Shown one piece after another: positions 1 through 64,000 of a stretch of 64,000 nucleotides of DNA. Below the pieces are notes generated by a model that saw only the letters and a list, made by a program, of their open reading frames with translations, was not told the DNA's origin and made no database searches. The position numbers were made by a program, and so were the translations under genes. Where the stretch lies: positions 316,076 to 380,075 of the forward strand of contig OZ251456.1 of the NCBI GenBank assembly GCA_965242545.1, in the 5' to 3' direction. The stretch comes from a bacterium. Lineage in GTDB: Bacteria > UBA8248. Numbering within the stretch: the first letter of the stretch is position 1; every line of letters starts with the position of its first letter.

Positions 1-178
1 ATTGCTAGCACGCCCGGCGCGGCCTGTCAAACCGGGGCGGGGCGGCGTCCGCCCGACGTTATTAACTTTCGGGCAACGCGATCGAAACGGGGCCGAAATA
101 ATTCCCGGATAGAAAAGAGAGGATTTTTTTCGTGAATCGAGGTTCTCGCGGGAGCCGAAACGCATCGGAGGAAGGGGC

Positions 179-1570
179 ATGAGAAGAAAAAACCTCTATA
201 TCGCGGCGGCGCTGACTTTCAGCGCGGGGGCGCTGGTCTTCGCCGCCGACGTCCGGGCGCAGGACGTCAAGGCCGTGGCCAGGAGCATCGCGGACCTGCG
301 GGTCGCGGCGGACACCATGTGGGTGATGGTGGCCGGCTTTCTGGTGTTCTGGATGCACGCTGGCTTCGCCATGCTCGAGTCGGGGCTCTGCCGGGCGAAG
401 AACGCCGTGGCCATCCTCTACAAGAATTTCGGCGTCGTGGCCGTCTCGTCCCTGGCGTTCTGGATGCTGGGCTTCGCCCTCATGTTCGGGGACGGCGGCG
501 CGATCCTCGGAACGAACGGCTTTTTCCTCTCGGGGGCGGACAACAGCCCGGCCACGGGAGATCTCTACAAGGGCGTTTTCTCCTCCCTCAACTGGACGGG
601 CGTGCCGCTCTACGCGAAGTTCTTCTTCCAGCTCGTGTTCGCGGCGACGGCGGCCACCATCGTTTCGGGCTGCGTGGCCGAGCGCATCAAGTTCTCCTCG
701 TTCATGATCTTCAGCTTCGCGCTCGTCGCCGTCGTCTACCCCATCCAGGGACACTGGATCTGGGGCGGCGGCTGGCTGGGCGGAATGGGCTTTCTCGACT
801 TCGCCGGCTCGACCGTGGTTCACTCCGTGGGCGGCTGGGCCGGGCTCGCCGGCATCATCGTTCTCGGCCCCCGGCTCGGAAAATACGGCGCCGACGGCCG
901 GATGCAGCCCATTCCCGGCCACAACATGCCGCTCGTCACCCTGGGCGGATTCATCCTGTGGCTCGGATGGTTCGGGTTCAACCCGGGCAGCACGATGGCC
1001 GCCGACCCGGGCGCCATCGCGCGCATCGCGGTGACGACGAACCTCGCCGCCGCGGCGGGCGTCACAGCCTCGAGCCTCACCTCCCGCGCCATGTTCGGCA
1101 AGGCGGATCTTTCCATGAGCGTGAACGGCGCGCTGGCGGGGCTGGTCGCCATCACGGCGCCGTGCGCCAACGTCACCCCGCTGGGGGCGGTCCTCATCGG
1201 CCTGGCCGCGGGCGTCATCGTGTGCGTCTCGGTTCCGTTCCTGGACAGGATCAGGATAGACGACCCGGTCGGCGCGGTCTCGGTTCACCTCGTGTGCGGC
1301 GTGTTCGGAACGCTGGCGCTCGGCCTGTTCGCCGCGCCCTCCATCGACGAGAGCGTCGCGGGGCTGTTCTACGGGGGCGGCGCGGGGCTGTTCATCAAGC
1401 AGCTGACGGGCGTCGTCTCGGTCGGCGCGTTCACCTTCGTCCTGTCCTTCATCCTCTGGCGCGTCGTGCGGGCCGCGATGGGCGTGCGCGTCTCCGCCGA
1501 GGAGGAATCGGCGGGTCTCGACCTCGCCGAGCACGGCATGGAGGCCTACGCGGGCGAGAGGCTGCTATAG
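179..1570 (+). CDS. amtB: Ammonium transporter (Amt family)
   Basis: 463-aa ORF with signal-like N-terminus and about 11 hydrophobic segments. Amt-typical motifs (FLVFWMHAGFAMLESG, DFAGSTVVH) are present, and it sits immediately upstream of a PII gene. RBS-like GGAGGAAGGGG precedes the ATG. Confidence 0.9.
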   Translation: MRRKNLYIAAALTFSAGALVFAADVRAQDVKAVARSIADLRVAADTMWVMVAGFLVFWMHAGFAMLESGLCRAKNAVAILYKNFGVVAVSSLAFWMLGFALMFGDGGAILGTNGFFLSGADNSPATGDLYKGVFSSLNWTGVPLYAKFFFQLVFAATAATIVSGCVAERIKFSSFMIFSFALVAVVYPIQGHWIWGGGWLGGMGFLDFAGSTVVHSVGGWAGLAGIIVLGPRLGKYGADGRMQPIPGHNMPLVTLGGFILWLGWFGFNPGSTMAADPGAIARIAVTTNLAAAAGVTASSLTSRAMFGKADLSMSVNGALAGLVAITAPCANVTPLGAVLIGLAAGVIVCVSVPFLDRIRIDDPVGAVSVHLVCGVFGTLALGLFAAPSIDESVAGLFYGGGAGLFIKQLTGVVSVGAFTFVLSFILWRVVRAAMGVRVSAEEESAGLDLAEHGMEAYAGERLL

Positions 1571-1626
1571 AAGAGCGGCCGCCTGCGCCGGATGAGTCCA
1601 TCCATCACCAATGAGAGGAAAGAACA

Positions 1627-1965
1627 ATGCGTTTGGTCACGGCGATCATCAAGCCATTCAGGCTGGAGAACGTGAAGGAGGCGCTGGGCGACGCCGGCGT
1701 GACGGGCATGACGGTGAGCGAGGTGAAGGGCTTCGGCCGCCAGAAGGGGCACACGGAACTCTATCGCGGCAGTGAATACGTGGTCGATTTCCTGCCGAAA
1801 ATCAAGGTCGAGGTGCTGACGCGGGACGCGAACGCCGACGCCGTCGTCGCGGCGATTTGCGAGGCGGCGAATTCGGGCCAGATAGGAGACGGCAAGATAT
1901 TCGTCCAGGCGGTGGAGGATTGCGCGCGCATCCGCACTGGCGACAGGGGCGACGACGCGCTCTAG
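1627..1965 (+). CDS. glnK: Nitrogen regulatory protein P-II (GlnK/GlnB family)
   Basis: 112-aa ORF MRLVTAIIKPFRLENVKEAL...GRQKGHTELYRGSEY, the canonical PII fold with a T-loop Tyr. Linkage to amtB is the basis for the glnK rather than glnB assignment. Confidence 0.9.
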   Translation: MRLVTAIIKPFRLENVKEALGDAGVTGMTVSEVKGFGRQKGHTELYRGSEYVVDFLPKIKVEVLTRDANADAVVAAICEAANSGQIGDGKIFVQAVEDCARIRTGDRGDDAL

Positions 1966-2087
1966 GCCGGTAGCCCCTCGCCGCCCCTCGCCCGGGATCC
2001 ATACGGGGGCGGGAAGGCGGGTGATCGCATGTTTCCGGGAATCCGCCGCCGGCCCCATTTCCGAAAAAGACAGGCGTCAACCATCAG

Positions 2088-2124
2088 GGCCGGCCCCGCT
2101 TCGGGGCCGGCTTCCTCGTTCTCC
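2088..2124 (+). terminator. Putative intrinsic terminator of amtB-glnK
   Basis: About 10-bp GC stem (GGCCGGCCCCG / CGGGGCCGGC) with a small loop, followed by a weak U-rich stretch TTCCTCGTTCTCC, roughly 120 nt after the glnK stop. Confidence 0.45.
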
Positions 2125-2217
2125 CCGTTTGTGAAGCCCGATTCTTTTTGATTCTCGATTGTGTCGGCCGGGGCGCTGAAGCCGCCGCTTGTCGGGCGGC
2201 CGCGGCGCGCCGAAAAA

Positions 2218-2281
2218 TTTAGGCGCGTCTAAAAATATGTTCTCGAAGGGTTGACTTTGTTTTCGCCGGACGCCTAGAATT
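2218..2281 (+). promoter_or_regulatory. Candidate sigma70-like promoter (TTGACT-N18-TAGAAT) with an upstream near-palindrome TTTAGGCGCGTCTAAA
   Basis: TTGACT at about 2252 and TAGAAT at about 2276, roughly 40 nt upstream of the 2320 start. A 16-bp imperfect palindrome at 2218-2233 could be an operator. Confidence 0.3.
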
Positions 2282-2319
2282 TCTCCGCTGACGTTTTTTC
2301 GACGCGGAGAACCGCCAAC

Positions 2320-4278
2320 ATGAGCCGTCATCCCGAAGCGACCGAAGAAAAAGCGGGCCCGACCGACCGGCGCCTTTCACCCGCGCCGGCGCTTCTCTTG
2401 GGCGTCGGTCTGCTCCTGACGACCTTCGGCGCGGCTTCGGCGCACGTCGTTCCTCCCGAGGAACTGCACCCGGCCGCCGAGAGCTACCGCCGCGCCGGCT
2501 TCATCCTGAACCTGAACCCGGTCGTCTGGCCGCAGGTCTGGCCCGACGTGAGGCGCGTCGGGAAAGTGCTCGAGGCCGTGAATCCCCAAGCAGCCGCGAG
2601 TTTCCGGAAGGAGCTCGCCGCCGCGAGGCGCGCGGCGCGGCCCGCCGCGAAAGACGGCGGGAAGCCGGACGCGACCGCCGCGCGCGAGAAGGGCCGGCGC
2701 CTGGTTTTCTCCCTGGCGACGCGGGGCGTTTCCGCGCTTCTCGTCTCCCATCTGGATCGAATCAAGGCGAATTCCGGGAGGGCGGAGGTCGAAAGCCGCC
2801 TGAACGAGGCGCGAAGAATTTCCCGGGCCTTCAGCGAGACCCTGCCGCATCTCGATCCCGCCGGCTGGAAGCGAATGGAAATCCATTGGCTGGAGGCGCG
2901 CTCCCATCTGGGGGCGGCCGGCGTGCTGGGCGCCGGCGCGCGGCCGATGAATCTGGAGAAAATTCGTGAAAATCTCTCCTTCATCCGCCGGTATTTCCAC
3001 TCGAATTTCTCGGACTTCCGGGCCGGCGGACGGAATTGGCTGCTCCCCCGGCCGAGGGCGAGCGCGACGTATATCGAGACGGCGAAGGTTCCGCGGCGGC
3101 TCCCGCCCGGCGCCGACGTCAACAAGCAGCTGCCGCGCCCCCGGCAGATTCTCGGAATGGCGGAGCGCGGGGCGAACGAGGCGGAGACCTTTCTCATCGC
3201 CCTGGGAGACATGGCCTTCGACAGCCCGGAGATATTCGGCGAGCCGGCGCGCGGTCTCGGAATCAGCTGCAACACCTGCCACAACAAGGGGGTGACGAAT
3301 CCCAACCTGTTCATCCCGGGGCTCTCCCTCCGAAGGGGGGGGGTGGACGTATCCAACAGCTTCTTCGCCGGCCACGCCAACAACGGCCTGCGCGATCCGC
3401 TGGATACGCCCGACCTGAGAGGCATCCGCTTCACGGCGCCCTACGGCAGGAACGGCCGCTTCGCCTCGCTGCGGGAGTTCGCGCGCAACGTCATCGTCAA
3501 CGAGTTCGACGGGCCGGAGCCGGACCCGATGCTGCTGGACGGCCTGGTCGCCTACATGAACGAGTTCGAGTTCCTGCCGAATCCGAAGCTGCGGAAAAGC
3601 GGAAGGCTCGACCCTGCGAAAGTCTCCAAAGCGGCGCTTCGGGGCGAGAAGATATTTCATCGGAAATTCCCCCGGATGATGGGCGGCGTGAGCTGCGCGA
3701 CCTGCCACGTTCCGGGCGCGAATTTCCTGGACCACAAGCGGCACGACATCGGCTCCGCCGGAAAGGAGGGGGCCTTCCGCGCGGGGGGACTGGACACGCC
3801 CACCCTGCTCTCCTCCAGGTTCACGGCCCCTTATTTTCACGACGGAAGCCTGCCCACGCTGAGGGCGGTGAACGAGTGGTTCAACGAATCCTTCGGGCTG
3901 GGCCTGAGCCGGCGGGATATCGATGACCTCACCGCTTATCTCGAAGCCGTGGGAGACGGCGTGGACGGGATGGAGGAGACGGTTCACACGCTGGACGCGG
4001 AGCTGGAGGAGTTCAAATTTTTCCTCTCCACCTATGAGCGTCTGAAGCGCAGAAAGAAAAAGGGGCTGATCGCCATCCTGCTGAAGACCGTGGCGCGCGA
4101 GGTGCGCGTCCACAAGTGGGACGTTCAGGACAAGAGCGGCCTGCCGATTCTCGACGAGATGGAGAAGCGGCTGGACGAGGCCCTGGCCGCGCACCTCGCC
4201 GGCGACGAGAGGACGACCGACGGCAAGCTGGCGGCCTACCGCGCCCTTTACGAGAAAAACGCGGACAGACTGAAATGA
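2320..4278 (+). CDS. Di-heme cytochrome c peroxidase family protein (CCP/MauG-like) with ~290-aa N-terminal extension
   Basis: Two CxxCH heme motifs (CNTCH, CATCH) spaced as in bacterial CCPs, and CCP-like conserved blocks (RFTAPYGRNGRFASL, FTAPYFHDGSLPTL). Signal/TM segment near the N-terminus. Confidence 0.75.
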   Translation: MSRHPEATEEKAGPTDRRLSPAPALLLGVGLLLTTFGAASAHVVPPEELHPAAESYRRAGFILNLNPVVWPQVWPDVRRVGKVLEAVNPQAAASFRKELAAARRAARPAAKDGGKPDATAAREKGRRLVFSLATRGVSALLVSHLDRIKANSGRAEVESRLNEARRISRAFSETLPHLDPAGWKRMEIHWLEARSHLGAAGVLGAGARPMNLEKIRENLSFIRRYFHSNFSDFRAGGRNWLLPRPRASATYIETAKVPRRLPPGADVNKQLPRPRQILGMAERGANEAETFLIALGDMAFDSPEIFGEPARGLGISCNTCHNKGVTNPNLFIPGLSLRRGGVDVSNSFFAGHANNGLRDPLDTPDLRGIRFTAPYGRNGRFASLREFARNVIVNEFDGPEPDPMLLDGLVAYMNEFEFLPNPKLRKSGRLDPAKVSKAALRGEKIFHRKFPRMMGGVSCATCHVPGANFLDHKRHDIGSAGKEGAFRAGGLDTPTLLSSRFTAPYFHDGSLPTLRAVNEWFNESFGLGLSRRDIDDLTAYLEAVGDGVDGMEETVHTLDAELEEFKFFLSTYERLKRRKKKGLIAILLKTVAREVRVHKWDVQDKSGLPILDEMEKRLDEALAAHLAGDERTTDGKLAAYRALYEKNADRLK

Positions 4279-5186
4279 GGGACGCCATGCGCTTCGCCCG
4301 GAAATTCTTCCCGTTCTTCTTGCCGGGGCCGGCTCTCCTCGCGGCTTTCATGCTGCTGGCCGCTCCGGGCTCTTCGGCGGCGGGCGAGGGGGCGCTGCGG
4401 ATCGCGTTCATTCCGATCGAGAATCCCGAGAAGCTCATCAGCGACGTCCGGCCCGCGATGAAATTCCTCGAGCGGGAAATGGGGCGGAAGGTCCGCCATT
4501 TCATCACCCTGAGCTACTCGGCGGCGGTGGAGGCGATGGTCTCCGAAAAGGCGGACGTCAGCTTCATGTCGCCGCTGCCCTACGTTCTGGCGAACAGGCG
4601 CGCGGGGGTCGAGGCCGTTCTCGGCGAGATATACGACGGGAAGCCTTACTATCATTCCCGGATCTTCGTCCGGAGGGACGGCGGCGTGAAGAAGCTCTCC
4701 GACCTCCGGGGCGGGACCATCGCCTACGTCGATCCCATTTCGAGCTCCGGCTTCATGTACCCCCACGATCTGTTCGTCCGCGCCGGCCTCGTCAGGGGCG
4801 GGGCGGAGAAGCCCGAGGGCGGGTTCTTCCGCAGGGTCTATTTCGCGGGCGGGGATCAGCAGGCGATCGGCGCGGTGCTGGGCGGCTTCGTGGACGCCGC
4901 CGGCGTCAGCCAATACGCCCTCAATCTCCTCCGCCCGGAACAGCGCGGCCAAATCGTCGCCATCGGGCGGTCCGCCCGAATCCCCAGCCACAACGTGGTG
5001 GTTCGCAAGGGGCTGGCGCCCGAGGTCAGGCGAAAGTTCATCGCGGCGATGATGAAGCTGAACCGGCCGGAGCATCGCGCGCTTCGGCGGGTCTTATACG
5101 GGACGGACGGCTACGTCAGGGTCGGCGGCGGCCATTACGAGGCGGTGGCCGCCATGGCCCGCAAATATGGCTTTTTGAAGGAGTAG
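4275..5186 (+). CDS. phnD: Phosphonate ABC transporter substrate-binding protein
   Basis: Signal peptide followed by a PhnD-like sequence (LRIAFIPIENPEKL...YYHSRIFVRRD...GFMYPHDLF). ATGA overlap with the upstream stop. Followed by phnC and phnE. Confidence 0.8.
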   Translation: MRDAMRFARKFFPFFLPGPALLAAFMLLAAPGSSAAGEGALRIAFIPIENPEKLISDVRPAMKFLEREMGRKVRHFITLSYSAAVEAMVSEKADVSFMSPLPYVLANRRAGVEAVLGEIYDGKPYYHSRIFVRRDGGVKKLSDLRGGTIAYVDPISSSGFMYPHDLFVRAGLVRGGAEKPEGGFFRRVYFAGGDQQAIGAVLGGFVDAAGVSQYALNLLRPEQRGQIVAIGRSARIPSHNVVVRKGLAPEVRRKFIAAMMKLNRPEHRALRRVLYGTDGYVRVGGGHYEAVAAMARKYGFLKE

Positions 5187-5190
5187 GGAA

Positions 5191-6036
<846 letters not shown>

Positions 6037-6753
6037 CGCGCTTCTTGTCTGGTCGTTTCGGGGCTCCGAGTTCTCGATCGGTCAATTCTGGCGCGGGATT
6101 CCCCAGCTGCTTCACTTCTTCGGCCGGATGGCGCCGCCGGACTGGTCGGTGTGGGACGTTCTGGCGGCCTCGGCGGTCGAGACGCTGCAAACCACCATCG
6201 CGGGCACGTTTCTGGGCGCGTTGTTCGCCTATCCTCTGGGCGTGCTGGCGGCCTCGAACTGGACGCCGGCCTGGGTGCATCTCCCCGTCAAGGCGTTCAT
6301 GGCGTTCATCCGCTCCATTCCGCTCCTGCTTCTCGCCCTGCTGTTCGTCTCCGCCGTGGGGCTCGGCCCCTTTCCCGGCGCGCTCGCGCTGGCGGCGCAC
6401 TCCGTCGGCGCGCTGGGCAGGTTCGTGGCGGAGGAGATCGAGGCGACCGACCCCGGACCCATGCTCGCCCTCCGGGGGACGGGCGCCTCCTCCGCGCAGG
6501 TCATTCAGCACGGCCTCATCCCCCAGGTGCTTCCGCAGATGGTCGCCCACCTCGCCATCCGCTTCGAGATGAACCTGCGCGACTCCACGATTCTGGGCCT
6601 AGTCGGCGCGGGCGGGCTGGGGTTTTACGTGTTCCTGTACGTCAAGCAGTTCCAGTGGCAGAAGTCGGGCGTGCTGGTGCTGGCCATCATCGCGCTGGTC
6701 TTCGCGGGCGAGTTCGCCGCCTGGCAGGTGCGAAAGCGGTTGATCTAGCCTAA

Positions 6754-6951
6754 TCAATTACCCCAACGTTCTTTTTCATACTTACTTTGATCTTCTCGGT
6801 TGAGCGGTTGCGATGAACAGTCTGCTCGAACAAAAAAATCTTGCTTGTCCTCAAATTTCGTGAAAACCGGTTTGCCACTTCGGGCTACCTTGATATGGCA
6901 AATTTCACAATCGTCATATATCGGGGTTAATTCTGGCTTGTAGCTCTTCAT
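6754..6951 (-). CDS. Small hypothetical protein (65 aa) in low-GC islet
   Basis: ORF overlapping the 3' end of the GmrSD-like gene. It has a low-GC composition like the islet, contains Cys/His (CEICH), and has no recognisable domain. Confidence 0.2.
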   Translation of the reverse strand: MKSYKPELTPIYDDCEICHIKVARSGKPVFTKFEDKQDFFVRADCSSQPLNREDQSKYEKERWGN

Positions 6952-8539
6952 ATATCCGCTCAGATCTGGCTTTCAGAAATGTGTCGTAATCATTGCTTTC
7001 AATTCCAAATCCGGCCAGATCAATGAAATGGGAATTTAATGCCTTATTGATCTCGGTGTTTTCATCTTGGAAAGTGCTGATATAGCTAGATGGTGCCTGC
7101 GCTTTGATTTTCTGTTTATTGAGACGTTCGCTAACCAGGGTTATATTGACCAAACTGTCGCTGTTGGAGGCATCAGCCTTGTTCTTTAAGTAAGCTTTGG
7201 GGAAGAAGTGATGATAATTCCTGCTGCTCGCTCTCTTCAGCCACGAGTTATCAAGAATTACTTTACCGCTATCTTGGAAGTCTTTCGGTTCTTGGGATGC
7301 CAGCAAACACAGAACTGCTTTACAGTAGCTGTTTCCTGCGCGGAAATTTGTATCAATCAAAGACTGCGGAGAGTCGAGATGGACTTTAATATCGCCATAA
7401 TCGGGCCGTTCATTAGCCAATATACGATCGATCCTTCTAGTGTCTTGAGCTAGTTTTGATTCCGTTGAGCTTGAATAACGACCTGACAAAGCCATGCGCC
7501 AGAAAAACTCTTGGAGATATTTTCGTTGGCGGGCCGTGGGTTCCTTCTTGTTCTGATAAAAGAAATACGCAAAAGGCACCAGCAAAAAATCGTATGGAAG
7601 TAGTTGCGATACCGGAATATGGTACTTGGTTCTGAAATACTCGATGCTGTCTTTGAGAGCGGAAATCGTCCCATCCCAATGATCGATGATAGATTGCTTG
7701 TCTAGCGCCAAAATAGTTTTACGCTTGCATTCCTTGGTGCGACTTAATGTCAATGATAGCAAATTTAGAATGACCGTGCTGGAAATACCTTCATATTCAA
7801 CATTTTCTAGGTCTTTGACGAAGCTCTTCCACTTCACTTGCATGTCAAATTTTTGGGCTTCGTCATAGGTTTTTGCAGACATGATTTCAAAGAGCGTAAG
7901 AGTTTGTCCGCTTGTGTTAATGCGAGTGAATACTTCGATTGCCGAGTCTATATCTTCTTTTCGCAAAACTACCGTTGAAAATTCGTAAGTCTTGAACGCC
8001 TCTGAATATGTGCCAACGGTTTTTAGCTCCTCGTGACTTAATCCATAATGTTTCCGAAGTTCTTCGCCGTCCGCAATGCCGGAAGTCAAAACTTTATGGA
8101 GCGATAGATATTTATTCCCTGTTGGTTCGGAAGTTATTATCTGATCGTCATTTTCGCAGTCGAGATTGACGACGATGTCGCGGTAATTGGTGGTCTTACT
8201 TTCGTCGCGCTTTGGTATTTCGGCGCCACGATAGGCGGCGAAGAGCGCCGTGATACGTTGCTGGCCGTCAAGTACATACTGGACCTTATTTCCTGCTCGT
8301 GTATGGGGAATTTTCAAATTGCCGACATTTCTGATATCGTTGAGACGCTGATCGGTTTCCCAAAGAATGAAGGTGCCGATTGGATAACCTTTAAGAATGC
8401 TGTCCAGTAATTTAGCGGTTTGCTCTATGCTCCAGACAGATTCGCGCTAGAATTTCGGAATTTTGATAATTCCTTTCTCAATTTCATAGATCAAATCAGA
8501 GTAGCCCTTTGAAGCTGGTTTTGGTTGTTCATGGCTCAT
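6914..8539 (-). pseudogene. GmrSD-like type IV restriction endonuclease (DUF262 N-terminal ParB-like domain plus DUF1524 HNH-like C-terminus), interrupted by an in-frame amber codon
   Basis: DGQQR motif and C-terminal HHFFPKAYL (DUF1524-like His-Me finger). Translation from ATG 8537-8539 reads MSHEQPKPASKGYSDLIYEIEKGIIKIPKF-TAG-RESVWSIEQTAKLLDSILKGYPIGTF. The TAG at 8447-8449 sits where the family has Gln in the conserved IP.FQR motif. The track ORF instead restarts at a TTG at 8317. GC is about 40%, against about 67% in the flanks. Confidence 0.6.
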
Positions 8540-8697
8540 GTCGAAATGATCCCTTTTGGGTTCAAGTGGGGATTGATCTGAATCGTTTTCAAAATACTTG
8601 GATTCCCGTTTATACTCCCTTCAAACGCCTTTTGATAATGTGGCGGGTCAACGCTTCTTCATCCAATCTTCGGCTTGGCCGAAGCGGGAGAAAACCC

Positions 8698-10377
8698 ATG
8701 GATACCCTGATCAGCCTCCTGAACGAGGCGGCGGCGAAATTTCCCGATTCCGTCGCTCTGGAGGGCGAGGTGGAGGGGCGGGGGCGCGTCGCTCTCACGA
8801 GGGCGGATTTGATCGGGCGCGCGTCCGCCCTGGCGCGGGCGCTGCTGGAGGCGGGCGTGAAGCCGGGGGACATGGTCGCCCTCCTGGCGCCGAACCAGCC
8901 GGAATGGGCGGTGGGCTATTTCGGCGCGCTGCTGGCGGGCGGCGTTCTCGCGCCGCTGGACGTGAACCTGAAGGACGGCGAACTCGCGAACGTTCTGGAG
9001 AGGGCGCGGCCCGTCCTTCTGCTGACGGACGCCGGGCAGGAGGCGCGCGCCGCCGCCCTGGCGGGAGGCGCCTCGTCGGCCTGCGGGACGCTGCGCTTCG
9101 ACGAGGAGAGGGAGGCCGTCCCCGGCGCATCGCCCGAGGAGCTTCCCGGCGCGGGGCGGGGGGCGGACGATCTCGCGCTCATCTCGTTTTCATCGGGAAC
9201 GACGGGCGCGCCCAAGGGCGTGATGCTCTCTCACGGGAACATCGCCTCCAACGTGCGCGCCGTGCTCGGAACGTTCGAGGCGGGGGAGGGGGACGTCTTT
9301 CTCTCGATTCTGCCGCTTCACCACATGTTCGAGAGCACGGGCGGCCTGCTGATACCCCTGATGAGCGGCGCCAGGGTGCATTATCTCTCCTCGCTGAATC
9401 CGCGCCTCATCTCGGACGCCATGCGGAGCGAGGGCATCACCATCTGCCTGATGGTGCCGGCGCTCGCGCGGCTCATCCACAAGCGCATTTTCTCGAACGT
9501 CGAAGCCCTGACGGGGGCGAAGAAGATGGTTTTCCGCCTCCTTTTCGCGGTTTCCGGGCTTTGCCTGTCGATGGGCCGGCGCGTCGGGCGGTTCCTGTTT
9601 CCGCGGGTGAAGAAAAGCCTCGGCGAGCATCTGCGCTATTTCGTGAGCGGGGGCGCCGCGCTCGATCCGGCGGTCGCCCGCGATTTGCTCGTCCTGGGAA
9701 TCGAGGTGATTCAGGGATACGGGCTGACGGAGACCTCTCCCATCACCCACGCGAATCCGCCGGGAGCGCGCAACAGAATCGGAACCGTCGGCCCGCCGAT
9801 ACCGGGCGTGGAGGCGCGGGTCGAGCCCGTGGAGGGAGCGGACGCCGGCGAGGGAGAAGTCCTCATCCGCGGGCCGAACGTGATGCGGGGCTATTTCGAG
9901 AACCCGCGGATGACGGCCGAAGTCCTGCGGGAGGGCTGGTTTCGCACCGGAGACATCGGCCGGCTGGACGAGGCGGGCTACCTCACCATCTGCGGCCGCT
10001 CGAAGAACGTCATCGTCTCCGAATCGGGCCGGAACGTCTATCCCGAAGAGGTGGAGGAGCATTTTCTGAAAAGCGAATGGTTCCGGGAGGTCTGCGTCCT
10101 GGGGAGGAAAACCCCGCGCGGCGGGGAGGAGGCGTTCGCCGTCCTCGCGCTCGACCCCGAGGCGGCCGGCCTGCCGGAAGGAGAGGAGGAGCGGGCGGCG
10201 CTGGCTGACGCCGAACTGAAGCGCCTGGGCGCGCAGCTGGCGGACTACAAGAGGCCGACCGGCTTTTTTCTCTGGCCCGACGAGGAACTGCCCAGAACCA
10301 CGACGCGCAAACACAAGCGCGAGGACATCAAGGCGATTCTGAGGGCGCGGCCCGAATTTTCCCCGGAGGATTTCTGA
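8698..10377 (+). CDS. Long-chain fatty acid-CoA ligase (AMP-binding enzyme family)
   Basis: AMP-binding signature SFSSGTTGAPKGVMLSH, and the YGLTE and TGDIGR...GYL motifs. Start taken at ATG 8698 (MDTLISLL). Confidence 0.85.
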   Translation: MDTLISLLNEAAAKFPDSVALEGEVEGRGRVALTRADLIGRASALARALLEAGVKPGDMVALLAPNQPEWAVGYFGALLAGGVLAPLDVNLKDGELANVLERARPVLLLTDAGQEARAAALAGGASSACGTLRFDEEREAVPGASPEELPGAGRGADDLALISFSSGTTGAPKGVMLSHGNIASNVRAVLGTFEAGEGDVFLSILPLHHMFESTGGLLIPLMSGARVHYLSSLNPRLISDAMRSEGITICLMVPALARLIHKRIFSNVEALTGAKKMVFRLLFAVSGLCLSMGRRVGRFLFPRVKKSLGEHLRYFVSGGAALDPAVARDLLVLGIEVIQGYGLTETSPITHANPPGARNRIGTVGPPIPGVEARVEPVEGADAGEGEVLIRGPNVMRGYFENPRMTAEVLREGWFRTGDIGRLDEAGYLTICGRSKNVIVSESGRNVYPEEVEEHFLKSEWFREVCVLGRKTPRGGEEAFAVLALDPEAAGLPEGEEERAALADAELKRLGAQLADYKRPTGFFLWPDEELPRTTTRKHKREDIKAILRARPEFSPEDF

Positions 10378-10517
10378 TCCATCGGGGAGAGGGAGACGCC
10401 TTTCGGGAAGCGTTCGCCGGGTTCGTTCTCACGGCGCTTGATGTGATTTCGACGCGGCGCGCTTTCTTTTGACGCGCTGTCGAAAATGGACTATGCGGGT
10501 TCCTTTTTGAGGGAGTT

Positions 10518-10805
10518 TTGACCGTGAGCGGATCCAGACCTCGCTCGATATGGACGGTTGCCGAGGCCAAGGCGCGGCTGTCGGAAATCCTGCGCCTCTC
10601 CGAAGAGGAAGGGCCGCAGCGCATCGGCGTGAGGAGGGCTTTCGTGGTGGCGCCGGAGCGCGCGTGGCGAAAGCGCGCGCCGGGTCGCCGCGATCCCTTG
10701 GGACGGTGGCTCGTTGACAACGTGCCGCGCGGCGCCGCTCTTGAAGCCCCGGACCGCCGCGAACCCGGCCGCGAGGTTCCGTTCCTGAAGACGGATGGTG
10801 AATGA
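10518..10805 (+). CDS. vapB: Type II antitoxin (VapB/Phd-like)
   Basis: 95-aa ORF immediately upstream of a PIN-domain gene with a 4-bp overlap. Contains an antitoxin-like N-terminal motif (AEAKARLSEIL). Confidence 0.65.
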   Translation: MTVSGSRPRSIWTVAEAKARLSEILRLSEEEGPQRIGVRRAFVVAPERAWRKRAPGRRDPLGRWLVDNVPRGAALEAPDRREPGREVPFLKTDGE

Positions 10806-11221
10806 GCGCCTGCCTCATCGACACGAACGTGATATCGGAGTTGACGAAGGCGTCGCCGGATTCGGGCGTCGTCGCGTTTCTGTCGGAACGCGATGATCTG
10901 TGGCTCTCCCCGGTTGTGGTTCACGAGCTGGAATTCGGCCTGCGCCGCCTTCCTCGCGGACGCCGCCGCGTCCGCATCAGAGCCGCCTTGTCCGCGTTCG
11001 TTGCGGCGTATGAGGATCGAATTCTGCCGGTGGGCCGTCCGGAAGCCGAGCGGGCGGCCGCGCTGAGGGCGCAGACGCATCGCGCCGGCCGGACCCTGCA
11101 TCTGGGCGATGCGCTCATTGCGGGGACGGCCATGGCGCGCGGCCTCTCGATAGCGACGCGGAATACCGGAGATTTCAAAGGGCTGGCCGTCAATGTCGTC
11201 AATCCGTGGCGAACCCCATGA
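10802..11221 (+). CDS. vapC: PIN-domain ribonuclease toxin VapC
   Basis: MSACLIDTNVISE... carries PIN acidic residues (D at position 7, later E and D). 139 aa, translationally coupled to the antitoxin. Confidence 0.75.
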   Translation: MSACLIDTNVISELTKASPDSGVVAFLSERDDLWLSPVVVHELEFGLRRLPRGRRRVRIRAALSAFVAAYEDRILPVGRPEAERAAALRAQTHRAGRTLHLGDALIAGTAMARGLSIATRNTGDFKGLAVNVVNPWRTP

Positions 11222-11426
11222 GCATCGCCGAATCCGTCGTCCCGGCGGCCGGACCGGCGAGCGAAGAATCGGGCGGCGCATTGTTCCCGCTTCGTCGTTT
11301 GTGATAGCTACCCTTCATTGAAAGCGCATTCAAAAAGCCTTCCGTTTCCCTCCGGCAAGGTTCGCCGTCCGCGCCGGCGCGCGGCGCCGGGATCGACGAC
11401 ATGAATTCACAAGAGGCGCGACGACC

Positions 11427-12632
11427 ATGACGCAGGCGATGCGGGACGCCTCCCTGGCCCTGAAGCCCTGGCTTTCGGAGATCAGGCGCGGGATTCACAT
11501 GAACCCGGAGCTCGGCTACGAGGAGCATGAAACGTCCCGGCTCGTCGCGGAGAATCTCGAAAGTTTCGGGCTTGGCGTCCGGGCCGGCGTCGCGGAGACG
11601 GGGGTGGTCGGCCTGCTCGATACCGGACGCCCCGGCCCCGTCCTCGGCATCCGCGCCGACATGGACGCGCTCCCCATAGAGGAGGCGGGCGACGCTCCCT
11701 ACAAGAGCCGCCGCCCGGGGAAGATGCACGCCTGCGGCCACGACGCCCACGTGAGCATGCTGCTGGGGGCGGCGCGCCTGCTCTCCGGGAACGGGGAGTG
11801 GCTCGACGGCCTGGGCGGCGGCGTCAAGTTCATCTTTCAGCCCGCGGAGGAGGGGAAGGCCGGCGGCAGGAGAATGGTGGAGGAGGGAATTCTGGAAGAT
11901 CCCCGGGTGGACGCGCTCATCGCCGCGCACGTGTGGCCGAGCATGCCCGCGGGCCGCATCGGCGTTCGCCCGGGCTCCGTCATGGCGACCTCGGACAAGC
12001 TCTTCTTTCACGTCCGGGGGGAGGGCTCGCACGCGGCCTATCCCCACCAGTCGCAGGACGCCCTGCTGGCCGCCTCGCATCTGGTGAGCGCGCTGCAAAG
12101 CGTCGTGAGCAGAAACGTCGCCCCGCTGGAGTCCGCCGTTCTTTCCGTCACGGGCTTCGAGTCCGGCGTCGCCATCAACATCGTGCCCCAGGAGGCCAGG
12201 CTTCGGGGCACCGTCCGCACGCACGCTCCGAGGGTCCGGGAGATGATCCGCAAGCGGGTGCGGGAGGTGGCGCGCGGCGTGGCGGAAGCCTTCGACGTGG
12301 AGATAGAGATCGAAATCGCGCCGGGCTATCCCGCCCTGGTGAACCACGAGGCGGCCGTCGCGCTCATTGAGGACGCCGGGGCGCGGGTTCTCGGCGCGGA
12401 GAACGTGAGCGAGATGCCGCTCTCGATGGGGGCGGAGGATTTCGCCTACATGGCGGCGGAGCGGCCGGGCGCCATGTTCCGCGTGGGCGTGCTGAACGAG
12501 GAAAAGGGGTTCGTTCACGGGCTGCACTCCGACCGCTTCGATCTGGACGAGGACGCCCTGCCGGTCGGCGCGGGCGTCTTCGCGCAGGCGGCCGTCGAGT
12601 TTCTGGGGAATCCGGAAAAGTATCTCGCCTGA
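11427..12632 (+). CDS. M20 family amidohydrolase (hippurate hydrolase / N-acyl-amino acid amidohydrolase-like)
   Basis: M20D hallmark blocks MHACGHDAH and FQPAEEG, with a dimerisation-domain layout. RBS AAGAGG precedes the start. Confidence 0.8.
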   Translation: MTQAMRDASLALKPWLSEIRRGIHMNPELGYEEHETSRLVAENLESFGLGVRAGVAETGVVGLLDTGRPGPVLGIRADMDALPIEEAGDAPYKSRRPGKMHACGHDAHVSMLLGAARLLSGNGEWLDGLGGGVKFIFQPAEEGKAGGRRMVEEGILEDPRVDALIAAHVWPSMPAGRIGVRPGSVMATSDKLFFHVRGEGSHAAYPHQSQDALLAASHLVSALQSVVSRNVAPLESAVLSVTGFESGVAINIVPQEARLRGTVRTHAPRVREMIRKRVREVARGVAEAFDVEIEIEIAPGYPALVNHEAAVALIEDAGARVLGAENVSEMPLSMGAEDFAYMAAERPGAMFRVGVLNEEKGFVHGLHSDRFDLDEDALPVGAGVFAQAAVEFLGNPEKYLA

Positions 12633-12828
12633 GGCCGGTCGCGCGGGGGCTTCCGGAAAAGACGCCTCGAGGGGCGGCGCCGCGCCCCTCCGCCGCCGTT
12701 CCGGGCGGAACCCGGAAGCGCCTGCCGGAAGATCCCCGCTCCCGTGGGCAGGCCGGGGAAAGCGGGGCTGAAACGCCTGCCGGGCGCGTCGTTCCCGATC
12801 ATTCCCCGTCGAGCGGAGAAGCCGGGCC

Positions 12829-13698
12829 TTGCCGATCGAGCCGTTCATCCTTTTCGCCCTGGGCGCGGCGGCGTGCTTCACCTGCGCGGATTTCCTCGCG
12901 CGCCGGGGGCTGCGTTACGCCGATCATTTCGCGGGCGCCGTCATCACGCTGGCGGGGGAGCTGGTTTTTTTCGTTCCGCTGGTACTGCTCCTGGGTTCGC
13001 CGTTCCCGGAAGCGGGCGCGCATTATTTCTGGGTGATGCTCGGCGGAACCTGCAACCCGGGGCTTTTCCTCATCTTTTTTCTCATCGGCATTCGTCGGGT
13101 CGGCGTGGCGCGTGCGGCGCCGCTCAAGGGGACGTCCCCCCTGTTCGCCGCCCTGCTGGGGCTTGTCGTCCTGGGGGAGGAGCCGGCCTGGTATCACCTG
13201 GCGGGCGTGGCCTCGGTGGCGGGCGGCGTCGTCCTGCTCCTGTCGGGCGGGACCGGGGGAGGATGGCGCCGCCGGGACGCCCGTTGGCCCGTTTTCGCGG
13301 CGATGATATCCGCGGTCGGCTCCGTCTCCTGGAAAAAAGGACTCGCCGCCTTCCCGAGCGCGCTCGCCGCCTCGACGATAGGCGCGGCGGCCGCTCTCGT
13401 CGTGGTGGGCGCCTGCGCGCGCTGGGCCTTGCGGGAGAAGGGCGCGGGAGACGTGAAGCGGGCGTTCTGGCCGTATCTGCTGGGCGGCGCGGCGGCCGGG
13501 GCGGGCATTTTCCTGTTCACCTCCGCCCTGGGGCGAAGCGACGTTTTCAGGGTCGTGCCGTTGGTGCAGACGAGCCCCTTGTTCACCGTGCTCTTCAGCG
13601 TCGTTTTTCTCAGGCGGGCGGAGGGCGTCACCTGGCGCGTCCCCGTTGGGGCGGCGCTCACCGTGAGCGGGGCGATACTCGTCGTCCTGCGCGCCTGA
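12829..13698 (+). CDS. EamA/DMT-family membrane transporter
   Basis: About 10 hydrophobic helices in two repeated halves, 289 aa. Confidence 0.6.
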   Translation: MPIEPFILFALGAAACFTCADFLARRGLRYADHFAGAVITLAGELVFFVPLVLLLGSPFPEAGAHYFWVMLGGTCNPGLFLIFFLIGIRRVGVARAAPLKGTSPLFAALLGLVVLGEEPAWYHLAGVASVAGGVVLLLSGGTGGGWRRRDARWPVFAAMISAVGSVSWKKGLAAFPSALAASTIGAAAALVVVGACARWALREKGAGDVKRAFWPYLLGGAAAGAGIFLFTSALGRSDVFRVVPLVQTSPLFTVLFSVVFLRRAEGVTWRVPVGAALTVSGAILVVLRA

Positions 13699-13796
13699 AG
13701 GGCGCCGCCGGATGGACGCGGGCGTTCAAAACTGGTATAAGTCCGCCCCTTGAGAAGCAGGGCTTCGCGCCTCCGGGCCCGATTGGCCGCTCACCC

Positions 13797-13874
13797 GTCC
13801 CCATCGTCTAGCCTGGCCCAGGACACCGGCCTTTCACGCCGGCAACAGGGGTTCGAATCCCCTTGGGGACGCCA
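13797..13874 (+). tRNA. tRNA-Glu (anticodon UUC)
   Basis: Cloverleaf read by hand. Acceptor GTCCCCA/TGGGGAC, D-arm TAGCCTGGCCCAGGA, anticodon stem CCGGC/GCCGG with loop CTTTCAC (UUC), T-arm AGGGGTTCGAATCCCCT, and an encoded 3' CCA. Confidence 0.85.
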
Positions 13875-13914
13875 GGGCGAAGGGGGGAGGCTCGGCGATG
13901 ATTGATAGAAGCGA

Positions 13915-15804
13915 ATGAAACAGCTCATCCTCACGAAAATCGATCCCGCATCGGACGAGCGCCAAGCCGAGCATCTGGGTCCCTGGTCGCTTTCAGACGC
14001 CCAGTTTTTCGAGTGGGAATGGGAAAAATACGGAATCAGGCGGGTATTGCAGGCCGAGGATATCCTGCCCGTTTCTCGCAGCCTGGAAAAGGTTTGTGAA
14101 TTTTACCTTCACCGCCTGGTCCGCCGGCAAAACGAAAGACACGGGCGCTCCTATTCCGCCCGATATTGGCGCATCTTGCTGATGCCGTGGCTTTGCAGGT
14201 TGGTCATGTGTTCTTTCGAGCGGTTTCTGCGAATCAGGAGTCGGATATCGAGCGGCGTTCCATATCTGGCGTATCTCTCGCCCCGGGATGAAGCCCCCTC
14301 ATCCATCGCAACGAGCCACTTTAATCGGATGATACTCGATGATCCGTTGAACCGCCTCATCTTCAGCAGATTTCTGCGCGCCTATGAACCCGAAGGATGG
14401 ATCATGCGGGACGGCGCGCCCGCCCCGCCGGATGAATATTTTTCCGTGAGCGATCAAAAAAAGACGTTCATACGGGACAACTATGGCGACCATGCCAAAG
14501 CCAGAAAATCGCAAAGAAAAATGGAAATATATCATTGGGCCAGCATTCTGGCCTGCAATTTGGGATGCGTCCAGTTTCATCGGGTTTATGGCCTGGGACT
14601 GCTGGACAGTCTGCATCTTTCTTTTCGCGTGATGCTTCGCAGCAGGAGACGCTGGAGGGATGCGGCGAGGTCGTTTCAGAAAATATCCGAAGCGGAAAAT
14701 AAAAATCTCTCGAAGGACGCCATGATTGAAGAGATCAAATCGATTCAGGGGATGAGTGCCGAAGAAGCGGAGATTTTCCTGCGGGTTCTGGATGGGTTGA
14801 TTGAAGAGACGATGCCGAAACAGTTCACGGAGTGTTTTCGGGAAAACGAGAAAAAGGCGCTGAGGAAAATAAGGGCGACGGCCCCCTGGACGGACGCGAT
14901 AGTCAGCGGGCTTGTGACGAGTGAAAACGACCCGTGGCGGTTTTATGCGGCCGGTCTCCTGGAGGATCGCCCCGTAAGGCTGATCGGCAGTCAGCACGGG
15001 GGATTGGTCGGCTTGGCCGAAGCGGCATCCTTTTACAATCTTGTGGAATACGAGACGGATGATCGGTTCGTATCGTGGGGCTGGGAGCGTCAGTCCGACT
15101 ATGAAGCAGCCGCGCCGGCTTCCTCTCCTCTTCTGTCGAAAATGAAGCGAGGCGCGAAGCGAAATTCATCCATCATTATGATAGGCTCCGCCTTGTTGGT
15201 CTATTCCGAATGGCTGCAAACGGGTTATCAGCCCGATGACATAGCGCGGCTTATGAAGAACAAAACAAGTTTCATCGAGCATCTGAAAAATGAATTGCGC
15301 TCCGCCTTGTGGTATCGGCCGCACGTCACCAAAGCGAGCGACCGCTATGACCGCTCCTATATGCAAGAAAGATACCCCGATTTGAAAATTTTGTCCGGGA
15401 AATTGCTAAACCATAAATCGAACCGGATGTCTTCCGCGTTGTCGCAATGCGGCGTTTGCGTTTTTGATGGGATGGGGGCTACGGAATTGTTCACGATGGC
15501 GGCGGAGATACCGGCCGTCTTTTTCTGGAACGAGAATGTGTGGCGGATCTCGCGTCAGGCGAAGCCCCATGTCGAAAAACTGTCGGCCGTGAATGTTGTT
15601 CACTCATCCCCGGAGAGCGCCGCGAGACACCTGAACGCCATCTGGCCCGATATCGATTCATGGTGGGAGGACGGCAGGACGCGGGAAGCCATCAGGGAAT
15701 TTGCGCATCGTTATTGTCGAAGCAGCGAAAACTGGCGTTCGGAATGGGTGGAATTGTTCTCTTCGGCGGATTCGGAATTATGGAAGCCAGCGAGCCGAAG
15801 ATGA
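13915..15804 (+). CDS. Large hypothetical protein (629 aa), possibly a glycan-locus transferase
   Basis: Long soluble ORF with no obvious catalytic motifs. First gene after tRNA-Glu and co-directional with the ABC exporter and sugar-nucleotide genes. From memory only, it resembles the ~600-aa uncharacterised transferase-like proteins of surface polysaccharide loci. Confidence 0.4.
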   Translation: MKQLILTKIDPASDERQAEHLGPWSLSDAQFFEWEWEKYGIRRVLQAEDILPVSRSLEKVCEFYLHRLVRRQNERHGRSYSARYWRILLMPWLCRLVMCSFERFLRIRSRISSGVPYLAYLSPRDEAPSSIATSHFNRMILDDPLNRLIFSRFLRAYEPEGWIMRDGAPAPPDEYFSVSDQKKTFIRDNYGDHAKARKSQRKMEIYHWASILACNLGCVQFHRVYGLGLLDSLHLSFRVMLRSRRRWRDAARSFQKISEAENKNLSKDAMIEEIKSIQGMSAEEAEIFLRVLDGLIEETMPKQFTECFRENEKKALRKIRATAPWTDAIVSGLVTSENDPWRFYAAGLLEDRPVRLIGSQHGGLVGLAEAASFYNLVEYETDDRFVSWGWERQSDYEAAAPASSPLLSKMKRGAKRNSSIIMIGSALLVYSEWLQTGYQPDDIARLMKNKTSFIEHLKNELRSALWYRPHVTKASDRYDRSYMQERYPDLKILSGKLLNHKSNRMSSALSQCGVCVFDGMGATELFTMAAEIPAVFFWNENVWRISRQAKPHVEKLSAVNVVHSSPESAARHLNAIWPDIDSWWEDGRTREAIREFAHRYCRSSENWRSEWVELFSSADSELWKPASRR

Positions 15805-15863
15805 AGAACCGACGGGCGCCTGCGCCCTCGCCATGCCGGAAAAGCAAAGGATAGAGAAATCGC

Positions 15864-17627
15864 ATGTTCGGCGATAAGCAAAAGAACATTCTCGCCGTCG
15901 CCCGGAATTACAAGCGGCTGTTGCTTTTATATTTTTTCGTTCTCGTTTCGGCGACGATGTTCGAGAGCATCGGCTTGGGCATGTTGATGCCCATTTTCCA
16001 AACGATACAAGGGATAGAAACAAACCATGTCCTTGAGGCGTACGCCAAATGGGGGCTTGGAATTATCGGCCTGGAGTATTCGTTCGCGAACCTTATCACG
16101 CTGTTCACAATCGCCATGCTGTTCAAATTCGCTTTGGTGGCGATTTCCACGCATCTCGCGCGGGTGCTGAGTTCGAGAATCACGTGCGATATGAGGGAAA
16201 AGGTTTTCAGAAACCTGATGAACCTTCCGCTCTCGTATTTTTATCAAAAAAAGACGGGCGATCTCATCGCCGTCCAATTCACCTCCACGCAGAATGCCGG
16301 CTTTCTTTTTGAACACATGATGCTCATCATCAACAGTATTTTTTTCTGCATCCTGTATCTGGCCATGAATCTGGCGGTCTCCTTTTCGCTCACCGTTCTG
16401 GTGGTAGGCTTGTTTTCCATCTCCTATCTTTTTCTCTTCCCGCGCTTTGAAAAGGGATATTTGAAGGGCGAAGAAGAGTCACGGGGCATGCAGGGCATCA
16501 ATTCCTATCTTCATGACGTCTTTTCCGGCGTCAAGACGGTAAAAGTGTTTGGAAATATCGCGCGCCACGTCGAACACTACAGAAGCCATACGAACGATTA
16601 TCGTCGGGTTTCCGTTGAGATCATGGACAACAAGATTATCGCCTCTCTGTTTTACGAGCCCCTGCTTTTTTTCTTCATGGTTCTTTGTCTGGTTTTCGCC
16701 GTCGTATTTCTGGAAATTCCCTTTGCGATTCTCGCCGTATTCCTGGTCATCTTTCTGCACGTTCTTCCCAAGCTGAAAGTGATCAACCACTACTGGCTCC
16801 TCGCCAATGAATTCGCTCCCCATCTGGAGAGGGTTCAGGAATACGCGGAAAACGGGAACAAGGAACATCCGACGGAAGGGCGCGCTTCCGTCGGCGAACT
16901 GAAAAAGAGCGTGCGATTCGAGAACGTGTCGTTCGCCTATCCGGGCTCCGGGGACGACGCGCTGAACGGGGTAAGCGCATCGGTCGAAAAAGGCGCGACG
17001 ACGGCGCTGGTGGGCTCCTCCGGAAGCGGGAAAACCACTTTCGTCGATCTGTTTCTGCGCCTTCATGATCCGACGCGGGGCGCCATTTACGTTGACGACG
17101 CGGACTTGAGGGACGTTTCCGTGGGCGAGTGGCGAAGCCTCATCGGGGTGGTGGAGCAGGACCCCTATCTTTTCAACGATACGGTCTACAACAACATTCT
17201 TTACGGAAATCCCGAAGCGGATGAAGCGCAGGCGCGGAAGGCGGCGGAAACGGCTTACGCCCATGAATACATCGAGGAATTGCCCGAAGGATACCGGACG
17301 GTCATCGGGAGTCGGGGGATCAAGTTGTCCGGCGGCCAGAAGCAGCGCCTCGCGCTCGCGAGAGCCCTGGTTCGCTCTCCCCGGATACTCGTGCTGGACG
17401 AGGCGACGAGTTCGCTCGACAGCGAATTCGAGCGTCTTATCCAGACCACCTTGCAGGATCTCGCCGGGCGGGTGACCATCCTGGTCGTCGCCCATCGTCT
17501 TTCCACCATCAAGAGCGCGGACAAGATTCTGGTTCTCGAGAATGGGCGAATCGTTCAGGAGGGGAGCCACGCCTCTCTCATGCGGGAGGAAGGGCGGTAT
17601 AAAAAGTTCCTGGCCTTGCAGGCGTAA
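15864..17627 (+). CDS. ABC exporter, fused permease plus ATPase (MsbA/lipid A-type family)
   Basis: N-terminal 6-TM domain, then Walker A GSSGSGKTT, signature LSGGQKQRLALARAL, Walker B ILVLDEATS and an H-loop. Confidence 0.85.
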   Translation: MFGDKQKNILAVARNYKRLLLLYFFVLVSATMFESIGLGMLMPIFQTIQGIETNHVLEAYAKWGLGIIGLEYSFANLITLFTIAMLFKFALVAISTHLARVLSSRITCDMREKVFRNLMNLPLSYFYQKKTGDLIAVQFTSTQNAGFLFEHMMLIINSIFFCILYLAMNLAVSFSLTVLVVGLFSISYLFLFPRFEKGYLKGEEESRGMQGINSYLHDVFSGVKTVKVFGNIARHVEHYRSHTNDYRRVSVEIMDNKIIASLFYEPLLFFFMVLCLVFAVVFLEIPFAILAVFLVIFLHVLPKLKVINHYWLLANEFAPHLERVQEYAENGNKEHPTEGRASVGELKKSVRFENVSFAYPGSGDDALNGVSASVEKGATTALVGSSGSGKTTFVDLFLRLHDPTRGAIYVDDADLRDVSVGEWRSLIGVVEQDPYLFNDTVYNNILYGNPEADEAQARKAAETAYAHEYIEELPEGYRTVIGSRGIKLSGGQKQRLALARALVRSPRILVLDEATSSLDSEFERLIQTTLQDLAGRVTILVVAHRLSTIKSADKILVLENGRIVQEGSHASLMREEGRYKKFLALQA

Positions 17628-17680
17628 GAATCTCAAGAGTTCGCTTGGAATCGTCGGATGAGGCATGAGGGCTTCAAAAA

Positions 17681-18475
17681 ATGAAGGGGAAGCGGAATCG
17701 CGTAGCTGCCTTGTCGTTGGGAAGGAAGGGAAGTGCGGGCTTTCCCGGCAAGAATACCTATCCGGTTCTCGGGAAGCCGCTTTCTTATTATCCCTTGAAG
17801 GCGGCGCTGGATGCGCCCGGCGTCGATGCCGTCTATCTTTCGACGGACGATGAGGAATTGATGGCGCTCGCCCGCGGCATGGGCGCCCGGGTGATCGTCC
17901 GCCCCCCGGAGCTGGCGACAAAAGAGGCTCTTAGCGAAGACGCCTATGCGCACGGGTATCGAGTCATTACGGATGAGCAGAAGAAACTGGGCGGGGAGAT
18001 GGAGTTCTTCGTGCTTCTCTATTGCAACGCGCCCATGATCCTGCCTGAAATGATTGAGGAGGGAATTCGGGTGTTGCGGGAGAACCCGTCCTACGATTCC
18101 GCCGTCACCGTTTCCTGCTATAATATGTGGAGTCCGCTCCGCGCGCGGAAGATTGAAGAGGACGGCCTTTTGCGTCCCTTCGTGCCGTTCGAGGCCTTTG
18201 GCGATCCGGAGACGTTGAGTTGCGACCGGGATTCACAGGGGGATTCGTGGTTTGCGGACGCGGGGGCGGCTATTGTTCGCCCTCGGTGTTTTGAAAACAT
18301 CAATAGCGGTCTATTGCCTTTCAAATGGATGGGACGGAAAATTTACCCGTTGCGGCAATGGGGAGGAGTGGACGTTGACCATGAATGGCAAATGCCGCTC
18401 GTGAAGCATTGGCTGATGGCGCACGGGTTCGACGCCGAAGGGCGCAGGAAGTCTCCGTTTGGTGATGAATCGTGA
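17681..18475 (+). CDS. CMP-sugar cytidylyltransferase (NeuA/KdsB acylneuraminate cytidylyltransferase family)
   Basis: N-terminal ALSLGRKGSAGFPGKN matches the CTP-binding loop of CMP-NeuAc/CMP-Kdo synthetases. 264 aa. Confidence 0.7.
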   Translation: MKGKRNRVAALSLGRKGSAGFPGKNTYPVLGKPLSYYPLKAALDAPGVDAVYLSTDDEELMALARGMGARVIVRPPELATKEALSEDAYAHGYRVITDEQKKLGGEMEFFVLLYCNAPMILPEMIEEGIRVLRENPSYDSAVTVSCYNMWSPLRARKIEEDGLLRPFVPFEAFGDPETLSCDRDSQGDSWFADAGAAIVRPRCFENINSGLLPFKWMGRKIYPLRQWGGVDVDHEWQMPLVKHWLMAHGFDAEGRRKSPFGDES

Positions 18476-18487
18476 GGTTCCGTTTGC

Positions 18488-19213
18488 ATGAATGTTTTGG
18501 TGACGGGCGCGAGTTCGGGCATCGGGCTGTCTATCCTGCGTCTTTTGCTCGACAAGGGAGACAGCATTTTCGCTCATTACAGAAAGAGCAGCCCCGAGTT
18601 GGAAAAGCTCGTCGAAGAATACGCTCCCCAAGGGCGCTTGCGGGTTCATCGGGCCGATTTTGAATATCCGGAGCAGGTGGAATCCCTGATGGACGCCTGC
18701 GACGCGGAGTGGGGGAGACTGGACGCGCTCGTCAACAACGCCGGCGCGGTAATCGAGGAAGCCAGGCTGGAGGAGATAGACCTGAAGCTTTGGAGGCGCG
18801 CCTTCGCGGTCAACGTGGAGGCCCCCTTTTTGCTGTCCCGGTGGGCGTTCCTGAAGATGGGGGAAGGGGGAGGGAAAATACTCAATATCGGCTCGATTTC
18901 CGCGAAATACGTTGGTGGGGAAACGACTTTTCACTACGGCGTCTCCAAGGCGACGGTGGACGCGCTGACCCTGGGTTTCGCCCGCCGGGGCGCGGACAAG
19001 GGCATTTGCGTCAACGCCGTCCGGCCGGGAGTGACGGATACGGACGCGCATCAGAAATACACGCCCGGCAAGGACATGACGGAAAGAATCTCCATGGTTC
19101 CGATGAAGAGAATGGCGCGGCCTGATGAAATCGCCTCACTGTCCGTTTATTTGCTCTCGAAGGAAGCGGACTACATTACGGGGCAAATCGTATCCATCGC
19201 GGGGGGAGATTGA
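18488..19213 (+). CDS. SDR-family short-chain dehydrogenase
   Basis: TGASSGIG Rossmann motif, NNAG, and a YxxxK-type catalytic region. 241 aa. Confidence 0.8.
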   Translation: MNVLVTGASSGIGLSILRLLLDKGDSIFAHYRKSSPELEKLVEEYAPQGRLRVHRADFEYPEQVESLMDACDAEWGRLDALVNNAGAVIEEARLEEIDLKLWRRAFAVNVEAPFLLSRWAFLKMGEGGGKILNIGSISAKYVGGETTFHYGVSKATVDALTLGFARRGADKGICVNAVRPGVTDTDAHQKYTPGKDMTERISMVPMKRMARPDEIASLSVYLLSKEADYITGQIVSIAGGD

Positions 19214-19216
19214 TTC

Positions 19217-20179
19217 TTGGGCGGGAAATGGAAAGTCGTTGTTTTCGGCGGTTCGGGCTTCATCGGCAGCCACTTGGCCGATGCGCTGTCTGATGAAGGA
19301 CATGAGGTTCTTCTGTTCGACTTGAAGCCCTCCGCGTATTTGCGGTCGGATCAAAGGATGTATGTCGGCGATATTCTGAACACCGAGCAAGTGCGTGAAG
19401 CGGTGAAGGGCCATGACGCCGTCTATAATTTCGCGGGCATCGCGGATCTTGATGACGCGAAAACAAAAGCCGCTCAAACTGTCGCCCAGAACGTCCTGGG
19501 AACTGTGAACATACTTGACGCGGCGCGCAGTGCGGGCGTCAAACGCTATATGCACGCCAGTTCCATATACGCTTACAGCGATCGAGGCGGTTTCTACCGG
19601 TGCAGCAAGCAGGCGGCGGAACTCTACATAGAAGAATACCAGAAGCAGTATGGGCTGAATTATGTGATTTTTCGCTTCGGAACCATATTCGGCACTCGGG
19701 CCGATGAAAGAAACAGCGTCCATCGCTATCTTCGGCAGGCGCTTTCCGAGAAGCGCATCGAAAGCTTCGTCGCCGGCGATGAGATTCGTGAATACGTCAA
19801 TGTAAAGGACGCGGCTCGCCTTTGCGTTCAGGTGCTTGCTGAGAATCCTGCCAGCCAGCACCTGATAATCACCGGCCCCTATCCCATGCGCACGAGAGAG
19901 TTTCTTGAAATGATAAATGAAATCGTGGGGGGAGGCGTCGAATTGAAGTTCGACGAGAATGGCCAGTCGGGCCACTATCGGATGACGCCCTACACGTTCG
20001 AGCCTAAAATCGGCCGGAAGCTCGCCATCAACGAGTATATGGACATGGGAGGAGGATTGCTGGAGTGCCTGCGCGAGATTTATGAGGATATGCAGGCGAC
20101 TTCACCCGGGAAAACGGCAGCCTTCGCGGACCCGCCTCCCCCGTCTTGTTCCCGTCCGCAGGCGGGGGGATCAGAATGA
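19217..20179 (+). CDS. NAD-dependent epimerase/dehydratase family protein
   Basis: GGSGFIGSH Rossmann motif. 320 aa, extended SDR. TTG start as in the track. Confidence 0.75.
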   Translation: MGGKWKVVVFGGSGFIGSHLADALSDEGHEVLLFDLKPSAYLRSDQRMYVGDILNTEQVREAVKGHDAVYNFAGIADLDDAKTKAAQTVAQNVLGTVNILDAARSAGVKRYMHASSIYAYSDRGGFYRCSKQAAELYIEEYQKQYGLNYVIFRFGTIFGTRADERNSVHRYLRQALSEKRIESFVAGDEIREYVNVKDAARLCVQVLAENPASQHLIITGPYPMRTREFLEMINEIVGGGVELKFDENGQSGHYRMTPYTFEPKIGRKLAINEYMDMGGGLLECLREIYEDMQATSPGKTAAFADPPPPSCSRPQAGGSE

Positions 20180-21000
20180 TAAGCGTCGTCATAACGGCCT
20201 ACAACGCCGAGGAATATGTTGCGGACGCCGTGAAAAGCATTCTGGCGCAGACGGAGGTCGATCTGGAATGCGTCATCGTCGATGACGGCTCGACGGACGA
20301 TACCGTCCGCGTATTGACGGGCTTCGGCGATCCTCGAATTCGTCTCATCGAAGCGGGACGAATCGGGCGCGTGAGAGCGCTCAACCTCGGCGTCCGCGAG
20401 AGCCGGGGGGAGTATGTCGCCATCCAGGACGCGGATGACTTGTCCCATCCCAAAAGACTGGAAATTCAAAGGCTGGCGATGGAGCAATCGCCGGATTATT
20501 GCGCCGTCGGTTCGCCCCCGTTCGCCTTTTACGCCAACGGGAGGCCCGATTGGCCCTCATTCGGGCCGGATGAGAAAAATCCTTCGTTAGCGGATATCGG
20601 AAGAAAACTCATGCTTTCCAATGCCGTCAACCACACGTCGCTGTTCGCCAGAAGCGAGGCGATGAAAAAAATTCAGGGCTACGATGAGAAATTTCGCATG
20701 ATTCATGATTTCGATTTGCTTGTCCGAATGTATGAAAATGGAATGAAGGTCGGGTTTTTGAAAGTTCCCGTGGCGGCGAAAAGAATTCATGTGGAGCAGT
20801 TTTTCGAGCGAAATACGAGGCTCCGGGACGTGTTTGACGGCATCCTTGTGCAAAGCAGGGCGATTCGCGCCTGTGGAGGCGGTCTCCCGTATCGCGTCCT
20901 GCTGCCGTTCTGGTTTTCGTATCGCTTGCTGCCGCCCAAAGCGCGCATGTGGATCAGGGCCAAGGGAGGCTATTTTTCCTGCGCCGACGAGCTGAAATAA
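20176..21000 (+). CDS. Family 2 glycosyltransferase
   Basis: ISVVITAYNAEEYV...VIVDDGSTDDT...QDADD is the GT2 DxD architecture. Start at ATG 20176. Confidence 0.8.
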   Translation: MISVVITAYNAEEYVADAVKSILAQTEVDLECVIVDDGSTDDTVRVLTGFGDPRIRLIEAGRIGRVRALNLGVRESRGEYVAIQDADDLSHPKRLEIQRLAMEQSPDYCAVGSPPFAFYANGRPDWPSFGPDEKNPSLADIGRKLMLSNAVNHTSLFARSEAMKKIQGYDEKFRMIHDFDLLVRMYENGMKVGFLKVPVAAKRIHVEQFFERNTRLRDVFDGILVQSRAIRACGGGLPYRVLLPFWFSYRLLPPKARMWIRAKGGYFSCADELK

Positions 21001-21157
21001 TCCACCCGTCTTTTGGAACTTTCTCGAAACCGCCGGCGCTCCGCCCTCTTGAAGATTTTTGCGTGGATTCGCCCGCTCGGTCAGTAAAATTCCACATGTT
21101 TCAAGGTTTGCGGTTTCATGGGCGGAGCCTCGAAAGACAAAAGGTTGTGGTTGAAGC

Positions 21158-23142
21158 ATGTTGTTGTTCGTTTTTGATGAGAGTTTCTCGGATGAAGAAG
21201 CGCCGGACGGGTTCCGGGGCGGGCGCGATTCGATCTCCCTGTTCGCCTTGACGGGAAACTGGAGGCTGGCGAGGCGTCTCGAGCGAGCGCTTCTGAAGCG
21301 CGGCCTGAAGCAGGTCGCCGCGCTGAATTCGGCCAGGCTCGTCGAGCGGGAAATCGAAGCCATTTGCCGCGAACTCCCAAAATGGTCCGCCGAGCGGGGG
21401 GACTCGCGCATCCGCGATGTCTCCGTTCGGCGTTTTTTCATGACGAGCGAGGACGGGATGAGCGGCTTCTGGCTGGGGCCCATTTCGGAGAAAAATCCCC
21501 TGAAAACGGATACGTTCCTCCGGCTGGCCCAGGCGCTTGCGGTTCAAGGAGAACTGCGAACCGGAAAATACGACGGGGTGGCCGTAGCCGTAAAGAACGG
21601 CAACCTCCACAAGTCCATCAGGCGCATGGCGGATGCTTTCAGCGTCCCGTTTCATGTTGTGGAAAAGCCCGGGACGCTCGCTGTCCAAAATATGAGGTCG
21701 CTCCTGCCGGGCATGTTGTCGCTCGCGCTCGCGGGCTGGCTGCAGGCCTGCTGGAAGGCCATGCTCGCCAAGGCGGTGATGGGCTTTTCCCGCCGCAGAG
21801 AGATTTCCACGCCCCCCCCGTGTTCGTCAGCTATTTTCCATATCTGAACGAGGATGCGGAAGGCGCGTTTCGCAACAAGTATTTCGAGCCGGTTCAGAAT
21901 ATCTGCCCGAAGCGAAAAGAGCGCATTTTCTGGCTTTTGATGTTCACGCATATCCAGGGCGCCACTTTTCTGGAATCCTTGAAAATCGCGAAGAAATTCA
22001 AGAAAAACGGAGAACGGCTCGCGTTCTTCGATGAGTTTTTCGGCTTCCGGGAAGCTGTCGGAGCGTTTTATTTATGGACAAGGCAGTTGGGAAGATATTT
22101 CTTTCTTGCGAGAAACTTCTCGGAAGAACGGATGTGCGGAGATCTGTTCCCCGTTGAATGCTATCCCCTCGTCAGAGATTTATGGCGCCGGTCGTTTTGC
22201 GGCGTCGAGGCCGTTCGCGGGTTGATCCAGTATAAAGCGTTCAGGAGGTTTTTCAGGGACTCGGGCGGCGCCTCTCAATGCGTGTATGCGTGCGAGATGC
22301 AGGCGTGGGAAAAGGCGCTGAATAAAGCGATAGAACGCGAAAGGCCGGAACTGGAGTCTGTCGGCTTCATTCACACGGTCATCTCCCGGCATTATGTGTT
22401 TTACGCTCACCATGAATCGGAGATAGAATCATCCCGTCTTGCCGATGGCTTGCCGCTCCCCGGGAAAATCGCCGCCAATGGCGCGGCGGCGCACGCTCTC
22501 CTCTCCGAGTGGGGCTATCCGGGCCTTTGCAAGGTGGAGGCGATACGCCAGTTGCCGCTGGCTGCGAGGATGAACGATCCGCGGCCCTTGGAGAAGGGGA
22601 GCAAGCCGACCTTGCTGGTTGCGGGAACCAGCGTCCAGGAAGAAACGAAGTCCCTGTTGCTGTTGCTTTCGGGGGCTTGTCCGCTCGCTGGCGAATGGGA
22701 CGTTTGGCTGAAGGGACATCCGGCAATGCCCATGGATTCATTGCTGAAGGGCTTGGGGATTCATCCGGCGGCGCGCCGTTGGGAGATCAAGGAAGGGGAT
22801 ATCAATACGCATCTTGAAAAGGCCGATGTCGTCCTCGTGCCCACGAGCGCCGTATCGGTGGACGCTCTTGCTTTCGGATGCGAGGTTTTCACGCTCGTTT
22901 TCAGTTCCGGATTCACCATGAACGTGTTGTCGGGATTTGAAGACTATTACCATTCCGTGAGCACGCCCGATGAATTGAGGGAAAAACTGGAGAACTACCT
23001 GAAAAACGGCTCTCGAAAGGGACTGGATGAGAAAAGGGATTTCGTGCGAAGCTACTGGAACCTTGACGCTCAGCTCCCGGGATGGCGAAGGCTGTTGAAC
23101 GTGGAGGCGAGCGATAAGGACAGCCTTGGCCCAGGTGGTTGA
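21158..23142 (+). pseudogene. KpsC/KpsS-like capsule polysaccharide biosynthesis protein (Capsule_synth-like, putative beta-Kdo-type transferase), broken by a frameshift at a C8 homopolymer
   Basis: ORF 21158..21847 (frame 2) and the C-terminal 430 aa of ORF 21364..23142 (frame 1) join at the C8 run 21812-21819; one extra C would fuse them into an ORF of about 660 aa. The C-terminal part has a GT-B-like block with a KGHP motif (LLVAGTSVQEE...WLKGHPAMP...VLVPTSAVSVDALAFGCEV), as in the KpsC/KpsS family. The first 150 aa of the frame-1 ORF are Arg-rich out-of-frame junk. Confidence 0.45.
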
Positions 23143-23417
23143 AAGTCCCCCGGGATATTTGATACTTGCGAGAACGTTCTGGATGTTGTGGCGATGAATA
23201 GAGGCATCGACCGGGGAGTGAAATGGTGAAACGGGCCTTGGAAAACGAAGACTTCGATCGGGCGGCTTGGAAAGGGGGAAACGCGCTTTCTGTTTTGGGG
23301 CTTCGCTGTCTTTGGCGGCGCTCCCGCCTCTTCGATCAGGCGCTTCAGGACGCCTATAGGGAATCTCTGGAAGCCCGCTTCAAGTGCGACACCCTTTTCG
23401 CCGTCATCACCGTTTGA

Positions 23418-24443
23418 ATGAGCATGACGCTTAAGGCGGGCATCGTCGGGTTCGGCGGCATGGGGCAGAGGCATTATCGCGCCTACGAGGGAACGCCCTG
23501 CGAAGTCGCCGCCATTTGTGAGTGGCGGCCCGAGCGCGTCGGCGAGGTTTTGCCGGATTTCCCCCCCGCCCGCGTTTATTCGGATTATCGGGAGCTGCTT
23601 GCGAATGAAGCGCTCGACGTCCTGAGCGTGGTCTCGAACGGGCCCACCCACGCGGAAATCGTCATCGCCGCCGCCGACGCCGGAATCCCCCGCATCGTCT
23701 GCGAGAAGCCGCTGGCGACGAGCCTCCGGGACGCCGACGGGGTGCTGGAGGCCGTGAGCCGGACGAGCGCCCGGGTGACGGTCAACCACATACGCCGCTG
23801 GAGCCCGGCGTATCATCGACTGAAGGACGCCGTCCGGGAAGGCGTCATAGGCGATCTTCGCCATGCGTATTTCCACATCGGCAGCGTGGGTCTCGGCAAT
23901 TACGTCATTCATATTTTCGATTTGATGCGGTTTCTTTCCGACTCCGAACCCGCCTGGGTGATGGGCGCGCTGGATCGCACGGGCACCCCCAATCCGAGAG
24001 GCCCGCAATATGAGGATCCAGCCGGATTCGGCGTCGTCGTATTCGAGAACGGCATGAGGAGCTACGTGGAGTCGTGCGAGGATACGGGCGTTCAGTATCT
24101 GATCGTTCTCGCGGGCGCATACGGCAGAATCGTCATCGACGAACTCAACGCCTCCTGGCGCGTGTACGCTCGCGCCGGGGAAGCCAGATCCGTTCCTTTG
24201 ACCCGATACGGGACGCCCATGGAGGAGAGGTCGTTCGACGGCGGAGATTTCGACATCGTTGAACTCACGCGGAACGGCATTCTCGAGCTTCTGGGGTCTG
24301 AGGAGTTGAGTTGCTCCCTGGAAGATGGAATGAAGTCGCTGGAAATGGTGATCGCCTTCCATGAATCCGAAGCGCTGGGCAACGGGCGTCTTGATTTTCC
24401 GTTGAGCGCGAAGGCTCGGGAGCGCGTTGTTCATATCGCCTGA
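23418..24443 (+). CDS. Gfo/Idh/MocA family oxidoreductase
   Basis: N-terminal Rossmann GIVGFGGMG, the EKP motif (CEKPLA) and a C-terminal alpha/beta domain. Confidence 0.8.
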   Translation: MSMTLKAGIVGFGGMGQRHYRAYEGTPCEVAAICEWRPERVGEVLPDFPPARVYSDYRELLANEALDVLSVVSNGPTHAEIVIAAADAGIPRIVCEKPLATSLRDADGVLEAVSRTSARVTVNHIRRWSPAYHRLKDAVREGVIGDLRHAYFHIGSVGLGNYVIHIFDLMRFLSDSEPAWVMGALDRTGTPNPRGPQYEDPAGFGVVVFENGMRSYVESCEDTGVQYLIVLAGAYGRIVIDELNASWRVYARAGEARSVPLTRYGTPMEERSFDGGDFDIVELTRNGILELLGSEELSCSLEDGMKSLEMVIAFHESEALGNGRLDFPLSAKARERVVHIA

Positions 24444-24524
24444 GCGCTTCACGGGCGGGATGAACGTCTCCTCGAAAAGAGGCTTTTCCCGATATACCGA
24501 TATGCCTGATTTTGAGCGGAAGGC

Positions 24525-25514
24525 GTGAGGATGAGCGAAGCTCTTGTCAGTCTTGGTTCTTTCGGCTCATTCAGCCGCAAGCCCCTGATGATTCTTGAAG
24601 AAGCGGGCATCGGATACTCCTTTCAGCCGCACCCGCGCCGCCCGAGCGAGAGCGAGATGTGCGGCCTTGTGGGCGAGACCCGTTATATCATCGCGGGCGT
24701 GGAGCCGCTTACGGCGAAGGTGATGGAAAGCGCCCCGAACCTGAGGCTCATCTCGCGCGTCGGCGTCGGGCTGGACAGCGTGGATCTGCTGGCGGCCAGG
24801 GAGCGGGGCATCCAGGTTGCGTATACGCCCGAGGCGCCCTCCGCGGCCGTGGCCGATTTGACCATCGCTCTGATGGCGTCCATGCTTCGGGGCATCCGCA
24901 AGGCGGACGCGGCTCTGCGCGAGGGAAGATGGGAGAGGCGGGTCGGCCGAGGGATTGGCGATGTGACGGCTGGAATTATCGGGGTGAATCGCATCGGCAA
25001 GCGCGTCGCCCGGCTCCTCAGGGCGTTCGGCGCGGACATTTTGGGCCACGACGTCAAGCCGGACGTGGATTTCGGCGCCGAAACCGGAATCGCCTGGGTG
25101 GAGAAAAAAGAAATTTTCCGGCGGGCGGACGTGATTACCCTCCACCTGCCCATGAGTCCGCGGACGGAGAATTACGTCGGGCGGGCGGAATTGTCGTTGA
25201 TGAAGCCGGACGCCGTCTTGGTGAATACCGCGCGCGGGGGACTGATTGACGAAAAAGCCCTGGCCGAGGCGCTGGAGGCGGGAAGAATCGGCGGAGCGGC
25301 GCTGGACGTGTTCGCCGATGAGCCCTACGCCGGCCCTCTGGCGAATCTCGACAATGTTCTGCTGACGAGTCATATCGGTTCTTTTACGAAAGAATCCCGG
25401 GTGCGGATGGAGTCGGAGGCGGCGGAAAGCGTGGTTTTTTTCCATCGGGGGCTCCCCGTCTCCCGATTGGTGCCGGAGGCGGAGTATGAATTGCAGGGGA
25501 TCGCGCCTGAATAG
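24525..25514 (+). CDS. D-isomer-specific 2-hydroxyacid dehydrogenase (PGDH/GyaR-like)
   Basis: NAD-binding GIIGVNRIGKRVA, catalytic-domain layout, and HIGSFT near the C-terminus. Confidence 0.8.
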   Translation: MRMSEALVSLGSFGSFSRKPLMILEEAGIGYSFQPHPRRPSESEMCGLVGETRYIIAGVEPLTAKVMESAPNLRLISRVGVGLDSVDLLAARERGIQVAYTPEAPSAAVADLTIALMASMLRGIRKADAALREGRWERRVGRGIGDVTAGIIGVNRIGKRVARLLRAFGADILGHDVKPDVDFGAETGIAWVEKKEIFRRADVITLHLPMSPRTENYVGRAELSLMKPDAVLVNTARGGLIDEKALAEALEAGRIGGAALDVFADEPYAGPLANLDNVLLTSHIGSFTKESRVRMESEAAESVVFFHRGLPVSRLVPEAEYELQGIAPE

Positions 25515-25573
25515 GGCTCGCCGGGCGCTGGCGACGCGCTTTGGAAGCGGGTTATGCTTTGACGCGCGGGTGA

Positions 25574-27631
25574 ATGTGGATTGCTGAAAGGTTGAAAAAC
25601 CGGAGACACTCGGGAATGGAAGCCGAGGATCGAATATCTTTTCAGGAAATCGTGGAGGCGCTGAAGCGGCGCCGGCGTTTGCTTGTCGCGCTTCCCGCGA
25701 TATTCACGGCGGCCATCGTCGCGCTCTCCCTTTTGCAGGCGAGAGAATACAAAGCGACAGCCACGCTGCGCGTCGGCTTGCTGCGATTACAGGATGTCAC
25801 GTTGGAGCGCAGCCTATCGGGTCGGCGGATACAGACGGCCGTCAAACTGATCCCGAGTCTGGTGACCGCCAGGGAAGTGGTGCGAAAGTTCAAGTTGGAC
25901 GTCGATCCTTACAATGCGCGGACCGATGAGTTTTGGGACAATATCGGCTTGGTGAAAATCGTCAAGGGGACGGAGCTGATCGAAATATCGGCGTTCACGA
26001 TGAATCCCCGGCTGTCGAAGGACATAGCGAATTATATTGCCAATCAGACGATCAGCAGGCAGATGAAGCATGCGCAGTCTGACGCCTTGCGAGTACAAGA
26101 GGGGGTCAGAAAAAGGCTTGACGGCGCGAAGCGGCGCCTGGATAGCGCGGAGGACGCGCTGTTGAAATTCCACCAGGAATCGAGGCTGGACGAGTTGCGG
26201 CAGGATATCCGGACTTTGCTGGCCCAGCGGGAGTACTTGGCTTCCATGCGCTTCGCGAGCCTCCTCAACGCGCAAGATACCGATCGGGACGCTCTCTCCA
26301 AAGAAAAGGAAGAAGTGCTGAAATTGCTCCGGGGCGACGCGGAATTCCCGGAATTGAAGATGGCGATGGATAAGAACGACAGCTTGCTGGAGCGCCATCG
26401 CGCGCTTTCAAGGAAGATGCTGGAAATGAAGAGTCGGTTCTCCGCCATGCTCTCGGCGACGAATGGTGATTCAAGAGGCGATGCCCCGTTGAGCGCGCAA
26501 AGAAAATCAATAGAAAACGCGGGGGCGGGAGATGTCGTTCGGGCCGCGTCCGGGCTTGAAAAAATTCGGAGCGAGAAAAGATCGCTGGAAGCTGAAAGAA
26601 AAAATCTTTCGACCTCTCTGCCCGTCCTGACAGTCGAGATTCAGGTTTCCATGAGCAGATTGAAATCGCTCGAGACGGCGATGAGCGATTTCAGGAATGC
26701 GAGCCGGGCCGGATCATTTTCCGCGGATGGGCGCACCCGGTCGGACGCGCCGCGGAAAAACGGAGGCGCGAGTGATGAAAGGGCGTCTGGCGCGCCGTTC
26801 GACGCCGTATCCGTGAAAATCGTGGATGAGGAATCTCGTCTGGCGGGGCTGAAAGAAAAAAAGAAGCGGCATCAGGAGAGAATCGCCAGGATTGACGCGG
26901 AGCTGCCGGAGGTGTCCGGGAAATTGCGGGAGCTGGAGGCGAGGAGCCTGCTTCTGAAAATTTCCCGAACGTCGGACGAGATAAAGAAAATCGAATCTGA
27001 AATTCTCGCGAACCGCAGGGAAATCGCGGAGCGGCGGGGGCGGAGAAACAGTTTGCTTGCGAGGCTGGGCGCATTGGAGGAAGTGTCGTCGGGCGTTGGA
27101 AAAATCGATATTTCTTTTTTCAACGCCTCGCGCTCCGCCCGCCCGCTTGATTCCGAGGGGCCGGAGGATGGCGGTTCCCCGGAAAGGGAGCATTTCTCGC
27201 CGAATATATTGTTGAACAGGCTGCGGGTTTTGGACAGGGATATCCTGACGGCGGAGCGTTTGAGGCATCGGGAGAAATTGTTTGACGCCCGGTTGAAGGA
27301 TGTGGATAGAGAACTGGGCAAAAAGATCACGGAGAAAGCGGCTTCGGTTTCCCTTCGCGAACAAGTGGAGCTCGATCATTCGCTGGCGAAACGAACTTAC
27401 AGCGACATCTCCAAGGACTATAACCAGGCGGCGGCGGCCGTGTTGTCCAGCAGCACCGATTTGAGGATTGTCAGCCCTGCGAGATTGCCCGAGATGCCGG
27501 TTTCCGGACGGCATTTGGCGATCATGGCGTCATTGAGTTTTGTCTTCGGCTTGTTGTTCGCCATGTTCACGGCGCTGTTTCTCGAGTTCCGCCAAGCGAT
27601 TCTCGCGCGAAAAGAACCGGATGGCGCGTAG
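25574..27631 (+). CDS. Polysaccharide chain-length determinant / co-polymerase (Wzz/GumC-like, no kinase domain)
   Basis: N-terminal TM, long coiled-coil periplasmic region and a C-terminal TM (LAIMASLSFVFGLLFAMFTALFL). The start could be 25616 (MEAEDRISF). Confidence 0.7.
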   Translation: MWIAERLKNRRHSGMEAEDRISFQEIVEALKRRRRLLVALPAIFTAAIVALSLLQAREYKATATLRVGLLRLQDVTLERSLSGRRIQTAVKLIPSLVTAREVVRKFKLDVDPYNARTDEFWDNIGLVKIVKGTELIEISAFTMNPRLSKDIANYIANQTISRQMKHAQSDALRVQEGVRKRLDGAKRRLDSAEDALLKFHQESRLDELRQDIRTLLAQREYLASMRFASLLNAQDTDRDALSKEKEEVLKLLRGDAEFPELKMAMDKNDSLLERHRALSRKMLEMKSRFSAMLSATNGDSRGDAPLSAQRKSIENAGAGDVVRAASGLEKIRSEKRSLEAERKNLSTSLPVLTVEIQVSMSRLKSLETAMSDFRNASRAGSFSADGRTRSDAPRKNGGASDERASGAPFDAVSVKIVDEESRLAGLKEKKKRHQERIARIDAELPEVSGKLRELEARSLLLKISRTSDEIKKIESEILANRREIAERRGRRNSLLARLGALEEVSSGVGKIDISFFNASRSARPLDSEGPEDGGSPEREHFSPNILLNRLRVLDRDILTAERLRHREKLFDARLKDVDRELGKKITEKAASVSLREQVELDHSLAKRTYSDISKDYNQAAAAVLSSSTDLRIVSPARLPEMPVSGRHLAIMASLSFVFGLLFAMFTALFLEFRQAILARKEPDGA

Positions 27632-27760
27632 TTCCGCGGATTCGGCTCGCTCCTCGTCAAGGCTGAACGGAGGAAGGCTTCAAGCGTTCAGCCCTTCGCC
27701 CGCGTCGCGCTCCAGGGGCGCTTTCACAAGCCGCCGCGTCCTCGGGTAGCAACCCTTTCC

Positions 27761-29248
27761 ATGCCTGAAGAACGAACGTCAAACAACGAACGGACCGCAG
27801 GGGAGAAAGCGTTTTCTCCTTTCCGGCTTACCAATGCGGTCATTTATCTGCACGTGGTTCATTTCCTCATTCCATGGCGAAGCGTCCCTTACTTTCCGAG
27901 TCAGCTGACTCCTTACAGGGTCTTGATGGTCCTTGCCGCCATGCTGTGCGCGGCCTGGGTGATCGAACTCCTGCTGTTCGGGGCGAGGAAGCCGAAGCTG
28001 GCGTTCGGCGTCGCCGTGTTCTGGTTCTGGGTGATATTCTGGGGAGGGGTTCTGAAGGGCTACATGGACGACGACCCCATCAAGACGTATGTACCCCTAT
28101 ACAAGCTCCTGGGCTGGACCGTTCCATACGTGGACGGGATGCTCGTATGGTATTTGATTCGGAACAACGGGTGGGGCATGGCGGAGTTCGAGCGCGCGCT
28201 GAAGTGCGTCTTCTGGGTCTCCCTGGCCATAAGCATCGAGAACGTCCTGGTCTATTATCTGGGCGTTCCCGTTTCTTATTCGATGTTTCACGGGTCCGGG
28301 GTTCGTGTTTTCATGAGCATGTTCGTCCAGACCCACGAAACGGTCTCCAGACTCGGGTTGATATTGACGGGCGTCGGCTTTTATTTCTTTTTGAGAGAGA
28401 AGAGGCATTTTTATTTTTTCGCGTCGCTGTCCGGCGTCCTCATGGTTTTTTCCACCGGGAGCCGAGCGGCGATTCTGGCCCTGTTCGCGGGCGTATTGCT
28501 CGCCATCGTCTTTTTTCTGAAATTCAGAAAACGCGCGGGCGCGAGCGGGAAGCTCGGCTCTCTTTACGCCTTTTGTCTCGCGCCTTTGGCGTTCGCCCTG
28601 TTCGTTTCCGTCGGACTGACGATGGGAGCGGCGTCGAGAGAGCACTTCATCGATCTGACGCAAAGCGTCGTGCTCCGAGCCTATCAATACGCGCGCGCGG
28701 TGGATGTATTTCTGGAGCGGCCTCTTTTGGGGGGCGGGCCTTGGCTGGGCTTCATGTATCTGTATTCGAGGGATACGCCGCCCGTGTTCTCGGAGTATGT
28801 TTTCGGCGATCTCACGCATGACAACGTTGGCGAGCTCACCGGATGGACCGGCTGGGCGCATTACGACTGGCTTCAGGAAAACCCGATGGCGGAGAAATCG
28901 CGGTTGAACTCCCGGGAATTCCAGGAAAGCCACAACATACACCATCTGCATAGTCTGCCGCTCCAGGTTCTCGTTGACCTGGGGCTGTTGGGGCTGGTTT
29001 TGCTGATGATCATGCTCGCCGCCGGCGCGATATATTTTTTCAGGATCATGCTCCTGCGGCGACATGAGAACTCGTTTTCGCGCGCGATGCCCTTCGCCGT
29101 CATTTTCTCCACCGTGGTCGCCGTTTTCATAGGCGTTCTCAGCGTCGCCCTGTTTTATCCGTTCTGGCTTTTCGCCATCCTGCTGTGTTTCACGCGCTGC
29201 CTGTATCGGGAGGCATTGACGGCGTCCGGAGCTTCGGCTTCCGCATGA
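27761..29248 (+). CDS. O-antigen ligase/Wzy-like membrane protein
   Basis: More than 10 TM helices. O-antigen-ligase-domain motif STGSRAAILALFAGVLL and a large periplasmic loop with HNIHHLHSLPLQVLVDLGLLG. Confidence 0.65.
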   Translation: MPEERTSNNERTAGEKAFSPFRLTNAVIYLHVVHFLIPWRSVPYFPSQLTPYRVLMVLAAMLCAAWVIELLLFGARKPKLAFGVAVFWFWVIFWGGVLKGYMDDDPIKTYVPLYKLLGWTVPYVDGMLVWYLIRNNGWGMAEFERALKCVFWVSLAISIENVLVYYLGVPVSYSMFHGSGVRVFMSMFVQTHETVSRLGLILTGVGFYFFLREKRHFYFFASLSGVLMVFSTGSRAAILALFAGVLLAIVFFLKFRKRAGASGKLGSLYAFCLAPLAFALFVSVGLTMGAASREHFIDLTQSVVLRAYQYARAVDVFLERPLLGGGPWLGFMYLYSRDTPPVFSEYVFGDLTHDNVGELTGWTGWAHYDWLQENPMAEKSRLNSREFQESHNIHHLHSLPLQVLVDLGLLGLVLLMIMLAAGAIYFFRIMLLRRHENSFSRAMPFAVIFSTVVAVFIGVLSVALFYPFWLFAILLCFTRCLYREALTASGASASA

Positions 29249-29379
29249 AGACCCGGCGCCCATGCCGTCCGGTTCTGACGAGAGGCGCCGGCCGTCGCCC
29301 TGAACAGGGAGCGACGGCGCCTTGACCGGAGCGCGCGCCCTTGGATCTTTCCGTCCGCGCGCCGAGGGAGAGATCGCAA

Positions 29380-30960
29380 CTATTCTCGGCGAGCGGTTTT
29401 TCGCGCCGTCAGGCAAAAAGCCGTCAGCGCCCAGTAGAGACAGGCGGTTTTGGGAAACGAAAAAATGGTCTCGGTTCCGGCCTGAAGGAGAACGCCGGCG
29501 CAGCCGGCCCACGCCCACGCTTCCGGGGCGCCCGGCGAGAGCCTCCCCTCTCTTCTCAGATGAAGAAGCGCCTCCCATAATCCCCCCATCATCAGGCAGA
29601 GGAAGAGGACGCCCCCCAAAAGTCCCGTTTCGACAAAGGCTTGCAGGTAAGAGGAGTGGGCCGAGAGCGGCGGAAGGCTTCCGTATATCGTCCACGGAGG
29701 ATGGTCTATTCCCCAAGGCTGGAGAAGGGCGCTCTTCGCCCAGGAATCGGGGGAGAGTATGCCGTAGAACTTGGGATCATCCATCCTCCACAGCGGCACT
29801 TTATCCAGTCCGTTGTTTTCCAGCTGATCTTTCTCCGCGTCTCGAGACGCCTCGGGAAAGAGGCCGCTCCCGTAGCCCGCCAAGGGGCGATCGGAGATCA
29901 TTTTCCCGGCGATTCGATAGATATAGACCCTCGGCAGCACCGATGTCTCCACGAATCCGCTGTGGGTGGCGACGGCGGCGCCGGTCGCCAGGATGAAGGA
30001 AGCGCACGCGAAGAGAAGGAGAAGGCGGGCTTTCGCCGGAGAAACATGAGCGGAAATCGTTTTCGTCAATCGCCCCCTGTTGAGGCAGAGGAGCGTCAGA
30101 AGGAAGAGGGCGAGGCTCAGCAGTCCTCCCAGACTCCCGCTCTTCCACAGGACGCCCAGGTGCGCGGCGCCGACGATGAACGCCGCCGGGCGGGAGAAGC
30201 GGAAAATCAAAGGGACCGCGGCGGCCGACAAAAGCAGGCAGGCGGCGAGAAAGTTCGGATTTCCGATGGGCCCGGGCCGGAAATAAAAGAAAAAGCGGGA
30301 TGACAGGGGAAACGGCGAATACAGCAAATCCGCGCGGAAGCTCGAATGCCACCCCCATAGCTTCCATGGAATGTGAAATGCCAGATTCTGGAGGATGACG
30401 GCCGCCATCATGATGAGGCCGCCGCAGAGGACAGCTTTCAGAATCCGCTTGCGGGAGGTTTCCTCCCCGCAAACCTCCAGAAAAACGAGGAAGGTGACGA
30501 AGTAGGCGACGTTTTCGGCGAGGCCCCAGAATTGCTTCGAGAGTGGCGCGCCGCTCAGCCACGCCGCCGCGAGGCTCCAGGCGAGGTAGGCGAGCCAGAG
30601 GTGGAAGGTGATCGGTCTGCTTTTCAGGAGCGGGGCCCTTCCGCCTTTGAGGACGCGCCACCCGAACCCGGCGGCCAGCGCGGCGAGCGCTAGTTTGTCG
30701 TATGAAACGCTCCTCCCGGTCTCGCCGAAGGCGACCTCGACGTTGACGAGCGGGTTCAGAAACAGGAAAAGCGCGCCGCCGGCGGCGAGGCTGTAGAAGC
30801 CCGTCGCGGCGACGGCCGCCGCGCCGATCGCCATGACGCCAATCGCCGCGAATTCAGGGTTCATCGTGAAGGGGCGCCTCGGGGAGCGAGCGGCTGAACG
30901 GAATCCAACGCTTTTGGGTGGACATGAAACAGCATATCGCATAATTTTCAGACTCGGCAA
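29380..30960 (-). CDS. O-antigen ligase/Wzy-like membrane protein (second copy, divergent)
   Basis: Multi-TM protein with HSSYLQAFVETGLLGGVLFL, the Wzy_C/O-antigen-ligase signature. Alternative start at 30864 (MNPEFAAIG). Confidence 0.65.
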   Translation of the reverse strand: MPSLKIMRYAVSCPPKSVGFRSAARSPRRPFTMNPEFAAIGVMAIGAAAVAATGFYSLAAGGALFLFLNPLVNVEVAFGETGRSVSYDKLALAALAAGFGWRVLKGGRAPLLKSRPITFHLWLAYLAWSLAAAWLSGAPLSKQFWGLAENVAYFVTFLVFLEVCGEETSRKRILKAVLCGGLIMMAAVILQNLAFHIPWKLWGWHSSFRADLLYSPFPLSSRFFFYFRPGPIGNPNFLAACLLLSAAAVPLIFRFSRPAAFIVGAAHLGVLWKSGSLGGLLSLALFLLTLLCLNRGRLTKTISAHVSPAKARLLLLFACASFILATGAAVATHSGFVETSVLPRVYIYRIAGKMISDRPLAGYGSGLFPEASRDAEKDQLENNGLDKVPLWRMDDPKFYGILSPDSWAKSALLQPWGIDHPPWTIYGSLPPLSAHSSYLQAFVETGLLGGVLFLCLMMGGLWEALLHLRREGRLSPGAPEAWAWAGCAGVLLQAGTETIFSFPKTACLYWALTAFCLTARKTARRE

Positions 30961-30983
30961 GTTTCATCCACGGAGACCGCCGC

Positions 30984-32432
30984 ATGAGCGACGAGAGAGA
31001 AAGAGGGGGAGCGTGGCCGGGGGGGGGGGCGACTCCGGTGATCACGCGAAGCGCGGGCATCCCGGTAAAAGGGCGCCTCGGGAAACTGGCGTCATCCGCG
31101 CAGGATCGCTCCTTCATACTGCTCGATGTTCTCTCGCTCATCCTCGCGGAGCGGCTGACGCGCTTTTTGTGGGGCGGTCTCGACGGCCTGCTGTTCTTCC
31201 GTCCTGACGTCGTCTGGCTGTCCGCGCTGAGTTTTTGCCTTTTCTGCTTCTGCGACCTCTACGCGTACATTCGCTACGTTCGCGTCTTCCTCTCCTCCTG
31301 GCTGGTGTTCAAGGCTTTGTTCATCAGTTTCATCCTGCGCGAGGCGCTCGACGGCGTTTTCTTCGGGTTTCAGGAGGGCGTCTGGTTCTGGCTTTCGCTC
31401 TACGCCGCGACCTTCGCGGTTGTTATGCTGGCGCGCCTGATTTTCAAGAAAATCGTCCTGAAGGGCGCGCTGGAATGCAAAATCGTGGTTTTGAAGACCG
31501 GGACCGTCAAATCCGACGTCTCCTCCATGTTGTCGGAGGAGAACGACCGGAACCTGGAGATCGCCGGGGAGATTGCGGCGGACGACGACCCCGCCCGGAT
31601 TGCCGGGCGGCTTGGGGAGGCCCTGGATTCCAGCCCCGACGTTCGGTTCGTGGTGTGCGAGCAGGGCTATCTCGATCAGTCGGGCGCCGCCGCGATCCTC
31701 GGCGCGTGCGCGGCGCGTCATGTGTCATGCGTCGCTTGGCCGGGTTTCGTCTCGTTGATGGAGGGACGGATTCCGTTGGAGAGCGTTTCCGAAGCCAGAA
31801 ACTTCTTCGACTCGGATTCCCTATATCGGGTGCCGAGCCGGAGGCAGCGTTTTTGCAAACGGGCGCTCGATCTGGCGTTCAGCATCGCGGCCCTGGTCTT
31901 GTTCGCCCCTTTTGGCCTCCTCATCGCCGTTCTGAGCAAGCTCTCGAGCGAGGGGCCTGTCTTTTATTCCCAGACCCGCGTCACCCAGTTCGGCAGATTG
32001 TTCACCGTCCATAAATTCCGGACGATGAACGTGGATGCGGAACAAGCGGGGAAAGCGGAGTGGAGCAAGGCGAATGATCAGAGAGTCTATCCGTTCGGGC
32101 GCCTGCTCCGCCGCTACCATCTCGATGAGTTCCCGCAGTTCTGGAACGTCGTCAAGGGGGAGATGAGCATTGTCGGCCCCAGACCGGAGAGGCCCGAATT
32201 TTTGAAAGTTTTGCGGGATCGTTATCCGGAATTTCAATACCGCGAACTCGCTCCGGCGGGCATCACGGGCTGGGCGCAAATTCAGCAAGGATACGTCAAC
32301 AGGATTGAAGATTCTAAAACAAAGCTGGAATATGATTTATACTACATTCTGAACTACTCTTTTTATATGGACGTTCAGGTGATATTCCTCACCGCGCTCA
32401 CGTTCTTGCGCCTGCGCGGCCACGGCGTCTAG
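30984..32432 (+). CDS. Polyprenyl-phosphate glycosylphosphotransferase (bacterial sugar transferase, WbaP/EpsB-like priming enzyme)
   Basis: C-terminal catalytic domain KRALDLAFSIAALVLFAPFGLLIAVLSKLSSEGPVFYSQTRVTQFGRLFTVHKFRTM...DEFPQFWNVVKGEMSIVGPRPERPEF. N-terminal TM helices. A G11 tract at 31009-31019 lies within or just before the start (alternative GTG at 31030). Confidence 0.85.
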   Translation: MSDERERGGAWPGGGATPVITRSAGIPVKGRLGKLASSAQDRSFILLDVLSLILAERLTRFLWGGLDGLLFFRPDVVWLSALSFCLFCFCDLYAYIRYVRVFLSSWLVFKALFISFILREALDGVFFGFQEGVWFWLSLYAATFAVVMLARLIFKKIVLKGALECKIVVLKTGTVKSDVSSMLSEENDRNLEIAGEIAADDDPARIAGRLGEALDSSPDVRFVVCEQGYLDQSGAAAILGACAARHVSCVAWPGFVSLMEGRIPLESVSEARNFFDSDSLYRVPSRRQRFCKRALDLAFSIAALVLFAPFGLLIAVLSKLSSEGPVFYSQTRVTQFGRLFTVHKFRTMNVDAEQAGKAEWSKANDQRVYPFGRLLRRYHLDEFPQFWNVVKGEMSIVGPRPERPEFLKVLRDRYPEFQYRELAPAGITGWAQIQQGYVNRIEDSKTKLEYDLYYILNYSFYMDVQVIFLTALTFLRLRGHGV

Positions 32433-32434
32433 GT

Positions 32435-33607
32435 CTAGGCGCCGTCTCCCGCTTTTCGAGATTCGCCCGACGGCGCTTCCGCGTTGCTCGCCCGCTCATA
32501 CAGCGCGAGAATGCTTCCGATGACAATGTCGTCGGAAAACTCCTCTTCCACGATCCGCCGCCCGGCCGCGCCCATCTCGCGCCTGAGCTCCGCGTCCCGC
32601 GCCAGCGTTCGGATGGCGTCGGCCAGGCGCCCGGCGTCCCGGGGCGGGACGAGAAGGCCGTTCACCCCGTCTCTCACAATCTCCCGGCAGCCGGGAACAT
32701 CGGTCGCCACGATCGGGCGTCCGCGCGCCGCCGCTTCCAGCAAGCCTCTCGGGAGTCCTTCCCGGTAGGAGGGCAAAACGGCGACGTGGCAGCTCCCCCA
32801 CGCCTCGCGCATGTCCTCCCTGTAGCCCCACCATTCGACCTCGCCGCTCTCGCGCCAGCCGGCGAGCGCGCTCTCCGGGATGGAGGAGGGGTTTTTGGGG
32901 TCGGGCGCTCCCGCCAGCGCCATGCGAACCTCCACGCCCTCCGCCTTCAGCAGGCGCGCGGCCTCCACGAATTCGTTCACTCCCTTGTCCGCGAGCATCC
33001 GGGAGGCGAGAACCGCCAGCGGCGCGCCGGGAGGCTCGGGCGCCGGGCGAAAAAATTGAACGTCAACGCCCGAGCCGCGAACGAGGGTCAGCCGGGATTC
33101 GTCGGGAAGCGCGCTTTTCAGGAGCGTCGCCCCGTCGTCTTCGTTCTGGACGATCGCGTGGGTGTTTTTCCGCCGGTGAAAGGCTTTGAGCAGGAGCAGG
33201 ACGATTTTCTTCAGCGCGCTCATTTTCAGCGAGCCCGGAGCGAACAGCGAACCCAGCCCCACGAATGAGTTGACGACGACGGGCGTTCGCGTCAGCCAGG
33301 CGGCGAGCGAGCCGAGCGGCAGGTTTCGCACGCCGATGTGATGGGCGATGCGCGGCCGATGCTTCCGGTAGAGGCGAACGAGTTTGACGAGCGCCCGAAA
33401 CTCCGCCCACGGGCTGACGCCCTCCCCGTTTTGGCCCAGGACGCAGCACTCGAAGCCCTCCGCGCGGATCCGCTCCGCGCGCGCTCCGCCGATTCTCGCG
33501 CATACGACGACGCGGTAGCCCGCTTCCCTGGCGGCCAGAGCGAGGGCGCGCCTGTGGCTCAGAAAATATCCGTCCTCGAGGTCCAGCAAAAGCAGCGTTC
33601 CGCTCAT
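32435..33607 (-). CDS. GT4/GT-B glycosyltransferase
   Basis: 390 aa, C-terminal E-x7-E-like region (GLPRGLLEAAARGRPIVATDVPGCREIV), group-1 glycosyltransferase layout. Confidence 0.75.
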   Translation of the reverse strand: MSGTLLLLDLEDGYFLSHRRALALAAREAGYRVVVCARIGGARAERIRAEGFECCVLGQNGEGVSPWAEFRALVKLVRLYRKHRPRIAHHIGVRNLPLGSLAAWLTRTPVVVNSFVGLGSLFAPGSLKMSALKKIVLLLLKAFHRRKNTHAIVQNEDDGATLLKSALPDESRLTLVRGSGVDVQFFRPAPEPPGAPLAVLASRMLADKGVNEFVEAARLLKAEGVEVRMALAGAPDPKNPSSIPESALAGWRESGEVEWWGYREDMREAWGSCHVAVLPSYREGLPRGLLEAAARGRPIVATDVPGCREIVRDGVNGLLVPPRDAGRLADAIRTLARDAELRREMGAAGRRIVEEEFSDDIVIGSILALYERASNAEAPSGESRKAGDGA

Positions 33608-33608
33608 C

Positions 33609-35558
33609 TCATCGCCCTTGCGCGTCCAGCCACGCCTGGAACATCAGCGCGTCCCAAAGGTGATGCGCCCAGTCCCTTTCCCCGGAGAGATGCTGCGTCC
33701 ACCTGTCGCGGATGGGCTTCGGGTGAAAAAAGCCCTCCGCCTCGAGGCGCGATTCCCGCAGGAGCTCCTCCGCCCAGTCCCGGAGCGGACCTCTCAGCCA
33801 TTCCCCGATGGGCGCGGAGAACCCCATCTTGGGCCTTTCGATCAGGGAGGCGGGCGCGTAGCGGGAGAACAATCGCTTCAATATCCATTTCCCTTCGCCG
33901 CCGCGCACCTTCAGCTCCAGCGGCAGAGACCAGGCGAACTCCACGACCCGGTGATCCAGAAAGGGCGCCCGCGCTTCAAGACTCGCCCCCATGGCCGCCC
34001 TGTCCACCTTCACCAGGAGGTCGTCGGGCAGGTATTCCGTCATGTCCCGATACATCATCTTCTCGATCGGACGCAGGCGCGCCAGTTCGGGGTCCGCGGA
34101 AAGCGCGTTTTCCGGCGCCCGATTTCCGTCGGCGCAAATCGCTTCTTCCCAGTACCTGTGGATCAGCAACTCATATATTTCATCAAGGCCGGCCGCGTCG
34201 AGAAGCGTTCCCAGCTTCCGCAGTTTGCTCCCGATCATCTCGACCTGAAAGCGTCCGGGCAGGATCGGGGATATTTTCCGGTAGGCGCGCGCCAGCCCCA
34301 CGCTTCGCGCCGCCAGCGCCTTCGCCATGGGTTTTCTCAGCCGCTTCGGCACCCGGCGGATGGAATTCCACACCCTGGGTGTCCAGAAATAGCGATTGTA
34401 GCCGCCGAAAAGCTCATCGCCGCCATCGCCCGACAGGGCGACCGTCACGCGCTCCCGCGTGAGGGCGCACAACAGGAACGTCGGGATCTGCGAGGAATCC
34501 GCGAACGGTTCGTCATAGAGCCGGGGGAGACGCGGAACGACGTCGAGCGCTTCTTTCGGGCCGGCGTAGAGTTCCGTGTGCGCCGTTCCCAGGCGGCGGG
34601 CCACGGCGCGCGCGTGAGGGGCCTCGTCATGTTCATCTTCCCGGAAGCCGATGGAGAACGTCCGGATGGGAGCGTCGCTCTGCGCCTGCGCCAGGGCGGT
34701 TACCACCGAGGAATCGACCCCGCCCGAAAGAAACGCGCCGATCGGCACGTCCGCCCGCAGCGTCCCCCGCACGGCGCGCCTCACCACTTCATCGAGTTGA
34801 TCGATCGCCTCCTCGTCCGACAGGGCCGGCCGGCGGGGCGATGCGCTCAGCACCGCGTCTTTCGCGCGCCAGTAGACGGCGGGCCGCGGCAGGCGCCCGG
34901 GCGGGTCCTGCGCGTGGAGGCTGAGAACCGCGCCGGGGACGAGCTTGCGGATTCCCCGATAGATGGAATAAGGAGCCGGGACGCAGCTGCGCTTCATGTA
35001 AAGGGCCAGCGCGTCGGATGAAATCTCCCCTTCCCAGTCGGGATGTTCGCGAAGGGCCTTCAGTTCCGAGCCGAAGACGAAGGACTTGCCGCGCCAGCCG
35101 TAATAAAGCGGCTTCTCGCCCATCCTGTCGCGCGCGAGGCGCAGCGTTCGCTCCCGGCGATCCCAAAGGGCGAAGGCGAACATGCCGACGAATCGCCGGA
35201 GAGCCGCCTCCGGCCCCCAGGCCTCCACCGCGGCGAGGAGGACCTCGGTGTCCGAGTTTCCCCTGAACCGCGCGCCCTCGCGCGTCAGCTCCTCGCGCAG
35301 ATCGAGAAAGTTGTAAATCTCTCCGTTGTAGACGACGACGTAGCGCCCGCTGTTCGAGATCATGGGCTGGCGGCCGTCTGGGCTCAAATCGATGATGGAA
35401 AGCCGCCGGAACCCCAGAGCGACGCCCGCCGCCTCGTCCACCCAGCTTCCCTCGTCGTCCGGCCCGCGGTGTCGGAGCTGCTCCGCCATGCGCGCGACGA
35501 CGTCCCGGGAGGCGTCCGTTTCCCGATGCGTGAAGAGAAACCCCGCGAAGCCGCACAT
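33609..35558 (-). CDS. Asparagine synthase (glutamine-hydrolysing) paralog
   Basis: MCGFAGFL N-terminal Ntn-glutaminase Cys2, and the SGGVDSS PP-loop. 649 aa. Embedded in a polysaccharide locus rather than an amino-acid context. Confidence 0.85.
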   Translation of the reverse strand: MCGFAGFLFTHRETDASRDVVARMAEQLRHRGPDDEGSWVDEAAGVALGFRRLSIIDLSPDGRQPMISNSGRYVVVYNGEIYNFLDLREELTREGARFRGNSDTEVLLAAVEAWGPEAALRRFVGMFAFALWDRRERTLRLARDRMGEKPLYYGWRGKSFVFGSELKALREHPDWEGEISSDALALYMKRSCVPAPYSIYRGIRKLVPGAVLSLHAQDPPGRLPRPAVYWRAKDAVLSASPRRPALSDEEAIDQLDEVVRRAVRGTLRADVPIGAFLSGGVDSSVVTALAQAQSDAPIRTFSIGFREDEHDEAPHARAVARRLGTAHTELYAGPKEALDVVPRLPRLYDEPFADSSQIPTFLLCALTRERVTVALSGDGGDELFGGYNRYFWTPRVWNSIRRVPKRLRKPMAKALAARSVGLARAYRKISPILPGRFQVEMIGSKLRKLGTLLDAAGLDEIYELLIHRYWEEAICADGNRAPENALSADPELARLRPIEKMMYRDMTEYLPDDLLVKVDRAAMGASLEARAPFLDHRVVEFAWSLPLELKVRGGEGKWILKRLFSRYAPASLIERPKMGFSAPIGEWLRGPLRDWAEELLRESRLEAEGFFHPKPIRDRWTQHLSGERDWAHHLWDALMFQAWLDAQGR

Positions 35559-35611
35559 GCCGCCCGCTCAGTTCCGGCCGGATGAATGGAGGCGCGCCCG
35601 GGCTTTCATTC

Positions 35612-36367
35612 TCATTTTTTCCGCAAGGCGACGCTGAACGTTTCCGCCGCCCGCTCGCGCGCCAGGAGATGGAAGACGCACAGCCAGCACCGCCAGAAAA
35701 CGTGCAGGGGGGCGAGGAAGGTGAAGTAATCACTGCGATAATACGCCCTTTTCTCGACGACGGCCAAACCGCTCGCTCGCGCCGTCTCCTCGAACGCCGC
35801 CAGCGTGCAGCGGTCGTAATAAGCCGGAAAGCCGGTTTTATCGTCAAGTTCGGGGAAAAGGAGCCGCAGCGTCCTCCGCTTCAGGCTCTCCGGCGTCAGG
35901 AGGTTGACGCGCGCGTAGACGGCGTTTCTCGACGGAGCGAAAAGGAGGGCGACGCCACCTTTTCTCAGGATGCTCGCCAGGCCGGCGAAGGCGGAAGCGG
36001 CGTCCGGGACGTGTTCCAGCAGAGCCTGGCAAATCACGACGTCGGCGTCCGCGCGCCCTCTGTATTCCGTGATGTCGGCGCGGATGACTTCGTCATAAGC
36101 TCCGCGCGGCGCGCGCGCCAGTTCGCTCTGGTCGATGTCGAGGCCGACGACCCGCAAATTCAGCCGCGCCTTCTCCTCGGCGGAATGGAAGGGACGCTTC
36201 CCCCCGCCGACGTCATACACCAGCGCGCCGTCGGGGATGTGAGGCGGCGCGAAGTTTTCCTGGAAATGGGCGTTTCCGTCCACCCGGAATTTTCCGGGCA
36301 GCAGCTCGTCGAAGCGTCTCGACAGATATTTGTTGAACCGGATGAATCTCGCCGGCGGAGCGCGCAT
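35612..36367 (-). CDS. Class I SAM-dependent methyltransferase
   Basis: Motif I-like VYDVGGGK and a methyltransferase-fold layout. 251 aa. Confidence 0.65.
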   Translation of the reverse strand: MRAPPARFIRFNKYLSRRFDELLPGKFRVDGNAHFQENFAPPHIPDGALVYDVGGGKRPFHSAEEKARLNLRVVGLDIDQSELARAPRGAYDEVIRADITEYRGRADADVVICQALLEHVPDAASAFAGLASILRKGGVALLFAPSRNAVYARVNLLTPESLKRRTLRLLFPELDDKTGFPAYYDRCTLAAFEETARASGLAVVEKRAYYRSDYFTFLAPLHVFWRCWLCVFHLLARERAAETFSVALRKK

Positions 36368-36525
36368 GAATGCGGTAGTTCCTCATCGCGGAAAGGCGTA
36401 GGCGAAAGCGCGAGGCCCCGGACACTCCGGGGCCGCGCCCGTCATCGAAATCACTCGAAAATTTCCTGAACCCGTCCGGTTTTTCGGCCCACCCGCTGGT
36501 TCGGAAGGATTAGGCCGCGGCCGCC

Positions 36526-37806
36526 TTAGCGGCGGTAGGTATGGGGAAGCCTGAAGCCCCGGGAGCGGAGAAATTCAAAAAGCCGGATGAGGCCGTTCGC
36601 CCCCAGCAGGGCGCGTCCCAGCAGGAGCCCGGCGAGCGGCATCGTCATGCGGCGCCCGGCGCTCCGCCGGATGGCTCCCCGGAACGATTCCGCGTCGCCC
36701 GCGCGCAGATAATGAAACGCCTGACGCGCGTAGTGAACGGCCAGCGCGGAGTCCGCCAGCTTTCTGGGGATATGGTACATCTCGCAGATTCGCTCCACGA
36801 CGGAGATGAGCGCGGGTATCCATACAAGGGGGGAGTTGCCTTCCGTGATGCTCTGTTTGTTTATTCTGTAGAAGCCGCAGACTTTTTCGACGTGCTCAAA
36901 TTCAAAATCATGGGTGATTCTGAGCCACAGGTCGTAGTCCTCGCCGATGCGCAGCGAGGGGTCGAACACGCCAGCCTTCTGAAGGGCGGAACGCCGCACC
37001 ATCGCCATGGCGGTGCATATGAAATTCGCGTGGAGCAGCTTCTCGAATACCCTTCCGGTGGGAACGTTGCCCCGGAGCATAACCTTTCCGCCCAGGGGGT
37101 GATCGCCCAGGCATTGAAAGTTGCAGGCGACGATGCCGCAGTTCGGGTTCGCCTTCATCGCCTCTGCCTGGCGCTCCAGCTTGTCGGGAAGCCATAAATC
37201 GTCCGCATCCAGAAAGGCGATGAATTCTCCCGTTGATCGGGCGATGCCGACGTTGCGGGCGACGGCGGGCAGGCCGCTGTTCTCCTGCCGGAAATAGCGC
37301 AGCCTCTCGTCGTCAAACGATTCGACGACCTCCTTCGTGTCGTCGGTCGAGCCGTCGTCGATGACGTGGACGTCGAAATCCCGAAACGTCTGCTCCAGGA
37401 CGGAGCGAATCGCCTCGCCGATGAAGGCGCCCTGGTTGTAGGCGGGAATCACGACGCTTACGGCGGGCATCCGCTTCTCCTGTCGGGCTTCCATTCGGCG
37501 CGGGAAGAGCCTTCGCGCGGGTTCCGGGAGCCGCTCCGCCTCTCGTTCGCGGCGCTCGCCGATTTCGCGCCAGACGGGCACCCACAGATCATCGGTCGTC
37601 CCCTTCAGGGAGGCGACCGCGCTTTTGAGCTCCTCGACGTCTTCGATCATGTGGAGCCATCGCCGGTAGAAGCCCCCGTGTTCCACGGCGAAGGGGTCTT
37701 CGCTGGGAGCGAAAGGGAGATGCCCGGCGGGGGGATCGCTCATCGCATCATCCTCCCGGGCCTCCCGGGGGCGGCTTTGAAGCAGCCACGTGGCGGGGGG
37801 AATCAT
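36526..37806 (-). CDS. Family 2 glycosyltransferase
   Basis: VSVVIPAYNQGAFI...VHVIDDGSTDDT...LDADD GT2 core, preceded by an N-terminal extension of about 110 aa. The true start may be internal. Confidence 0.75.
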   Translation of the reverse strand: MIPPATWLLQSRPREAREDDAMSDPPAGHLPFAPSEDPFAVEHGGFYRRWLHMIEDVEELKSAVASLKGTTDDLWVPVWREIGERREREAERLPEPARRLFPRRMEARQEKRMPAVSVVIPAYNQGAFIGEAIRSVLEQTFRDFDVHVIDDGSTDDTKEVVESFDDERLRYFRQENSGLPAVARNVGIARSTGEFIAFLDADDLWLPDKLERQAEAMKANPNCGIVACNFQCLGDHPLGGKVMLRGNVPTGRVFEKLLHANFICTAMAMVRRSALQKAGVFDPSLRIGEDYDLWLRITHDFEFEHVEKVCGFYRINKQSITEGNSPLVWIPALISVVERICEMYHIPRKLADSALAVHYARQAFHYLRAGDAESFRGAIRRSAGRRMTMPLAGLLLGRALLGANGLIRLFEFLRSRGFRLPHTYRR

Positions 37807-38243
37807 GCGCCCGGCGCGGCGTCCAGGTGTTCGTAGATCTCAACGATCATCCCGCCCTTGACAACGCCGTCGCTCAGGTGGCCGGTCAGGACTTTTTCCG
37901 GTTCGCCCGGGCCGCCGCTGATGGCCATGTGCACGTGGACGTAGGGCCGGGGCTCCTCCCACCGCTCATCGCCCAGCGCCGCGGGCGCCTCGGCGGGCCA
38001 GGTGATGTTCCCCAGGGCGATGAGCTCGCGCCAGCCCTCGAAGCGGAGGCGGTCGACGTCGTAGCCGTCCATGCTCCTGAACCCCGAGATCATCTTCGTT
38101 TCGGAGAGCGCGCCGATGAGAAAAACCGAACCCGCGCGGATGTTTTTCTCCTTCACGAATCGGGTCAGGTTCGCGTAAAAATGGTCGCCCGCCTCCAGCG
38201 TGACGCGAAAGATGCGGCCCAGTTTTTTTTCTTCCACTTTCAT
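37803..38243 (-). CDS. PPC/DUF296 domain protein
   Basis: 146 aa, resembles PPC (DUF296) domain proteins (FRVTLEAGDHFYANLTRFVKEKNIRAGSVF...VHVHMAISGG). ATGA overlap with the upstream GT2. Confidence 0.5.
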   Translation of the reverse strand: MKVEEKKLGRIFRVTLEAGDHFYANLTRFVKEKNIRAGSVFLIGALSETKMISGFRSMDGYDVDRLRFEGWRELIALGNITWPAEAPAALGDERWEEPRPYVHVHMAISGGPGEPEKVLTGHLSDGVVKGGMIVEIYEHLDAAPGA

Positions 38244-38272
38244 CGCGCGCTTTTTCTCCGTTGGAAAAGGCT

Positions 38273-39140
38273 TCAGCTTCGCCGCTCCGAGGCGACTTCG
38301 TCATAGACGCGCTCGAGCCCCTCGCGGAAGACGTCTTTTCGCTGCCGGAGCCAGTATGCGCCGAGCGAATCGTCCGCGTGAAAATACTTGAGAAATTTTG
38401 GATCCGCCACCGCTTCCGCCCTTTCCTTGCCGGAGGCGACGGCCTCGGCCATGATTTCCATCATCCCGCTCAGGCGCGCTTTCAGCCCGGCGGCGACCTC
38501 CTTTCCGCATATCTCTCCGTGGCCGGGGACGATTGTCCCGACGTCGAGGCTCTCCACCCAGGCGAGCGCCTCTATCCATTCGCCCATGCGGGCGTCCCGC
38601 ATCCCCGCCGAGGGGCCGTTGATGACGACGTCCCCCGAGAAGAGCACGCCCTCCTCGGGCACGAGGACGGAGGCGCACGCGGGCGAGTGCCCGCCTTTGC
38701 GATGAATCTCGAACGTGAGGGGCGGCAGGCGCAGCGTGAGGCCATCCTCGAAGCAGAATTGGGGCAGCGGAACGGCGGCGTTCTCGATTTCCTCCGCCTC
38801 GTCCGAATGCCCCCGGTCTCTCAGCGTTTCCACGAAGATTTCCTTGGAGAAGGCGTTGTCGCCCCTGGCGATTTCATCATAGACGCGTTGAGGGGCGATG
38901 ATGCTCACCTCCCCCTCGATGAAGGACGCGCCCGTGGTATGGTCGCCGTGATAATCGGTGGCGACGAGGTAGCGAACGCCCAGCGGGCTCAGGCGGGAGA
39001 CCCGGCTTTGCCATTCGCGCGAGTGCGTCGGCCGCACCGGGCAGTCGAGGAGGAGGACGCCCTTTTCCGTGACGGCCGCCCCCACGTTCGCCCAATCGTA
39101 GGCGGTCTCCGCGTATAGATGCTCGGAGAGGCGGCGCATG
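38273..39140 (-). CDS. MBL-fold metallo-hydrolase
   Basis: HxHxDH-type motif (TDYHGDHTTG) plus downstream His/Asp ligands. Start at ATG 39138-39140 (MRRLSEHLY). The longer track ORF upstream is antisense to the next gene. Confidence 0.7.
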
Positions 39141-39301
39141 GCGGACGCTTCCTCTTTTGACCGGGGTGAACGATAATTCCCGAATGGCGAGGATACCCTC
39201 GGAGGCTCGCTCCGGCAAGCGCCGCGCCGACGGCTTCCGCATGTTCCCGCGGGTCCGCGCGCTAAACCCGCGTCAACCTGCTTCAGTGGGGAAAACCCGT
39301 T

Positions 39302-40117
39302 TTGGAGCTCATCCTTCTGGGCGTGGGCGCGCCGCCCCCGACCCCCGAGAAAAGCGGTCCGTGCAACGGCGTCGTCAAGGGCGGGAAGCTCTACCTGGTT
39401 GACGCCGCCCGGCACGCCGCGACCCAGATCGTGAAGGCGGGCTTTCGCGTCGCCGGCGTGGACCACTTGTTTTTCACGCATTTTCACTCTGACCACTATA
39501 CGGGATTCGGCGACTTCTTCCTCTCCCGGTGGATCATGGGCGCCGGGACGCCTTTGAAGGTCTATGGCCCGTCGCCGGTTCACGAGATAGTCCGGCGGAT
39601 GCTTCATTATTACGAATACGACATCAATCTCCGGGTGGATGAGGGAAAGCCCGGGGAGGGCGCCGAAGTCGAGGCGGCCGCGCTCGCGCCCGGTGATTCG
39701 ATCGAGGTGGACGGCATCGAGGTTCGCGCGGAGAAGGGCACGCGCCACGGCAACGTGGACGACATCCTCTCCTATTCCTTTGCGGCGGAGGGAAGAAAAA
39801 TCGTCATGGCGAGCGATGGAAGCCCCACGGAAAAGCTGGCGTCCCTCGCCCGGGGCGCGGACGTTCTGGTGATGCACCCCTGCGTCCCGGAGTTGATAGG
39901 CGAGCGTTTCGGCGGATTCAGGGGCACGGCGAAGCTGGTGGCGGCCCATCACGCCACGGCGGAGGAGGTCGGGAGAACGGCCGCTCGCGCCGGCGCGGGC
40001 AAGCTCGTTTTCTCCCACGTGGTTCCCCCCCTGGCGCCGAACGAAAGGGTGAGGGAGGCGATAGTCCCTTATTTCGACGGCCCCGTCATCGCCGGCGAGG
40101 ATTTGATGCGGCTTTGA
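39302..40117 (+). CDS. MBL-fold metallo-hydrolase (RNase Z/Lactamase_B_2-like)
   Basis: FFTHFHSDHYTG motif. 271 aa. Confidence 0.7.
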   Translation: MELILLGVGAPPPTPEKSGPCNGVVKGGKLYLVDAARHAATQIVKAGFRVAGVDHLFFTHFHSDHYTGFGDFFLSRWIMGAGTPLKVYGPSPVHEIVRRMLHYYEYDINLRVDEGKPGEGAEVEAAALAPGDSIEVDGIEVRAEKGTRHGNVDDILSYSFAAEGRKIVMASDGSPTEKLASLARGADVLVMHPCVPELIGERFGGFRGTAKLVAAHHATAEEVGRTAARAGAGKLVFSHVVPPLAPNERVREAIVPYFDGPVIAGEDLMRL

Positions 40118-40257
40118 GCCCGCACGCGCTTTCCGGATTTCGCCTTGATGCAATCCGGGCGCGCCTGTGGCATACTCCCCGCATTCCATACAGGGCGGCG
40201 GCGCGCCATTTCGGCTTCGGGAGGTTCGTCTTTTCATTTCTTGGAGGAGGAAACGAG

Positions 40258-41268
40258 ATGAGAAAGTTGTTTGGGCTTCTGAGTCTGCTCCTCGTTTTAA
40301 GCCTCACGCCGGTCGATTCCTTCGTCCGCGACGCGCGGGCGGCCAAGTTCCGCATCGGGATGCACCGCCAGACGTTCGGAGCCTTCACCGCGGTCGCCAT
40401 GGGGATGGGTTATTTCGACGAGGAATTCGGAAAGGGCAACTGGTCGGTGAAGGTTTTCCCGCAGGGCAAACTCGTCATCGAGGCGCTGCTCTCCCGCAGC
40501 CTCGACGTGGGACACGGCGCCACGCGGCCTTTCGTGGACGGCGTGGCCAAAAAGGCGGGCCTGACGATGATTTCCGTCAGTTCCTCCTGGTGCAAATCCA
40601 TCTCCATCTGGGTGCCGCTGGACTCCCCCGTCAAGACGGTGGCCGACCTCAGGGGAAAGACCATCGCCGAGAAAAAAGGCACGTCCACGCACTTCGTCCT
40701 GGACAACGGCATTCTGCCCGCGTTCGGCATGAAGCCGGGCGACATCAAGATCATGAACACCACGACGGCGGAGCGCCTCTCCGCCTACAGGGCGAAGGTG
40801 GTTTCCGCCATGGTGATCGGCGCGCCCACGTCGTTCCGCCTCACGGACAAGAAATGGGGGCGGCCCATCGTTGATTACTGCAAATACGACAATCCGCCGG
40901 CCATGATCTTCATCGAGCTCGCCAATCCCAGAACGCTGAAAAGCAACCCGGAAGGCGTGGTGAAATATCTGCGCGCCTATCTGAAATCCGCGCAGCTTTG
41001 GAAAAAGGACCCCGACAAGTTCGCCAGGGTCTATCACAAATGGCTCATCTCGAAGGGGCGCAAGGTGGATTATTCCATCGCCAGGCGCGCCATCAACGTG
41101 GTGCGGCCGCTGTACAAAATCACCCCCCGCATCATCAACGCGCTCAACGCGACGGCCAAGGTGCAAAAGGGCCGGGGCAAGATTCGCCGCTTGCCTGATT
41201 TCGCGGGCGGTGAAGGCATCAATGACGGCCCGATCAAAAAGGCGCTGGCCAGCATGAACATGAACTGA
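40258..41268 (+). CDS. ABC-type substrate-binding protein (NMT1/SsuA/TauA-like) with signal peptide
   Basis: Signal peptide MRKLFGLLSLLLVLSL, periplasmic-binding-protein type 2 layout. No cognate permease or ATPase adjacent. Confidence 0.6.
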   Translation: MRKLFGLLSLLLVLSLTPVDSFVRDARAAKFRIGMHRQTFGAFTAVAMGMGYFDEEFGKGNWSVKVFPQGKLVIEALLSRSLDVGHGATRPFVDGVAKKAGLTMISVSSSWCKSISIWVPLDSPVKTVADLRGKTIAEKKGTSTHFVLDNGILPAFGMKPGDIKIMNTTTAERLSAYRAKVVSAMVIGAPTSFRLTDKKWGRPIVDYCKYDNPPAMIFIELANPRTLKSNPEGVVKYLRAYLKSAQLWKKDPDKFARVYHKWLISKGRKVDYSIARRAINVVRPLYKITPRIINALNATAKVQKGRGKIRRLPDFAGGEGINDGPIKKALASMNMN

Positions 41269-41342
41269 GGCTTTTTGGGCCCGGCATTCGAGGCTGCGGA
41301 GGCGTTTTTCTGAGCTTCCGCAGCCTTTGCCGCGTTTCGGGC

Positions 41343-42452
41343 GTGAGAGCGGATGGAATGTGCCGGATGGCCGGTTTGAAAATAGCGAAGATAGAAGCGA
41401 AGTCCATCAGGACGCCCTTGTCCCGCCCCATAGGGAGCGCGAGCGGGGCGAAATCGGAACTGGATTATCTGCTGGTTTTTCTCCACACCGAGAACGGCCC
41501 GACCGGTTGCGGCTTCGTGATGAGTCTGGGCGAAGCGGCCTCGACCGCCCTCGTTCCCTACGTTGAAAAGGAACTGGCGCCTCTGGCGAAGGGGCGGGAC
41601 GCGCTCGCGCCCGAGGCGCTTTGGCGGCGTCTTTGGGGGCCGAACAAGGCGAGAATGCGCGGCGGGCTGGGCGTTCAGGCGCTCTCCGCGGTGGACACCG
41701 CCTGTTGGGACGCGCTCGCGAAGGCGGCGGACATGCCGCTTTCCCGCGTCCTGGGCGGGTTCGGAAGCGAGGTTCCCGTCTATGGCAGCGGAGGGTGGCT
41801 CACGTTCACGGACGCCGAGATGGTGGAGGAATGCCGGGGCTTCGCGGAGAAGGGAATCGGCGCCTACAAACTGAAACTGGGGACGGAGCGGGACGAGGAG
41901 CGAATCCGCGTTTTGAGAAGGGAGATGGGAGAGGAAATCGTTTTGTTCGCGGACGCGAACCAGAAATACAACGCGCGCGAAGCCCTGGAGGCGGCCGCGA
42001 TGCTCGCCGAATACGACGTGAAATGGTTCGAGGAGCCGGTGTTGGCGGATTCCGTGGACGACCTCGCAGAGGTGGCGCGAAGGAGTCCGACGCCCGTCGC
42101 GGCGGGGGAAAACGCTTATATGCGCTGGGGTTTTCGGGAGATTTGCGAAAGAAGGGCGGCTTCGTTTCTGCAGCCCGACGTGGGCCGCTGCGGCGGCGTG
42201 ACGGAATTTCGCAAGGCGGCTCATCTGGCGGAAGCCTGGAGCCTTCCGCTGTGCAGCCATTTGCTCCAGGAGGTTTCGGTCGGCCTCATCGCCTCGACGC
42301 CGAGCGGCTACATGGTGGAGTATATGGAACTTCTTCCCCCGGATGTCCTGACGCGGGATTTTCCCGTCGCGAACGGCCGCATGAAGGTTCCCGACGCGCC
42401 CGGCCACGGTGTGGAATTCACCGAGCGCGCCATCCGAAAATACGCGGTTTGA
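41343..42452 (+). CDS. Enolase-superfamily enzyme (mandelate racemase/muconate lactonising enzyme family)
   Basis: KLKLG...FADANQ...WFEEP...GENA metal-ligand and barrel pattern. The start may be 41367 (MAGLKIAKIE). Confidence 0.8.
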   Translation: MRADGMCRMAGLKIAKIEAKSIRTPLSRPIGSASGAKSELDYLLVFLHTENGPTGCGFVMSLGEAASTALVPYVEKELAPLAKGRDALAPEALWRRLWGPNKARMRGGLGVQALSAVDTACWDALAKAADMPLSRVLGGFGSEVPVYGSGGWLTFTDAEMVEECRGFAEKGIGAYKLKLGTERDEERIRVLRREMGEEIVLFADANQKYNAREALEAAAMLAEYDVKWFEEPVLADSVDDLAEVARRSPTPVAAGENAYMRWGFREICERRAASFLQPDVGRCGGVTEFRKAAHLAEAWSLPLCSHLLQEVSVGLIASTPSGYMVEYMELLPPDVLTRDFPVANGRMKVPDAPGHGVEFTERAIRKYAV

Positions 42453-42464
42453 GGAGGATCGGAT

Positions 42465-43349
42465 TTGGCTGAAAAAGTCGCGTTTCTGGGCCTGGGAAAC
42501 ATGGGCGGCGCCCTTGCGGCCAATCTGGTGAAGGCCGGCTTCGAGGTGTCGGGCTTCGATCCGAGCCCGCCCGCCCGGGAGGCGACGGAAAAAGCGGGCG
42601 TCCCCGTTTTCGATTCTCCCGCCGAGGCGGCCAAGGGCGCGGATTACGTTTGCAGCGCGGTGCCCACGGGCGCGCAGGCGCGCGACGCCTATCTGGGCGA
42701 AAAGGGCGCGCTCCTCGCCGCCGGGGAGGGCGCCGTCTGCTTCGACTTTTCGACCATCCTGCCCGAGGAGAGCATCTCCATCGCGGAGGAAGCCGAGTCC
42801 CGCGGTTTTCACTTTCTGGATACCCCCGTCAGCGGGAACGCGCTCATCGCGCGCGACGCGAAAATCGGCCTCATGGTGGGCGGGAAAAAGGAGGTTCTGG
42901 ACGCGCACCGGGCGGTGCTGGAGAGCGTGTGCGAACTGCTCGATTATTTCGGCCCCAATGGTTCGGGCTTGAGAATGAAGTTGATCGCGAATCAGTTGGT
43001 GTCGTGCCAGCTGTGCGCTCTGGCGGAGGGATTCACCCTTGGGGTGAAGTCGGGCCTCGACCCGGATCAAATGATGGAATATCTCTACTCGAGCACGGTG
43101 TTTCGCGTGATGAGCGCGCGCGGCTGGGGCTTGAGAAAAAAGGAGTATGAACCCGTGAAGTTCGCCCTCGCCCTCATGCGCAAGGACCTGGGCCTCATCA
43201 GGGAGTTCGCCCGGTCGAACGGCGTCCCCCTGCCGCTGACCGACGCGGTTCAAAAGGCGTATCAGGGAGCGATGGACATGGGGCTCGGCGATTTGGACCA
43301 GGGCGTCATACGCGAATGGTTCGAGCGCGAAGCAGGGCTCGGCGGCTAG
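42465..43349 (+). CDS. NAD(P)-dependent oxidoreductase (3-hydroxyisobutyrate dehydrogenase/6-phosphogluconate dehydrogenase-like)
   Basis: VAFLGLGNMGGALAANL Rossmann motif and the HIBADH-family layout. Confidence 0.8.
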   Translation: MAEKVAFLGLGNMGGALAANLVKAGFEVSGFDPSPPAREATEKAGVPVFDSPAEAAKGADYVCSAVPTGAQARDAYLGEKGALLAAGEGAVCFDFSTILPEESISIAEEAESRGFHFLDTPVSGNALIARDAKIGLMVGGKKEVLDAHRAVLESVCELLDYFGPNGSGLRMKLIANQLVSCQLCALAEGFTLGVKSGLDPDQMMEYLYSSTVFRVMSARGWGLRKKEYEPVKFALALMRKDLGLIREFARSNGVPLPLTDAVQKAYQGAMDMGLGDLDQGVIREWFEREAGLGG

Positions 43350-43390
43350 GCGGGGCTGTCTTTTCAGACGCCGTTCAGGAGGGTGGGCGA

Positions 43391-44266
43391 TTGGAGCGAT
43401 TGACCGAAAACGTCTTTTATTACGACTGCTACCCGACGGTGGGCATGGTGGCGACCGACGAGGGCGTCCTCGCCGTGGACGGCCCCATGCGGCCCTCCGA
43501 GGCGATCGCCTGGCGCGACTTCATCAGGGAGAAAGGCCCGCTGCGCTACCTCGTCAACACGGAGCATCACCAGGATCACATCGCGGGCAACTGGCTCCTG
43601 CGGCCCGAGACGATCATTTCCAGCGAAGTCGCGTATGCGGATTTTTACGCCTCCATCGCCACGGCGGAGGAGGGCAGGGAGCGCATGCTCAAATACGACC
43701 CCGGGAGCGAGGCGCTGCTCGACGGCTTCGAGCTCCGCCCTCCCGACGTCACCTACAGGGAGCGGATGACGATTCGCATGGGCGGCAAAACGTTCATTCT
43801 CATCCATTCCGCCGGCCACACGCGGGGGCAAACCATCGTTCACGCGGTGGAGGATCGCGTCGCCTTCACCGCGGACAACCTGACGCCCGCCTACAACGTG
43901 GCGCTTCACTCGGCCGACGTGTGGGGCTGGTTCCAGTCGCTGGGAATGATCGAGGCGCTGGACGTGGACTGGTACGTTCCCGGCCACGGCCGGCCCTGCG
44001 GCAAGGAGGAGATACCGCGCCAGCGCGAAAAGCTCCACGCGCTCGTCGAGAAGGTCAGGGCCATGAAGAACGAGGGGCTGAGCCGGGAGCAGGTGCGCGA
44101 GAGGGTCTTTGAAGTCTATGAGACGGACCTCAAGAGCAACGATCACATGGGAGAGCGCCTCACGATGCTGAGAAAGGGGGGGCTGGGCAACGTCTACGAT
44201 TATCTGGAGGAGCACCCCTCGGGCCCCCTGAACAACCGCACCGACCCCGTGTGGCCTCACCTGTGA
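43391..44266 (+). CDS. MBL-fold metallo-hydrolase
   Basis: NTEHHQDHIAGN His motif. TTG start at 43391 with an AGGAG RBS; the track ORF begins upstream at 43316. Confidence 0.65.
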   Translation: MERLTENVFYYDCYPTVGMVATDEGVLAVDGPMRPSEAIAWRDFIREKGPLRYLVNTEHHQDHIAGNWLLRPETIISSEVAYADFYASIATAEEGRERMLKYDPGSEALLDGFELRPPDVTYRERMTIRMGGKTFILIHSAGHTRGQTIVHAVEDRVAFTADNLTPAYNVALHSADVWGWFQSLGMIEALDVDWYVPGHGRPCGKEEIPRQREKLHALVEKVRAMKNEGLSREQVRERVFEVYETDLKSNDHMGERLTMLRKGGLGNVYDYLEEHPSGPLNNRTDPVWPHL

Positions 44267-44315
44267 ACGCGGCGCTTCGCGCCGTGAAGCCGCCCTCGAT
44301 GAGGGAGCTTTCGAT

Positions 44316-45770
44316 ATGGAGCCGATGAACCTGCTCGTCATCATGTCGGATGAGCACAACGTCAAAACGCTCGGCTGCTGCGGGCACCCCATGGTGAAGA
44401 CGCCGAACATCGACCGCTTGGCGGCTTCGGGGACCCGGTTCGCGAGCGCCTATACGAACTCCCCGATCTGCATGGTCGCCCGGGCGATCTTCGCCACGGG
44501 CCGCCCCGCGCATGAAACCGGCCTTTGGGACAACGCGAGTCCCTACGCGGGAAAGCCGCCGGGCTGGGCGCATCGCCTTCAGGCCGAGGGCCATCGCGTC
44601 ACCTCCATCGGGAAGCTGCACTACAGAAATTCCTCGGACCCCACCGGCTTCGATGAGCAGATCGTCCCCATGCACGCCCGCGACGGCGTGGGCAACGCGC
44701 TGGGCTCCATCCGGGATGAGCTGATCGTTCAGAAGGCGGACAGTCTGGCGCGTGAAATAGGCCCGGGCGAGACGAGCTATTCGAACTACGACCTCGACGT
44801 CGCCGACAGGGTGCGCGCGTGGCTCGAAAACGACGCCCGGAAATACGGCGACAAGCCCTGGATGACTTTCGTCTCCTTCGTCTCGCCTCATTTCCCCCTG
44901 ATGGCGCCCCGGGCGTATTACGACATGTACCCGCCCGATTCCGTGCCCATGCCCAAGCCTCACGCGCTCGACGGCCGACCACGGCATCCGTGGCTGGAGG
45001 CGTATCGAAAATACGTGCCCTCGGACAGTTTTTTCGACGACGAGAAAAGGCGCGTCGCCATTGCGTCCTATTTCGGCCTTTGCACGTTTCTGGACGCCCA
45101 GGTCGGCCGCGTCCTGGAGAGCCTGGAGCGCGCGGGCCTCGAAGGCTCCACCCGCGTCTTCTTCGCGAGCGATCATGGAGAGAATCTGGGGGCGCGGGGA
45201 ACGTGGGGCAAGGGCACGATGTATGAGGAATCGGCCGCGGTGCCGCTCATCATGGCGGGGCCCGGCGTCGAGGCGGGCAGGGTGGTCGAGACGCCCGTCT
45301 CGCTTCTGGATTTCCATCCCACCATCCTGGAGTCGGTCGGCGCGCCGCCCGGCGAGGAGGACGGGCGGCGCGCGGGGCGCTCGCTCTATGAAATCGCGCG
45401 CGCGCCCTATGACGCTGAGCGGGTCGTTTTCAGCGAATACCACGCGTCGGGGGCGGAGACGGCGGCCTACCTCATTCGCAAGGGACGCATGAAGTATGTT
45501 CATTACGTAGGCTACCCGCCCGAGCTGTATGACTTGGCGAGCGATCCCGAGGAGCAGAACGACGTCGCGGGCAGGCCCGAAAGCAAAGCGATCCTCGATG
45601 AACTGGAAGGCGACCTGCGCGAAATTCTCGACCCCGAGGAGACGGACAGGCGGGCGAAGCGGGATCAGGCGGCGCTGGTCGAGCGCCTGGGCGGCCGCGC
45701 CCGCGTCATCGAGACGGCCGCTGCGGGCGCCACGCCCACCCCGGGAAACTACGCCGACGACGGGTATTGA
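44316..45770 (+). CDS. Sulfatase-family hydrolase (alkaline phosphatase superfamily)
   Basis: LVIMSDEHN...NSPICMVARA active-site region and a later metal-binding block (FASDHGE). Confidence 0.75.
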   Translation: MEPMNLLVIMSDEHNVKTLGCCGHPMVKTPNIDRLAASGTRFASAYTNSPICMVARAIFATGRPAHETGLWDNASPYAGKPPGWAHRLQAEGHRVTSIGKLHYRNSSDPTGFDEQIVPMHARDGVGNALGSIRDELIVQKADSLAREIGPGETSYSNYDLDVADRVRAWLENDARKYGDKPWMTFVSFVSPHFPLMAPRAYYDMYPPDSVPMPKPHALDGRPRHPWLEAYRKYVPSDSFFDDEKRRVAIASYFGLCTFLDAQVGRVLESLERAGLEGSTRVFFASDHGENLGARGTWGKGTMYEESAAVPLIMAGPGVEAGRVVETPVSLLDFHPTILESVGAPPGEEDGRRAGRSLYEIARAPYDAERVVFSEYHASGAETAAYLIRKGRMKYVHYVGYPPELYDLASDPEEQNDVAGRPESKAILDELEGDLREILDPEETDRRAKRDQAALVERLGGRARVIETAAAGATPTPGNYADDGY

Positions 45771-45776
45771 GTCGGC

Positions 45777-46475
45777 TTATCCGGAAAGCTGGAGCTGGCG
45801 CGGCGCTTGATCGTTGGTAGAACAATACGGAACAATCCATCCCCGGGATGTGAGTCTATTTATTTCGATCTTCGTTATATCAATGGTACAGGATGCGGAT
45901 TTTGGTTCTTCTTTCCCCAAAAGATACGCCTTAAATGTGAATGTGAGCTTGTCAGTTTTACTGAGCACATCCAAGGCTTCTTTCTTAAATAAATGATTAC
46001 AGCCTGGTTGTTTGAAACACGGTTTCGGGTAAAAATAGATCTCCCTACTCAATGAATTGCCAGCTTTGATTGGCCTTGGTGCCGCTGCCGCAATGAACTT
46101 ATTGTTAAGATTACCGTCCTCCGCTGGGTCGGAAAATTGCCATTCTGAGTGCCAAACCTGAATATATTCCTTTCCATCAAGTGTGAACGACACATACTCA
46201 TGGTGCACCACCGCATTGTAGTCTCGGGTACCCGTATTAACGTATGCCATGCGCGCACCGATTCGCAAAAAACGGCGATCATCGTTATTCGGATCATTCC
46301 GGTCCTTCTCGAACTTTAGCAAAACTTGCTCTGGCGGAAAAAAAGAGATTGAGGCTCCTTTTATGTAAAATATAACGTTAATGATGGCATTGACGAAGGA
46401 GATTAGTAACGCCAGACCAGCTATGAAATTGGTTATGGTCATCCCCCGTGCCATTTGAGTTTTAGAATCGTTCAT
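45777..46475 (-). CDS. Hypothetical membrane-anchored protein (232 aa) in low-GC islet
   Basis: N-terminal TM (ITNFIAGLALLISFVNAIINVIFYI), then a soluble domain with 4 Cys. Local GC is about 42%. Confidence 0.45.
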   Translation of the reverse strand: MNDSKTQMARGMTITNFIAGLALLISFVNAIINVIFYIKGASISFFPPEQVLLKFEKDRNDPNNDDRRFLRIGARMAYVNTGTRDYNAVVHHEYVSFTLDGKEYIQVWHSEWQFSDPAEDGNLNNKFIAAAAPRPIKAGNSLSREIYFYPKPCFKQPGCNHLFKKEALDVLSKTDKLTFTFKAYLLGKEEPKSASCTIDITKIEINRLTSRGWIVPYCSTNDQAPRQLQLSG

Positions 46476-46494
46476 GATGAAGCTTTACGGAGTA

Positions 46495-46731
46495 CTACGC
46501 CATGTTTCGAGGAGGCGGTGGCGGAGGTGGTGGCGATGGCGGTGGCGGATCCGGTGCCGGCATAAATGTCGAAGAAAGAGCGAAAGAGGGGAAGGATAGT
46601 TGTTCAATCGTAGGAAGCAAGAAGCTGATGGACACGATGGAAGCCAAAAGGAGCATTTTCATGTCGAAGAATCCTCCCGTCAACCAATCAGCGGCAAATT
46701 TTAATATATGATTTTTGATCTTCTTTGTCAA
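46495..46731 (-). CDS. Small hypothetical membrane protein with Pro-rich tail (78 aa)
   Basis: Central hydrophobic helix, C-terminal PAPDPPPPSPPPPPPPP encoded by a GGN/CCN repeat. An antisense Gly-rich ORF (46502..46711 +) exists, so the coding strand is uncertain. Confidence 0.3.
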   Translation of the reverse strand: MTKKIKNHILKFAADWLTGGFFDMKMLLLASIVSISFLLPTIEQLSFPSFALSSTFMPAPDPPPPSPPPPPPPPRNMA

Positions 46732-46747
46732 GGGCCAGCGTCCCTTC

Positions 46748-47377
46748 TCACTCCCCCGCCTCGGGGAACTCCTCCGGCCAGTCGGCCAGCAGCGCCTCCA
46801 GATACGCCTTGAGGTCGTCCGGCCTTTTCCGGCGAATCCTGTTCCGATCGATTTCCTCCTGCGCTTCGATGGGAATCCCCAGCGCGTCGTTGAATTTGTT
46901 TCTCATGTTGAAATAGGTGACGACCATGGTGAGCTCCACGATTTCCGCGTCGCTGAAATGCTTCCTGACCCCGGCGAAAACGTCGTCCCTCTCCCCGGCC
47001 GTGCCCAGCGTCACGTGCTCCGCCCAGAGGAGGACGGCGCGCTCTTTCTCCGTGAAGGAGGCGTAGTCGCCCTCGCCGATGGCCGCGATCCGCTCTTCCG
47101 TAATGCCCACCGATTGACCAACCGGCGCGTTGTGCGCCAGTCAGTAGGCGCAGTCGTTGAGCTGGCTGGTCTTGATGATGGCCAGCTCCTTGGTCTTCGT
47201 GCTCAGCGCCGAGCCCAGCCCCTGGCGCAGGAGCGACGAGGTGAGCGGCAGCATGAATTTCGCGATGAAGGGCTGGTTCGCCATCACCCGCCAGGCGTTG
47301 GGGACGCGGTTCAGGAGAACGCTCGCGTGGTCGAACAGATGGTTCACGACGGGGTCATCGGATCCGGATTCGAGCAT
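46748..47377 (-). CDS. Carboxymuconolactone decarboxylase (AhpD-like) family protein with in-frame TGA at the CxxC position, a candidate selenoprotein
   Basis: ORFs 47141..47731 and 46748..47110 are in the same frame, separated only by TGA 47141-47143. The read-through protein is ...KTSQLNDCAY-U-LAHNAPVGQS-VGITEERIAAIGEGDYASF..., i.e. the AhpD/CMD redox motif with the second Cys replaced by the TGA codon. The likely start is ATG 47375-47377 (MLESGSDD). A GC hairpin (CUGGCGC-ACAAC-GCGCCGG) follows the TGA directly. Confidence 0.6.
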
Positions 47378-47537
47378 GGGGACGCGGGACACGGGGTCTG
47401 CTCCTCTCTTTTGACGGATAATGGAGAAAACGACGCATTGTCCGATGAAACGCGAATTTTTTGAACCGTGATATGCTTCGCCCCGCGAGCAGCGCGGCGT
47501 TGGACGGACGCGCCCGCCGCCTGGTTCCCGCGCTTTC

Positions 47538-48659
47538 TTGAAGGCGACGCCCATGATCCCGGACGAGACGACAAGGCCCATCGGCCTGGCGGTGGTGGGA
47601 TGCGGCAGGATCGGGCGCATCCGGGCGGAATTCGCGCGCCGCAACCCGGCGGTCGAATGGATCGGGCTGTGCGACGTGAACGAGAATACGGGCCGGACGC
47701 TGGCGAAAGACCTGCGCGCCGATTTTTTCACGACGGACTACCGGGAGCTCCTGAAGCGGGACGAGGTGAACGGCGTCGTCCTGGCCACGTACGCGAACGA
47801 GCGGCTCGAACCCGTCATGGCGAGCGTGGAGCGCGGCCACCGGATGCTCATCGAAAAGCCCCTGGCGGTGGACGCGCGGACCTCCGCCCGGCTGGTGAAG
47901 GCCATCGACGACGCGGGGGCGGACGCCGTCCTGGGATATACGCAAAGGTTCCGCCGCCGCTTTCTGGCGGCGAAGGAGAAGGTTCGCTCCGGCGCGCTGG
48001 GCGACGTCTCCTCCGTCACGGCCCGCGCCTTTTTGAACCGCATGAATCCGGCGGCGAACTCCGCCAGGAGCGAATCCCCCGCGACATTCACCCCGATGGT
48101 CATCTCCGGCACCCACAGCGTGGACTTGTGCTCCTGGCTGCTGGAGGGGCGGCGTCCGGTCGAGGTGTACGCGCGCTCGGTGGACAAGGCGATGGCGCCC
48201 TGCCTCACCAAGGATTCAACGTTCGCCATCGTCACCTATGAGGACGGGACGATATGGAGCATGAACGTGAGCTGGGCGCTGCCGCGCGTCTGGCCGTCTG
48301 AGGTCTATTCGCTCGAGTTGGGGATCGTGGGAACGGGAGGCGCGCTCACCATAGACGATACCCACCGCGACGTGGTGTTCGCCACCGAGGCGCCGCGCGA
48401 ATCCGCGCGCCTGAAGGAAGGGCGGAACGTGAGTTTTCTGACGAGCTATCCGCCGGGAGACGTGGCGTTCGAGCAGCTCTGGGGCCCCATGCGCGAGGAG
48501 ACGCGCTCATGGTTCGACAGGATTTATCTGGGCGTTTCCACGCCGCACGCGACGGCGAAGGAGGCGCATGAGAACCTGATGCTGTGCCTGGCGATGGATC
48601 ACTCGGCGAAAACGGGCCGGGCGGCGCCGCTTCCGGCGTCCCCGGAGGATTTTGAATAG
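47538..48659 (+). CDS. Gfo/Idh/MocA family oxidoreductase (paralog 1)
   Basis: GLAVVGCGRIGRIR Rossmann motif, IEKPLA, GYTQRFRRRF. Confidence 0.8.
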   Translation: MKATPMIPDETTRPIGLAVVGCGRIGRIRAEFARRNPAVEWIGLCDVNENTGRTLAKDLRADFFTTDYRELLKRDEVNGVVLATYANERLEPVMASVERGHRMLIEKPLAVDARTSARLVKAIDDAGADAVLGYTQRFRRRFLAAKEKVRSGALGDVSSVTARAFLNRMNPAANSARSESPATFTPMVISGTHSVDLCSWLLEGRRPVEVYARSVDKAMAPCLTKDSTFAIVTYEDGTIWSMNVSWALPRVWPSEVYSLELGIVGTGGALTIDDTHRDVVFATEAPRESARLKEGRNVSFLTSYPPGDVAFEQLWGPMREETRSWFDRIYLGVSTPHATAKEAHENLMLCLAMDHSAKTGRAAPLPASPEDFE

Positions 48660-48768
48660 ATGAACGGGCGCGCGTCGCCGCTTGCGGGCGAGGCCGCGCC
48701 CTTTCGTCTTGAGCTCGAGGCTTCCGCCCGCTTTTATCCATGACCTGACGACTTCGCGGGAGATAGCG

Positions 48769-49899
48769 ATGACGGCCGCCGGGGGGGAGAGAACCCCGAT
48801 TGGTTTGGCGATAGTGGGCTGCGGCAGGGTGGGCCGCATTCGCGCGCGCTGCGCCCGGGAATATCCGGGCGCGGAGTGGCTCGGCTGCTGCGATATCGAC
48901 GAGAAAAAAGGCAGGGCCATGGCGGAGGAATTCGACGCCGACTTTTTCACCGCCGACTTTTCGGAGCTTCTCCAAAGGCCGGAAGTCAACGCCGTCGTCA
49001 TCGCCACGGACGAGGAATGGCACGCGAAGCCTCTGTGGGAGTCCATTGAGCGAGGCCACAGGATACTGGTGGAAAAGCCGCTGGCCACGAGCGTGACGGA
49101 ATCGGCGAAAATCGTGGAGGCCGCGGAGGCGGCGGGCGTGGAGTTGCTCGTGGGCTACACTCAGCGCTTCAGGAGGCGCTGGCTCGCGGCGAGGGAGCAC
49201 GCGCAGTCCGGCGTCCTTGGCGAGATTACCTCCGCGACGACGCGCGCGCTGCTCAACCGCCAGGTCGGGATCACGCGATTGTCGAGGAACGAGGATCGCT
49301 CCACCCTGACGCCCATGGTGATATCCGGCACCCACGCGCTGGACGTCATGCTGTTCATCCTGGGGCCGGAGAAGCGGCCCGTGGAGGTCGTCTCGCGCTC
49401 GATCTCGAGGGTGATGGCGGGGGTCGGCTCGCAGGACGCCACGTTCAGCATCTTCACCTTCGACGACGGCGCCATCTGGAGCATGGAGTGCCACTGGGGA
49501 ATGCCCGCCATCTGGCCCGCGTCAACCTACGGCGTCGCCGTCAGCGTGGTGGGCGCGGAAGGCGCCCTGACCATCGACGACACCCACGCCGACTTCATCA
49601 TGGCGTCCGAGAACCCGCTGGCTTCTCACCGGGGAGAGGAGCGCCACGTGCACCTGCTGGGGAGCTATCCGGCGGGGGACATGTCCAGGGGCCAGTTCTG
49701 GGGGCCGATGCGCGATGAAACCATCGCCTGGCTCACGCATCTCTGCACGGGCGCGGACATGCCCCACGCCACCGGAGCCGAGGGACACCGAAACCTCATG
49801 CTCTGCATGGCGTGCGACTTGTCGGCCAAGCGGGGGGAAGCCGTCAGGCTGCCCGCCGCGCCGGAAGAGCTGCAGGCGGGCCTGCAGGCGAAAGCCTAA
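48769..49899 (+). CDS. Gfo/Idh/MocA family oxidoreductase (paralog 2, tandem duplicate)
   Basis: About 50% identical to the upstream gene over its full length (GLAIVGCGRVGRIR, VEKPLA, GYTQRFRRRW, TPMVISGTH). Confidence 0.8.
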   Translation: MTAAGGERTPIGLAIVGCGRVGRIRARCAREYPGAEWLGCCDIDEKKGRAMAEEFDADFFTADFSELLQRPEVNAVVIATDEEWHAKPLWESIERGHRILVEKPLATSVTESAKIVEAAEAAGVELLVGYTQRFRRRWLAAREHAQSGVLGEITSATTRALLNRQVGITRLSRNEDRSTLTPMVISGTHALDVMLFILGPEKRPVEVVSRSISRVMAGVGSQDATFSIFTFDDGAIWSMECHWGMPAIWPASTYGVAVSVVGAEGALTIDDTHADFIMASENPLASHRGEERHVHLLGSYPAGDMSRGQFWGPMRDETIAWLTHLCTGADMPHATGAEGHRNLMLCMACDLSAKRGEAVRLPAAPEELQAGLQAKA

Positions 49900-50246
49900 T
49901 CCATCGTGGCGGTCGGCGGCGGCCAGTCTTCCGACCTGTTCTTGAACGAGAGGTAGATGAACTCGCCGTCGCCTTCGTTCCTGAACTCGTGCTCCGTTCC
50001 TTCGGGAATGTGGACTACGTCGCCCGCGGCGACGGTTTTTTCCTCATCGCCCACCCGGAACCACGCGGTTCCCTCGACGACGTTGATGATTTGCTCGCAG
50101 CCGTGCGCGTGCGGGCGCGCCAGCTTGCCGGGCTGGCTCACCGATCGGTTCAGGGTGACGTGCTCGCCGATGATGATGCTGCCCTCCGAATCCGAGGGCT
50201 TGGCCAGGTTTTTTCGCCGCATCTCCTCCCAGCGGTAAAACGGCAT
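49896..50246 (-). CDS. Cupin-domain protein
   Basis: Two His-containing cupin motifs (HAHGCEQIINVVEG ... HIPEGTEHEF). Start at ATG 50244-50246. Confidence 0.65.
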   Translation of the reverse strand: MPFYRWEEMRRKNLAKPSDSEGSIIIGEHVTLNRSVSQPGKLARPHAHGCEQIINVVEGTAWFRVGDEEKTVAAGDVVHIPEGTEHEFRNEGDGEFIYLSFKNRSEDWPPPTATMD

Positions 50247-50552
50247 TTTCAGGCTCCTTTCCGGGGAAACGATTTTGCGGGGTTGTCCCATGCTTCGGAA
50301 CGCGAATGCGCTCCCGTCGCCCATCATTCGTTGACAGCGAAGCGCCCTCGTCTGTAAGATGGCTCCCAAGCATACAGAAAAACGTGCTGGTTTGGAACGA
50401 AGCGCCGGGAATATCCTGCTTGAGGGCGTCACGAAGGGCGGCGTTTCGCCGCGCGGGGCGCCGGACGCGCGCCGCATGGAAACCGGCGCGGCGAGCCGGA
50501 GCGAATTGATGGAGTTCTTGAAGCGCAGTTCATTTCATCGGGGAGAGAGAAA

Positions 50553-51536
50553 ATGAAGAAAATCACCATGACGTTCGGCGTCCTGGCGCTGGCCCTGTCG
50601 TTTTTGACGACGGGCGGCGCCTACGGCGCGCCCGCGAAATACGACCTGGCGGTCGGCAGTCTGCGCGGGACGATGGGCAGGCTGGGCGCGGGCCTCACCG
50701 AGATTTTCAACAAGAAGCAGAACAAGGCCGCCATCAACGTGGTTCCCGGCGGCGGACGGGCGAACCCGGCGCGCCTGGGAACGGGCGGCGCGGATTTCGC
50801 CTATTCGTTCTCGAACTTCGCCAGCGCGGCGATCAGCGGCAAGACCCCCTACAAGAAGGCTTACAAGAACATCCGGGGCGTCGCCACGTTCTGGGCCTCC
50901 TGCTATCACCAGTACGCGGCCAGGGAGCTCTATGACGCGGGCGTCAGGACCTGGGGCGACATCATCAAGTCGAAGAAGCCCCTGAAGCTCGCCCCGGCCA
51001 AGAAGGGAACCAGCTCGGAATACGTGGCGAGCCTGATCGTCAAGCACTACGGCACGAGCTACAAGGAGCTCACGAAGCGGGGCTACAAGCTCACCTTCCC
51101 GGGCGCGGGCGGCATGTCGCGCGCGATTCGGGCGCGACAGATCGATTTCTACTTTCACAACTCGGGCGATCCCAACGGCGCGGGCATCCAGGCGGCTCTG
51201 GGCCGGAACCTCGTGTTCCTGGACATGGCCGACGACGTGAAGAAGATGCTGGCGAGCCATGGGTTCACGCCCTGCCGGATTCCGGGCGGCATCTACAAGG
51301 GCAGCGACGAGCCGAAGGATTCGATGGGGCTGTCCGGCGTGCTGCTCACCACGACCAAGATGAGCGCCGACGTGGTCTATTCGATTCTCAAGACGGCGCG
51401 GAGCGAGAAGAAATTCCTCTCGGGCGTCCACAAGATCTACAAGAGGTGGGACCCGAAGAAGGCGGGCATGAACGTCGGCGCGCCCCTGCACGAGGGCGCC
51501 AAGCGCTTCTACAGGGAGATCGGGGCGCTGAACTAG
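50553..51536 (+). CDS. TRAP transporter solute receptor, TAXI family
   Basis: Signal peptide. TAXI-family layout (GSLRGTMGRLGAGLTEIF...VVPGGG.ANP). Confidence 0.8.
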   Translation: MKKITMTFGVLALALSFLTTGGAYGAPAKYDLAVGSLRGTMGRLGAGLTEIFNKKQNKAAINVVPGGGRANPARLGTGGADFAYSFSNFASAAISGKTPYKKAYKNIRGVATFWASCYHQYAARELYDAGVRTWGDIIKSKKPLKLAPAKKGTSSEYVASLIVKHYGTSYKELTKRGYKLTFPGAGGMSRAIRARQIDFYFHNSGDPNGAGIQAALGRNLVFLDMADDVKKMLASHGFTPCRIPGGIYKGSDEPKDSMGLSGVLLTTTKMSADVVYSILKTARSEKKFLSGVHKIYKRWDPKKAGMNVGAPLHEGAKRFYREIGALN

Positions 51537-51561
51537 CCCCTTTCGGCGAAGAGGCGCAGGC

Positions 51562-53517
51562 GTGAGCGACGATAAGGAAAGGACGCCCCTGGACTGGCTC
51601 GTTCTGGCGATAGCGGTCGCCATGTCCGTCTTTCACATCCAGGTCGCCTACACGGGAGGCTATGAGCCGCTTTACCAGCGGGCGCTTTCCTACCTGTTCG
51701 GGATGGCCCTGATCTTCATCGTCTACGGAAGACCGGCGGGAGGAGGATGGCGCGCCGCCCTGGCGGCGGCCGTCTTCCTCCTGGCGGTCGTCTCGATCGC
51801 CTACCCGATACTGAACATCGACTATTTTCTGGATCGCCTCTATTACGTCGATCCGCTGACGCCCGTCGATTTGATCCTGGGCACGGCGGTTCTGGCGCTC
51901 ACCTTCGAGGCGGCGCGGAGAACCATCAACCTGGCGCTGCCGATGATATCGCTTTTCTTCATCGTCTATTCCTACTTCGGCCCCTATTTTCCCTGGCATC
52001 TGGCGCACAAGGGCGCTTCCTACATGCACATCGTGGATCATCAATACATGACCTACGACGGCCTCTGGACGGCGCCCCTGAGCGTTTTCTCGGTCTACAT
52101 CTTCCTGTTCATCCTGTTCGGCGCCTTTCTGGACCGCATGGGCGCCGCCGATTTCTACGTGAAGCTCTCCATGGCCGCCGCGGGCAATCTGCGGGGGGGA
52201 CCCGCCAAGGCGGCGGTTTTCGCCAGCGCGATGACCGGAACCATCATGGGCAGCGCCAACGCGAACGTGGTGACGACCGGCTCGTTCACCATTCCGATGA
52301 TGAAGCGCGCGGGATTCCGGCCGGAGATATCGGCGGCGATCGAGACGGCGGCCTCCACGGGGGGGCAAATCATGCCGCCCGTCATGGGCGCGTCCGCGTT
52401 CCTGATCGTGGAGTTCACCGGCATCTCGTATTGGGAGATCGTCAAGGTATCCATCCTGCCCGCCGCTCTGTATTTCTTCTCCGTCTACGCGATTGTTCAC
52501 CTGGAGGCGAGAAAGGAGGGACTGGTGGGCGTGCCGAGGGAGATGATTCCCCCTCTGGGCCCCATCCTGAGAGAAGGGTGGTTCTACCTTCTTCCGCCCG
52601 TCGTGATTCTGCTGGTTCTCATGACGGGGCGAAGCGTTCCCTACGCGGGCCTCGCCGGCATTCTCTCCGTCGTGCTTCTGGCGGGACTCAAGGGCGGCCT
52701 GGCCCTGTGGCGGAAAGCGAGGACGCGGGGGACGAGCGTCGGCGAGGTGGCGGGCGAGGCGCTCAGGGGGCTTTGGAACGTCGTGCTGGCGCTGGAGAAG
52801 GGCGCGGTGCAGTCGCTTCCGATATGCGCCGCCGTGGGCGCGGTGGGCATCATCATGGGGGCGCTGTTTCAGACCGGCCTGGGGCTCAAGTTCTCCTCCC
52901 TGGTTACGAATCTGGCGAACGACAGCCTGTTTCTGGGGATTCTTCTGGTGGGCGTGGCCTCGTTCGTGCTCGGCATGGGCCTGCCGACGAGCGCCGCCTA
53001 CATCGTCCTGTCGGTCATGGCGGTGCCCGCGCTCCTGGAGCTCGGCGAGCCGTACGGCCTCTCGCTTCTCTCCGCCCACCTCATCGTCTTCTGGTACAGC
53101 CTGGACAGCTGCTTCACGCCCCCCGTGTGCGTGCCCGCCTATACGGCGGCGGGCATCGCGAACGCCAACCCGGCGAAGGCCGCCTGGGCTTCTTTCCGCA
53201 CGGCCAAGGGCATGTATATCGTCCCCTTGATGTTCGCCTTCACCCCGATTCTGCTCATCCGCCAACCATGGCTCTCCCTGGAGACGTTCCTCGCCGCCCT
53301 GCTCGGTTTTCAGGCGCTGGCGGCCGCGATGGTCGGGTTCATGTATTTCTCCTTCACGAGGCTGACGCGCGCGCTTCTTTTCCTCTCGGCGGGGCTCCTG
53401 TTCTGGCCGGCCTACGAATGCCACGCGGCGGGCGCGCTCATCCTGGGCGCGATATTCGTGCTGCAGAAAAGACGCCTCGCCGAGGAAGGAGAGCCCGCCC
53501 CCGCCGCCGCGTCCTGA
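51562..53517 (+). CDS. TRAP transporter fused permease (TAXI-associated DctQM-like)
   Basis: 651 aa with about 18 TM helices, immediately downstream of the TAXI receptor. Confidence 0.8.
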   Translation: MSDDKERTPLDWLVLAIAVAMSVFHIQVAYTGGYEPLYQRALSYLFGMALIFIVYGRPAGGGWRAALAAAVFLLAVVSIAYPILNIDYFLDRLYYVDPLTPVDLILGTAVLALTFEAARRTINLALPMISLFFIVYSYFGPYFPWHLAHKGASYMHIVDHQYMTYDGLWTAPLSVFSVYIFLFILFGAFLDRMGAADFYVKLSMAAAGNLRGGPAKAAVFASAMTGTIMGSANANVVTTGSFTIPMMKRAGFRPEISAAIETAASTGGQIMPPVMGASAFLIVEFTGISYWEIVKVSILPAALYFFSVYAIVHLEARKEGLVGVPREMIPPLGPILREGWFYLLPPVVILLVLMTGRSVPYAGLAGILSVVLLAGLKGGLALWRKARTRGTSVGEVAGEALRGLWNVVLALEKGAVQSLPICAAVGAVGIIMGALFQTGLGLKFSSLVTNLANDSLFLGILLVGVASFVLGMGLPTSAAYIVLSVMAVPALLELGEPYGLSLLSAHLIVFWYSLDSCFTPPVCVPAYTAAGIANANPAKAAWASFRTAKGMYIVPLMFAFTPILLIRQPWLSLETFLAALLGFQALAAAMVGFMYFSFTRLTRALLFLSAGLLFWPAYECHAAGALILGAIFVLQKRRLAEEGEPAPAAAS

Positions 53518-53634
53518 GAGGCCGGCTCCACGCGAAGCGGCGGCGCTCCCTCGCGCCGAATCCGCATCGCCCGTCCGCCTTTTGCCCGCGCTCCCGACCC
53601 GTGAAGTCCCGCGGGGGCGCGCCGGGAGGTTCGC

Positions 53635-54534
53635 TTGCGCGTCACGCTGCTTGAGAATTTCCGCGCCGTTTTCTACGCGCCGTTCTACGCCGCCCTCGCG
53701 CTGGGGCTCTACGAGGAGGAGGGCGTCGAGGTTCGCCTCGAACAATCGCCCGATCCCGCTCAAACCGCGGACCTGCTCATGTCCGGCGGCGCGCGGGTGA
53801 GCTGGGGCGGGCCCATGCGCGTCATGGCGGCGTATGATCGCGCGCCCGGCTGCGATCTGAAAATTTTCTGCGAGGTCGTCCGGCGGGACCCGTTCTTTCT
53901 CATCGGGAAGGAGCCGAACCCGGCGTTTCGGATGCGCGATTTGACGGACGGGAAAATCGCCGTCGTCAGCGAGGTGCCCACCCCCTGGCTCTGCCTTCAG
54001 CGCGACTTGCGCCTGGCAGGCCTCGAGCCGGAGGCGCTGAACGGAATCACGGATCGGACGATGGCCGAAAACGCCGCGGCGCTCCGCGCGGGCGAGGTGG
54101 ACGTCGTTCAGGCGTTTCAGCCCCTGGCGGAGGAACTGATCGAGGAGGGCGCGGGCCACCTCTGGTATGCGGCGGCGGATCGGGGGCTGACGACCTACAC
54201 GGCTCTTTACGCGCGGGCCGCGTTTTTGCGGGAGGCGCCCGAAGCCGCCCTCGCCATGACGAAAGCCATGCGCGGAGCGGGGCGCTGGCTCGCCGGGCGT
54301 GGCGCGGAGGAGGTCGCCCGGAGCGTGCGTCCCTGGTTCGAGGACGTTCCTTTCGGGCTTCTGGCGCGCGCGATCGCGCGCTATCAGCAACTCGGCCTCT
54401 GGAACGAAAGCCCCCGCCTCGCGCGCGGGAGCTTCGAGTGGCTGCGCGCCGCCTGCCTGAGCGGCGGGCTGATAAAAACGGGCGTCTCCTACGATCGGGC
54501 GGTGGACATGCGCTTCGCCGACGCGGTCGCCTGA
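53635..54534 (+). CDS. NMT1/THI5-like (SsuA/TauA-fold) binding-domain protein without an obvious signal peptide
   Basis: Periplasmic-binding-protein type 2 fold signatures. No clear ATG start; GTG or TTG likely. Confidence 0.5.
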   Translation: MRVTLLENFRAVFYAPFYAALALGLYEEEGVEVRLEQSPDPAQTADLLMSGGARVSWGGPMRVMAAYDRAPGCDLKIFCEVVRRDPFFLIGKEPNPAFRMRDLTDGKIAVVSEVPTPWLCLQRDLRLAGLEPEALNGITDRTMAENAAALRAGEVDVVQAFQPLAEELIEEGAGHLWYAAADRGLTTYTALYARAAFLREAPEAALAMTKAMRGAGRWLAGRGAEEVARSVRPWFEDVPFGLLARAIARYQQLGLWNESPRLARGSFEWLRAACLSGGLIKTGVSYDRAVDMRFADAVA

Positions 54535-54557
54535 GCGGCGGCCGACGCGGATCGCCG

Positions 54558-54777
54558 CAGGGACAACCCCCCGTGGTTGTCCCGTTTTCATCGCGCCGCC
54601 GGACGCGAAACGGGACGCATATATGCGTGGGACGCGCCCCTCGGCGCGTCACCTACAAAAACCGCCGCCCGCCTTGTTTTGTCGATGGAATGTTTCGCCC
54701 GTAGGGGGCGCATACATGCGCCCCGCGCATAGGTTGGCGACGACGCGGCGCGAACAACCACGGGGGGTTGTCCCTAC
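54558..54777. repeat. Structured intergenic element: about 24-bp terminal inverted repeats (GGGACAACCCCCCGTGGTTGTCCC / GAACAACCACGGGGGGTTGTCCC) flanking about 170 bp with nested palindromes
   Basis: The left arm at 54560-54583 is itself a 9-bp hairpin. The right arm at 54752-54774 is its reverse complement with complementary loops. Internal palindromes ACGCATATATGCGT (about 54614) and GGGGCGCATACATGCGCCCC (about 54704). ACAAAA...TTTTGT arms lie around a GC core. Confidence 0.5.
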
Positions 54778-55127
54778 GGAATCGACAAAACCCGCGCATT
54801 TGCCCGCATTTGCGGTCGCCCGAAAAGAAGCGAAAAAGGGACCATTCGAGCCGAAACGCGCCCGATCCCCGATCAAAAGGGCGTCTTTTTCCGTCGAACC
54901 GAGAACCTTTCAATTCAAATACAATCGAGCGAATTCAAAACGAATTCAAGGCGTTTTCAGGCGAGTTGACGCGCTTTCAGGAACGCATAACCGATTGATT
55001 CAAAACGAAAAACGCCGAAAGATGGGGAATTTTATCGAAAAAGACGGGATCGGGTTGATCGCCCTCTCGCCCCGATCGACCCCTTCGTCCGCTCCGATCT
55101 GCCTTCGCCGCCCCTGCCGGGGTCGGC

Positions 55128-56339
55128 TCATCCTCCGGCGGGTTGAGAGCCCGGGGCGCGGACGACGCCCGACGAGAGCAGCGCCCGGACGCGCTCCTCC
55201 GGCAGGCCGAGAATCCCCCGGAGAACCTCCTCGGTGTCGCCTCCGAGCAGGGGAGCCGGCGCGGGGTCGGGGTTTCCGCCGGCCGCGCGGTTCAGGATGG
55301 GGTTGCCCACCACCTTCACCCGGCCGGCTTCGGGGTATTCGTATTCCCGGATCAGGCGCCGCGCCCTGACCTGCTCGTTGTCCAGGGCGCGATCCAGCGG
55401 GTTCACCGGCGCGGAGGGCACGCCCGCCGCCTCGAAGAGCGCGAGCCATTCCTCGCCCGGCCGCCGGGCGAGAATCTCCTCCATGACGGGCAGCAGCGCG
55501 TCCCGGTTCTCGGCGCGGAGGTTGTTCGTGCGGAAGCGCGGGTCGTCCGCCAGCGCGTCCATGCCCATGACCTCGCACATCTTCCGCCAGAAGCGCTCCT
55601 CGCGCGGGGAGAGCACGATGTAGATCGTCGCGGTCGGAAACGCCTGATAGGGCACCATGTATTCGTGCGCGCTGCCGGGCGGCTCGGGCACGTCGCCGCC
55701 GTTCAGGAACATGGTGGCGATGTATCCGAGCATGGCGAGCTGCACGTCGAACATGGGCACCTCGAGGTGCGCCGCGCCCCCGCCCTTCGCCCTGCCGAGG
55801 AGTCCCGCCATGCAGGCGATGGCGGTATAGAGGGCGGTGGAGATGTCCGCCGTGGGCGAGCCGTTCCTGGCGGGCGGGCGGTTCGGCTCGCCGGTGATGG
55901 ACATGTGGCCGCTCACGGCCTGCTCGACGAGATCGAAGGCGGGCTTGTCGCGCCACGGGCCCTGCTCGCCGTATCCGCTCGAATCGACGAACACGATTTC
56001 GGGGTTTCGCTCCCTCATCGCCTCGAAGCCCAGACCCAGCCGCGCCATCGTCCCGGGCCGGAAGTTCACCATCACGGCGTCGGACTTCTCCACGAGGGAG
56101 AGGAAGACCTCCCGGCCTTCGGGCTTTTTCAGGTCGATGACGACGCTCTTCTTGCCCCGGTTGAAGGTGAGGAAGATGCTCGAGACGGGGCCGATGCCGG
56201 CGATGGCGGGATTGCGCCCGATGTCGCCCTGGGGGGATTCGATCTTGATGACCTCGGCGCCCATGTCGGCCAGAATCATGCCGCCGATCGCGCCGGCGAT
56301 GACCTGTCCGAGATCGAGAACGCGGTAGCCTTCCAGCAT
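55128..56339 (-). CDS. CoA-transferase family III (CaiB/BaiF/formyl-CoA transferase-like)
   Basis: MLEGYRVLDLGQVIAGAIGGMILADMGAEVIKIE N-terminal signature. 403 aa. Confidence 0.85.
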   Translation of the reverse strand: MLEGYRVLDLGQVIAGAIGGMILADMGAEVIKIESPQGDIGRNPAIAGIGPVSSIFLTFNRGKKSVVIDLKKPEGREVFLSLVEKSDAVMVNFRPGTMARLGLGFEAMRERNPEIVFVDSSGYGEQGPWRDKPAFDLVEQAVSGHMSITGEPNRPPARNGSPTADISTALYTAIACMAGLLGRAKGGGAAHLEVPMFDVQLAMLGYIATMFLNGGDVPEPPGSAHEYMVPYQAFPTATIYIVLSPREERFWRKMCEVMGMDALADDPRFRTNNLRAENRDALLPVMEEILARRPGEEWLALFEAAGVPSAPVNPLDRALDNEQVRARRLIREYEYPEAGRVKVVGNPILNRAAGGNPDPAPAPLLGGDTEEVLRGILGLPEERVRALLSSGVVRAPGSQPAGG

Positions 56340-56357
56340 GGCGGGAGAACCCCGGAA

Positions 56358-56789
56358 TCAGCCCTGGGGCGCGGCGGTCGCCGCGGCCTTGATGAGGGTT
56401 TCGCCGCGCTGGTTCACCGCGCTCGCCTCAACGTCCACGAGGCGCTCCCCCGCCTCTTCGTATCGGCGTGAGACCGCCGCCTTGCAGATCACCGCGTCGC
56501 CAGGCCACGCCTGCGCGCTGAAGCGGAGCCTGAGGCTTTTCAGCGAGGCGGGCCCGAGCCATTCGGCGAGCAGACGGGCGAGGTATCCGCCCTGGAGCAT
56601 CCCGTGCGCGAAGGGCTTGTCGAACCCGGCGCGAATGGCGTAAACCTCGTCGTGGTGGTTGGGGTTGAAGTCCCCGCTAGCGCCCGCGTAGCGGACGAGG
56701 TCCGTCCGGGTGATGGGCCCCGCCCTCAGCTCACGCTCGACGCCCTCGGCGAGGTCCTCCCATTTCGCGTATTCCGGGGTTTTCGCCAT
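56358..56789 (-). CDS. MaoC-like (R)-specific enoyl-CoA hydratase/dehydratase (hot-dog fold)
   Basis: DFNPNHHDEVYA hot-dog active-site motif. Confidence 0.8.
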   Translation of the reverse strand: MAKTPEYAKWEDLAEGVERELRAGPITRTDLVRYAGASGDFNPNHHDEVYAIRAGFDKPFAHGMLQGGYLARLLAEWLGPASLKSLRLRFSAQAWPGDAVICKAAVSRRYEEAGERLVDVEASAVNQRGETLIKAAATAAPQG

Positions 56790-56801
56790 CGGCAGGCTCC
56801 T

Positions 56802-57314
56802 TCAGCCCTCTTTGGGAGGGGCCGCCGTTTCGATGAGGGTGCGCCTCGCCACCTGCGCCAGCTCGCCCGCCTCGTCCACGAATCTGGTTTCGATGACGAC
56901 GAAGGTCATCATCCCCCCCCGGCGGCCTTCCTTCTCGCGGGTGGAGACGATGGCGTTTCGGCCCTTGAGGTTCATGCCGGCGACCAGGGGCTTGTGGTAT
57001 TCAAACTCCTGCTCCCCGTGAAGGCGGCGCTTCGGGTCGTAGCCCAGATGCGGCATGGGGTCGTTCTCGGGCGCTTCGTGCCAGAACTGGCGCACGAACG
57101 TGGGCGGAGCGAGCAGATCGTCGAAACCCGCGGCCCTGGCGGCCTCGAGATCCGTGTGCACCGGGTCGGTCAGGCCGAGGGCGAGGGCGTATTCCCGGAT
57201 TTTTCCGCGCTCGACCCGGAATTCAAAATCGGGGAACGTCTTTTCCAGCACGCTTTTGTCCAGGGGCATGAAGCCGGCTTCCTCCATGAATGTCGCCGCG
57301 TCGGTTCCTCGCAT
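56802..57314 (-). CDS. MaoC N-terminal-like hot-dog dehydratase partner subunit
   Basis: 170-aa hot-dog protein lacking the catalytic D-x4-H, paired with the downstream MaoC-like gene (HadA/HadB-like arrangement). Confidence 0.6.
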   Translation of the reverse strand: MRGTDAATFMEEAGFMPLDKSVLEKTFPDFEFRVERGKIREYALALGLTDPVHTDLEAARAAGFDDLLAPPTFVRQFWHEAPENDPMPHLGYDPKRRLHGEQEFEYHKPLVAGMNLKGRNAIVSTREKEGRRGGMMTFVVIETRFVDEAGELAQVARRTLIETAAPPKEG

Positions 57315-57370
57315 CGTTCGGAGGCGTCAGTTTCGGCTCTTTGGGCGAAATCATCAAGTCCCCGGGAGCG

Positions 57371-58513
57371 TTAAAGTCCCAGCGCCTTGGCGATAATGTT
57401 TCTCTGCACCTCGCTCGTCCCGGCGCCGATGGTGGCCAGCCGCGCGTCCCGGTAGTGGCGCTCCATGGCGTATTCTCCGCTGTAGCCGTATCCGCCCATC
57501 ACCTGCACGCCCAGATCGGCCACCTTCTTGTAGGCTTCTCCGGCGAAGAGTTTGAGCGTCGCCGCCTCAATGCGCCCCGCTTTTCCCTGGGAGACCAGCC
57601 AGGCGAAGCGATACACCTGAAGCCTCGCCGTGTCCACGAGCACGTGCATTTCGGTGAGCATGTGGCTCACGGCCTGGAACTTGCCGATGGGGCGGCCGAA
57701 CTGCCTTCTCTCCTTCGCGTGCTCCAGGGCCAGTTCGAGCGCCGCCGCCGCCGCTCCCGTGCGCGCCGCGGACAGGCACAGGCGCTCGGTGGTGATGTAG
57801 GCCATGAGTCCCTTCCAGCCCTCCCCCACCGCTCCGAGCACGTCCGCGCCGCTCGCCTCCACGGCGTTGTAGTGCGCCACGCAGGTGCCCATCGCCCGAT
57901 GGCCGAGCAAATCGAGCTTCGACCAGCTGACGCCCTCCGCATCGGCGGGAAGGATGAAGTTCGTGATGCCCTCGTGCTTCTCGCCCGAATTGTCCGTTCG
58001 CGCGGCGACGAGGACGTGCGTCGCCGTCGGCATTCCTGAGGTGAAGTTTTTCGTGCCCGTGAGCCGAAAGCGGTCACCTTCCCGATCCGCGCGGGTGATG
58101 ATGGCCGCGGCGTCGGAGCCGGCGTCCGGCTCGGTGAGGCTGAACGCGAAGAACTTCTCCCCCTTGACGGTCGCCGGGATGAACTCTTTTTTCTGCGCGT
58201 CCGTTCCGCTCACCAGAAGGGCGTCCACGCCGTAGCAGACGTTTCTGAAGATCATGGTGGCGAGGTCGAGGTAGCGCGTCCCCGTGGTTTCGAGGACGAG
58301 CGCCAAATCGACCGCGTCCCCCCCCATTCCGCCGTATTCCTCGGGCGCGGAGACGCCGATCCACCCGTCATCGGCCAGCGCCTTGTAGGCGTTAATGGGG
58401 GCTTCGCCCTTCCTGTCGCAGTCCATCGCGTATTCGGGCGGGCAGACGCGATCGAGGCGCTCACGGAGCGTGCGGCGCATGAGTTCCTGGCGCTCGTTGA
58501 AGGCGAAGTCCAA
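57371..58513 (-). CDS. Acyl-CoA dehydrogenase
   Basis: ACAD N/M/C domain layout. C-terminal catalytic region YRDARLATIGAGTSEVQRNIIA. Confidence 0.85.
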   Translation of the reverse strand: MDFAFNERQELMRRTLRERLDRVCPPEYAMDCDRKGEAPINAYKALADDGWIGVSAPEEYGGMGGDAVDLALVLETTGTRYLDLATMIFRNVCYGVDALLVSGTDAQKKEFIPATVKGEKFFAFSLTEPDAGSDAAAIITRADREGDRFRLTGTKNFTSGMPTATHVLVAARTDNSGEKHEGITNFILPADAEGVSWSKLDLLGHRAMGTCVAHYNAVEASGADVLGAVGEGWKGLMAYITTERLCLSAARTGAAAAALELALEHAKERRQFGRPIGKFQAVSHMLTEMHVLVDTARLQVYRFAWLVSQGKAGRIEAATLKLFAGEAYKKVADLGVQVMGGYGYSGEYAMERHYRDARLATIGAGTSEVQRNIIAKALGL

Positions 58514-58620
58514 CCTGACGAACCTCGAAGGTAAAACGGGTTTCCCGACTTCGGGAGAGCATTCGACACCGACGCGCGCGAAAAATCAAGCCCGCCGCCG
58601 AACCTGCGCGAAATCGCTTG

Positions 58621-59589
58621 TCAGGCGAGAACTTCCGGGTTGTGGATGTTGATCGGCCTGCCCGCGGCGAAGGCGTTGATCTGGTCGAAGGCGATCCCGA
58701 AGTATTTCTCGAAAGTGCCCCTCGTCACATATCCCAGGTGGGGCGTGCAGATCGCGTTCTCCATGGCCAGAAGCGGATGCGCGGCCCCTTGAACCGGCTC
58801 TTTCTCATAGACGTCCACTGCGGCGAAGCCGGGCCTTCCCGTTTTGAGCGCCGCCTCGAGCGCGCCTTCTTCTATCAGCCCGGCGCGGCTGGTGTTCACG
58901 AGAAGGGCGTCCGGCTTCATGCGGCTCAAATCCTGCGCCGTCACAATGCCCTTCGTCTGCGGCGTGAGGCGAATATGGAGGCTGAGGACGTCGGATGTCC
59001 CGAAAAGCGCTTCCCGGCTGGGCGCCACCGGCAGGCCGTCCCTCCGGGCGCGTTCGGCGGAGCCCTCTCTCCCGTAGGCGATGACGCTCATGCCGAACGC
59101 CTTGCCCACGGCGGCCACCTGGCTGCCGATTTTGCCGTAGGCGTAGACGCCGAGCGTTTTCCCGCAGAGGTCTTCTCCCAGCGTTGTTTGCCAGCCGCCC
59201 TCGGCCAGATTGCGTATTTCTTTGGGGATGGAGCGCATGGCGCAGAGGATGAGCCCCCACGCGAGCTCGCATGTCGAGCGCGTGCCCGCGCCTCCCGCGG
59301 CTACGGCCACGCGGCGGCGCGTGCAGGCTTCCAGATCGATGTGCGCGGCGAAGCCGGCGCCGGTCTGGCTCACCAATTTGAGACTGGGGAGTCTGGCGAG
59401 CAATTCGGCCGTGATGCGGGTGCGCTCCCTGATCAGCACGATGGCCTCCGCTTCCCGGAACCGCGCTTCAAGCGCGTCGAGGTCGTCCACCGTGTCATGG
59501 TGAATGGTGACGTCGTGTTCCGCCATCCTGGAGAAGCACTCGAGGCGGCGGACGCAGTCCTGATAATCGTCCGAAATCACGACTTTCAT
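58621..59589 (-). CDS. D-isomer-specific 2-hydroxyacid dehydrogenase
   Basis: NAD-binding GVYAYGKIGSQVA, and NTSRAGLIEEGAL. Start at ATG 59587-59589 (MKVVISDDY). Confidence 0.8.
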   Translation of the reverse strand: MKVVISDDYQDCVRRLECFSRMAEHDVTIHHDTVDDLDALEARFREAEAIVLIRERTRITAELLARLPSLKLVSQTGAGFAAHIDLEACTRRRVAVAAGGAGTRSTCELAWGLILCAMRSIPKEIRNLAEGGWQTTLGEDLCGKTLGVYAYGKIGSQVAAVGKAFGMSVIAYGREGSAERARRDGLPVAPSREALFGTSDVLSLHIRLTPQTKGIVTAQDLSRMKPDALLVNTSRAGLIEEGALEAALKTGRPGFAAVDVYEKEPVQGAAHPLLAMENAICTPHLGYVTRGTFEKYFGIAFDQINAFAAGRPINIHNPEVLA

Positions 59590-59712
59590 GCAGGCGTCCT
59601 TTCCGGGTGGAACGCGCGGAAAAGAAATGTTTTGTCCTATACCGTGGAGATGTATTATCATCCCTTCTGCCGGGGGTTTTTACAAGCCTCATCATTATTT
59701 TCGGGAGCGGGC

Positions 59713-60810
59713 ATGGCAACGGCATCGGAGAGAAAGGAGCGCCTCACCCGGATGGTCAGGGCGGGGGGCTGAGGCTCGAAACTGGGTCCGGAGGACCTGA
59801 GAGAGGCGTTGAGCGGGTTCGAGCCGTTTTCCGATCCGAATCTTCTTTACGGGACGAACGCCGGAGACGACACGGGCGTTTATCGGCTCAGAGAGGATTT
59901 GGCCATCGTTCAGACGGTGGACTTCTTCACGCCCATCGTGGACGACGCCTACGCCTACGGCCAGATAGCCGCGGCCAACGCGCTGAGCGATTGCTTCACC
60001 ATGGGCGCGCAGCCGGTCACGGGGCTGAACCTGGCGTGTTTCCCCTGCCGTCTTGGACTGGATGCGCTGGGGAGAATTCTGGCCGGCGGCGCGGACAAGA
60101 TGCGCGAGGCGGGCGGCGTCATCGTGGGCGGCCACAGCGTGGATGACGCGGAGCCCAAATACGGCATCGCCGTCACCGGAACGGTCGACCCCAGGGAGAT
60201 GGTGACGAACCGGGGAGCGAGACCCGGCGACAAACTCGTTTTGACGAAAAAAATCGGCACCGGCGTCGTCACCAACGTGACGAAGCAGCTGAACCCGATG
60301 CTGAGGGCCGCGCGCGGCATCTTCGGGAAAAACGGAAAACTCCGAGACGGCGTGTTCGAGGAGGCGGTCGCCTCGATGAAGGCGCTCAACAAGCGGGCGA
60401 GCGAGTGCATGATGCGCGTGGGCGTGAACGCCTGCACGGATGTGACGGGCTTCGGCCTTCTTGGGCATTTGCGCAACGTGATGGAAGCCAGCGGCGCGCG
60501 GGCGCGCGTCGTTTTCTCCGACGTTCCTCAGTTCGAGGGACTTCTTCCGCACGCCATCGCCGGCACGGCGGGCGGAGGAGAGCGCAACCGCGCGTGGACC
60601 AAGTCGTTCGTCGAGCCGAAGCCGGGCGTGGACGAGGAAATGCTCGCTTTGCTCAACGACGCGCAAACCTCCGGGGGGCTCATCATTGCGGTCGAAACGG
60701 AAAAGGCGGAATATCTTTTGAGAGAACTGCTTGGAGCGGGCGTCGCCGCCGGGGCCGTGTTCGGCGAGGTGGTGGAGGGCCCGCCCGGCAGCGTGGAGAT
60801 AGAGCCGTAA
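59713..60810 (+). CDS. selD: Selenide, water dikinase (selenophosphate synthetase), selenocysteine-containing form with in-frame TGA
   Basis: The track ORF starts at a TTG at 59809, but reading upstream in frame gives MATASERKERLTRMVRAGG-TGA-GSKLGPEDLREALSGFEPFSDPNLLYG..., which matches the SelD N-terminal active-site loop (LTQ..HGAG[C/U]G.K). The TGA is at 59770-59772, a GGGAG RBS precedes ATG 59713, and a hairpin (GGGUCC-GGA-GGACCU) starts about 12 nt after the TGA. The rest of the protein is full-length SelD (DFFTPIVDD, VTDVTGFGLLGH). Confidence 0.8.
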
Positions 60811-60836
60811 TTCTGGTTTCCAGCAAGGGAGCGATC

Positions 60837-61304
60837 ATGGAAAAGGCCATGTTCGGCGCGGGCTGTTTTTGGGGCGTGGAGGAGGCGTTTCGCCGAGTGG
60901 AAGGCGTGACGCGCACCGCGGTGGGGTATTCGGGCGGTGAAAAAGAGGAGCCTTCCTACAGGGAAGTGTGCTCGGGCCGCACGGGGCACGCGGAGGTCGT
61001 CTATCTGGAGTTTGAACCGGAGAAGGTGACTTATCGGGAGCTGCTGGATCTGTTCTGGCGGATTCACGATCCGTGCACGCTGAACCGGCAGGGTCCCGAC
61101 GTCGGCACCCAGTATCGCTCGGCGATTTATTTCTTCTCGCCCGAACAGGAGTCCGCGGCGCGGACATCCAGAGCGGAGGAAGAGGCGTCGGGCCGCCATC
61201 GCGGGCCGATAGTGACGGAGATTACGCCCGCGTCGAGATTCTGGATGGGCGAGGATTACCATCAGCAATATCTCGAAAAACGCGGAATCGCTCACTGCCA
61301 CTAG
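60837..61304 (+). CDS. msrA: Peptide methionine sulfoxide reductase MsrA (Cys form)
   Basis: MEKAMFGAGCFWGVE active-site motif. 155 aa. Confidence 0.9.
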   Translation: MEKAMFGAGCFWGVEEAFRRVEGVTRTAVGYSGGEKEEPSYREVCSGRTGHAEVVYLEFEPEKVTYRELLDLFWRIHDPCTLNRQGPDVGTQYRSAIYFFSPEQESAARTSRAEEEASGRHRGPIVTEITPASRFWMGEDYHQQYLEKRGIAHCH

Positions 61305-61321
61305 CGGGGTTCGGACGACAA

Positions 61322-61358
61322 AGACCCCCGACGGGCTCGCAGCTCGCCGGGAGTCTTT
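61322..61358 (+). terminator. Possible terminator after msrA
   Basis: GC-rich imperfect stem (CCCGACGGGCTCGCAGCTCGCCGGG) followed by TCTTTTT. Convergent with the LLM gene on the other strand. Confidence 0.3.
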
Positions 61359-61367
61359 TTCCGCGTC

Positions 61368-62207
61368 TCAGCCGAATTTCGCCACGAGGTCGGCCAGTTC
61401 GTCAAGTTTCGGCAGAACGACGCCGGCCTCCGCGGAAGGCAGGACGAAGAGGCTTCTCGTCACCCCTTTGCTCTCGAGATCGCGCAGCTTCACGGGATCC
61501 GGAGGAGCGAAGAACATGGTGACGGGAATGGGCGCGCGTCCCGCCTTGGCCGCCAGTTCCTGAAGCTCCTGGATGCGCGGGGTCCAATCCACGTCCCCCC
61601 GGGGGAGGGGCATCCACTCGTCCCCGTAGCGAACCACGCGATCGAGCGTCCTTTCTCCGTTTCCGCCCACCAGTATGGGCGGGTGCGGCTTTTGCGTCGG
61701 CTTGGGCCAGGACCAGATGCGATCGAAGTCCACGAAATTTCCATGATAGCTCGCCTCATCCTCCGCCCAGATGGCTTTCATGGCCTCAATGCGCTCACGC
61801 AGGATAATCCAGCGCTTGGAGAAGCTTGTTCCATGGTTTTCCATCTCTTCGCGGTTCCAGCCGCCGCCGACGCCGAAAAGCGCGCGGCCGTCCGATAGGT
61901 GATCGAGCGTGGCCACCTCATTGGCCAGAGTGATGGGGTCGCGCTCGATCACGAGGCATATTCCCGTGCCCAGCATGATTTTTTCCGTCGCCGCGGCTGC
62001 CGCCCCGAGCGCCACGAAAAGATCGAGCGAGTGCGAGTATTCCAAGGGCAGGTCCGCGCCGCCGGGCCAAGGGGTTTTTCTGCTCGCCGGAATATGGGTG
62101 TGCTCCGGGAAGAATATGGATTCAAAGCCTCTGTCCTCGGCTTCTTTGGCGATCCGGTGCGGGCCGATGGAATAGTCGGTCGGGAAAATCGCAACGCCGA
62201 ATTTCAT
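61368..62207 (-). CDS. LLM-class (luciferase-like) flavin/F420-dependent oxidoreductase
   Basis: MKFGVAIFPTD...IFFPEHTH TIM-barrel LLM signature. 279 aa. Confidence 0.75.
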   Translation of the reverse strand: MKFGVAIFPTDYSIGPHRIAKEAEDRGFESIFFPEHTHIPASRKTPWPGGADLPLEYSHSLDLFVALGAAAAATEKIMLGTGICLVIERDPITLANEVATLDHLSDGRALFGVGGGWNREEMENHGTSFSKRWIILRERIEAMKAIWAEDEASYHGNFVDFDRIWSWPKPTQKPHPPILVGGNGERTLDRVVRYGDEWMPLPRGDVDWTPRIQELQELAAKAGRAPIPVTMFFAPPDPVKLRDLESKGVTRSLFVLPSAEAGVVLPKLDELADLVAKFG

Positions 62208-62253
62208 GGTGCGCTCTCCTGGCTCATGGGGATGAATGACTTTCGGATAACGC

Positions 62254-63576
62254 CTATCTCATGCCCAAGGGGTTCGGCTTCTGTCCCTCGGGAATGATGG
62301 GGTCATAGGTGAAGCCCTTTGTTTTGCTTGCGAACTCCTCTCGCACCTGCTTCAGCAGGTTCTCGTCTTCGATGAGTTCCAGCGCCGTGGCCGCCAGCGT
62401 TTTGGCGGCGGTCATCATGCCCTTCTCGCCGATTTCCATGCCGTATTGCTGCGTGGCGAGCCACGAGTGCCCGGGCGTTCCCGGCGCGTGGCAGGCGGTC
62501 ATCAGGTTGCCCAGGGGCGTGAGCCAGCTCACGTTCCCGCGCTCGTTGCTCGGGCGAATGTCCGCGGGGTCGAGGGGGGAGATCGTCTCGGAGAGCGGCG
62601 CGTCGTATCCCAGGCTTCGGGCGAACTCCTTCGCCTCGTCCGAATAAGCGTGCGCGCCCACGAATTCCAGGTTGCGCTGCACGCAGTGCGCCAAGGCGTC
62701 GTTGGGCAGGTTCTCGTAGACGGCGGTGAGCAGCGTTTCCTTCATTCTCGTGCCGGACGCCAGCGCGCCCGCTTTCGCGCAGTTTCGGACGCGCCCGGTC
62801 AATTCATCGACCATTTTTCTTTTGGGCGCCCGAACGTAATACCACACCCGCGAATAGGAGGGCACGACGTTGGGCGCCACGCCTCCGTCCGTGATGACGT
62901 AGTGAATCTTGGCCGGCTCGATGACGTGCTCGCGCATCATGTTGACGCCGTAGTTCATGATTTCCACGCCGTCAAGGGCGCTTCTTCCGTTCCATGGGTC
63001 CCGGGCCGAGTGAGCGGTTTCGCCGTAAAACTCGAAGACAATGGAATCCATGGCGTTGGTGCTGCCTCCGCGGGTGAAGTTCTTCTCTCCGGGGTGCCAG
63101 GTGATGGCGGCGTCGATGCCGTCGAACGCGCCGTCGCGCGCCATATACACCTTTCCCTCCAGCGTTTCTTCCGCCGGACAGCCGAAACAGACGATTTGGC
63201 CCTTCGCGTCCGATTCGCGCAGCGCGCGCGCCGCCGCGATGGCTGCGTAGGCGCTCGCCGTGCCGAAAAGGTTGTGTCCGCAGCCGTGGCCCTGTTTTTC
63301 GTGTGAATCTCCGCAGTGGGGCAAGGCGTCGTATTCTCCGAGAATGCCGACGGCGGGGCCGTCCTCGCCCCATCTCGCAATGAAGGCGGTGGGAAGATCG
63401 CCCACGCCGCGCCGCACCTCGAACCCGTTCTCCTCCAGGACGTCTTCCAGCAGTTCCGCCGATTTGAATTCTTCGAGCGCGATTTCCGCGAAATTCCAGA
63501 TTTCCCGGGCGATTTCCCGCGCCTCGCCCGCTTGCGCGTCGAGATACTCAAGGGCTTTTTGTTTGAGGGCGTCCAT
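62254..63576 (-). CDS. M20-family amidohydrolase (AbgB/aminobenzoyl-glutamate hydrolase-like)
   Basis: HGCGHNLFG and CPAEE metal-binding blocks. Start at ATG 63574-63576 (MDALKQKALEYLD). Confidence 0.75.
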   Translation of the reverse strand: MDALKQKALEYLDAQAGEAREIAREIWNFAEIALEEFKSAELLEDVLEENGFEVRRGVGDLPTAFIARWGEDGPAVGILGEYDALPHCGDSHEKQGHGCGHNLFGTASAYAAIAAARALRESDAKGQIVCFGCPAEETLEGKVYMARDGAFDGIDAAITWHPGEKNFTRGGSTNAMDSIVFEFYGETAHSARDPWNGRSALDGVEIMNYGVNMMREHVIEPAKIHYVITDGGVAPNVVPSYSRVWYYVRAPKRKMVDELTGRVRNCAKAGALASGTRMKETLLTAVYENLPNDALAHCVQRNLEFVGAHAYSDEAKEFARSLGYDAPLSETISPLDPADIRPSNERGNVSWLTPLGNLMTACHAPGTPGHSWLATQQYGMEIGEKGMMTAAKTLAATALELIEDENLLKQVREEFASKTKGFTYDPIIPEGQKPNPLGMR

Positions 63577-63797
63577 GTTCTCCTCCGGGTGATGGCGGCT
63601 GGATGGAAGACAAGTATAGCCCAGGCGCAGCGTTTCGTATATGAACCGGTTTGATTGCGGATGTCGACGAAACAAGGATATGATGTAGGCGTTTTCGCGC
63701 AATCCACCGTCATTTCCCGGATGAGGATACAAGGCGTCTTGTGGTCGCCTCGCCCGGGTACTAAAGTATTCCCTGCTTTTATTTATGGAGAGAAGCC

Positions 63798-64000
63798 ATG
63801 GAGAGAAGAACGCTCGGACGCTCGGGTTTGGAGGTTACGGTCATCGGTTTCGGCGCGATGACCATCGGGGGCGCGTTCGGCCCGGTGGACGATGAGGAGA
63901 GCAGCCGCGCGCTGCACGTCGCCATCGACGCCGGCATGAATTTCATCGACACCTCGGATGCTTACGGCGCGGGCCACAGCGAGACGGTCATCGGCAAATT
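63798..64000 (+). CDS. Aldo/keto reductase (3' truncated by window end)
   Basis: MERRTLGRSGLEVTVIGFGAMTIGG...DTSDAYG AKR N-terminal signature. The ORF runs off the window. Confidence 0.7.
   Translation, partial: MERRTLGRSGLEVTVIGFGAMTIGGAFGPVDDEESSRALHVAIDAGMNFIDTSDAYGAGHSETVIGK

What the first reader, a model, noticed from the sequence alone, without database searches (positions are those of the whole stretch)
6750..8650. Low-GC islet carrying a GmrSD-like type IV restriction gene inactivated (or N-terminally reset) by a single amber codon
A ~1.9-kb segment at about 40% GC lies between phnE and an acyl-CoA ligase gene in a ~67% GC background. It encodes a DUF262 (DGQQR) plus DUF1524 (HHFFPKAYL) protein, the GmrSD family. 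From ATG 8537-8539 the reading frame is intact except for TAG at 8447-8449, which replaces the Gln codon of the conserved N-terminal IP.FQR motif (CAG to TAG is a single transition). Either this is a freshly pseudogenised modification-dependent restriction enzyme, as expected if the host DNA is modified, or a truncated variant restarts at the TTG at 8317 and loses about 75 aa of the ParB-like NTPase/DNA-binding domain. No integrase or repeats flank the islet.
Basis: seen in the sequence. Interest (0 to 1): 0.55.

Follow-up and report, generated by a model that had tools for sequence, protein, structure and literature searches.

The report
Decayed GmrSD–Schlafen phage-defence gene relic
The low-GC islet holds the wreck of a three-domain phage-defence gene (a BrxU/GmrSD-like DNA sensor-nuclease fused to a Schlafen-type RNase) that carries at least two disabling lesions, not one, so it is an ordinary decaying pseudogene of a recently described defence family.

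Summary
The amber codon is real. TAG at 8449..8447 (minus strand) replaces a Gln that is invariant in 72 diverse relatives, and three orthologous loci in sister Nitrospinota genomes carry CAG there.

It is not the only lesion. Intact orthologues are about 707-722 aa and have a third, C-terminal Schlafen/AlbA_2 domain (PF04326). In the window a 338-bp out-of-frame deletion (junction 6926/6925) has removed that domain's predicted catalytic E..E..D core. Its last ~55 codons survive out of frame (6925-6754).

A sister strain (L002) has a 287-bp deletion nested inside this one and keeps CAG. The domain loss therefore probably came before the amber.

An empty-site relative (L042) sets the islet at 6752-8685. 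No repeats or integrase flank it.

All three orthologues carry 18-22 changes at positions ≥98% conserved in the family, against 0-5 in most controls. About a quarter of copies in other phyla are also broken.

The family matches BrxU and belongs by architecture to the "DUF262-Slfn" class of prokaryotic Schlafens. About a quarter of copies sit inside type I R-M operons.

A restart at TTG 8317 is unlikely: it has no Shine-Dalgarno sequence and would lose 28% of DUF262, including four invariant residues.

Verdict: a degraded member of a known kind, of low interest.

The parts
6752..8685 (.). Low-GC inserted islet (1934 bp) between phnE and the acyl-CoA ligase gene
   Evidence: The empty-site relative L042 has phnE, then 87 bp, then the ligase. 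Its homology to the window stops at 6751 and resumes at 8686. GC profile.
6914..8539 (-). Remaining main reading frame of the defence gene: DUF262/GmrSD_N, helical linker and a His-Me (DUF1524-like) nuclease region. It is interrupted by the amber and ends at a frameshift-created stop (TGA 6916..6914).
   Evidence: Translation. Pfam GmrSD_N 2.5e-30. PADLOC PDC-M55C 6.5e-64 and HEC-05 (=BrxU) 3.6e-35. Family profile against BrxU 7p9k, 3.8e-36.
8447..8449 (-). Amber codon (TAG) replacing the invariant Gln of the QR motif (codon 31; Q48 in P0002 numbering)
   Evidence: The orthologues have CAG. The Gln is invariant in 72 diverse relatives.
6925..6926 (-). Junction of a 338-bp out-of-frame deletion (ATTAAC|CCGATATATGAC, with CC microhomology). 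It removes P0002 residues ~555-667, including the Schlafen E573, E578 and D620/D621.
   Evidence: Alignment to L001. blastn breakpoints. Schlafen motif alignment.
6754..6925 (-). Out-of-frame 3' remnant of the Schlafen/AlbA_2 domain ('YDDCEICHIKVARSGKPVFTKFEDKQDFFVRADCSSQPLNREDQSKYEKERWGN'). It includes a 1-bp deletion in the G-run before the original stop.
   Evidence: ORF 6754..6951 matches the C-terminus of P0002.
8540..8685 (-). 5' untranslated and promoter region carried in with the islet. Its proximal ~100 bp are conserved among the Nitrospinota orthologues. The distal part, next to the ligase RBS, is variable.
   Evidence: Alignments. A + strand promoter-like site at 8588-8616 faces the ligase.
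8315..8317 (-).
   Evidence: ORF list. No Shine-Dalgarno sequence upstream. The product lacks profile positions 1-55 of GmrSD_N.

Best explanation
The islet is a horizontally acquired, single-gene defence locus that is now a pseudogene.

The ancestral gene encoded a ~707-aa protein with three modules:
- an N-terminal DUF262 (ParB/GmrS-like NTPase and sensor) domain with the QR, DGQQR and FxxxN motifs;
- a helical linker followed by a divergent DUF1524-type His-Me-finger nuclease ('YHHFFP...N...N');
- a C-terminal Schlafen/AlbA_2 RNase domain with the E..E..D triad.

By analogy with BrxU/GmrSD and with the validated DUF262-Slfn fusion EcoSlfn7, the intact protein probably senses phage (possibly modified) DNA through the DUF262/His-Me part. 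It would then act through DNA cleavage, Schlafen-type tRNA cleavage, or both. This step is inferred, not shown.

The gene was inserted into the 87-bp phnE-ligase spacer of a Nitrospinota ancestor. Since then it has evolved under relaxed constraint. In the window lineage it first lost the catalytic core of the Schlafen domain by deletion: a 287-bp event that is probably shared with L002, enlarged to 338 bp in the window. It then acquired CAG->TAG at the invariant Gln of the NTPase domain. The present sequence most likely makes no functional product.
For: Shown:
- The TAG and the ORF anatomy.
- The intact 722-aa orthologue P0002 sits in identical synteny and has CAG.
- L002 and L040/L041 also have CAG.
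- The 338-bp frameshifting deletion and the surviving tail.
- The L002 287-bp deletion is nested within it, since 338 = 287 + 51.
- The empty site in L042.
- Pfam on P0002: GmrSD_N 2e-32, SLFN_AlbA_2 2.9e-15, GmrSD_C 3.4e-4.
- The family profile hits BrxU at 3.8e-36, with HFFP aligned to BrxU HIYP.
- The family profile hits SLFN11/12/13/14, with 'GESxxxEFK' and 'GVDD' aligned.
- Q48, H459 and N481 are invariant in 72 relatives.
- The three Nitrospinota copies carry 18-22 changes at family positions conserved at >=98%, against 0-5 (one case of 11) in controls.
- dN/dS is 0.36-0.47 for the islet gene against 0.11-0.16 for the flanking genes in the within-species pairs; the more distant L040 pairs give 0.25-0.30.
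- 8-9 of 37 copies in other phyla are also broken or truncated.

From the literature:
- DUF262-Slfn fusions are one class of prokaryotic Schlafens, and EcoSlfn7 protects against T7 and other phages (PMC13056530).
- BrxU is HEC-05. GmrSD-like genes embedded in type I R-M operons are known (bioRxiv 10.1101/2024.01.29.577857 and PMC11411939).
Against: - The read-level support for the TAG and for the deletion cannot be checked here. Either could be an assembly error or a minority variant.
- Many relatives in the wider family (~540 aa) naturally lack a Schlafen domain. The deletion alone might therefore leave a working BrxU-like enzyme, and only the amber would then be inactivating.
- The window-branch dN/dS (~0.3) is not near 1, so the final inactivation may be fairly recent.
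- The biochemical roles assigned to the three domains are inferred from homology. The AlphaFold model was too poor to use (pLDDT 55).
Confidence: 0.82

Rival explanations
1. A functional N-terminally reset enzyme. Translation restarts at TTG 8317 and gives a 467-aa protein that keeps DGQQR and the His-Me nuclease and still works as a restriction enzyme or toxin.
For: An uninterrupted 467-codon ORF exists. It still matches GmrSD_N (4.1e-13) and weakly matches GmrSD_C. DGQQR, FxxxN and HHFFP are retained.
Against: - The product lacks Pfam profile positions 1-55 of 199.
- It lacks four of the 16 residues that are invariant in the wider family: P45, Q48, W53 and W77.
- There is no Shine-Dalgarno sequence before the TTG.
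- No natural relative among the best 150 representatives is described as starting there. The short hits in that list look like fragments.
- The Schlafen domain is also lost, and eight private changes hit conserved positions.
Confidence: 0.05
2. The TAG is a sequencing or assembly error, or a minority allele. The strain really makes a 541-aa BrxU-like two-domain enzyme that has merely shed its Schlafen domain, a functional 'core' form like most of the wider family.
For: - Most relatives at 30-48% identity are ~540 aa and lack a Schlafen domain.
- L002 keeps an open 528-aa frame with CAG after its own Schlafen deletion.
- The amber is a single transition.
- The window appears to come from metagenome-type data: its relatives are all MAG contigs.
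Against: - The window copy carries further private substitutions at conserved positions: P81R, S98A, G112D, K114S, N424S, N461D and L539P. This fits a gene that is already unconstrained.
- Within the tight 707-aa clade, short forms co-occur with other damage.
- There is no direct evidence of an error.
Confidence: 0.1
3. The relic is retained because its AT-rich 5' end now serves as the promoter of the ligase gene. The insertion cut the ligase off from the phn operon, so the islet persists for a regulatory reason rather than a coding one.
For: - In the empty-site relative the ligase follows phnE by 87 bp on the same strand.
- In the window an opposite-strand gene intervenes.
- A + strand sigma-70-like site (TTCAAA-17-TATACT, 8588-8616) lies in the islet segment that is conserved among the orthologues, and it faces the ligase.
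Against: - The promoter scan found 6 sites against 3.2 expected, so this is weak evidence.
- This would explain retention of ~100 bp, not of 1.9 kb.
- It is compatible with the best explanation rather than an alternative to it.
Confidence: 0.15

Closest known systems
BrxU (= HEC-05), GmrSD-family type IV restriction enzyme (PDB 7P9K)
   Same: It is the best solved-structure match: 1e-9 with a single sequence and 3.8e-36 with the family profile. The match covers DUF262, the linker and the nuclease motif. PADLOC HEC-05 matches at 3.6e-35 over the full length of the core. The QR, DGQQR and FxxxN motifs are shared, and 'HFFP' aligns with BrxU 'HIYP'.
   Different: The intact family has an extra C-terminal Schlafen domain. 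The acidic residue before the catalytic His (BrxU DH) is His here (HH). Pfam GmrSD_C is only sub-threshold. The window copy is a pseudogene. Modification dependence is untested.
DUF262-Slfn prokaryotic Schlafens (e.g. EcoSlfn7 of E. coli UC4224; Perez Taboada et al. 2026, PMC13056530)
   Same: The architecture is the same as defined in that paper: a PF04326 domain of more than 100 aa fused to DUF262. P0002 has PF04326 at residues 573-709, E=2.9e-15. The E..E..D motif aligns with SLFN11/12/13/14. EcoSlfn7 is an experimentally validated phage defence.
   Different: No close relative was found in E. coli genomes by DNA search. Whether EcoSlfn7 also has a His-Me nuclease module is unknown to me. 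In the window the Schlafen core is deleted.
TgvAB / RloF-type GmrSD-like genes embedded in type I R-M operons; PrrC anticodon nuclease in EcoprrI
   Same: In 10 of 38 loci, family members lie inside or next to a type I R-M cluster, in most of them in the order hsdR - X - hsdM - hsdS. TgvAB is embedded in the Vibrio VPI-2 type I R-M in the same way. From my own knowledge, PrrC is a tRNA anticodon nuclease similarly embedded in a type I R-M.
   Different: TgvAB is a two-protein system without a Schlafen domain. PrrC is an ABC-ATPase/HEPN-type nuclease and is not homologous. The window copy is solitary, with no R-M genes in 64 kb.
PADLOC candidate PDC-M55 (component C)
   Same: It is the best PADLOC model: 6.5e-64, covering residues 6-535 against model positions 10-532 of 554.
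   Different: PDC-M55 is an uncharacterised multi-gene candidate, and no paper mentioning it was found. Its partner genes are not present next to the window gene.

Membership tests
GmrSD family (DUF262 + DUF1524 type IV restriction enzymes, incl. BrxU, SspE) | N-terminal DUF262/GmrS domain (Pfam PF03235) above the gathering score | tested here: met
   106.5 bits against a cut-off of 33.2 for the codon-repaired window protein. All 72 relatives match.
GmrSD family (DUF262 + DUF1524 type IV restriction enzymes, incl. BrxU, SspE) | The three DUF262 motifs QR, DGQQR and FxxxN are intact | tested here: not met
   DGQQR ('VLDGQQRITAL') and FxxxN ('FTRIN') are present. The Q of the QR motif is a TAG stop in the window. 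The orthologue P0002 has all three, apart from an R222H change inside FxxxN.
GmrSD family (DUF262 + DUF1524 type IV restriction enzymes, incl. BrxU, SspE) | C-terminal DUF1524/GmrD His-Me-finger nuclease (PF07510; catalytic His, loop Asn, helix Asn) | tested here: inconclusive
   Pfam gives 20.7-20.9 bits, below the cut-off of 23. 23 of 72 relatives match at E<=0.01. The family profile aligns 'HFFPK...aNitl...lNk' to BrxU 'HIYPK...PNLQL...INN', but that second stretch alone scores only 15.2 bits, i-Evalue 0.063. H459 and N481 are invariant and N490 is nearly invariant. No usable 3D model was obtained.
GmrSD family (DUF262 + DUF1524 type IV restriction enzymes, incl. BrxU, SspE) | Modification-dependent, NTP-stimulated DNA cleavage | not testable with these tools
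   This needs biochemistry on an intact orthologue.
Prokaryotic Schlafens, DUF262-Slfn class (Perez Taboada et al. 2026) | Full-length PF04326 Schlafen/AlbA_2 domain (>100 aa) | tested here: not met
   Only the last ~55 codons remain in the window, and they are out of frame. No PF04326 hit was found for the window products. The feature is met in the orthologue P0002 (residues 573-709, model positions 1-118 of 118, E=2.9e-15) and in most of the top 120 homologues.
Prokaryotic Schlafens, DUF262-Slfn class (Perez Taboada et al. 2026) | Schlafen catalytic E..E..D residues | tested here: not met
   The 338-bp deletion removes them from the window. In intact family members 'GESDTVEFK' and 'GxDD' are nearly invariant and align with SLFN11/12/13/14. 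Which residues are catalytic is taken from my knowledge of SLFN11/13.
Prokaryotic Schlafens, DUF262-Slfn class (Perez Taboada et al. 2026) | Fusion to DUF262 in one polypeptide | tested here: met
   Met in the ancestral and orthologous form. In the window the fusion is broken by the frameshift.
Type I R-M-embedded defence genes (TgvAB/RloF/PrrC-like arrangement) | Location inside an hsdR/hsdM/hsdS operon | tested here: not met
   The window gene lies between phnE and an acyl-CoA ligase, and no hsd genes are found in 64 kb. The feature is met in 10 of 38 loci of other phyla.

The most novel reading that the evidence does not exclude
The intact family may be a conserved 'double-nuclease' guard. 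It is 70-75% identical in protein across more than 12 bacterial phyla and Nitrosopumilus, and often sits between hsdR and hsdM. A BrxU-like DNA sensor would control a Schlafen tRNase and work with, or watch over, a type I R-M system in the manner of PrrC with EcoprrI. Orphan copies that lose that partner, like the one in this window, would then be costly. They would decay in a set order: the Schlafen effector first, as in the nested deletions of the window and L002, and the sensor second, as with the amber.
Probability: 0.15. Interest if true: 0.6.

Novelty: new member of a known kind. Interest (0 to 1): 0.28.

Why it matters
For this window it matters little. The locus is a dead copy of a defence gene, and it should be annotated as a pseudogene of a DUF262 / His-Me / Schlafen fusion, not as a GmrSD enzyme with one stop codon.

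The comparison does give two things:
- A clean natural series for how such genes decay after transfer: empty site, intact copy, Schlafen-deleted copy, then Schlafen-deleted plus amber.
- A pointer to an unusually conserved, cross-domain subfamily of DUF262-Schlafen proteins. It is frequently embedded in type I R-M operons and would be a good experimental model for how bacterial Schlafens are controlled.

Tried and rejected
- **Exact-match look-up.** Looking up the window's phnE product found nothing.
- **AlphaFold2.** The model of P0002, built on a shallow 28-sequence alignment, was poor (mean pLDDT 55; the nuclease region below 50). I ran no fold search and make no structural claim. More diverse sequences came from a tool whose proteins are not accepted for structure prediction.
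- **Literature.** 'DUF262 + AlbA_2' and 'PDC-M55' returned nothing. The supplements of the Schlafen papers are not held, so EcoSlfn7 could not be compared directly.
- **E. coli and plasmids.** A DNA search of E. coli genomes with a gammaproteobacterial family member found no match. Plasmids hold only relatives at <=54% identity.
- **Mobility signatures.** There are no convincing direct or inverted repeats at the islet ends and no adjacent tRNA. DNA homology with other phyla stops at the coding region. The insertion mechanism remains unknown.
- **Amelioration.** I rejected it as the cause of the high divergence of the islet gene, because AT->GC and GC->AT changes are balanced.
- **Recent rampant HGT.** I rejected it as the explanation for the cross-phylum conservation. 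Nucleotide identity (66-72%) is below protein identity (70-75%), so synonymous sites look saturated.
- **Host DNA modification.** I found no methyltransferase or modification genes among 47 window ORFs.
- **Preservation of embedded copies.** Copies embedded in an R-M operon seem better preserved than solitary ones (about 1 of 10 degraded against about 9 of 28). The counts are too small and contig ends are too ambiguous, so I report this as a trend only.
Full report
**Observation.** The composition profile shows 39-49% GC from about 6750 to 8650, inside a background of 63-78%. On the minus strand an ORF starts at ATG 8539..8537. Its codon 31 is TAG (8449..8447), in the context IKIPKF*RESVW. The frame then runs on to a stop at 6916..6914. 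With the stop read as Gln, the 541-aa product matches Pfam GmrSD_N/DUF262 (E=2.5e-30, residues 14-223). It gives no GmrSD_C/DUF1524 hit at E<=0.1. PADLOC gives PDC-M55C (6.5e-64, full length) and HEC-05 (3.6e-35). The flanks are a phnE-type permease, whose stop codon is 6746-6748, and an AMP-binding ligase with ATG at 8698.

Most of the top 120 homologues are about 707 aa and carry PF03235 plus PF04326 (Schlafen/AlbA_2). The extra domain is C-terminal. The 65-aa ORF at 6754..6951 reads ...YDDCEICHIKVARSGKPVFTKFEDKQDFFVRADCSSQPLNREDQSKYEKERWGN, which is the extreme C-terminus of the 722-aa homologue P0002.

P0002 is encoded on a contig (L001) with exactly the same neighbours: ligase | X | phnE | ABC ATPase | phosphonate-binding protein. 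Aligning L001 with the window shows three differences in the window:
- CAG in L001 where the window has TAG.
- A 338-bp gap in the window between ...GCCAGAATTAAC and CCGATATATGAC... (window 6926/6925). It is not a multiple of three, and it creates the stop at 6916..6914.
- A 1-bp deletion in the G-run before the original TAA.

The deletion removes P0002 residues ~555-667. That is 69% of the PF04326 match, which spans residues 573-709.

**Orthologues and timing.**
- L002 has a ligase segment 97.3% identical in nucleotides to the window. It has CAG, an in-frame 33-bp deletion and its own 287-bp out-of-frame deletion. That deletion starts 3 bp from the window's left breakpoint and lies wholly inside the window's gap, since 338 = 287 + 51.
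- L040/L041 have a ligase gene 89% identical in nucleotides. They carry the N-terminal part of the gene, with CAG.
- L042 has a ligase protein 78% identical and lies on a 977-kb contig. It has phnE followed after 87 bp by the ligase. Its homology to the window stops at 6751 and resumes at 8686.

The islet is therefore 6752-8685. It was inserted before the window/L001/L002/L040 lineages split. The Schlafen deletion plausibly predates the window-specific amber.

L043/L044 are 97.4% identical to the window in the ligase. They have an unrelated high-GC ORF tail upstream, and their homology to the window also starts at 8686. I could not explain this.

The ligase homologues that carry a source name are from Nitrospinota.

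**State of selection.**
- Between the window and L001 the ligase and phnE are 97.7% and 98.3% identical (dS 0.061 and 0.046; dN/dS 0.16). The islet gene is 89% identical (dS 0.24, dN 0.086, dN/dS 0.36).
- The differences are strongly clustered: index of dispersion 3-5, with none of 2000 permutations reaching the observed value.
- They show no AT->GC bias.
- At the 327 alignment columns conserved at >=98% in 113 full-length family members, P0002, P0001 and the window carry 20, 18 and 22 changes. Eight control members carry 0-5, with one at 11. Several changes are shared by all three.

The copy has therefore been under relaxed constraint throughout this lineage. The excess synonymous divergence and the mosaic pattern remain unexplained. 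Recombination between alleles is a candidate.

**Identity of the family.**
- *DUF262.* A profile of 72 diverse relatives at 28-55% identity has these invariant residues (P0002 numbering): P45, Q48, W53, W77, D108, G109, R112, N224, L230, P434, H459, N481, P499, Y502, F537 and R541. Q48 is the residue hit by the amber. The DUF262 motifs QR, DGQQR and FxxxN are those used in the GmrSD literature (PMC11411939).
- *Nuclease.* This profile hits BrxU (7P9K) at 3.8e-36 in two stretches. The second is weak on its own (15.2 bits, i-Evalue 0.063). It aligns 'HFFPK...NitL...lNk' with BrxU 'HIYPK...NLQL...INN'. GmrSD_C is a sub-threshold hit in P0002 and in the window's restart ORF. It matches 23 of the 72 relatives at E<=0.01. 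The His-Me nuclease assignment is therefore reasonable but not proven.
- *Schlafen.* The profile of the 707-aa clade hits SLFN11 (7.3e-6), SLFN12, SLFN14 and rat Slfn13. 'GESDTVEFK' and 'GxDD' align with the Schlafen E..E..D region, and these residues are nearly invariant in the clade.
- *Literature.* Perez Taboada et al. (Nat Microbiol 2026, PMC13056530) define prokaryotic Schlafens by a PF04326 domain of more than 100 aa. They list DUF262 fusions as 1.8% of them, and show that the DUF262-Slfn protein EcoSlfn7 protects E. coli against T7 and other phages. HEC-05 is BrxU, and GmrSD-like genes are known to be embedded in Hma, BREX and type I R-M systems (bioRxiv 10.1101/2024.01.29.577857). TgvAB is the Vibrio example.

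**Distribution and context.**
- A scan of species-representative genomes found 37 loci, in Gamma-, Alpha-, Delta- and Zetaproteobacteria, Nitrospinales, Dadabacteria, Zixibacteria, Gracilibacteria, Fraserbacteria, Chloroflexota and Nitrosopumilus. Most are 63-75% identical to P0002 in protein.
- Their nucleotide identity to the window is only 65-73%, and the homology is confined to the ORF.
- The gene's GC (34-48%) is at or below that of its flanks in nearly all loci.
- In 10 of 38 loci the gene lies inside or next to a type I R-M cluster, in most of them as hsdR - X - hsdM - hsdS. In L003 a class II pAgo follows.
- Eight or nine of the 37 copies are themselves broken, by stops, frameshifts, truncations or loss of the Schlafen domain.
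- The wider family has 672 representative clusters below 1e-30. Most of its members are about 540 aa with no Schlafen domain.

**The restart hypothesis.** The first start codon after the amber is TTG 8317. Its product matches GmrSD_N only from profile position 56 of 199. It lacks four invariant residues. No Shine-Dalgarno sequence precedes it. The alignment clearly does extend upstream, so the upstream part is genuine coding sequence and the restart product would be a crippled domain.

**Other points.** No flanking repeats were found. The only tRNA is at 13797-13874. The other 47 ORFs of the window are metabolic, transport and glycan genes plus one PIN toxin. There is no methyltransferase and no convincing defence hit. 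TAG is used as a normal stop in this genome, for example by phnE at 6746-6748.

**Conclusion.** The locus is a multiply damaged pseudogene of a DUF262 / His-Me / Schlafen fusion defence gene. It was acquired as a single-gene islet by an ancestor of this Nitrospinota lineage. It is a new, dead member of a known kind. The mechanism given for the intact protein is inferred from homology and not shown: DNA sensing and NTPase activity by DUF262, DNA cleavage by the His-Me module, and tRNA cleavage by the Schlafen domain.

Noticed in passing
window 10518-11221: A toxin-antitoxin pair: a 95-aa protein with a weak Phd/YefM match, plus a PIN-domain toxin (4.8e-17). It is present in the window and in the distant relative L042. 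It is absent from the closer relatives L001, L040 and L043, which lack window 10393-11402.
   Followed up: partly
window 45777-46740: A second small low-GC patch (about 50% GC in the 46-47 kb bin, against about 65% around it). It holds a 232-aa minus-strand ORF that has no Pfam match and begins with a stretch rich in hydrophobic residues. A 78-aa proline-rich ORF lies next to it.
   Followed up: partly
L043:1-232 and L044:1-103 (counterpart of window ~8686): Two contigs whose ligase is 97.4% identical to the window carry an unrelated high-GC ORF tail ('...EEIRRIEGWMLGRQLPG*', no Pfam hit) directly upstream of the ligase. Their homology to the window starts at 8686, the same point as in the empty-site relative. 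The spot just upstream of the ligase RBS therefore seems to be a recurrent junction.
   Followed up: partly
window 6754-8539 versus L001:10052-12169: The islet gene is about four times more diverged at synonymous sites than its flanking genes (dS 0.24 against 0.05-0.06). The differences fall in clusters, and there is no AT-to-GC bias. This suggests allele exchange by recombination, but it was not resolved.
   Followed up: partly
L003-L039 (family loci from species-representative genomes): The 707-aa DUF262-Schlafen clade is 63-75% identical in protein in most loci across more than a dozen phyla, including the archaeon Nitrosopumilus. Nucleotide identity is lower than protein identity. That is unusually strong purifying selection for a defence gene. 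About a quarter of the copies are embedded in or next to a type I R-M cluster, usually between hsdR and hsdM.
   Followed up: partly
L003:13512-15449: A class II prokaryotic Argonaute (PADLOC pAgo_II, 1.6e-193) lies directly after the hsdR-X-hsdM-hsdS cluster. Together they form a small defence island around an intact family member.
   Followed up: no
window 13797-29000: GC drops to 50-61% immediately after tRNA-Glu(ttc) at 13797-13874, and stays low over a polysaccharide/glycan gene cluster (LIC12162, ABC exporter, CTP transferase, SDR and epimerase in the L001 annotation; Wzy_C and Bac_transf in the window). The cluster is syntenic in relatives, so it is probably an old glycan island.
   Followed up: no
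window 8588-8616 (+ strand): A sigma-70-like promoter match (TTCAAA-17-TATACT) lies in the part of the islet's 5' region that is conserved among the orthologues. It points toward the ligase gene, which the insertion separated from the phn operon.
   Followed up: no

What the first reader, a model, noticed from the sequence alone, without database searches (positions are those of the whole stretch)
13797..25514. tRNA-Glu-adjacent, lower-GC glycan-biosynthesis island encoding an unusual CMP-sugar pathway and a KpsC/KpsS-like transferase
Directly 3' of tRNA-Glu the GC content falls and a co-directional block begins: 629-aa unknown protein, MsbA-like ABC exporter, NeuA/KdsB-type cytidylyltransferase, SDR, NAD-epimerase, GT2, KpsC/KpsS-like (KGHP) protein, Gfo/Idh/MocA oxidoreductase and 2-hydroxyacid dehydrogenase. 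The cytidylyltransferase plus a Kdo-transferase-like protein and an ABC exporter recall ABC-transporter-dependent (group 2-like) capsule initiation on a Kdo-type linker. However, no Kdo-8-P or nonulosonate synthase is present, and the dehydrogenases suggest a different CMP-activated acid sugar. tRNA adjacency suggests horizontal acquisition, though no integrase is seen.
Basis: inference. Interest (0 to 1): 0.5.

Follow-up and report, generated by a model that had tools for sequence, protein, structure and literature searches.

The report
Surface-polysaccharide locus with uncharacterised cytidylyltransferase module
This is the low-GC, variable part of an ordinary Wzy-type surface-polysaccharide gene cluster in an uncultured bacterium, not a Kdo-linker capsule system. 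It does contain a widely conserved, unstudied gene set built around a second cytidylyltransferase, whose product is unknown.

Summary
The tRNA-Glu, the GC drop and the co-directional genes are real. Three details are wrong.

- **Extent:** the low-GC block runs to about 32.4 kb and the glycan cluster to about 37.8 kb, not 25.5 kb.
- **The "KGHP gene":** 21158-23142 is not one ORF. A 1-nt frameshift in a C8 run (21812-21819) splits it. Relatives carry intact 660-665-aa versions.
- **Its identity:** it is not KpsC/KpsS-like. There is no Capsule_synth match in it or in 22 homologues. It is a divergent GT-B enzyme related to TIGR04326, and its closest folds are TagF and other generic GT-B proteins.

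The 629-aa "unknown" protein belongs to the LIC12162 family and is also GT-B. The exporter is MsbA/PglK-type. With Bac_transf, two Wzy_C proteins and Wzz, this indicates a Wzy-type EPS/O-antigen pathway, not a group-2 capsule.

There is no integrase and no tRNA repeat. Two relatives (L002, L060) carry a glycan cluster at the same EamA-tRNA-Glu site, with different gene content.

The cytidylyltransferase (55-75% identical across phyla and in Archaea) travels with an SDR or HisC-like aminotransferase, a Gfo or SPASM radical-SAM enzyme, a PGDH-like dehydrogenase and the TIGR04326-like protein. It usually has no NeuB nearby, or it sits beside a complete nonulosonate set that has its own cytidylyltransferase. 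The "unusual cytidine-activated donor" idea therefore survives, with the product unknown.

The parts
13797..13874 (+). tRNA-Glu (UUC). Conserved left boundary of the locus.
   Evidence: ARAGORN and Rfam tRNA at 58.8 bits. The same tRNA follows EamA in relatives L002 and L060.
13915..15804 (+). LIC12162-family protein (629 aa), a divergent GT-B-fold putative transferase.
15864..17627 (+). Fused TMD-NBD ABC exporter of MsbA/HepA/PglK type. Inferred to be the lipid-linked-glycan flippase.
   Evidence: ABC_membrane + ABC_tran. HepA_fam 410 bits, MsbA 351 bits, PglK 219 bits, all below their cutoffs. No Wzx/MOP gene among the cluster ORFs.
17681..18475 (+). Conserved 'second' cytidylyltransferase (CTP_transf_3, 264 aa).
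   Evidence: PF02348 at 49 bits (cutoff 22.6). PseF 66.6 bits, far below its cutoff of 205.7. Best PDB match is NeuA 6ifd, E 9e-15, over residues 6-162 only. 64-75% identical to homologues in Tectomicrobia, Chloroflexi, Methanoculleus and Thorarchaeota.
18488..19213 (+). Classical SDR. In other genomes the module carries a HisC-like aminotransferase instead.
   Evidence: adh_short_C2 at 168.8 bits. SDR and aminotransferase are mutually exclusive across 26 loci (11 against 12, none with both).
19217..20179 (+). Extended SDR (NAD-dependent epimerase/dehydratase).
   Evidence: PF01370 at 145.7 bits. Best NCBIfam match is LegB at 71.6 bits, far below its cutoff. Best PDB match is 6wjb, E 6e-23. 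Co-occurs with the cytidylyltransferase in most loci.
20146..21000 (+). GT2 glycosyltransferase. The true start is probably the ATG at 20176.
   Evidence: Glycos_transf_2 at 107.8 bits. Present in L002, absent at this position in L061, L007 and L008.
21158..23142 (+). TIGR04326-related GT-B protein (the 'KGHP' protein), split by a 1-nt frameshift.
   Evidence: The two pieces score 33.8 and 169.2 bits against TIGR04326. With one C added it reads as 661 aa and scores 209.7 bits over profile positions 19-601 of 602, against a cutoff of 250. Intact homologues are 88%, 75% and 63% identical. AF2 model of P0001: pLDDT 88, pTM 0.91.
21812..21819 (+). C8 run where the reading frame shifts.
   Evidence: L002 has ACGGCCCCCCGCGTG at this point, where the window has ACGCCCCCCCCGTG.
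23418..24443 (+). Gfo/Idh/MocA oxidoreductase. In other genomes the module carries a SPASM radical-SAM enzyme instead.
   Evidence: PF01408 at 78 bits. IolG 86.8 bits and UDP-GlcNAc 3-dehydrogenase 88.4 bits, both below cutoff. Gfo and SPASM rSAM are mutually exclusive (5 against 17 loci, none with both).
24525..25514 (+). PGDH-like D-2-hydroxyacid dehydrogenase.
   Evidence: 2-Hacid_dh_C at 182 bits. PGDH 235.9 bits, below its cutoff of 454. Best PDB match is 1wwk, E 1e-60. Present in 10 of 11 SDR-type module loci.
25574..27631 (+). Wzz/PCP-type chain-length determinant.
   Evidence: Wzz at 28.3 bits (cutoff 25.5), weak GNVR. EpsF 44 bits.
27761..29248 (+). Wzy_C membrane protein (polymerase or ligase type).
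   Evidence: PF04932 at 58.7 bits.
29380..30960 (-). Second Wzy_C membrane protein.
   Evidence: PF04932 at 36.5 bits.
31019..31029 (+). G11 run, 8 nt upstream of the probable GTG start (31038) of the priming transferase.
   Evidence: L007 has G13 at the homologous position. L008 has no run there.
30984..32432 (+). Polyprenyl-phosphate glycosylphosphotransferase (priming enzyme).
   Evidence: Bac_transf at 202.6 bits. TIGR03025 EPS_sugtrans at 299.8 bits against a cutoff of 295.55.
32435..33607 (-). GT4 glycosyltransferase. Composition returns to that of the core genome from here.
   Evidence: Glycos_transf_1 and Glyco_trans_1_4. GC3 0.83. 79% and 64% identical in L007 and L008.
33609..35558 (-). 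AsnB-type glutamine amidotransferase.
   Evidence: Asn_synthase at 402.7 bits. TIGR01536 at 498 bits (cutoff 267). XrtA-system amidotransferase 593 bits, below cutoff.
35612..36367 (-). SAM-dependent methyltransferase.
   Evidence: Methyltransf_11 and Methyltransf_23.
36526..37806 (-). GT2 glycosyltransferase. Right end of the glycan cluster.
   Evidence: Glycos_transf_2 at 129.3 bits.

Best explanation
The finding covers the compositionally distinct, variable half of a roughly 24-kb Wzy-type surface-polysaccharide (EPS or O-antigen-like) gene cluster at 13915-37806. The cluster occupies a fixed chromosomal site (AMP-ligase, M20 peptidase, EamA, tRNA-Glu) in a lineage of uncultured bacteria.

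**Inferred pathway.** The Bac_transf enzyme starts a repeat unit on a polyprenyl phosphate. GT2 and GT4 enzymes and two large divergent GT-B enzymes (LIC12162 family and a TIGR04326-related protein) extend it. The MsbA/PglK-type ABC exporter flips it, since there is no Wzx. Wzy_C proteins polymerise or ligate it under a Wzz-type protein.

**The embedded module.** The cluster contains a conserved module of a NeuA/PseF-like cytidylyltransferase, an SDR, an extended SDR, a Gfo/Idh/MocA dehydrogenase and a PGDH-like 2-hydroxyacid dehydrogenase. Across many bacterial phyla and Archaea this module is linked to the TIGR04326-like GT-B protein.

**Most likely working (inference).**
1. The module makes a cytidine-nucleotide-activated acidic residue without a NeuB/KdsA-type aldolase.
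2. The 2-hydroxyacid dehydrogenase produces a 2-oxo-acid (ulosonic-type) precursor.
3. The cytidylyltransferase activates it.
4. Gfo oxidation followed by SDR reduction inverts one carbinol. Other genomes use a radical-SAM dehydrogenase and/or a transaminase at these steps.
5. The TIGR04326-like enzyme, through its conserved K-G-H-P and an invariant His, transfers the residue from the cytidine nucleotide to the glycan.

In this genome copy that transferase gene is interrupted by a 1-nt frameshift in a C8 run. Either the step is off or the assembly has a homopolymer error.
For: **Gene content.**

**No Wzx, NeuB or KdsA in the cluster.**

**Same site and gene order in relatives.**
- L002: M20 98.5% identical, then EamA, tRNA-Glu, LIC12162 through T4326.
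- L061: LIC12162-ABC-CTP3-SDR-Epim-T4326-GFO-2HADH.
- L007 and L008: ABC through GT4 in the same order.
- L060: EamA and tRNA-Glu followed by a larger cluster with three NeuB genes.

**Lower GC than the flanks.** Also seen in L002 and L060.

**Fold.** Both large proteins are GT-B.

**Module linkage.**
- In 53 genome loci chosen only for a T4326 homologue, the cytidylyltransferase (54-82% identical), the epimerase and the 2-hydroxyacid dehydrogenase recur, while NeuB is rare.
- SDR and aminotransferase are mutually exclusive, as are Gfo and SPASM rSAM.
- In three contexts chosen only for the cytidylyltransferase, it sits next to LIC12162-like or large unannotated proteins. In two of them it lies beside a full NulO gene set that has its own 229-230-aa cytidylyltransferase.

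**Motifs.** K519 and P522 are invariant, H521 is present in 18 of 22 members, and H406 is invariant. An HP motif with a His acting on the CMP phosphate is described for CMP-Kdo and CMP-sialic acid GT-B enzymes (PMC10148158).
Against: - No substrate or product has been shown for any module enzyme. All equivalog-level HMM scores are far below their cutoffs.
- The best Foldseek matches of the T4326 model are CDP-glycerol and CDP-ribitol phosphotransferases (TagF, Cps3D, TarL). PGDH-like and HisC/CobD-like enzymes typically act on phosphorylated C3 compounds. Both points fit a CDP-linked phosphodiester donor just as well.
- The reconstructed protein scores 209.7 bits, below the 250-bit TIGR04326 cutoff.
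- The flippase role of the ABC protein is inferred only from the absence of Wzx.
- The rest of the source genome was not available, so a NeuB or KdsA gene elsewhere cannot be excluded.
Confidence: 0.6

Rival explanations
1. An ABC-transporter-dependent (group-2-like) capsule is initiated on a Kdo-type linker by a KpsC/KpsS-like transferase that uses a CMP-sugar made by the cytidylyltransferase.
For: - A CTP_transf_3 enzyme and an ABC exporter are present.
- A KGHP motif resembles the HP motif of beta-Kdo transferases.
Against: - No Capsule_synth match in the window protein or in 22 homologues, even at E<=10.
- No KpsC/KpsS match with the family profile against PDB sequences.
- The exporter is a fused ABC_membrane type, not KpsM/KpsT.
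- The cluster has Bac_transf, Wzy_C x2 and Wzz.
Confidence: 0.03
2. The module serves a nonulosonic acid (legionaminic or pseudaminic-like) whose synthase lies elsewhere in the genome. The cytidylyltransferase makes or remodels a CMP-nonulosonate, and the LIC12162 and TIGR04326-like proteins are its transferases.
For: - The best characterised relatives of the cytidylyltransferase are NeuA and PseF.
- In the 63% relative, three NeuB genes lie in the same locus, with LIC12162 directly after a NeuB.
- L062 and L063 carry NulO gene sets adjacent to the module.
- In Herbaspirillum, neuABC is followed by a 'surface carbohydrate biosynthesis protein' and a LIC12162-family transferase (PMC6679464).
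Against: - Most T4326 and module loci have no NeuB within +/-10 kb.
- Where NeuB is present there is already a separate 228-230-aa cytidylyltransferase next to it.
- No NeuB is in the 64-kb window.
- The match to NeuA covers only the N-terminal nucleotide-binding part, and the LLQPTSPL stretch of NeuA aligns to LLYCNAPM.
Confidence: 0.2
3. The module makes a CDP-linked small phosphorylated alcohol or acid (glycerate-, serinol- or polyol-phosphate-like). The TIGR04326-like and LIC12162 proteins are TagF-like phosphotransferases that add it as a phosphodiester, giving a teichoic-acid-like decoration.
For: - The top Foldseek hits of the T4326 model are TagF and TagF-like Cps3D (E 7e-7), with TarL also listed.
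- The module dehydrogenase is closest to 3-phosphoglycerate dehydrogenases.
- The alternative aminotransferase is closest to histidinol-phosphate transaminase and threonine-phosphate decarboxylase.
- A HAD phosphatase accompanies the module in other genomes.
Against: - No Glyphos_transf (TagF) Pfam match, even at E<=10.
- The fold matches are generic GT-B, with similar scores for many unrelated glycosyltransferases.
- All characterised relatives found for the cytidylyltransferase make CMP-ulosonates, not CDP-alcohols.
- A HAD phosphatase would remove the phosphate that CDP activation needs.
Confidence: 0.2
4. The block is a mobile genomic island that integrated site-specifically into tRNA-Glu.
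For: - Immediate tRNA adjacency and an abrupt GC/GC3 drop.
- Gene content after the tRNA differs between relatives.
Against: - No repeat of the tRNA 3' end anywhere in the window, allowing up to 3 mismatches.
- No long direct repeats bound the region.
- No integrase among the annotated ORFs.
- Both relatives whose junction could be read (L002, L060) have a glycan cluster at the same EamA-tRNA-Glu site.
- The pattern fits a variable polysaccharide locus that exchanges cassettes between conserved flanks.
Confidence: 0.05
5. The frameshift in the TIGR04326-like gene is an assembly or base-calling error in a homopolymer, and the gene is intact in the organism.
For: - The shift lies exactly in a C8 run, and one extra C restores a full-length protein.
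- Both halves are otherwise free of stops and about 88% identical to an intact homologue.
- The source and its relatives are metagenome-assembled chromosomes. That they are long-read assemblies is an inference from the contig names.
Against: - The other G/C runs of 7 or more nt listed all lie inside ORFs that remain open or outside the called ORFs, so none marks a frame break. The assembly is therefore not riddled with such errors.
- Relatives show real decay in the same locus: the SDR is reduced to 57 aa and Gfo is truncated in L001/L008.
- Compared with L002, the site also carries a G-to-C substitution, not just a length change.
Confidence: 0.45

Closest known systems
Wzy-dependent EPS/O-antigen gene clusters, including PEP-CTERM/XrtA-associated EPS loci
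   Same: - Polyprenyl-phosphate glycosylphosphotransferase: TIGR03025, above its cutoff.
- Wzy_C proteins and a Wzz/PCP protein.
- GT2 and GT4 enzymes and an AsnB-type amidotransferase.
- Lower GC and variable content between relatives.
   Different: - No Wzx/MOP flippase. An MsbA/PglK-type ABC exporter sits in its place.
- No Wza/Poly_export and no exosortase among the ORFs scanned.
- Two large uncharacterised GT-B proteins and the cytidylyltransferase module are present.
TIGR04326 (LIC13510) and TIGR04331/PF27859 (LIC12162) 'surface carbohydrate biosynthesis' families from Leptospira-type O-antigen regions
   Same: - The 629-aa protein passes the TIGR04331 cutoff.
- The KGHP protein aligns over the whole TIGR04326 profile, E 7e-62.
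- Both families occur in glycan loci, often near nonulosonate genes.
   Different: - The KGHP protein and its close relatives score 201-222 bits, below the 250-bit cutoff, so they form a divergent branch.
- Neither family has a demonstrated activity.
- The literature search found only one paper, which mentions them solely as annotation labels.
KpsC/KpsS and WbbB beta-Kdo transferases (Capsule_synth; GT107/GT99)
   Same: - GT-B-derived enzymes with an HP motif that use a CMP-linked donor.
- The window protein has a conserved K-G-H-P after a beta-strand of its C-terminal Rossmann domain.
   Different: - No profile match and no PDB sequence match.
- Not among the best structural matches.
- No kps transport genes nearby.
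TagF/TarL/Cps3D CDP-alditol phosphotransferases
   Same: - Best Foldseek matches of the T4326 model (E 7e-7).
- Both use cytidine-nucleotide donors and His-based catalysis.
- Multi-domain GT-B-like architecture.
   Different: - No Glyphos_transf sequence match.
- TM-scores are only 0.45-0.55 relative to the target.
- The nearby cytidylyltransferase is of the NeuA/KdsB type, not the TagD/TarI type.
CMP-nonulosonate and CMP-Kdo synthetases (NeuA, PseF, LegF, KdsB)
   Same: CTP_transf_3 fold and an N-terminal CTP-binding motif (GRKGSxGxPGKN).
   Different: - Far below every equivalog cutoff.
- The C-terminal 100 residues do not align.
- It usually occurs without NeuB/KdsA, or as a second copy beside a canonical CMP-NulO synthetase.
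- Unusually high conservation, 55-75% identity across phyla and domains.

Membership tests
KpsC/KpsS (Pfam Capsule_synth PF05159; GT107) | Significant match to the Capsule_synth profile | tested here: not met
   No hit at E<=0.01 for either window piece. No hit at E<=10 in any of 22 full-length homologues.
KpsC/KpsS (Pfam Capsule_synth PF05159; GT107) | Structural resemblance to the KpsC/WbbB beta-Kdo transferase fold | tested here: not met
KpsC/KpsS (Pfam Capsule_synth PF05159; GT107) | HP motif (His acting on the CMP phosphate) | tested here: inconclusive
   K-G-H-P is present. K and P are invariant, and H is found in 18 of 22 members with Ser in the other 4. Structural equivalence to the KpsC His was not tested.
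Group 2 (ABC-transporter-dependent) capsule system | KpsM/KpsT-type ABC-2 transporter with KpsE/KpsD | tested here: not met
   The exporter is a fused ABC_membrane + ABC_tran protein closest to HepA, MsbA and PglK. No ABC2_membrane or Poly_export family among the scanned ORFs.
Group 2 (ABC-transporter-dependent) capsule system | CMP-Kdo supply genes (KpsF/KpsU, KdsA) | tested here: not met
   The cytidylyltransferase scores 45 bits against KdsB models with cutoffs of 193-255. No KdsA or KpsF family among the scanned ORFs.
TIGR04326 (LIC13510) family | Score at or above the NCBIfam cutoff (250 bits) | tested here: not met
   The reconstructed protein scores 209.7 bits, P0001 221.6 and P0005 201.4. 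The alignment spans the full profile (19-601 of 602), E 7e-62. The protein is homologous but lies outside the curated family boundary.
TIGR04331 / PF27859 (LIC12162) family | Score at or above the NCBIfam cutoff (225 bits) | tested here: met
   286.5 bits over profile positions 2-584 of 585. Homologues carry PF27859.
CMP-ulosonate synthetases (PseF, KdsB, NeuA equivalogs) | Equivalog-level HMM score | tested here: not met
   PseF 66.6 bits against a cutoff of 205.7. KdsB models 31-45 bits against cutoffs of 193-255. Pfam CTP_transf_3 superfamily membership is met (49 bits against 22.6).
Wzy-dependent polysaccharide pathway | Priming phosphoglycosyltransferase, Wzy-type polymerase and Wzz/PCP | tested here: met
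   TIGR03025 at 299.8 bits against a cutoff of 295.55. Wzy_C at 58.7 and 36.5 bits against 31.7. Wzz at 28.3 bits against 25.5.
Wzy-dependent polysaccharide pathway | Wzx (MOP-family) flippase | tested here: not met
   No Polysacc_synt/MOP family in any of the 17 cluster ORFs. Substitution by the ABC exporter is an inference.
tRNA-integrated genomic island | Integrase and a direct repeat of the tRNA 3' end at the far boundary | tested here: not met
   The 22- and 27-nt tRNA 3' ends occur only once in the window, allowing up to 3 mismatches. No bounding repeats. No integrase family found.
tRNA-integrated genomic island | Presence/absence polymorphism among close relatives | tested here: inconclusive
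   Both relatives whose junction could be read (L002, L060) carry a glycan cluster at the same site, with different content. No relative with an empty site was found. Metagenome scans gave no close relatives.
TagF-like CDP-alditol phosphotransferases (Pfam Glyphos_transf) | Profile match and TagF-like fold | tested here: inconclusive
   No Pfam match at E<=10. TagF and Cps3D are nevertheless the best Foldseek PDB matches (E 7e-7, TM about 0.47 relative to the target).

The most novel reading that the evidence does not exclude
The conserved set is the orphan NeuA-like cytidylyltransferase, an SDR or HisC-like aminotransferase, a Gfo or SPASM radical-SAM dehydrogenase, a PGDH-like dehydrogenase, an extended SDR, and optionally a HAD phosphatase and methyltransferases. 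It may be an undescribed, aldolase-independent pathway, widespread in Bacteria and Archaea, to a new cytidine-activated building block of surface glycans. The TIGR04326-like and LIC12162 proteins would then be new cytidine-donor-dependent GT-B transferase families.
Probability: 0.35. Interest if true: 0.65.

Novelty: new variant of a known kind. Interest (0 to 1): 0.42.

Why it matters
As a locus, this is a typical variable surface-polysaccharide cluster and needs no special explanation.

The part worth following is the module. A cytidylyltransferase that stays 55-75% identical from Omnitrophota and candidate-phyla bacteria to methanogens and Thorarchaeota travels with a fixed set of redox and transaminase partners. 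It is also linked to two large GT-B families of unknown activity; the T4326 family alone has about 3,300 clusters at 50% identity. This points to a common but chemically unidentified residue in environmental cell-surface glycans.

Identifying that residue would assign functions to thousands of "hypothetical" or "surface carbohydrate biosynthesis" proteins. It could also add a new nucleotide-activated donor to glycobiology.

Tried and rejected
- **Exact-sequence look-ups** of the window's LIC12162 protein and of the 440-aa truncated gene call found no contig. The source genome could therefore not be read beyond the window, and a NeuB or KdsA gene elsewhere could not be checked.
- **Cluster-member look-up** gave no organism names. 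The nearest relatives are labelled only "MAG: bacterium".
- **Profile-profile comparison** of the T4326 and LIC12162 families showed no detectable relationship.
- **Family profile against PDB sequences** returned only noise.
- **Literature searches** for LIC12162, TIGR04326, TIGR04331 and "surface carbohydrate biosynthesis protein" found one paper, which uses the names only as annotation.
- **Metagenome scans** with EamA found nothing. With the M20 peptidase they found only relatives at 52% identity or less, so no further synteny test of the tRNA site was possible.
- **Contingency-locus idea.** I tested whether G/C homopolymers are enriched in the cluster. They are not, in the window (observed 2 runs of 8 or more against 1.5 expected). 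Only relative L008 shows enrichment.
- **PDB sequence searches** with the epimerase, Gfo and 2-hydroxyacid dehydrogenase gave only generic neighbours and no substrate clue.
- **Rfam** found nothing but the tRNA.

Full report
**1. What the sequence shows**

ARAGORN and Rfam both place a tRNA-Glu(UUC) at 13797-13874 on the + strand. GC falls from 0.69 in 13001-14000 to 0.50-0.61 from 14001 onward. Third-position GC is 0.62-0.77 for every gene from 13915 to 32432, against 0.82-0.93 in the flanking genes.

It runs to about 32.4 kb, and glycan genes of core-like composition continue to 37806.

There is one exception. The stretch 21158-23142 is 1985 nt, and it consists of two ORFs in different frames. 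The frame change lies in a C8 run at 21812-21819. Adding one C gives a 661-aa protein. Relatives encode intact proteins of 660-665 aa at 88%, 75% and 63% identity. The source genome's own gene call is a 440-aa fragment (P0004).

**2. Gene identities**

| Coordinates | Strand | Identity | Evidence |
|---|---|---|---|
| 13915-15804 | + | LIC12162 family, 629 aa | TIGR04331 286.5 bits, cutoff 225 |
| 15864-17627 | + | Fused ABC exporter | ABC_membrane + ABC_tran; closest HepA, MsbA, PglK |
| 17681-18475 | + | Cytidylyltransferase | CTP_transf_3 49 bits; PseF 66.6 bits, cutoff 205.7 |
| 18488-19213 | + | Classical SDR | |
| 19217-20179 | + | Extended SDR (epimerase/dehydratase) | |
| 20146-21000 | + | GT2 | |
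| 21158-23142 | + | TIGR04326-related GT-B protein, frameshifted | |
| 23418-24443 | + | Gfo/Idh/MocA oxidoreductase | |
| 24525-25514 | + | PGDH-like 2-hydroxyacid dehydrogenase | best PDB 1wwk, E 1e-60 |
| 25574-27631 | + | Wzz/PCP protein | |
| 27761-29248 | + | Wzy_C protein | |
| 29380-30960 | - | Wzy_C protein | |
| 30984-32432 | + | Priming glycosylphosphotransferase | TIGR03025 299.8 bits, cutoff 295.55 |
| 32435-33607 | - | GT4 | |
| 33609-35558 | - | AsnB-type amidotransferase | |
| 35612-36367 | - | Methyltransferase | |
| 36526-37806 | - | GT2 | |

The best solved relative of the cytidylyltransferase is NeuA, E 9e-15, and the match covers only residues 6-162. The cluster has no Wzx. 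tblastn found no NeuB-like sequence in the 64-kb window. No KdsA-, KpsM/T- or Poly_export-type family appeared among the 39 ORFs scanned against Pfam.

**3. The "KpsC/KpsS-like" claim fails**

- Neither window piece matches Capsule_synth.
- None of 22 full-length homologues matches it, even at E<=10. Their only recurrent weak hit is Glyco_trans_1_4.
- A profile of the family finds no KpsC/KpsS chain in the PDB.

An AlphaFold model of the 88%-identical intact homologue is confident (pLDDT 88, pTM 0.91). It shows three alpha/beta domains.

The KGHP motif is real and conserved. K and P are invariant, and H is present in 18 of 22 members. A second His (H406) is invariant. This fits a cytidine-nucleotide donor, but it is not evidence of KpsC/KpsS membership.

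The protein aligns over the whole TIGR04326 profile at 209.7 bits, below the 250-bit cutoff. It is therefore a divergent relative of that family. Its wider family has about 3,280 50%-identity clusters at E<=1e-10.

**4. Not a group-2 capsule, and not a tRNA-integrated island**

The combination of Bac_transf, Wzy_C x2, Wzz and an MsbA/PglK-type exporter is the logic of a Wzy-type EPS/O-antigen pathway. The ABC protein probably replaces Wzx; this is an inference.

The 3' end of the tRNA is not repeated anywhere in the window, allowing up to 3 mismatches. No bounding direct repeats were found, and no integrase was found.

Related metagenome-assembled genomes show a conserved site with variable content:

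- **L002** (M20 peptidase 98.5% identical): M20, EamA, tRNA-Glu, then LIC12162 through T4326 in the same order. It then diverges.
- **L061** (about 75%): LIC12162-ABC-CTP3-SDR-Epim-T4326-Gfo-2HADH, without the GT2.
- **L007 and L008**: ABC through GT4 in the same order.
- **The 63% relative** (L060 plus L001, contiguous): the same AMP-ligase, M20, EamA, tRNA-Glu junction, followed by a cluster roughly twice as long. That cluster contains three NeuB genes, four CTP_transf_3 genes, LIC12162, LarA-like, amidase and aminotransferase genes, and then the ABC through GT4 part.

GC is also lower than the flanks in L002 and L060. This is the pattern of a hypervariable surface-polysaccharide locus held between conserved flanks. 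It is not the pattern of an integrase-borne element.

**5. The interesting part: a conserved cytidylyltransferase module**

The 264-aa cytidylyltransferase has thousands of homologues. The listed ones are 64-75% identical and include Tectomicrobia, Chloroflexi, Deltaproteobacteria, Methanoculleus and Thorarchaeota.

I examined 53 genome loci chosen only for carrying a T4326 homologue. They span Omnitrophota, Nitrospirota, Planctomycetota, candidate-phyla bacteria, Elusimicrobia, Clostridia and Methanoperedens. In them the cytidylyltransferase (54-82% identical), the extended SDR and the PGDH-like dehydrogenase recur. NeuB is rare.

Gene maps of 26 loci (plus L061) show two clean alternations:

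| Alternative pair | Loci with first | Loci with second | Loci with both |
|---|---|---|---|
| Classical SDR / HisC-CobD-like aminotransferase | 11 | 12 | 0 |
| Gfo/Idh/MocA / SPASM radical-SAM enzyme | 5 | 17 | 0 |

The PGDH-like enzyme accompanies the SDR form in 10 of 11 loci and the aminotransferase form in 3 of 12. HAD phosphatases and methyltransferases are frequent extras.

Three contexts chosen only for the cytidylyltransferase confirm the module. They show it beside LIC12162-like or large unannotated proteins. In two cases it lies directly after a complete legionaminic-type gene set that already has its own 229-230-aa cytidylyltransferase. The conserved enzyme is therefore a second cytidylyltransferase for something other than the canonical nonulosonate.

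**6. Mechanism (inference)**

The alternations suggest an oxidation step (Gfo, or an anaerobic radical-SAM dehydrogenase) that produces a keto intermediate. That intermediate is then either reduced with inversion (SDR) or transaminated. The window carries the Gfo + SDR + PGDH-like version.

I favour a 2-oxo-acid (ulosonic-type) residue, made by the 2-hydroxyacid dehydrogenase rather than by an aldolase. It would be CMP-activated by the NeuA-like enzyme and transferred by the HP-motif GT-B protein.

A CDP-linked phosphodiester donor used by a TagF-like enzyme is nearly as consistent with the data. A nonulosonate supplied from elsewhere in the genome cannot be excluded.

No step has experimental support. 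The literature search found only one paper, in which these families appear as annotation labels.

**7. State of the transferase gene**

Compared with L002 (ACGGCCCCCCGCGTG), the window (ACGCCCCCCCCGTG) has a G-to-C change and has lost one base.

G/C runs are not enriched in the window cluster. The other G/C runs of 7 or more nt in the window either lie inside ORFs that stay open or fall outside the called ORFs, so none is associated with a frame break. The source is a metagenome-assembled chromosome, so a homopolymer error remains about as likely as a real mutation.

**8. Verdict**

The specific interpretation (KpsC/KpsS-like transferase, group-2 capsule, tRNA island) is not.

The locus is an ordinary variable Wzy-type polysaccharide cluster. 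The embedded cytidylyltransferase module and its two GT-B partners are widespread, uncharacterised, and worth biochemical follow-up.

Noticed in passing
window 31019-31029; L007 19547-19559: A G11 run lies 8 nt upstream of the probable GTG start (31038) of the priming glycosylphosphotransferase. It falls within an optional N-terminal extension that starts at 30984. The 75% relative L007 has G13 at the homologous position, and L008 has no run there. This could be a slippage-prone tract controlling expression of the first enzyme of the pathway.
   Followed up: partly
L008 (=L001) 862, 5967, 12127, 14895: The glycan locus of the 63% relative carries G10, C8, C13 and G9 runs in 22 kb at 51% GC. 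For runs of 9 or more, 3 were observed against 0.17 expected, and 0 of 300 Markov simulations reached that count. This resembles the poly-G contingency tracts of Campylobacter glycan loci. The window itself shows no such enrichment.
   Followed up: partly
L001 8629-8802 and L008 13663-14082: In the 63% relative the module's SDR is reduced to a 57-aa ORF. Only about 140 of the 341 Gfo residues still align. Gene decay is therefore occurring inside the same module in a related genome.
   Followed up: partly
window 6914-8317 (- strand): A 467-aa protein with a GmrSD_N (DUF262) restriction-endonuclease domain sits in a sharply AT-richer patch. GC is 0.42-0.53 against about 0.66 nearby, and GC3 is 0.47. 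It is probably a separately acquired defence gene.
   Followed up: no
window 45777-46475 (- strand): A second low-GC patch (GC 0.50 in 46001-47000) holds a 232-aa ORF with an N-terminal hydrophobic helix. It was not scanned against any family library. A proline- and glycine-rich low-complexity stretch follows at about 46500-46730.
   Followed up: no
L003/L004 16593-20783 (Tectomicrobia MAG): Next to the cytidylyltransferase module lies a 963-aa fusion of CTP_transf_like, PPDK_N and PEP-utilizers domains. It is followed by a Peptidase_C26/GATase protein and an NTP_transferase. From memory, this combination resembles the Campylobacter O-methyl-phosphoramidate pathway (Cj1418/Cj1417/Cj1416).
   Followed up: no
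L060 11868-15732: In the 63% relative, LIC12162 is followed by a LarA-like (lactate-racemase family) protein, an unannotated 380-aa protein and an amidase. This hints at 2-hydroxy-acid chemistry around the LIC12162 step.
   Followed up: no
window 41070-43253 (- strand): A 727-aa ORF has no Pfam match and atypical codon-position GC (0.75/0.48/0.67). The neighbouring MBL-fold ORF at 38273-40237 also has an unusual profile. These may be mis-framed or novel genes.
   Followed up: no
L005/L006 3881-6955 (Methanoculleus sp. SDB): The archaeal version of the module sits beside an MptE/PseD-like (Maf-type) protein and a 621-aa protein that weakly matches TIGR04326 (81.7 bits). The module may therefore feed protein (flagellin or archaellin, or S-layer) glycosylation in Archaea.
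   Followed up: partly

What the first reader, a model, noticed from the sequence alone, without database searches (positions are those of the whole stretch)
21812..21819. C8 homopolymer splits the KpsC/KpsS-like gene into two frames
The 229-aa ORF (frame 2) and the downstream 430 aa (frame 1) meet exactly at CCCCCCCC. Nine Cs would give one ORF of about 660 aa. This is either a homopolymer sequencing error, a pseudogene, or a slipped-strand phase-variation switch for a surface-glycan transferase. The last reading gains weight from the second homopolymer tract, G11, at the start of the EPS priming transferase gene at 31009..31019.
Basis: seen in the sequence. Interest (0 to 1): 0.5.

Follow-up and report, generated by a model that had tools for sequence, protein, structure and literature searches.

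The report
One-base frameshift in surface-sugar transferase gene
A run of eight Cs leaves a conserved surface-polysaccharide transferase gene one base short, most likely a recent slippage mutation or a sequencing miscount rather than an evolved on/off switch, although a nearby poly-G run at the locus's priming transferase gene does vary in length among relatives.

Summary
C8 lies at 21812-21819, exactly where a 229-aa ORF (frame 2) meets a 440-codon frame-1 continuation. One extra C gives a 661-aa protein.

That protein is colinear end to end with NCBIfam TIGR04326 and with 22 intact homologues of 652-675 aa, the closest 88% identical. It is not KpsC/KpsS: it has no Pfam hit, and its predicted fold is generic GT-B with an extra N-terminal domain. 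The shift falls in the disordered linker between the two.

The C run is specific to this lineage. The sister lineage reads ACGGCCCCCCGCGTG and all relatives are intact. The gene shows no extra decay: amino-acid changes are 25 on the window branch against 26 on the sister branch, and its dN/dS of 0.44 matches its neighbours. It is the only mid-gene frameshift detected in the window. Four other G/C runs of 8 or more lie inside uninterrupted ORFs.

So the event is very recent, reversible or an artefact. I favour a real, recent slippage allele (0.5) over a consensus error (0.35). An evolved phase switch (0.1) is weakly supported.

It is hypervariable among relatives (G9 to G13, both in and out of frame), which is the more interesting feature.

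The parts
21158..23142 (+). Whole disrupted gene. It belongs to the TIGR04326-like surface carbohydrate biosynthesis family and would encode 661 aa with one more C.
   Evidence: NCBIfam TIGR04326, E 6.8e-62, residues 61-648 against profile 19-601/602 in a single stretch. There are 22 intact homologues of 652-675 aa. The alignment is colinear across the junction.
21158..21847 (+). Upstream ORF of 229 aa. It covers the N-terminal Rossmann-like domain and a long helix, then 8 out-of-frame codons and TGA.
   Evidence: The source annotation calls it as a separate protein, P0024. In the AF2 model the N domain is 1-208.
21812..21819 (+). C8 homopolymer, the site of the one-base shortfall.
   Evidence: Relatives read ACGGCCCCCCGCGTG, GGCCTCCCGC, GGCTTCTCGC or GGCACCGCAT at this site. 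It maps to the low-confidence linker at residues 215-221.
21820..23142 (+). Downstream part: 440 codons plus stop, encoding the GT-B catalytic module. The source annotation calls it from the GTG at 21820.
   Evidence: P0004 is 440 aa and 100% identical. The GT-B fold covers residues 222-650.
31019..31029 (+). G11 homopolymer at codons 12-16 of the 482-aa Bac_transf ORF. It is hypervariable among relatives.
   Evidence: Relatives carry G9, G9, G10, G10, G11, G11, G12, G13 and G13 with near-identical flanks.
30984..32432 (+). Priming (Bac_transf) transferase ORF, 482 aa. A GGAG lies 8 nt upstream of the ATG at 30984.
   Evidence: Pfam PF02397, E 4.7e-60. The SD-like GGAG/GAGG is conserved before the upstream ATG in all tract-bearing loci.
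31038..31040 (+). Conserved alternative start, (A/G)TG of the (A/G)TGAT(C/T) motif, 5-8 nt 3' of the G run. It corresponds to the start of the tract-less homologue in L002.
   Evidence: In two out-of-frame alleles (L025, L026/L027) the short upstream ORF stops at a TGA that overlaps this start.

Best explanation
The gene at 21158-23142 encodes a two-module enzyme of about 660 aa, conserved in its family. It has an N-terminal Rossmann-like domain, a flexible linker and a GT-B transferase module (TIGR04326-like). It sits in the part of a surface-polysaccharide locus that also holds an ABC transporter and a cytidylyltransferase.

In this lineage, G-to-C substitutions in a Pro/Ala/Arg-coding linker merged an ancestral C6-G-C into a long C run. 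One base was then lost, most simply by slipped-strand mispairing (C9 to C8). Translation from 21158 now ends at 21847, after the N domain. The catalytic module is no longer translated as part of the protein.

The allele is a very recent loss of function. Because it sits in a slippage-prone run it could in principle revert, but it is not a conserved, evolved switch.

Shown: the run, the frame break, its exact position, the intact colinear orthologues, the lineage-specific origin of the run, and the lack of further decay. Inferred: that the shortfall is real in the DNA rather than in the consensus, that slippage caused it, and the enzyme's role.
For: - Position of the break and colinearity with the family.
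- Tract origin: the sister lineage has ACGGCCCCCCGCGTG in three independent assemblies (L001, L022, L023), and more distant relatives are interrupted.
- The window contains no other frameshift that I could detect. In about 20 kb aligned at 93% identity, the target is the only mid-gene indel that is not a multiple of three. A codon-phase test over 317 runs of 5 or more flagged no other mid-gene change.
- Two other C8 runs (56913, 58318) lie inside contiguous Pfam domain matches and G9 (3335) lies in an unbroken 652-aa ORF. G11 has the same length as in L022, which comes from a separate assembly of a different sample, and as inferred for P0026. Homopolymer calling in this assembly therefore looks good.
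- Recent event: branch-assigned amino-acid changes are 25 (window) against 26 (sister). dN/dS is 0.44, against 0.17-0.49 for the intact locus genes.
- Slippage is active in this clade: the poly-G at the priming transferase differs by one base (11 against 10) between L022 and L025, whose flanks are identical over about 100 nt, and ranges from G9 to G13 overall.
Against: - No reads are available, so a consensus miscount (true C9) cannot be excluded. The sequencing platform of the source is unknown to me.
- C runs of 8-9 are a known weak spot at read level for nanopore R10.4 (PMC9262707).
- Reaching an in-frame C9 from the sister sequence needs two G-to-C substitutions. The shorter routes (one substitution plus one deletion) require a deletion that is not in a homopolymer.
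- The complete absence of secondary decay is equally what an artefact would show.
Confidence: 0.5

Rival explanations
1. Homopolymer consensus error. The true genome has C9 (T-P-P-P-V) and an intact 661-aa gene, and the assembler or polisher dropped one C.
For: - The gene is otherwise perfect: both halves are open, there is no extra decay, and dN/dS equals that of its neighbours.
- All 22 homologues are intact.
- The break is exactly at a C8 run, the class of site where long-read consensus errors concentrate (PMC9262707; PMC13087279).
- Related genomes are single-contig 2.9-3.0 Mb MAGs, which suggests long-read assemblies.
Against: - It is the only frameshift detected in 64 kb.
- The two other C8 runs and G9 lie in uninterrupted ORFs, and G11 is in frame at the length seen in L022 and inferred for P0026.
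- C9 requires two specific G-to-C changes relative to the sister lineage.
Confidence: 0.35
2. Evolved contingency locus. The C run is a selected slipped-strand switch that toggles this transferase ON and OFF in the population, and the assembly caught the OFF phase.
For: - The gene is a surface-glycan transferase, the classic target class.
- A one-base change in a run of 8 or more G/C toggles the frame.
- The same locus carries a hypervariable poly-G at the 5' end of the priming transferase gene, with in-frame and out-of-frame alleles.
- The relative L002 (51% GC) has C13, G10 and G9 in 22 kb, against roughly 0.15 runs of 9 or more expected by my own i.i.d. estimate, which was not run as a shuffle.
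- Presence of a tract in only some strains does not exclude phase variation, as with gonococcal pgtA (PMC2193922).
Against: - No relative has the tract, so it is not conserved.
- It lies mid-gene in a linker rather than near the 5' end.
- C8/G8 runs are at chance frequency in the window. The polysaccharide locus holds 2 of the window's 5 G/C runs of 8 or more, so they are not enriched there.
- A G9 run in the sister lineage's epimerase gene has the same length in three assemblies and is simply interrupted (GGGGGGAGG) in the window. Such runs therefore come and go by substitution.
Confidence: 0.1
3. The break is compensated. Either -1 ribosomal frameshifting or transcriptional slippage on the C run restores a full-length protein, or the two halves work as separate polypeptides, with the second initiating at the GTG at 21820.
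For: - A -1 shift on C CCC CCC CCG would restore the frame (read directly from the sequence).
- The break falls exactly in the low-confidence linker between the N domain and the GT-B module.
- A GTG follows the run immediately, and the source annotation used it as a start.
Against: - No orthologue uses a frameshift or a split. All 22 are fused, including the distant L024 (677 aa).
- There is no significant RNA structure 3' of the run (z = -1.16).
- There is no good Shine-Dalgarno sequence at the right spacing before 21820.
Confidence: 0.03

Closest known systems
NCBIfam TIGR04326 (O_ant_LIC13510), 'surface carbohydrate biosynthesis protein' family
   Same: The match is end to end and colinear (profile 19-601 of 602, E 6.8e-62). 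The length is the same, about 660 aa. The context is the same kind of surface-carbohydrate locus. JGI names homologues P0013, P0015, P0018 and P0022 with this family.
   Different: The score of 209.7 bits is below the curated cut-off of 250. The family has no characterised function, and no paper in the library mentions it. The window copy is frameshifted.
Poly-G/C phase-variable glycosyltransferase genes of Neisseria (lgtA/C/D, pgtA) and comparable contingency genes
   Same: A G/C homopolymer inside a glycan transferase ORF changes the reading frame when its length changes by one base. As with pgtA, the tract is present in some lineages and absent in others (PMC2193922; PMC2191774).
   Different: Here, switching has not been observed. 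The tract is only 8 long, lies mid-gene and is unique to one genome. In the known cases, length polymorphism among isolates and reversible switching were demonstrated.
Reversible homopolymer frameshifts in high-GC genomes (Mycobacterium tuberculosis complex)
   Same: G/C homopolymeric tracts in ordinary genes of a GC-rich genome give recurrent, reversible loss-of-function indels without being dedicated switches (bioRxiv 10.1101/2022.06.10.495637, abstract seen).
   Different: That evidence rests on thousands of isolates showing recurrent indels. Here there is one consensus sequence.
KpsC/KpsS capsule Kdo transferases (Pfam PF05159 Capsule_synth)
   Same: Both act in surface-polysaccharide biosynthesis.
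   Different: There is no sequence match at E<=1. The top structural neighbours are UDP-GlcNAc 2-epimerases, TagF, LpxB, WlaC, WaaA and GT4 enzymes, not KpsC or KpsS.

Membership tests
TIGR04326 surface carbohydrate biosynthesis protein | Whole-protein score at or above the curated NCBIfam cut-off (250 bits) | tested here: not met
   209.7 bits, E 6.8e-62. I therefore call it TIGR04326-like, not a certified member.
TIGR04326 surface carbohydrate biosynthesis protein | Full-length colinear architecture of about 600-670 aa | tested here: met
   A single stretch covers residues 61-648 against profile 19-601/602 once one C is added. The protein aligns with 22 homologues of 652-675 aa.
KpsC/KpsS (PF05159 Capsule_synth) | Match to the Capsule_synth domain | tested here: not met
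   No Pfam family matched at E<=1.
KpsC/KpsS (PF05159 Capsule_synth) | Closest structural neighbours are KpsC or KpsS | tested here: not met
GT-B fold glycosyl/phospho-sugar transferase superfamily | Two Rossmann-like domains with structural similarity to solved GT-B enzymes | tested here: met
Simple-sequence-repeat contingency (phase-variable) gene | A repeat tract whose length change toggles the reading frame or expression | tested here: met
   C8 gives a truncated product and C9 gives a 661-aa ORF.
Simple-sequence-repeat contingency (phase-variable) gene | Tract-length polymorphism among strains or within a population at this site | not testable with these tools
   No reads are available. 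No second assembly of the same species was found.
Simple-sequence-repeat contingency (phase-variable) gene | Tract present or maintained in related lineages | tested here: not met
   The sequence is interrupted in L001, L022, L023, L003, L004, L005, L026 and L002.
Simple-sequence-repeat contingency (phase-variable) gene | Reversible high-frequency switching | not testable with these tools
   This needs culture, a reporter assay or deep reads.
Simple-sequence-repeat contingency gene (the G tract at 31019-31029, considered separately) | Tract conserved in position, with length polymorphism that gives in-frame and out-of-frame alleles | tested here: met
   G9 to G13 across 10 alleles. In frame: window, L022, L028, L005, and P0026, P0031 and P0032 (inferred from protein N-termini). 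Out of frame: L025, L003 and L026/L027.
Programmed -1 ribosomal frameshift | Frameshift requirement conserved in orthologues, plus a 3' stimulatory structure | tested here: not met
   Orthologues are in a single frame. The fold z-score is -1.16.

The most novel reading that the evidence does not exclude
This uncultured clade has nearest named relatives labelled Nitrospinota and Tectomicrobia. It may use G/C homopolymers as contingency switches in its surface-polysaccharide locus.

The conserved poly-G (G9-G13) lies at the 5' end of the priming transferase ORF and could give three translational states. In frame, it gives a long isoform. In one out-of-frame state, a short upstream ORF stops at a TGA overlapping the conserved (A/G)TGAT(C/T) start, which would allow coupled re-initiation. 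In the other, a long overlapping out-of-frame ORF would give occlusion.

On this reading the C8 in the TIGR04326-like gene is a newly born second switch caught in the OFF phase.
Probability: 0.2. Interest if true: 0.55.

Novelty: new member of a known kind. Interest (0 to 1): 0.3.

Why it matters
For annotation, the two calls (229 aa and 440 aa) should be joined and flagged as one frameshifted TIGR04326-like gene, not described as KpsC/KpsS.

If the shortfall is real, this strain lacks one transferase step of its surface polysaccharide. Its closest relatives keep that step, so this would be a strain-level difference in surface structure.

The wider point is that homopolymer slippage shapes this locus in an uncultured lineage. 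The poly-G at the priming transferase gene is the better candidate for true phase variation, and it could be tested directly with existing metagenomic reads.

Tried and rejected
- **Exact-protein look-ups** for the window's own products (P0004, the 229-aa ORF, the SDR and the GFO_IDH protein) found no contig, so no sister-strain DNA could be obtained.
- **JGI metagenome scans.** A pattern spanning the tract with a variable gap found nothing. A protein-guided scan found only a 26%-identical relative.
- **Genome scan.** It gave relatives at 75% identity or less, not the source genome.
- **Literature.** No paper mentions TIGR04326 or the sample and run accessions. My guess that the 'PANK22-1' scaffolds are sponge metagenomes could not be verified, so I do not rely on it.
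- **PDB sequence search.** Only spurious weak hits.
- **Programmed frameshifting.** Rejected for lack of structure and lack of conservation.
- **Functional split gene.** Rejected as unlikely because every homologue is fused, including L024.
- **Promoter and terminator scans.** Nothing informative near either tract.
- **Relaxed selection on the window branch.** Tested and not found.
- **Enrichment of long G/C runs in the window.** Tested and not found.
- **Parsimony on the mutational path** (one substitution plus one non-homopolymer deletion, against two substitutions plus slippage) does not discriminate between error and real mutation.

Full report
**Observation.** The window reads ...tttccacgCCCCCCCCgtgttcg..., with the eight Cs at 21812-21819. 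ORF 21158..21847 (229 aa) is in frame 2. Frame 1 is open from 21364 to the stop at 23142. Reading ACG CCC CCC CCC GTG with a ninth C joins them into a 661-aa protein. The downstream part is 440 codons, not 430. C8/G8 runs are not unusual in this 62% GC window: 9 matches against 7.55 +/- 3.7 in dinucleotide shuffles. G11 is mildly unusual: 1 against 0.25 expected.

**What the gene is.** The joined protein has no Pfam match at E<=1, so it does not carry the KpsC/KpsS Capsule_synth domain. It matches NCBIfam TIGR04326 ('surface carbohydrate biosynthesis protein', O_ant_LIC13510) in one stretch. The match covers residues 61-648 against profile positions 19-601 of 602, with E 6.8e-62 and 209.7 bits, below the curated 250-bit cut-off.

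A search of the large protein collection gave 22 homologues, all 652-675 aa. The closest are 88%, 76%, 75% and 63% identical. The search also returned the source genome's own 440-aa call, P0004, which begins at the GTG right after the run. The 229-aa piece, P0024, is also called separately in that 3,087,465-bp contig.

The multiple alignment is colinear across the junction. Frame 2 matches relatives up to ...MGFSRR-EIST, and frame 1 picks up at VFVSYFPYL, an invariant block. The shift therefore lies within 21809-21822, where the C run is the only repeat.

**Context.** The gene lies in a polysaccharide locus that follows a tRNA-Glu gene at 13797-13874. In order, the locus encodes:
- a LIC12162-like protein, an ABC exporter, a cytidylyltransferase, an SDR, an epimerase and a GT2;
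- the target gene;
- a GFO/IDH oxidoreductase, a 2-hydroxyacid dehydrogenase, a Wzz-like protein and two Wzy_C proteins;
- the Bac_transf priming transferase, a GT4, an asparagine synthase, a methyltransferase and a GT2.

Codon-position GC contrast is lower from 13.9 to 32.4 kb than in the flanks. Nearest named relatives of a flanking housekeeping-type gene are labelled 'bacterium', Nitrospinota and Candidatus Tectomicrobia. This is only a weak guide to taxonomy.

**The tract in relatives.** Three independent assemblies of the sister lineage (L001, L022, L023; about 93% DNA identity) read ACGGCCCCCCGCGTG (T-A-P-R-V), where the window reads ACG-CCCCCCCCGTG. More distant relatives have GGCCTCCCGC (L004, L005, L026), GGCTTCTCGC (L003) or GGCACCGCAT (L002). 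All of these genes are intact. The long C run is therefore new to the window's lineage. It arose by G-to-C substitution in a poorly conserved linker. The window differs from the sister sequence either by one substitution plus a one-base deletion outside a homopolymer, or by two substitutions (giving C9) plus the loss of one C. Parsimony does not choose between these paths.

**Is the assembly error-prone?** Aligning about 20 kb of the window to L001, L022 and L023 shows that the target is the only mid-gene indel that is not a multiple of three. The other indels are intergenic, in frame, compensating pairs, or at gene ends. A codon-phase test across all 317 homopolymers of 5 or more flagged 20 sites. 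I judged the other 19 to lie at or near gene boundaries or to have weak margins.

The two other C8 runs lie inside contiguous Pfam domain matches, a FAS1-type dehydratase domain and the N domain of an acyl-CoA dehydrogenase. G9 lies in an unbroken 652-aa ORF. G11 is in frame and has the same length as in L022, a separate assembly from a different sample, and as inferred for P0026. Homopolymer calling in this window therefore looks good. That lowers the probability of a miscount at this one site but does not remove it. C runs of 8-9 are noted as weaker at read level for nanopore R10.4 (PMC9262707). Truncated genes in long-read MAGs are generally treated as errors, with some genuine pseudogenes among them (PMC13087279). 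I do not know which platform produced this assembly.

**Is the gene decaying?** Between the window and L001, dN/dS is 0.44 (0.72 for the N part, 0.37 for the C part). That is within the range of the intact genes of the same locus, 0.17-0.49. With four outgroups, amino-acid changes assign 25 to the window branch and 26 to the sister branch. There is no second lesion. The frameshift is therefore very recent, reversible or not real.

**The G tract.** At 31019-31029, G11 lies at codons 12-16 of the 482-aa Bac_transf ORF. Relatives carry a G run at the same place with near-identical flanks but different lengths:
- G9 in L028 and in L026/L027
- G10 in L025 and, inferred from the protein N-terminus, in P0032
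- G11 in the window, L022 and P0026 (the last inferred from the protein)
- G12 in L003
- G13 in L005 and, inferred, in P0031

L022 and L025 are identical over 59 nt upstream and 40 nt downstream and differ only in 11 against 10 Gs. The upstream ATG is preceded by a conserved GGAG or GAGG 5-8 nt away. Alleles in frame with that ATG are the window, L022, L028, L005, P0026, P0031 and P0032. Out-of-frame alleles are L025, L003 and L026/L027. P0033 is called only from a downstream ATG, and its tract was not seen.

A conserved (A/G)TGAT(C/T) lies 5-8 nt after the run. It is in frame with the enzyme body and is the start of the tract-less L002 homologue. In L025 and L026/L027 the short upstream ORF stops at a TGA overlapping that start. 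This is the anatomy of a 5' coding-repeat phase switch, possibly with a re-initiation state. That mechanistic reading is inference.

It shows that slippage is active and tolerated in this locus. It does not show that the C8 is a switch. A G9 run in the sister lineage's epimerase gene has the same length in three assemblies and is simply GGGGGGAGG in the window, so such runs also come and go by substitution.

**Other mechanisms.** A -1 ribosomal shift on the C run would restore the frame. However, there is no significant downstream structure (z = -1.16), and no orthologue needs a shift. Independent initiation at the GTG at 21820 lacks a well-placed Shine-Dalgarno sequence.

**Verdict.** The gene label and the secondary coordinates are not. 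I rank the explanations as follows.
1. A genuine, very recent one-base loss in a newly formed C run, giving an OFF or incipient-pseudogene allele of a TIGR04326-like GT-B transferase (0.5).
2. A consensus miscount of a true C9 (0.35).
3. An evolved phase-variable switch (0.1).
4. Recoding or a functional split (0.03).

This is an ordinary kind of event in an uncharacterised family, so interest is low to moderate. The hypervariable poly-G at the priming transferase gene is the feature worth following up. Read-level length counts at both tracts would settle the matter.

Noticed in passing
window 31019-31029; L022 13592-13602; L025 988-997; L028 1033-1041; L003 16571-16582; L005 19547-19559; L026 9596-9604; L027 1264-1272: The poly-G run at the 5' end of the Bac_transf priming transferase ORF is conserved in position but varies from G9 to G13 among close relatives with near-identical flanks. 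Both in-frame and out-of-frame alleles exist. It is absent from the 57%-identical L002 homologue.
   Followed up: yes
window 31038-31043 and equivalents (L025 1006, L026 9610, L003 16588, L005 19565): A conserved (A/G)TGAT(C/T) lies 5-8 nt 3' of the poly-G and is in frame with the enzyme body. In the out-of-frame alleles L025 and L026/L027, the short upstream ORF ends at a TGA overlapping this start. That is a stop-start overlap suggestive of coupled re-initiation. In L003 the other out-of-frame state reads on without an early stop.
   Followed up: partly
L002 862-871, 5967-5974, 12127-12139, 14895-14903: The related 2.9-Mb genome has a locus of 51% GC with G10, C8, C13 and G9 in 22 kb, far more long G/C runs than composition predicts. 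The G10 lies 6 nt upstream of the ATGATC start of a cytidylyltransferase/NeuB fusion gene. The C13 lies about 125 nt into the epimerase gene just downstream of the TIGR04326 homologue.
   Followed up: partly
window 19926-19934 vs L001 8765-8773, L022 913-921, L023 3754-3762: The sister lineage has a G9 run inside the epimerase gene, with the same length in three assemblies. The window has GGGGGGAGG at that site. G/C runs in this locus are made and broken by point substitution.
   Followed up: yes
window 23113-23327 vs L001 11957-13768 and L022 4105-5916: The window lacks a block of about 1.8 kb (an NAD-dependent epimerase and a methyltransferase) that lies immediately downstream of the TIGR04326 homologue in the sister lineage. 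L003 and L026 also lack it but keep an intact TIGR04326 gene.
   Followed up: partly
window 13797-13874 and 13909-32432: A tRNA-Glu(UUC) gene lies directly upstream of the polysaccharide locus. The locus has lower third-position GC (0.64-0.76) than the flanking genes (0.78-0.91), which suggests a variable or horizontally exchanged region.
   Followed up: no
window 38273-40237 (-) and 39302-40117 (+): The 654-aa minus-strand ORF is probably an over-extended antisense reading. Relatives have a 288-aa Lactamase_B gene on that strand and a 271-aa Lactamase_B/Apyc1-like gene on the opposite strand, matching window 39302-40117. The window also has a GT2 gene (36526-37806) where relatives have a FrsA-like hydrolase.
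   Followed up: partly
window 6914-8317 (-): A 467-aa ORF with a GmrSD_N restriction-endonuclease domain has weak codon-position GC contrast compared with its neighbours. It may be an acquired defence gene.
   Followed up: no
window 12648-12773: The intergenic region between the M20 peptidase and EamA genes carries 13-nt and 42-nt insertions relative to L001, around a repeated CCGGAAG motif.
   Followed up: no
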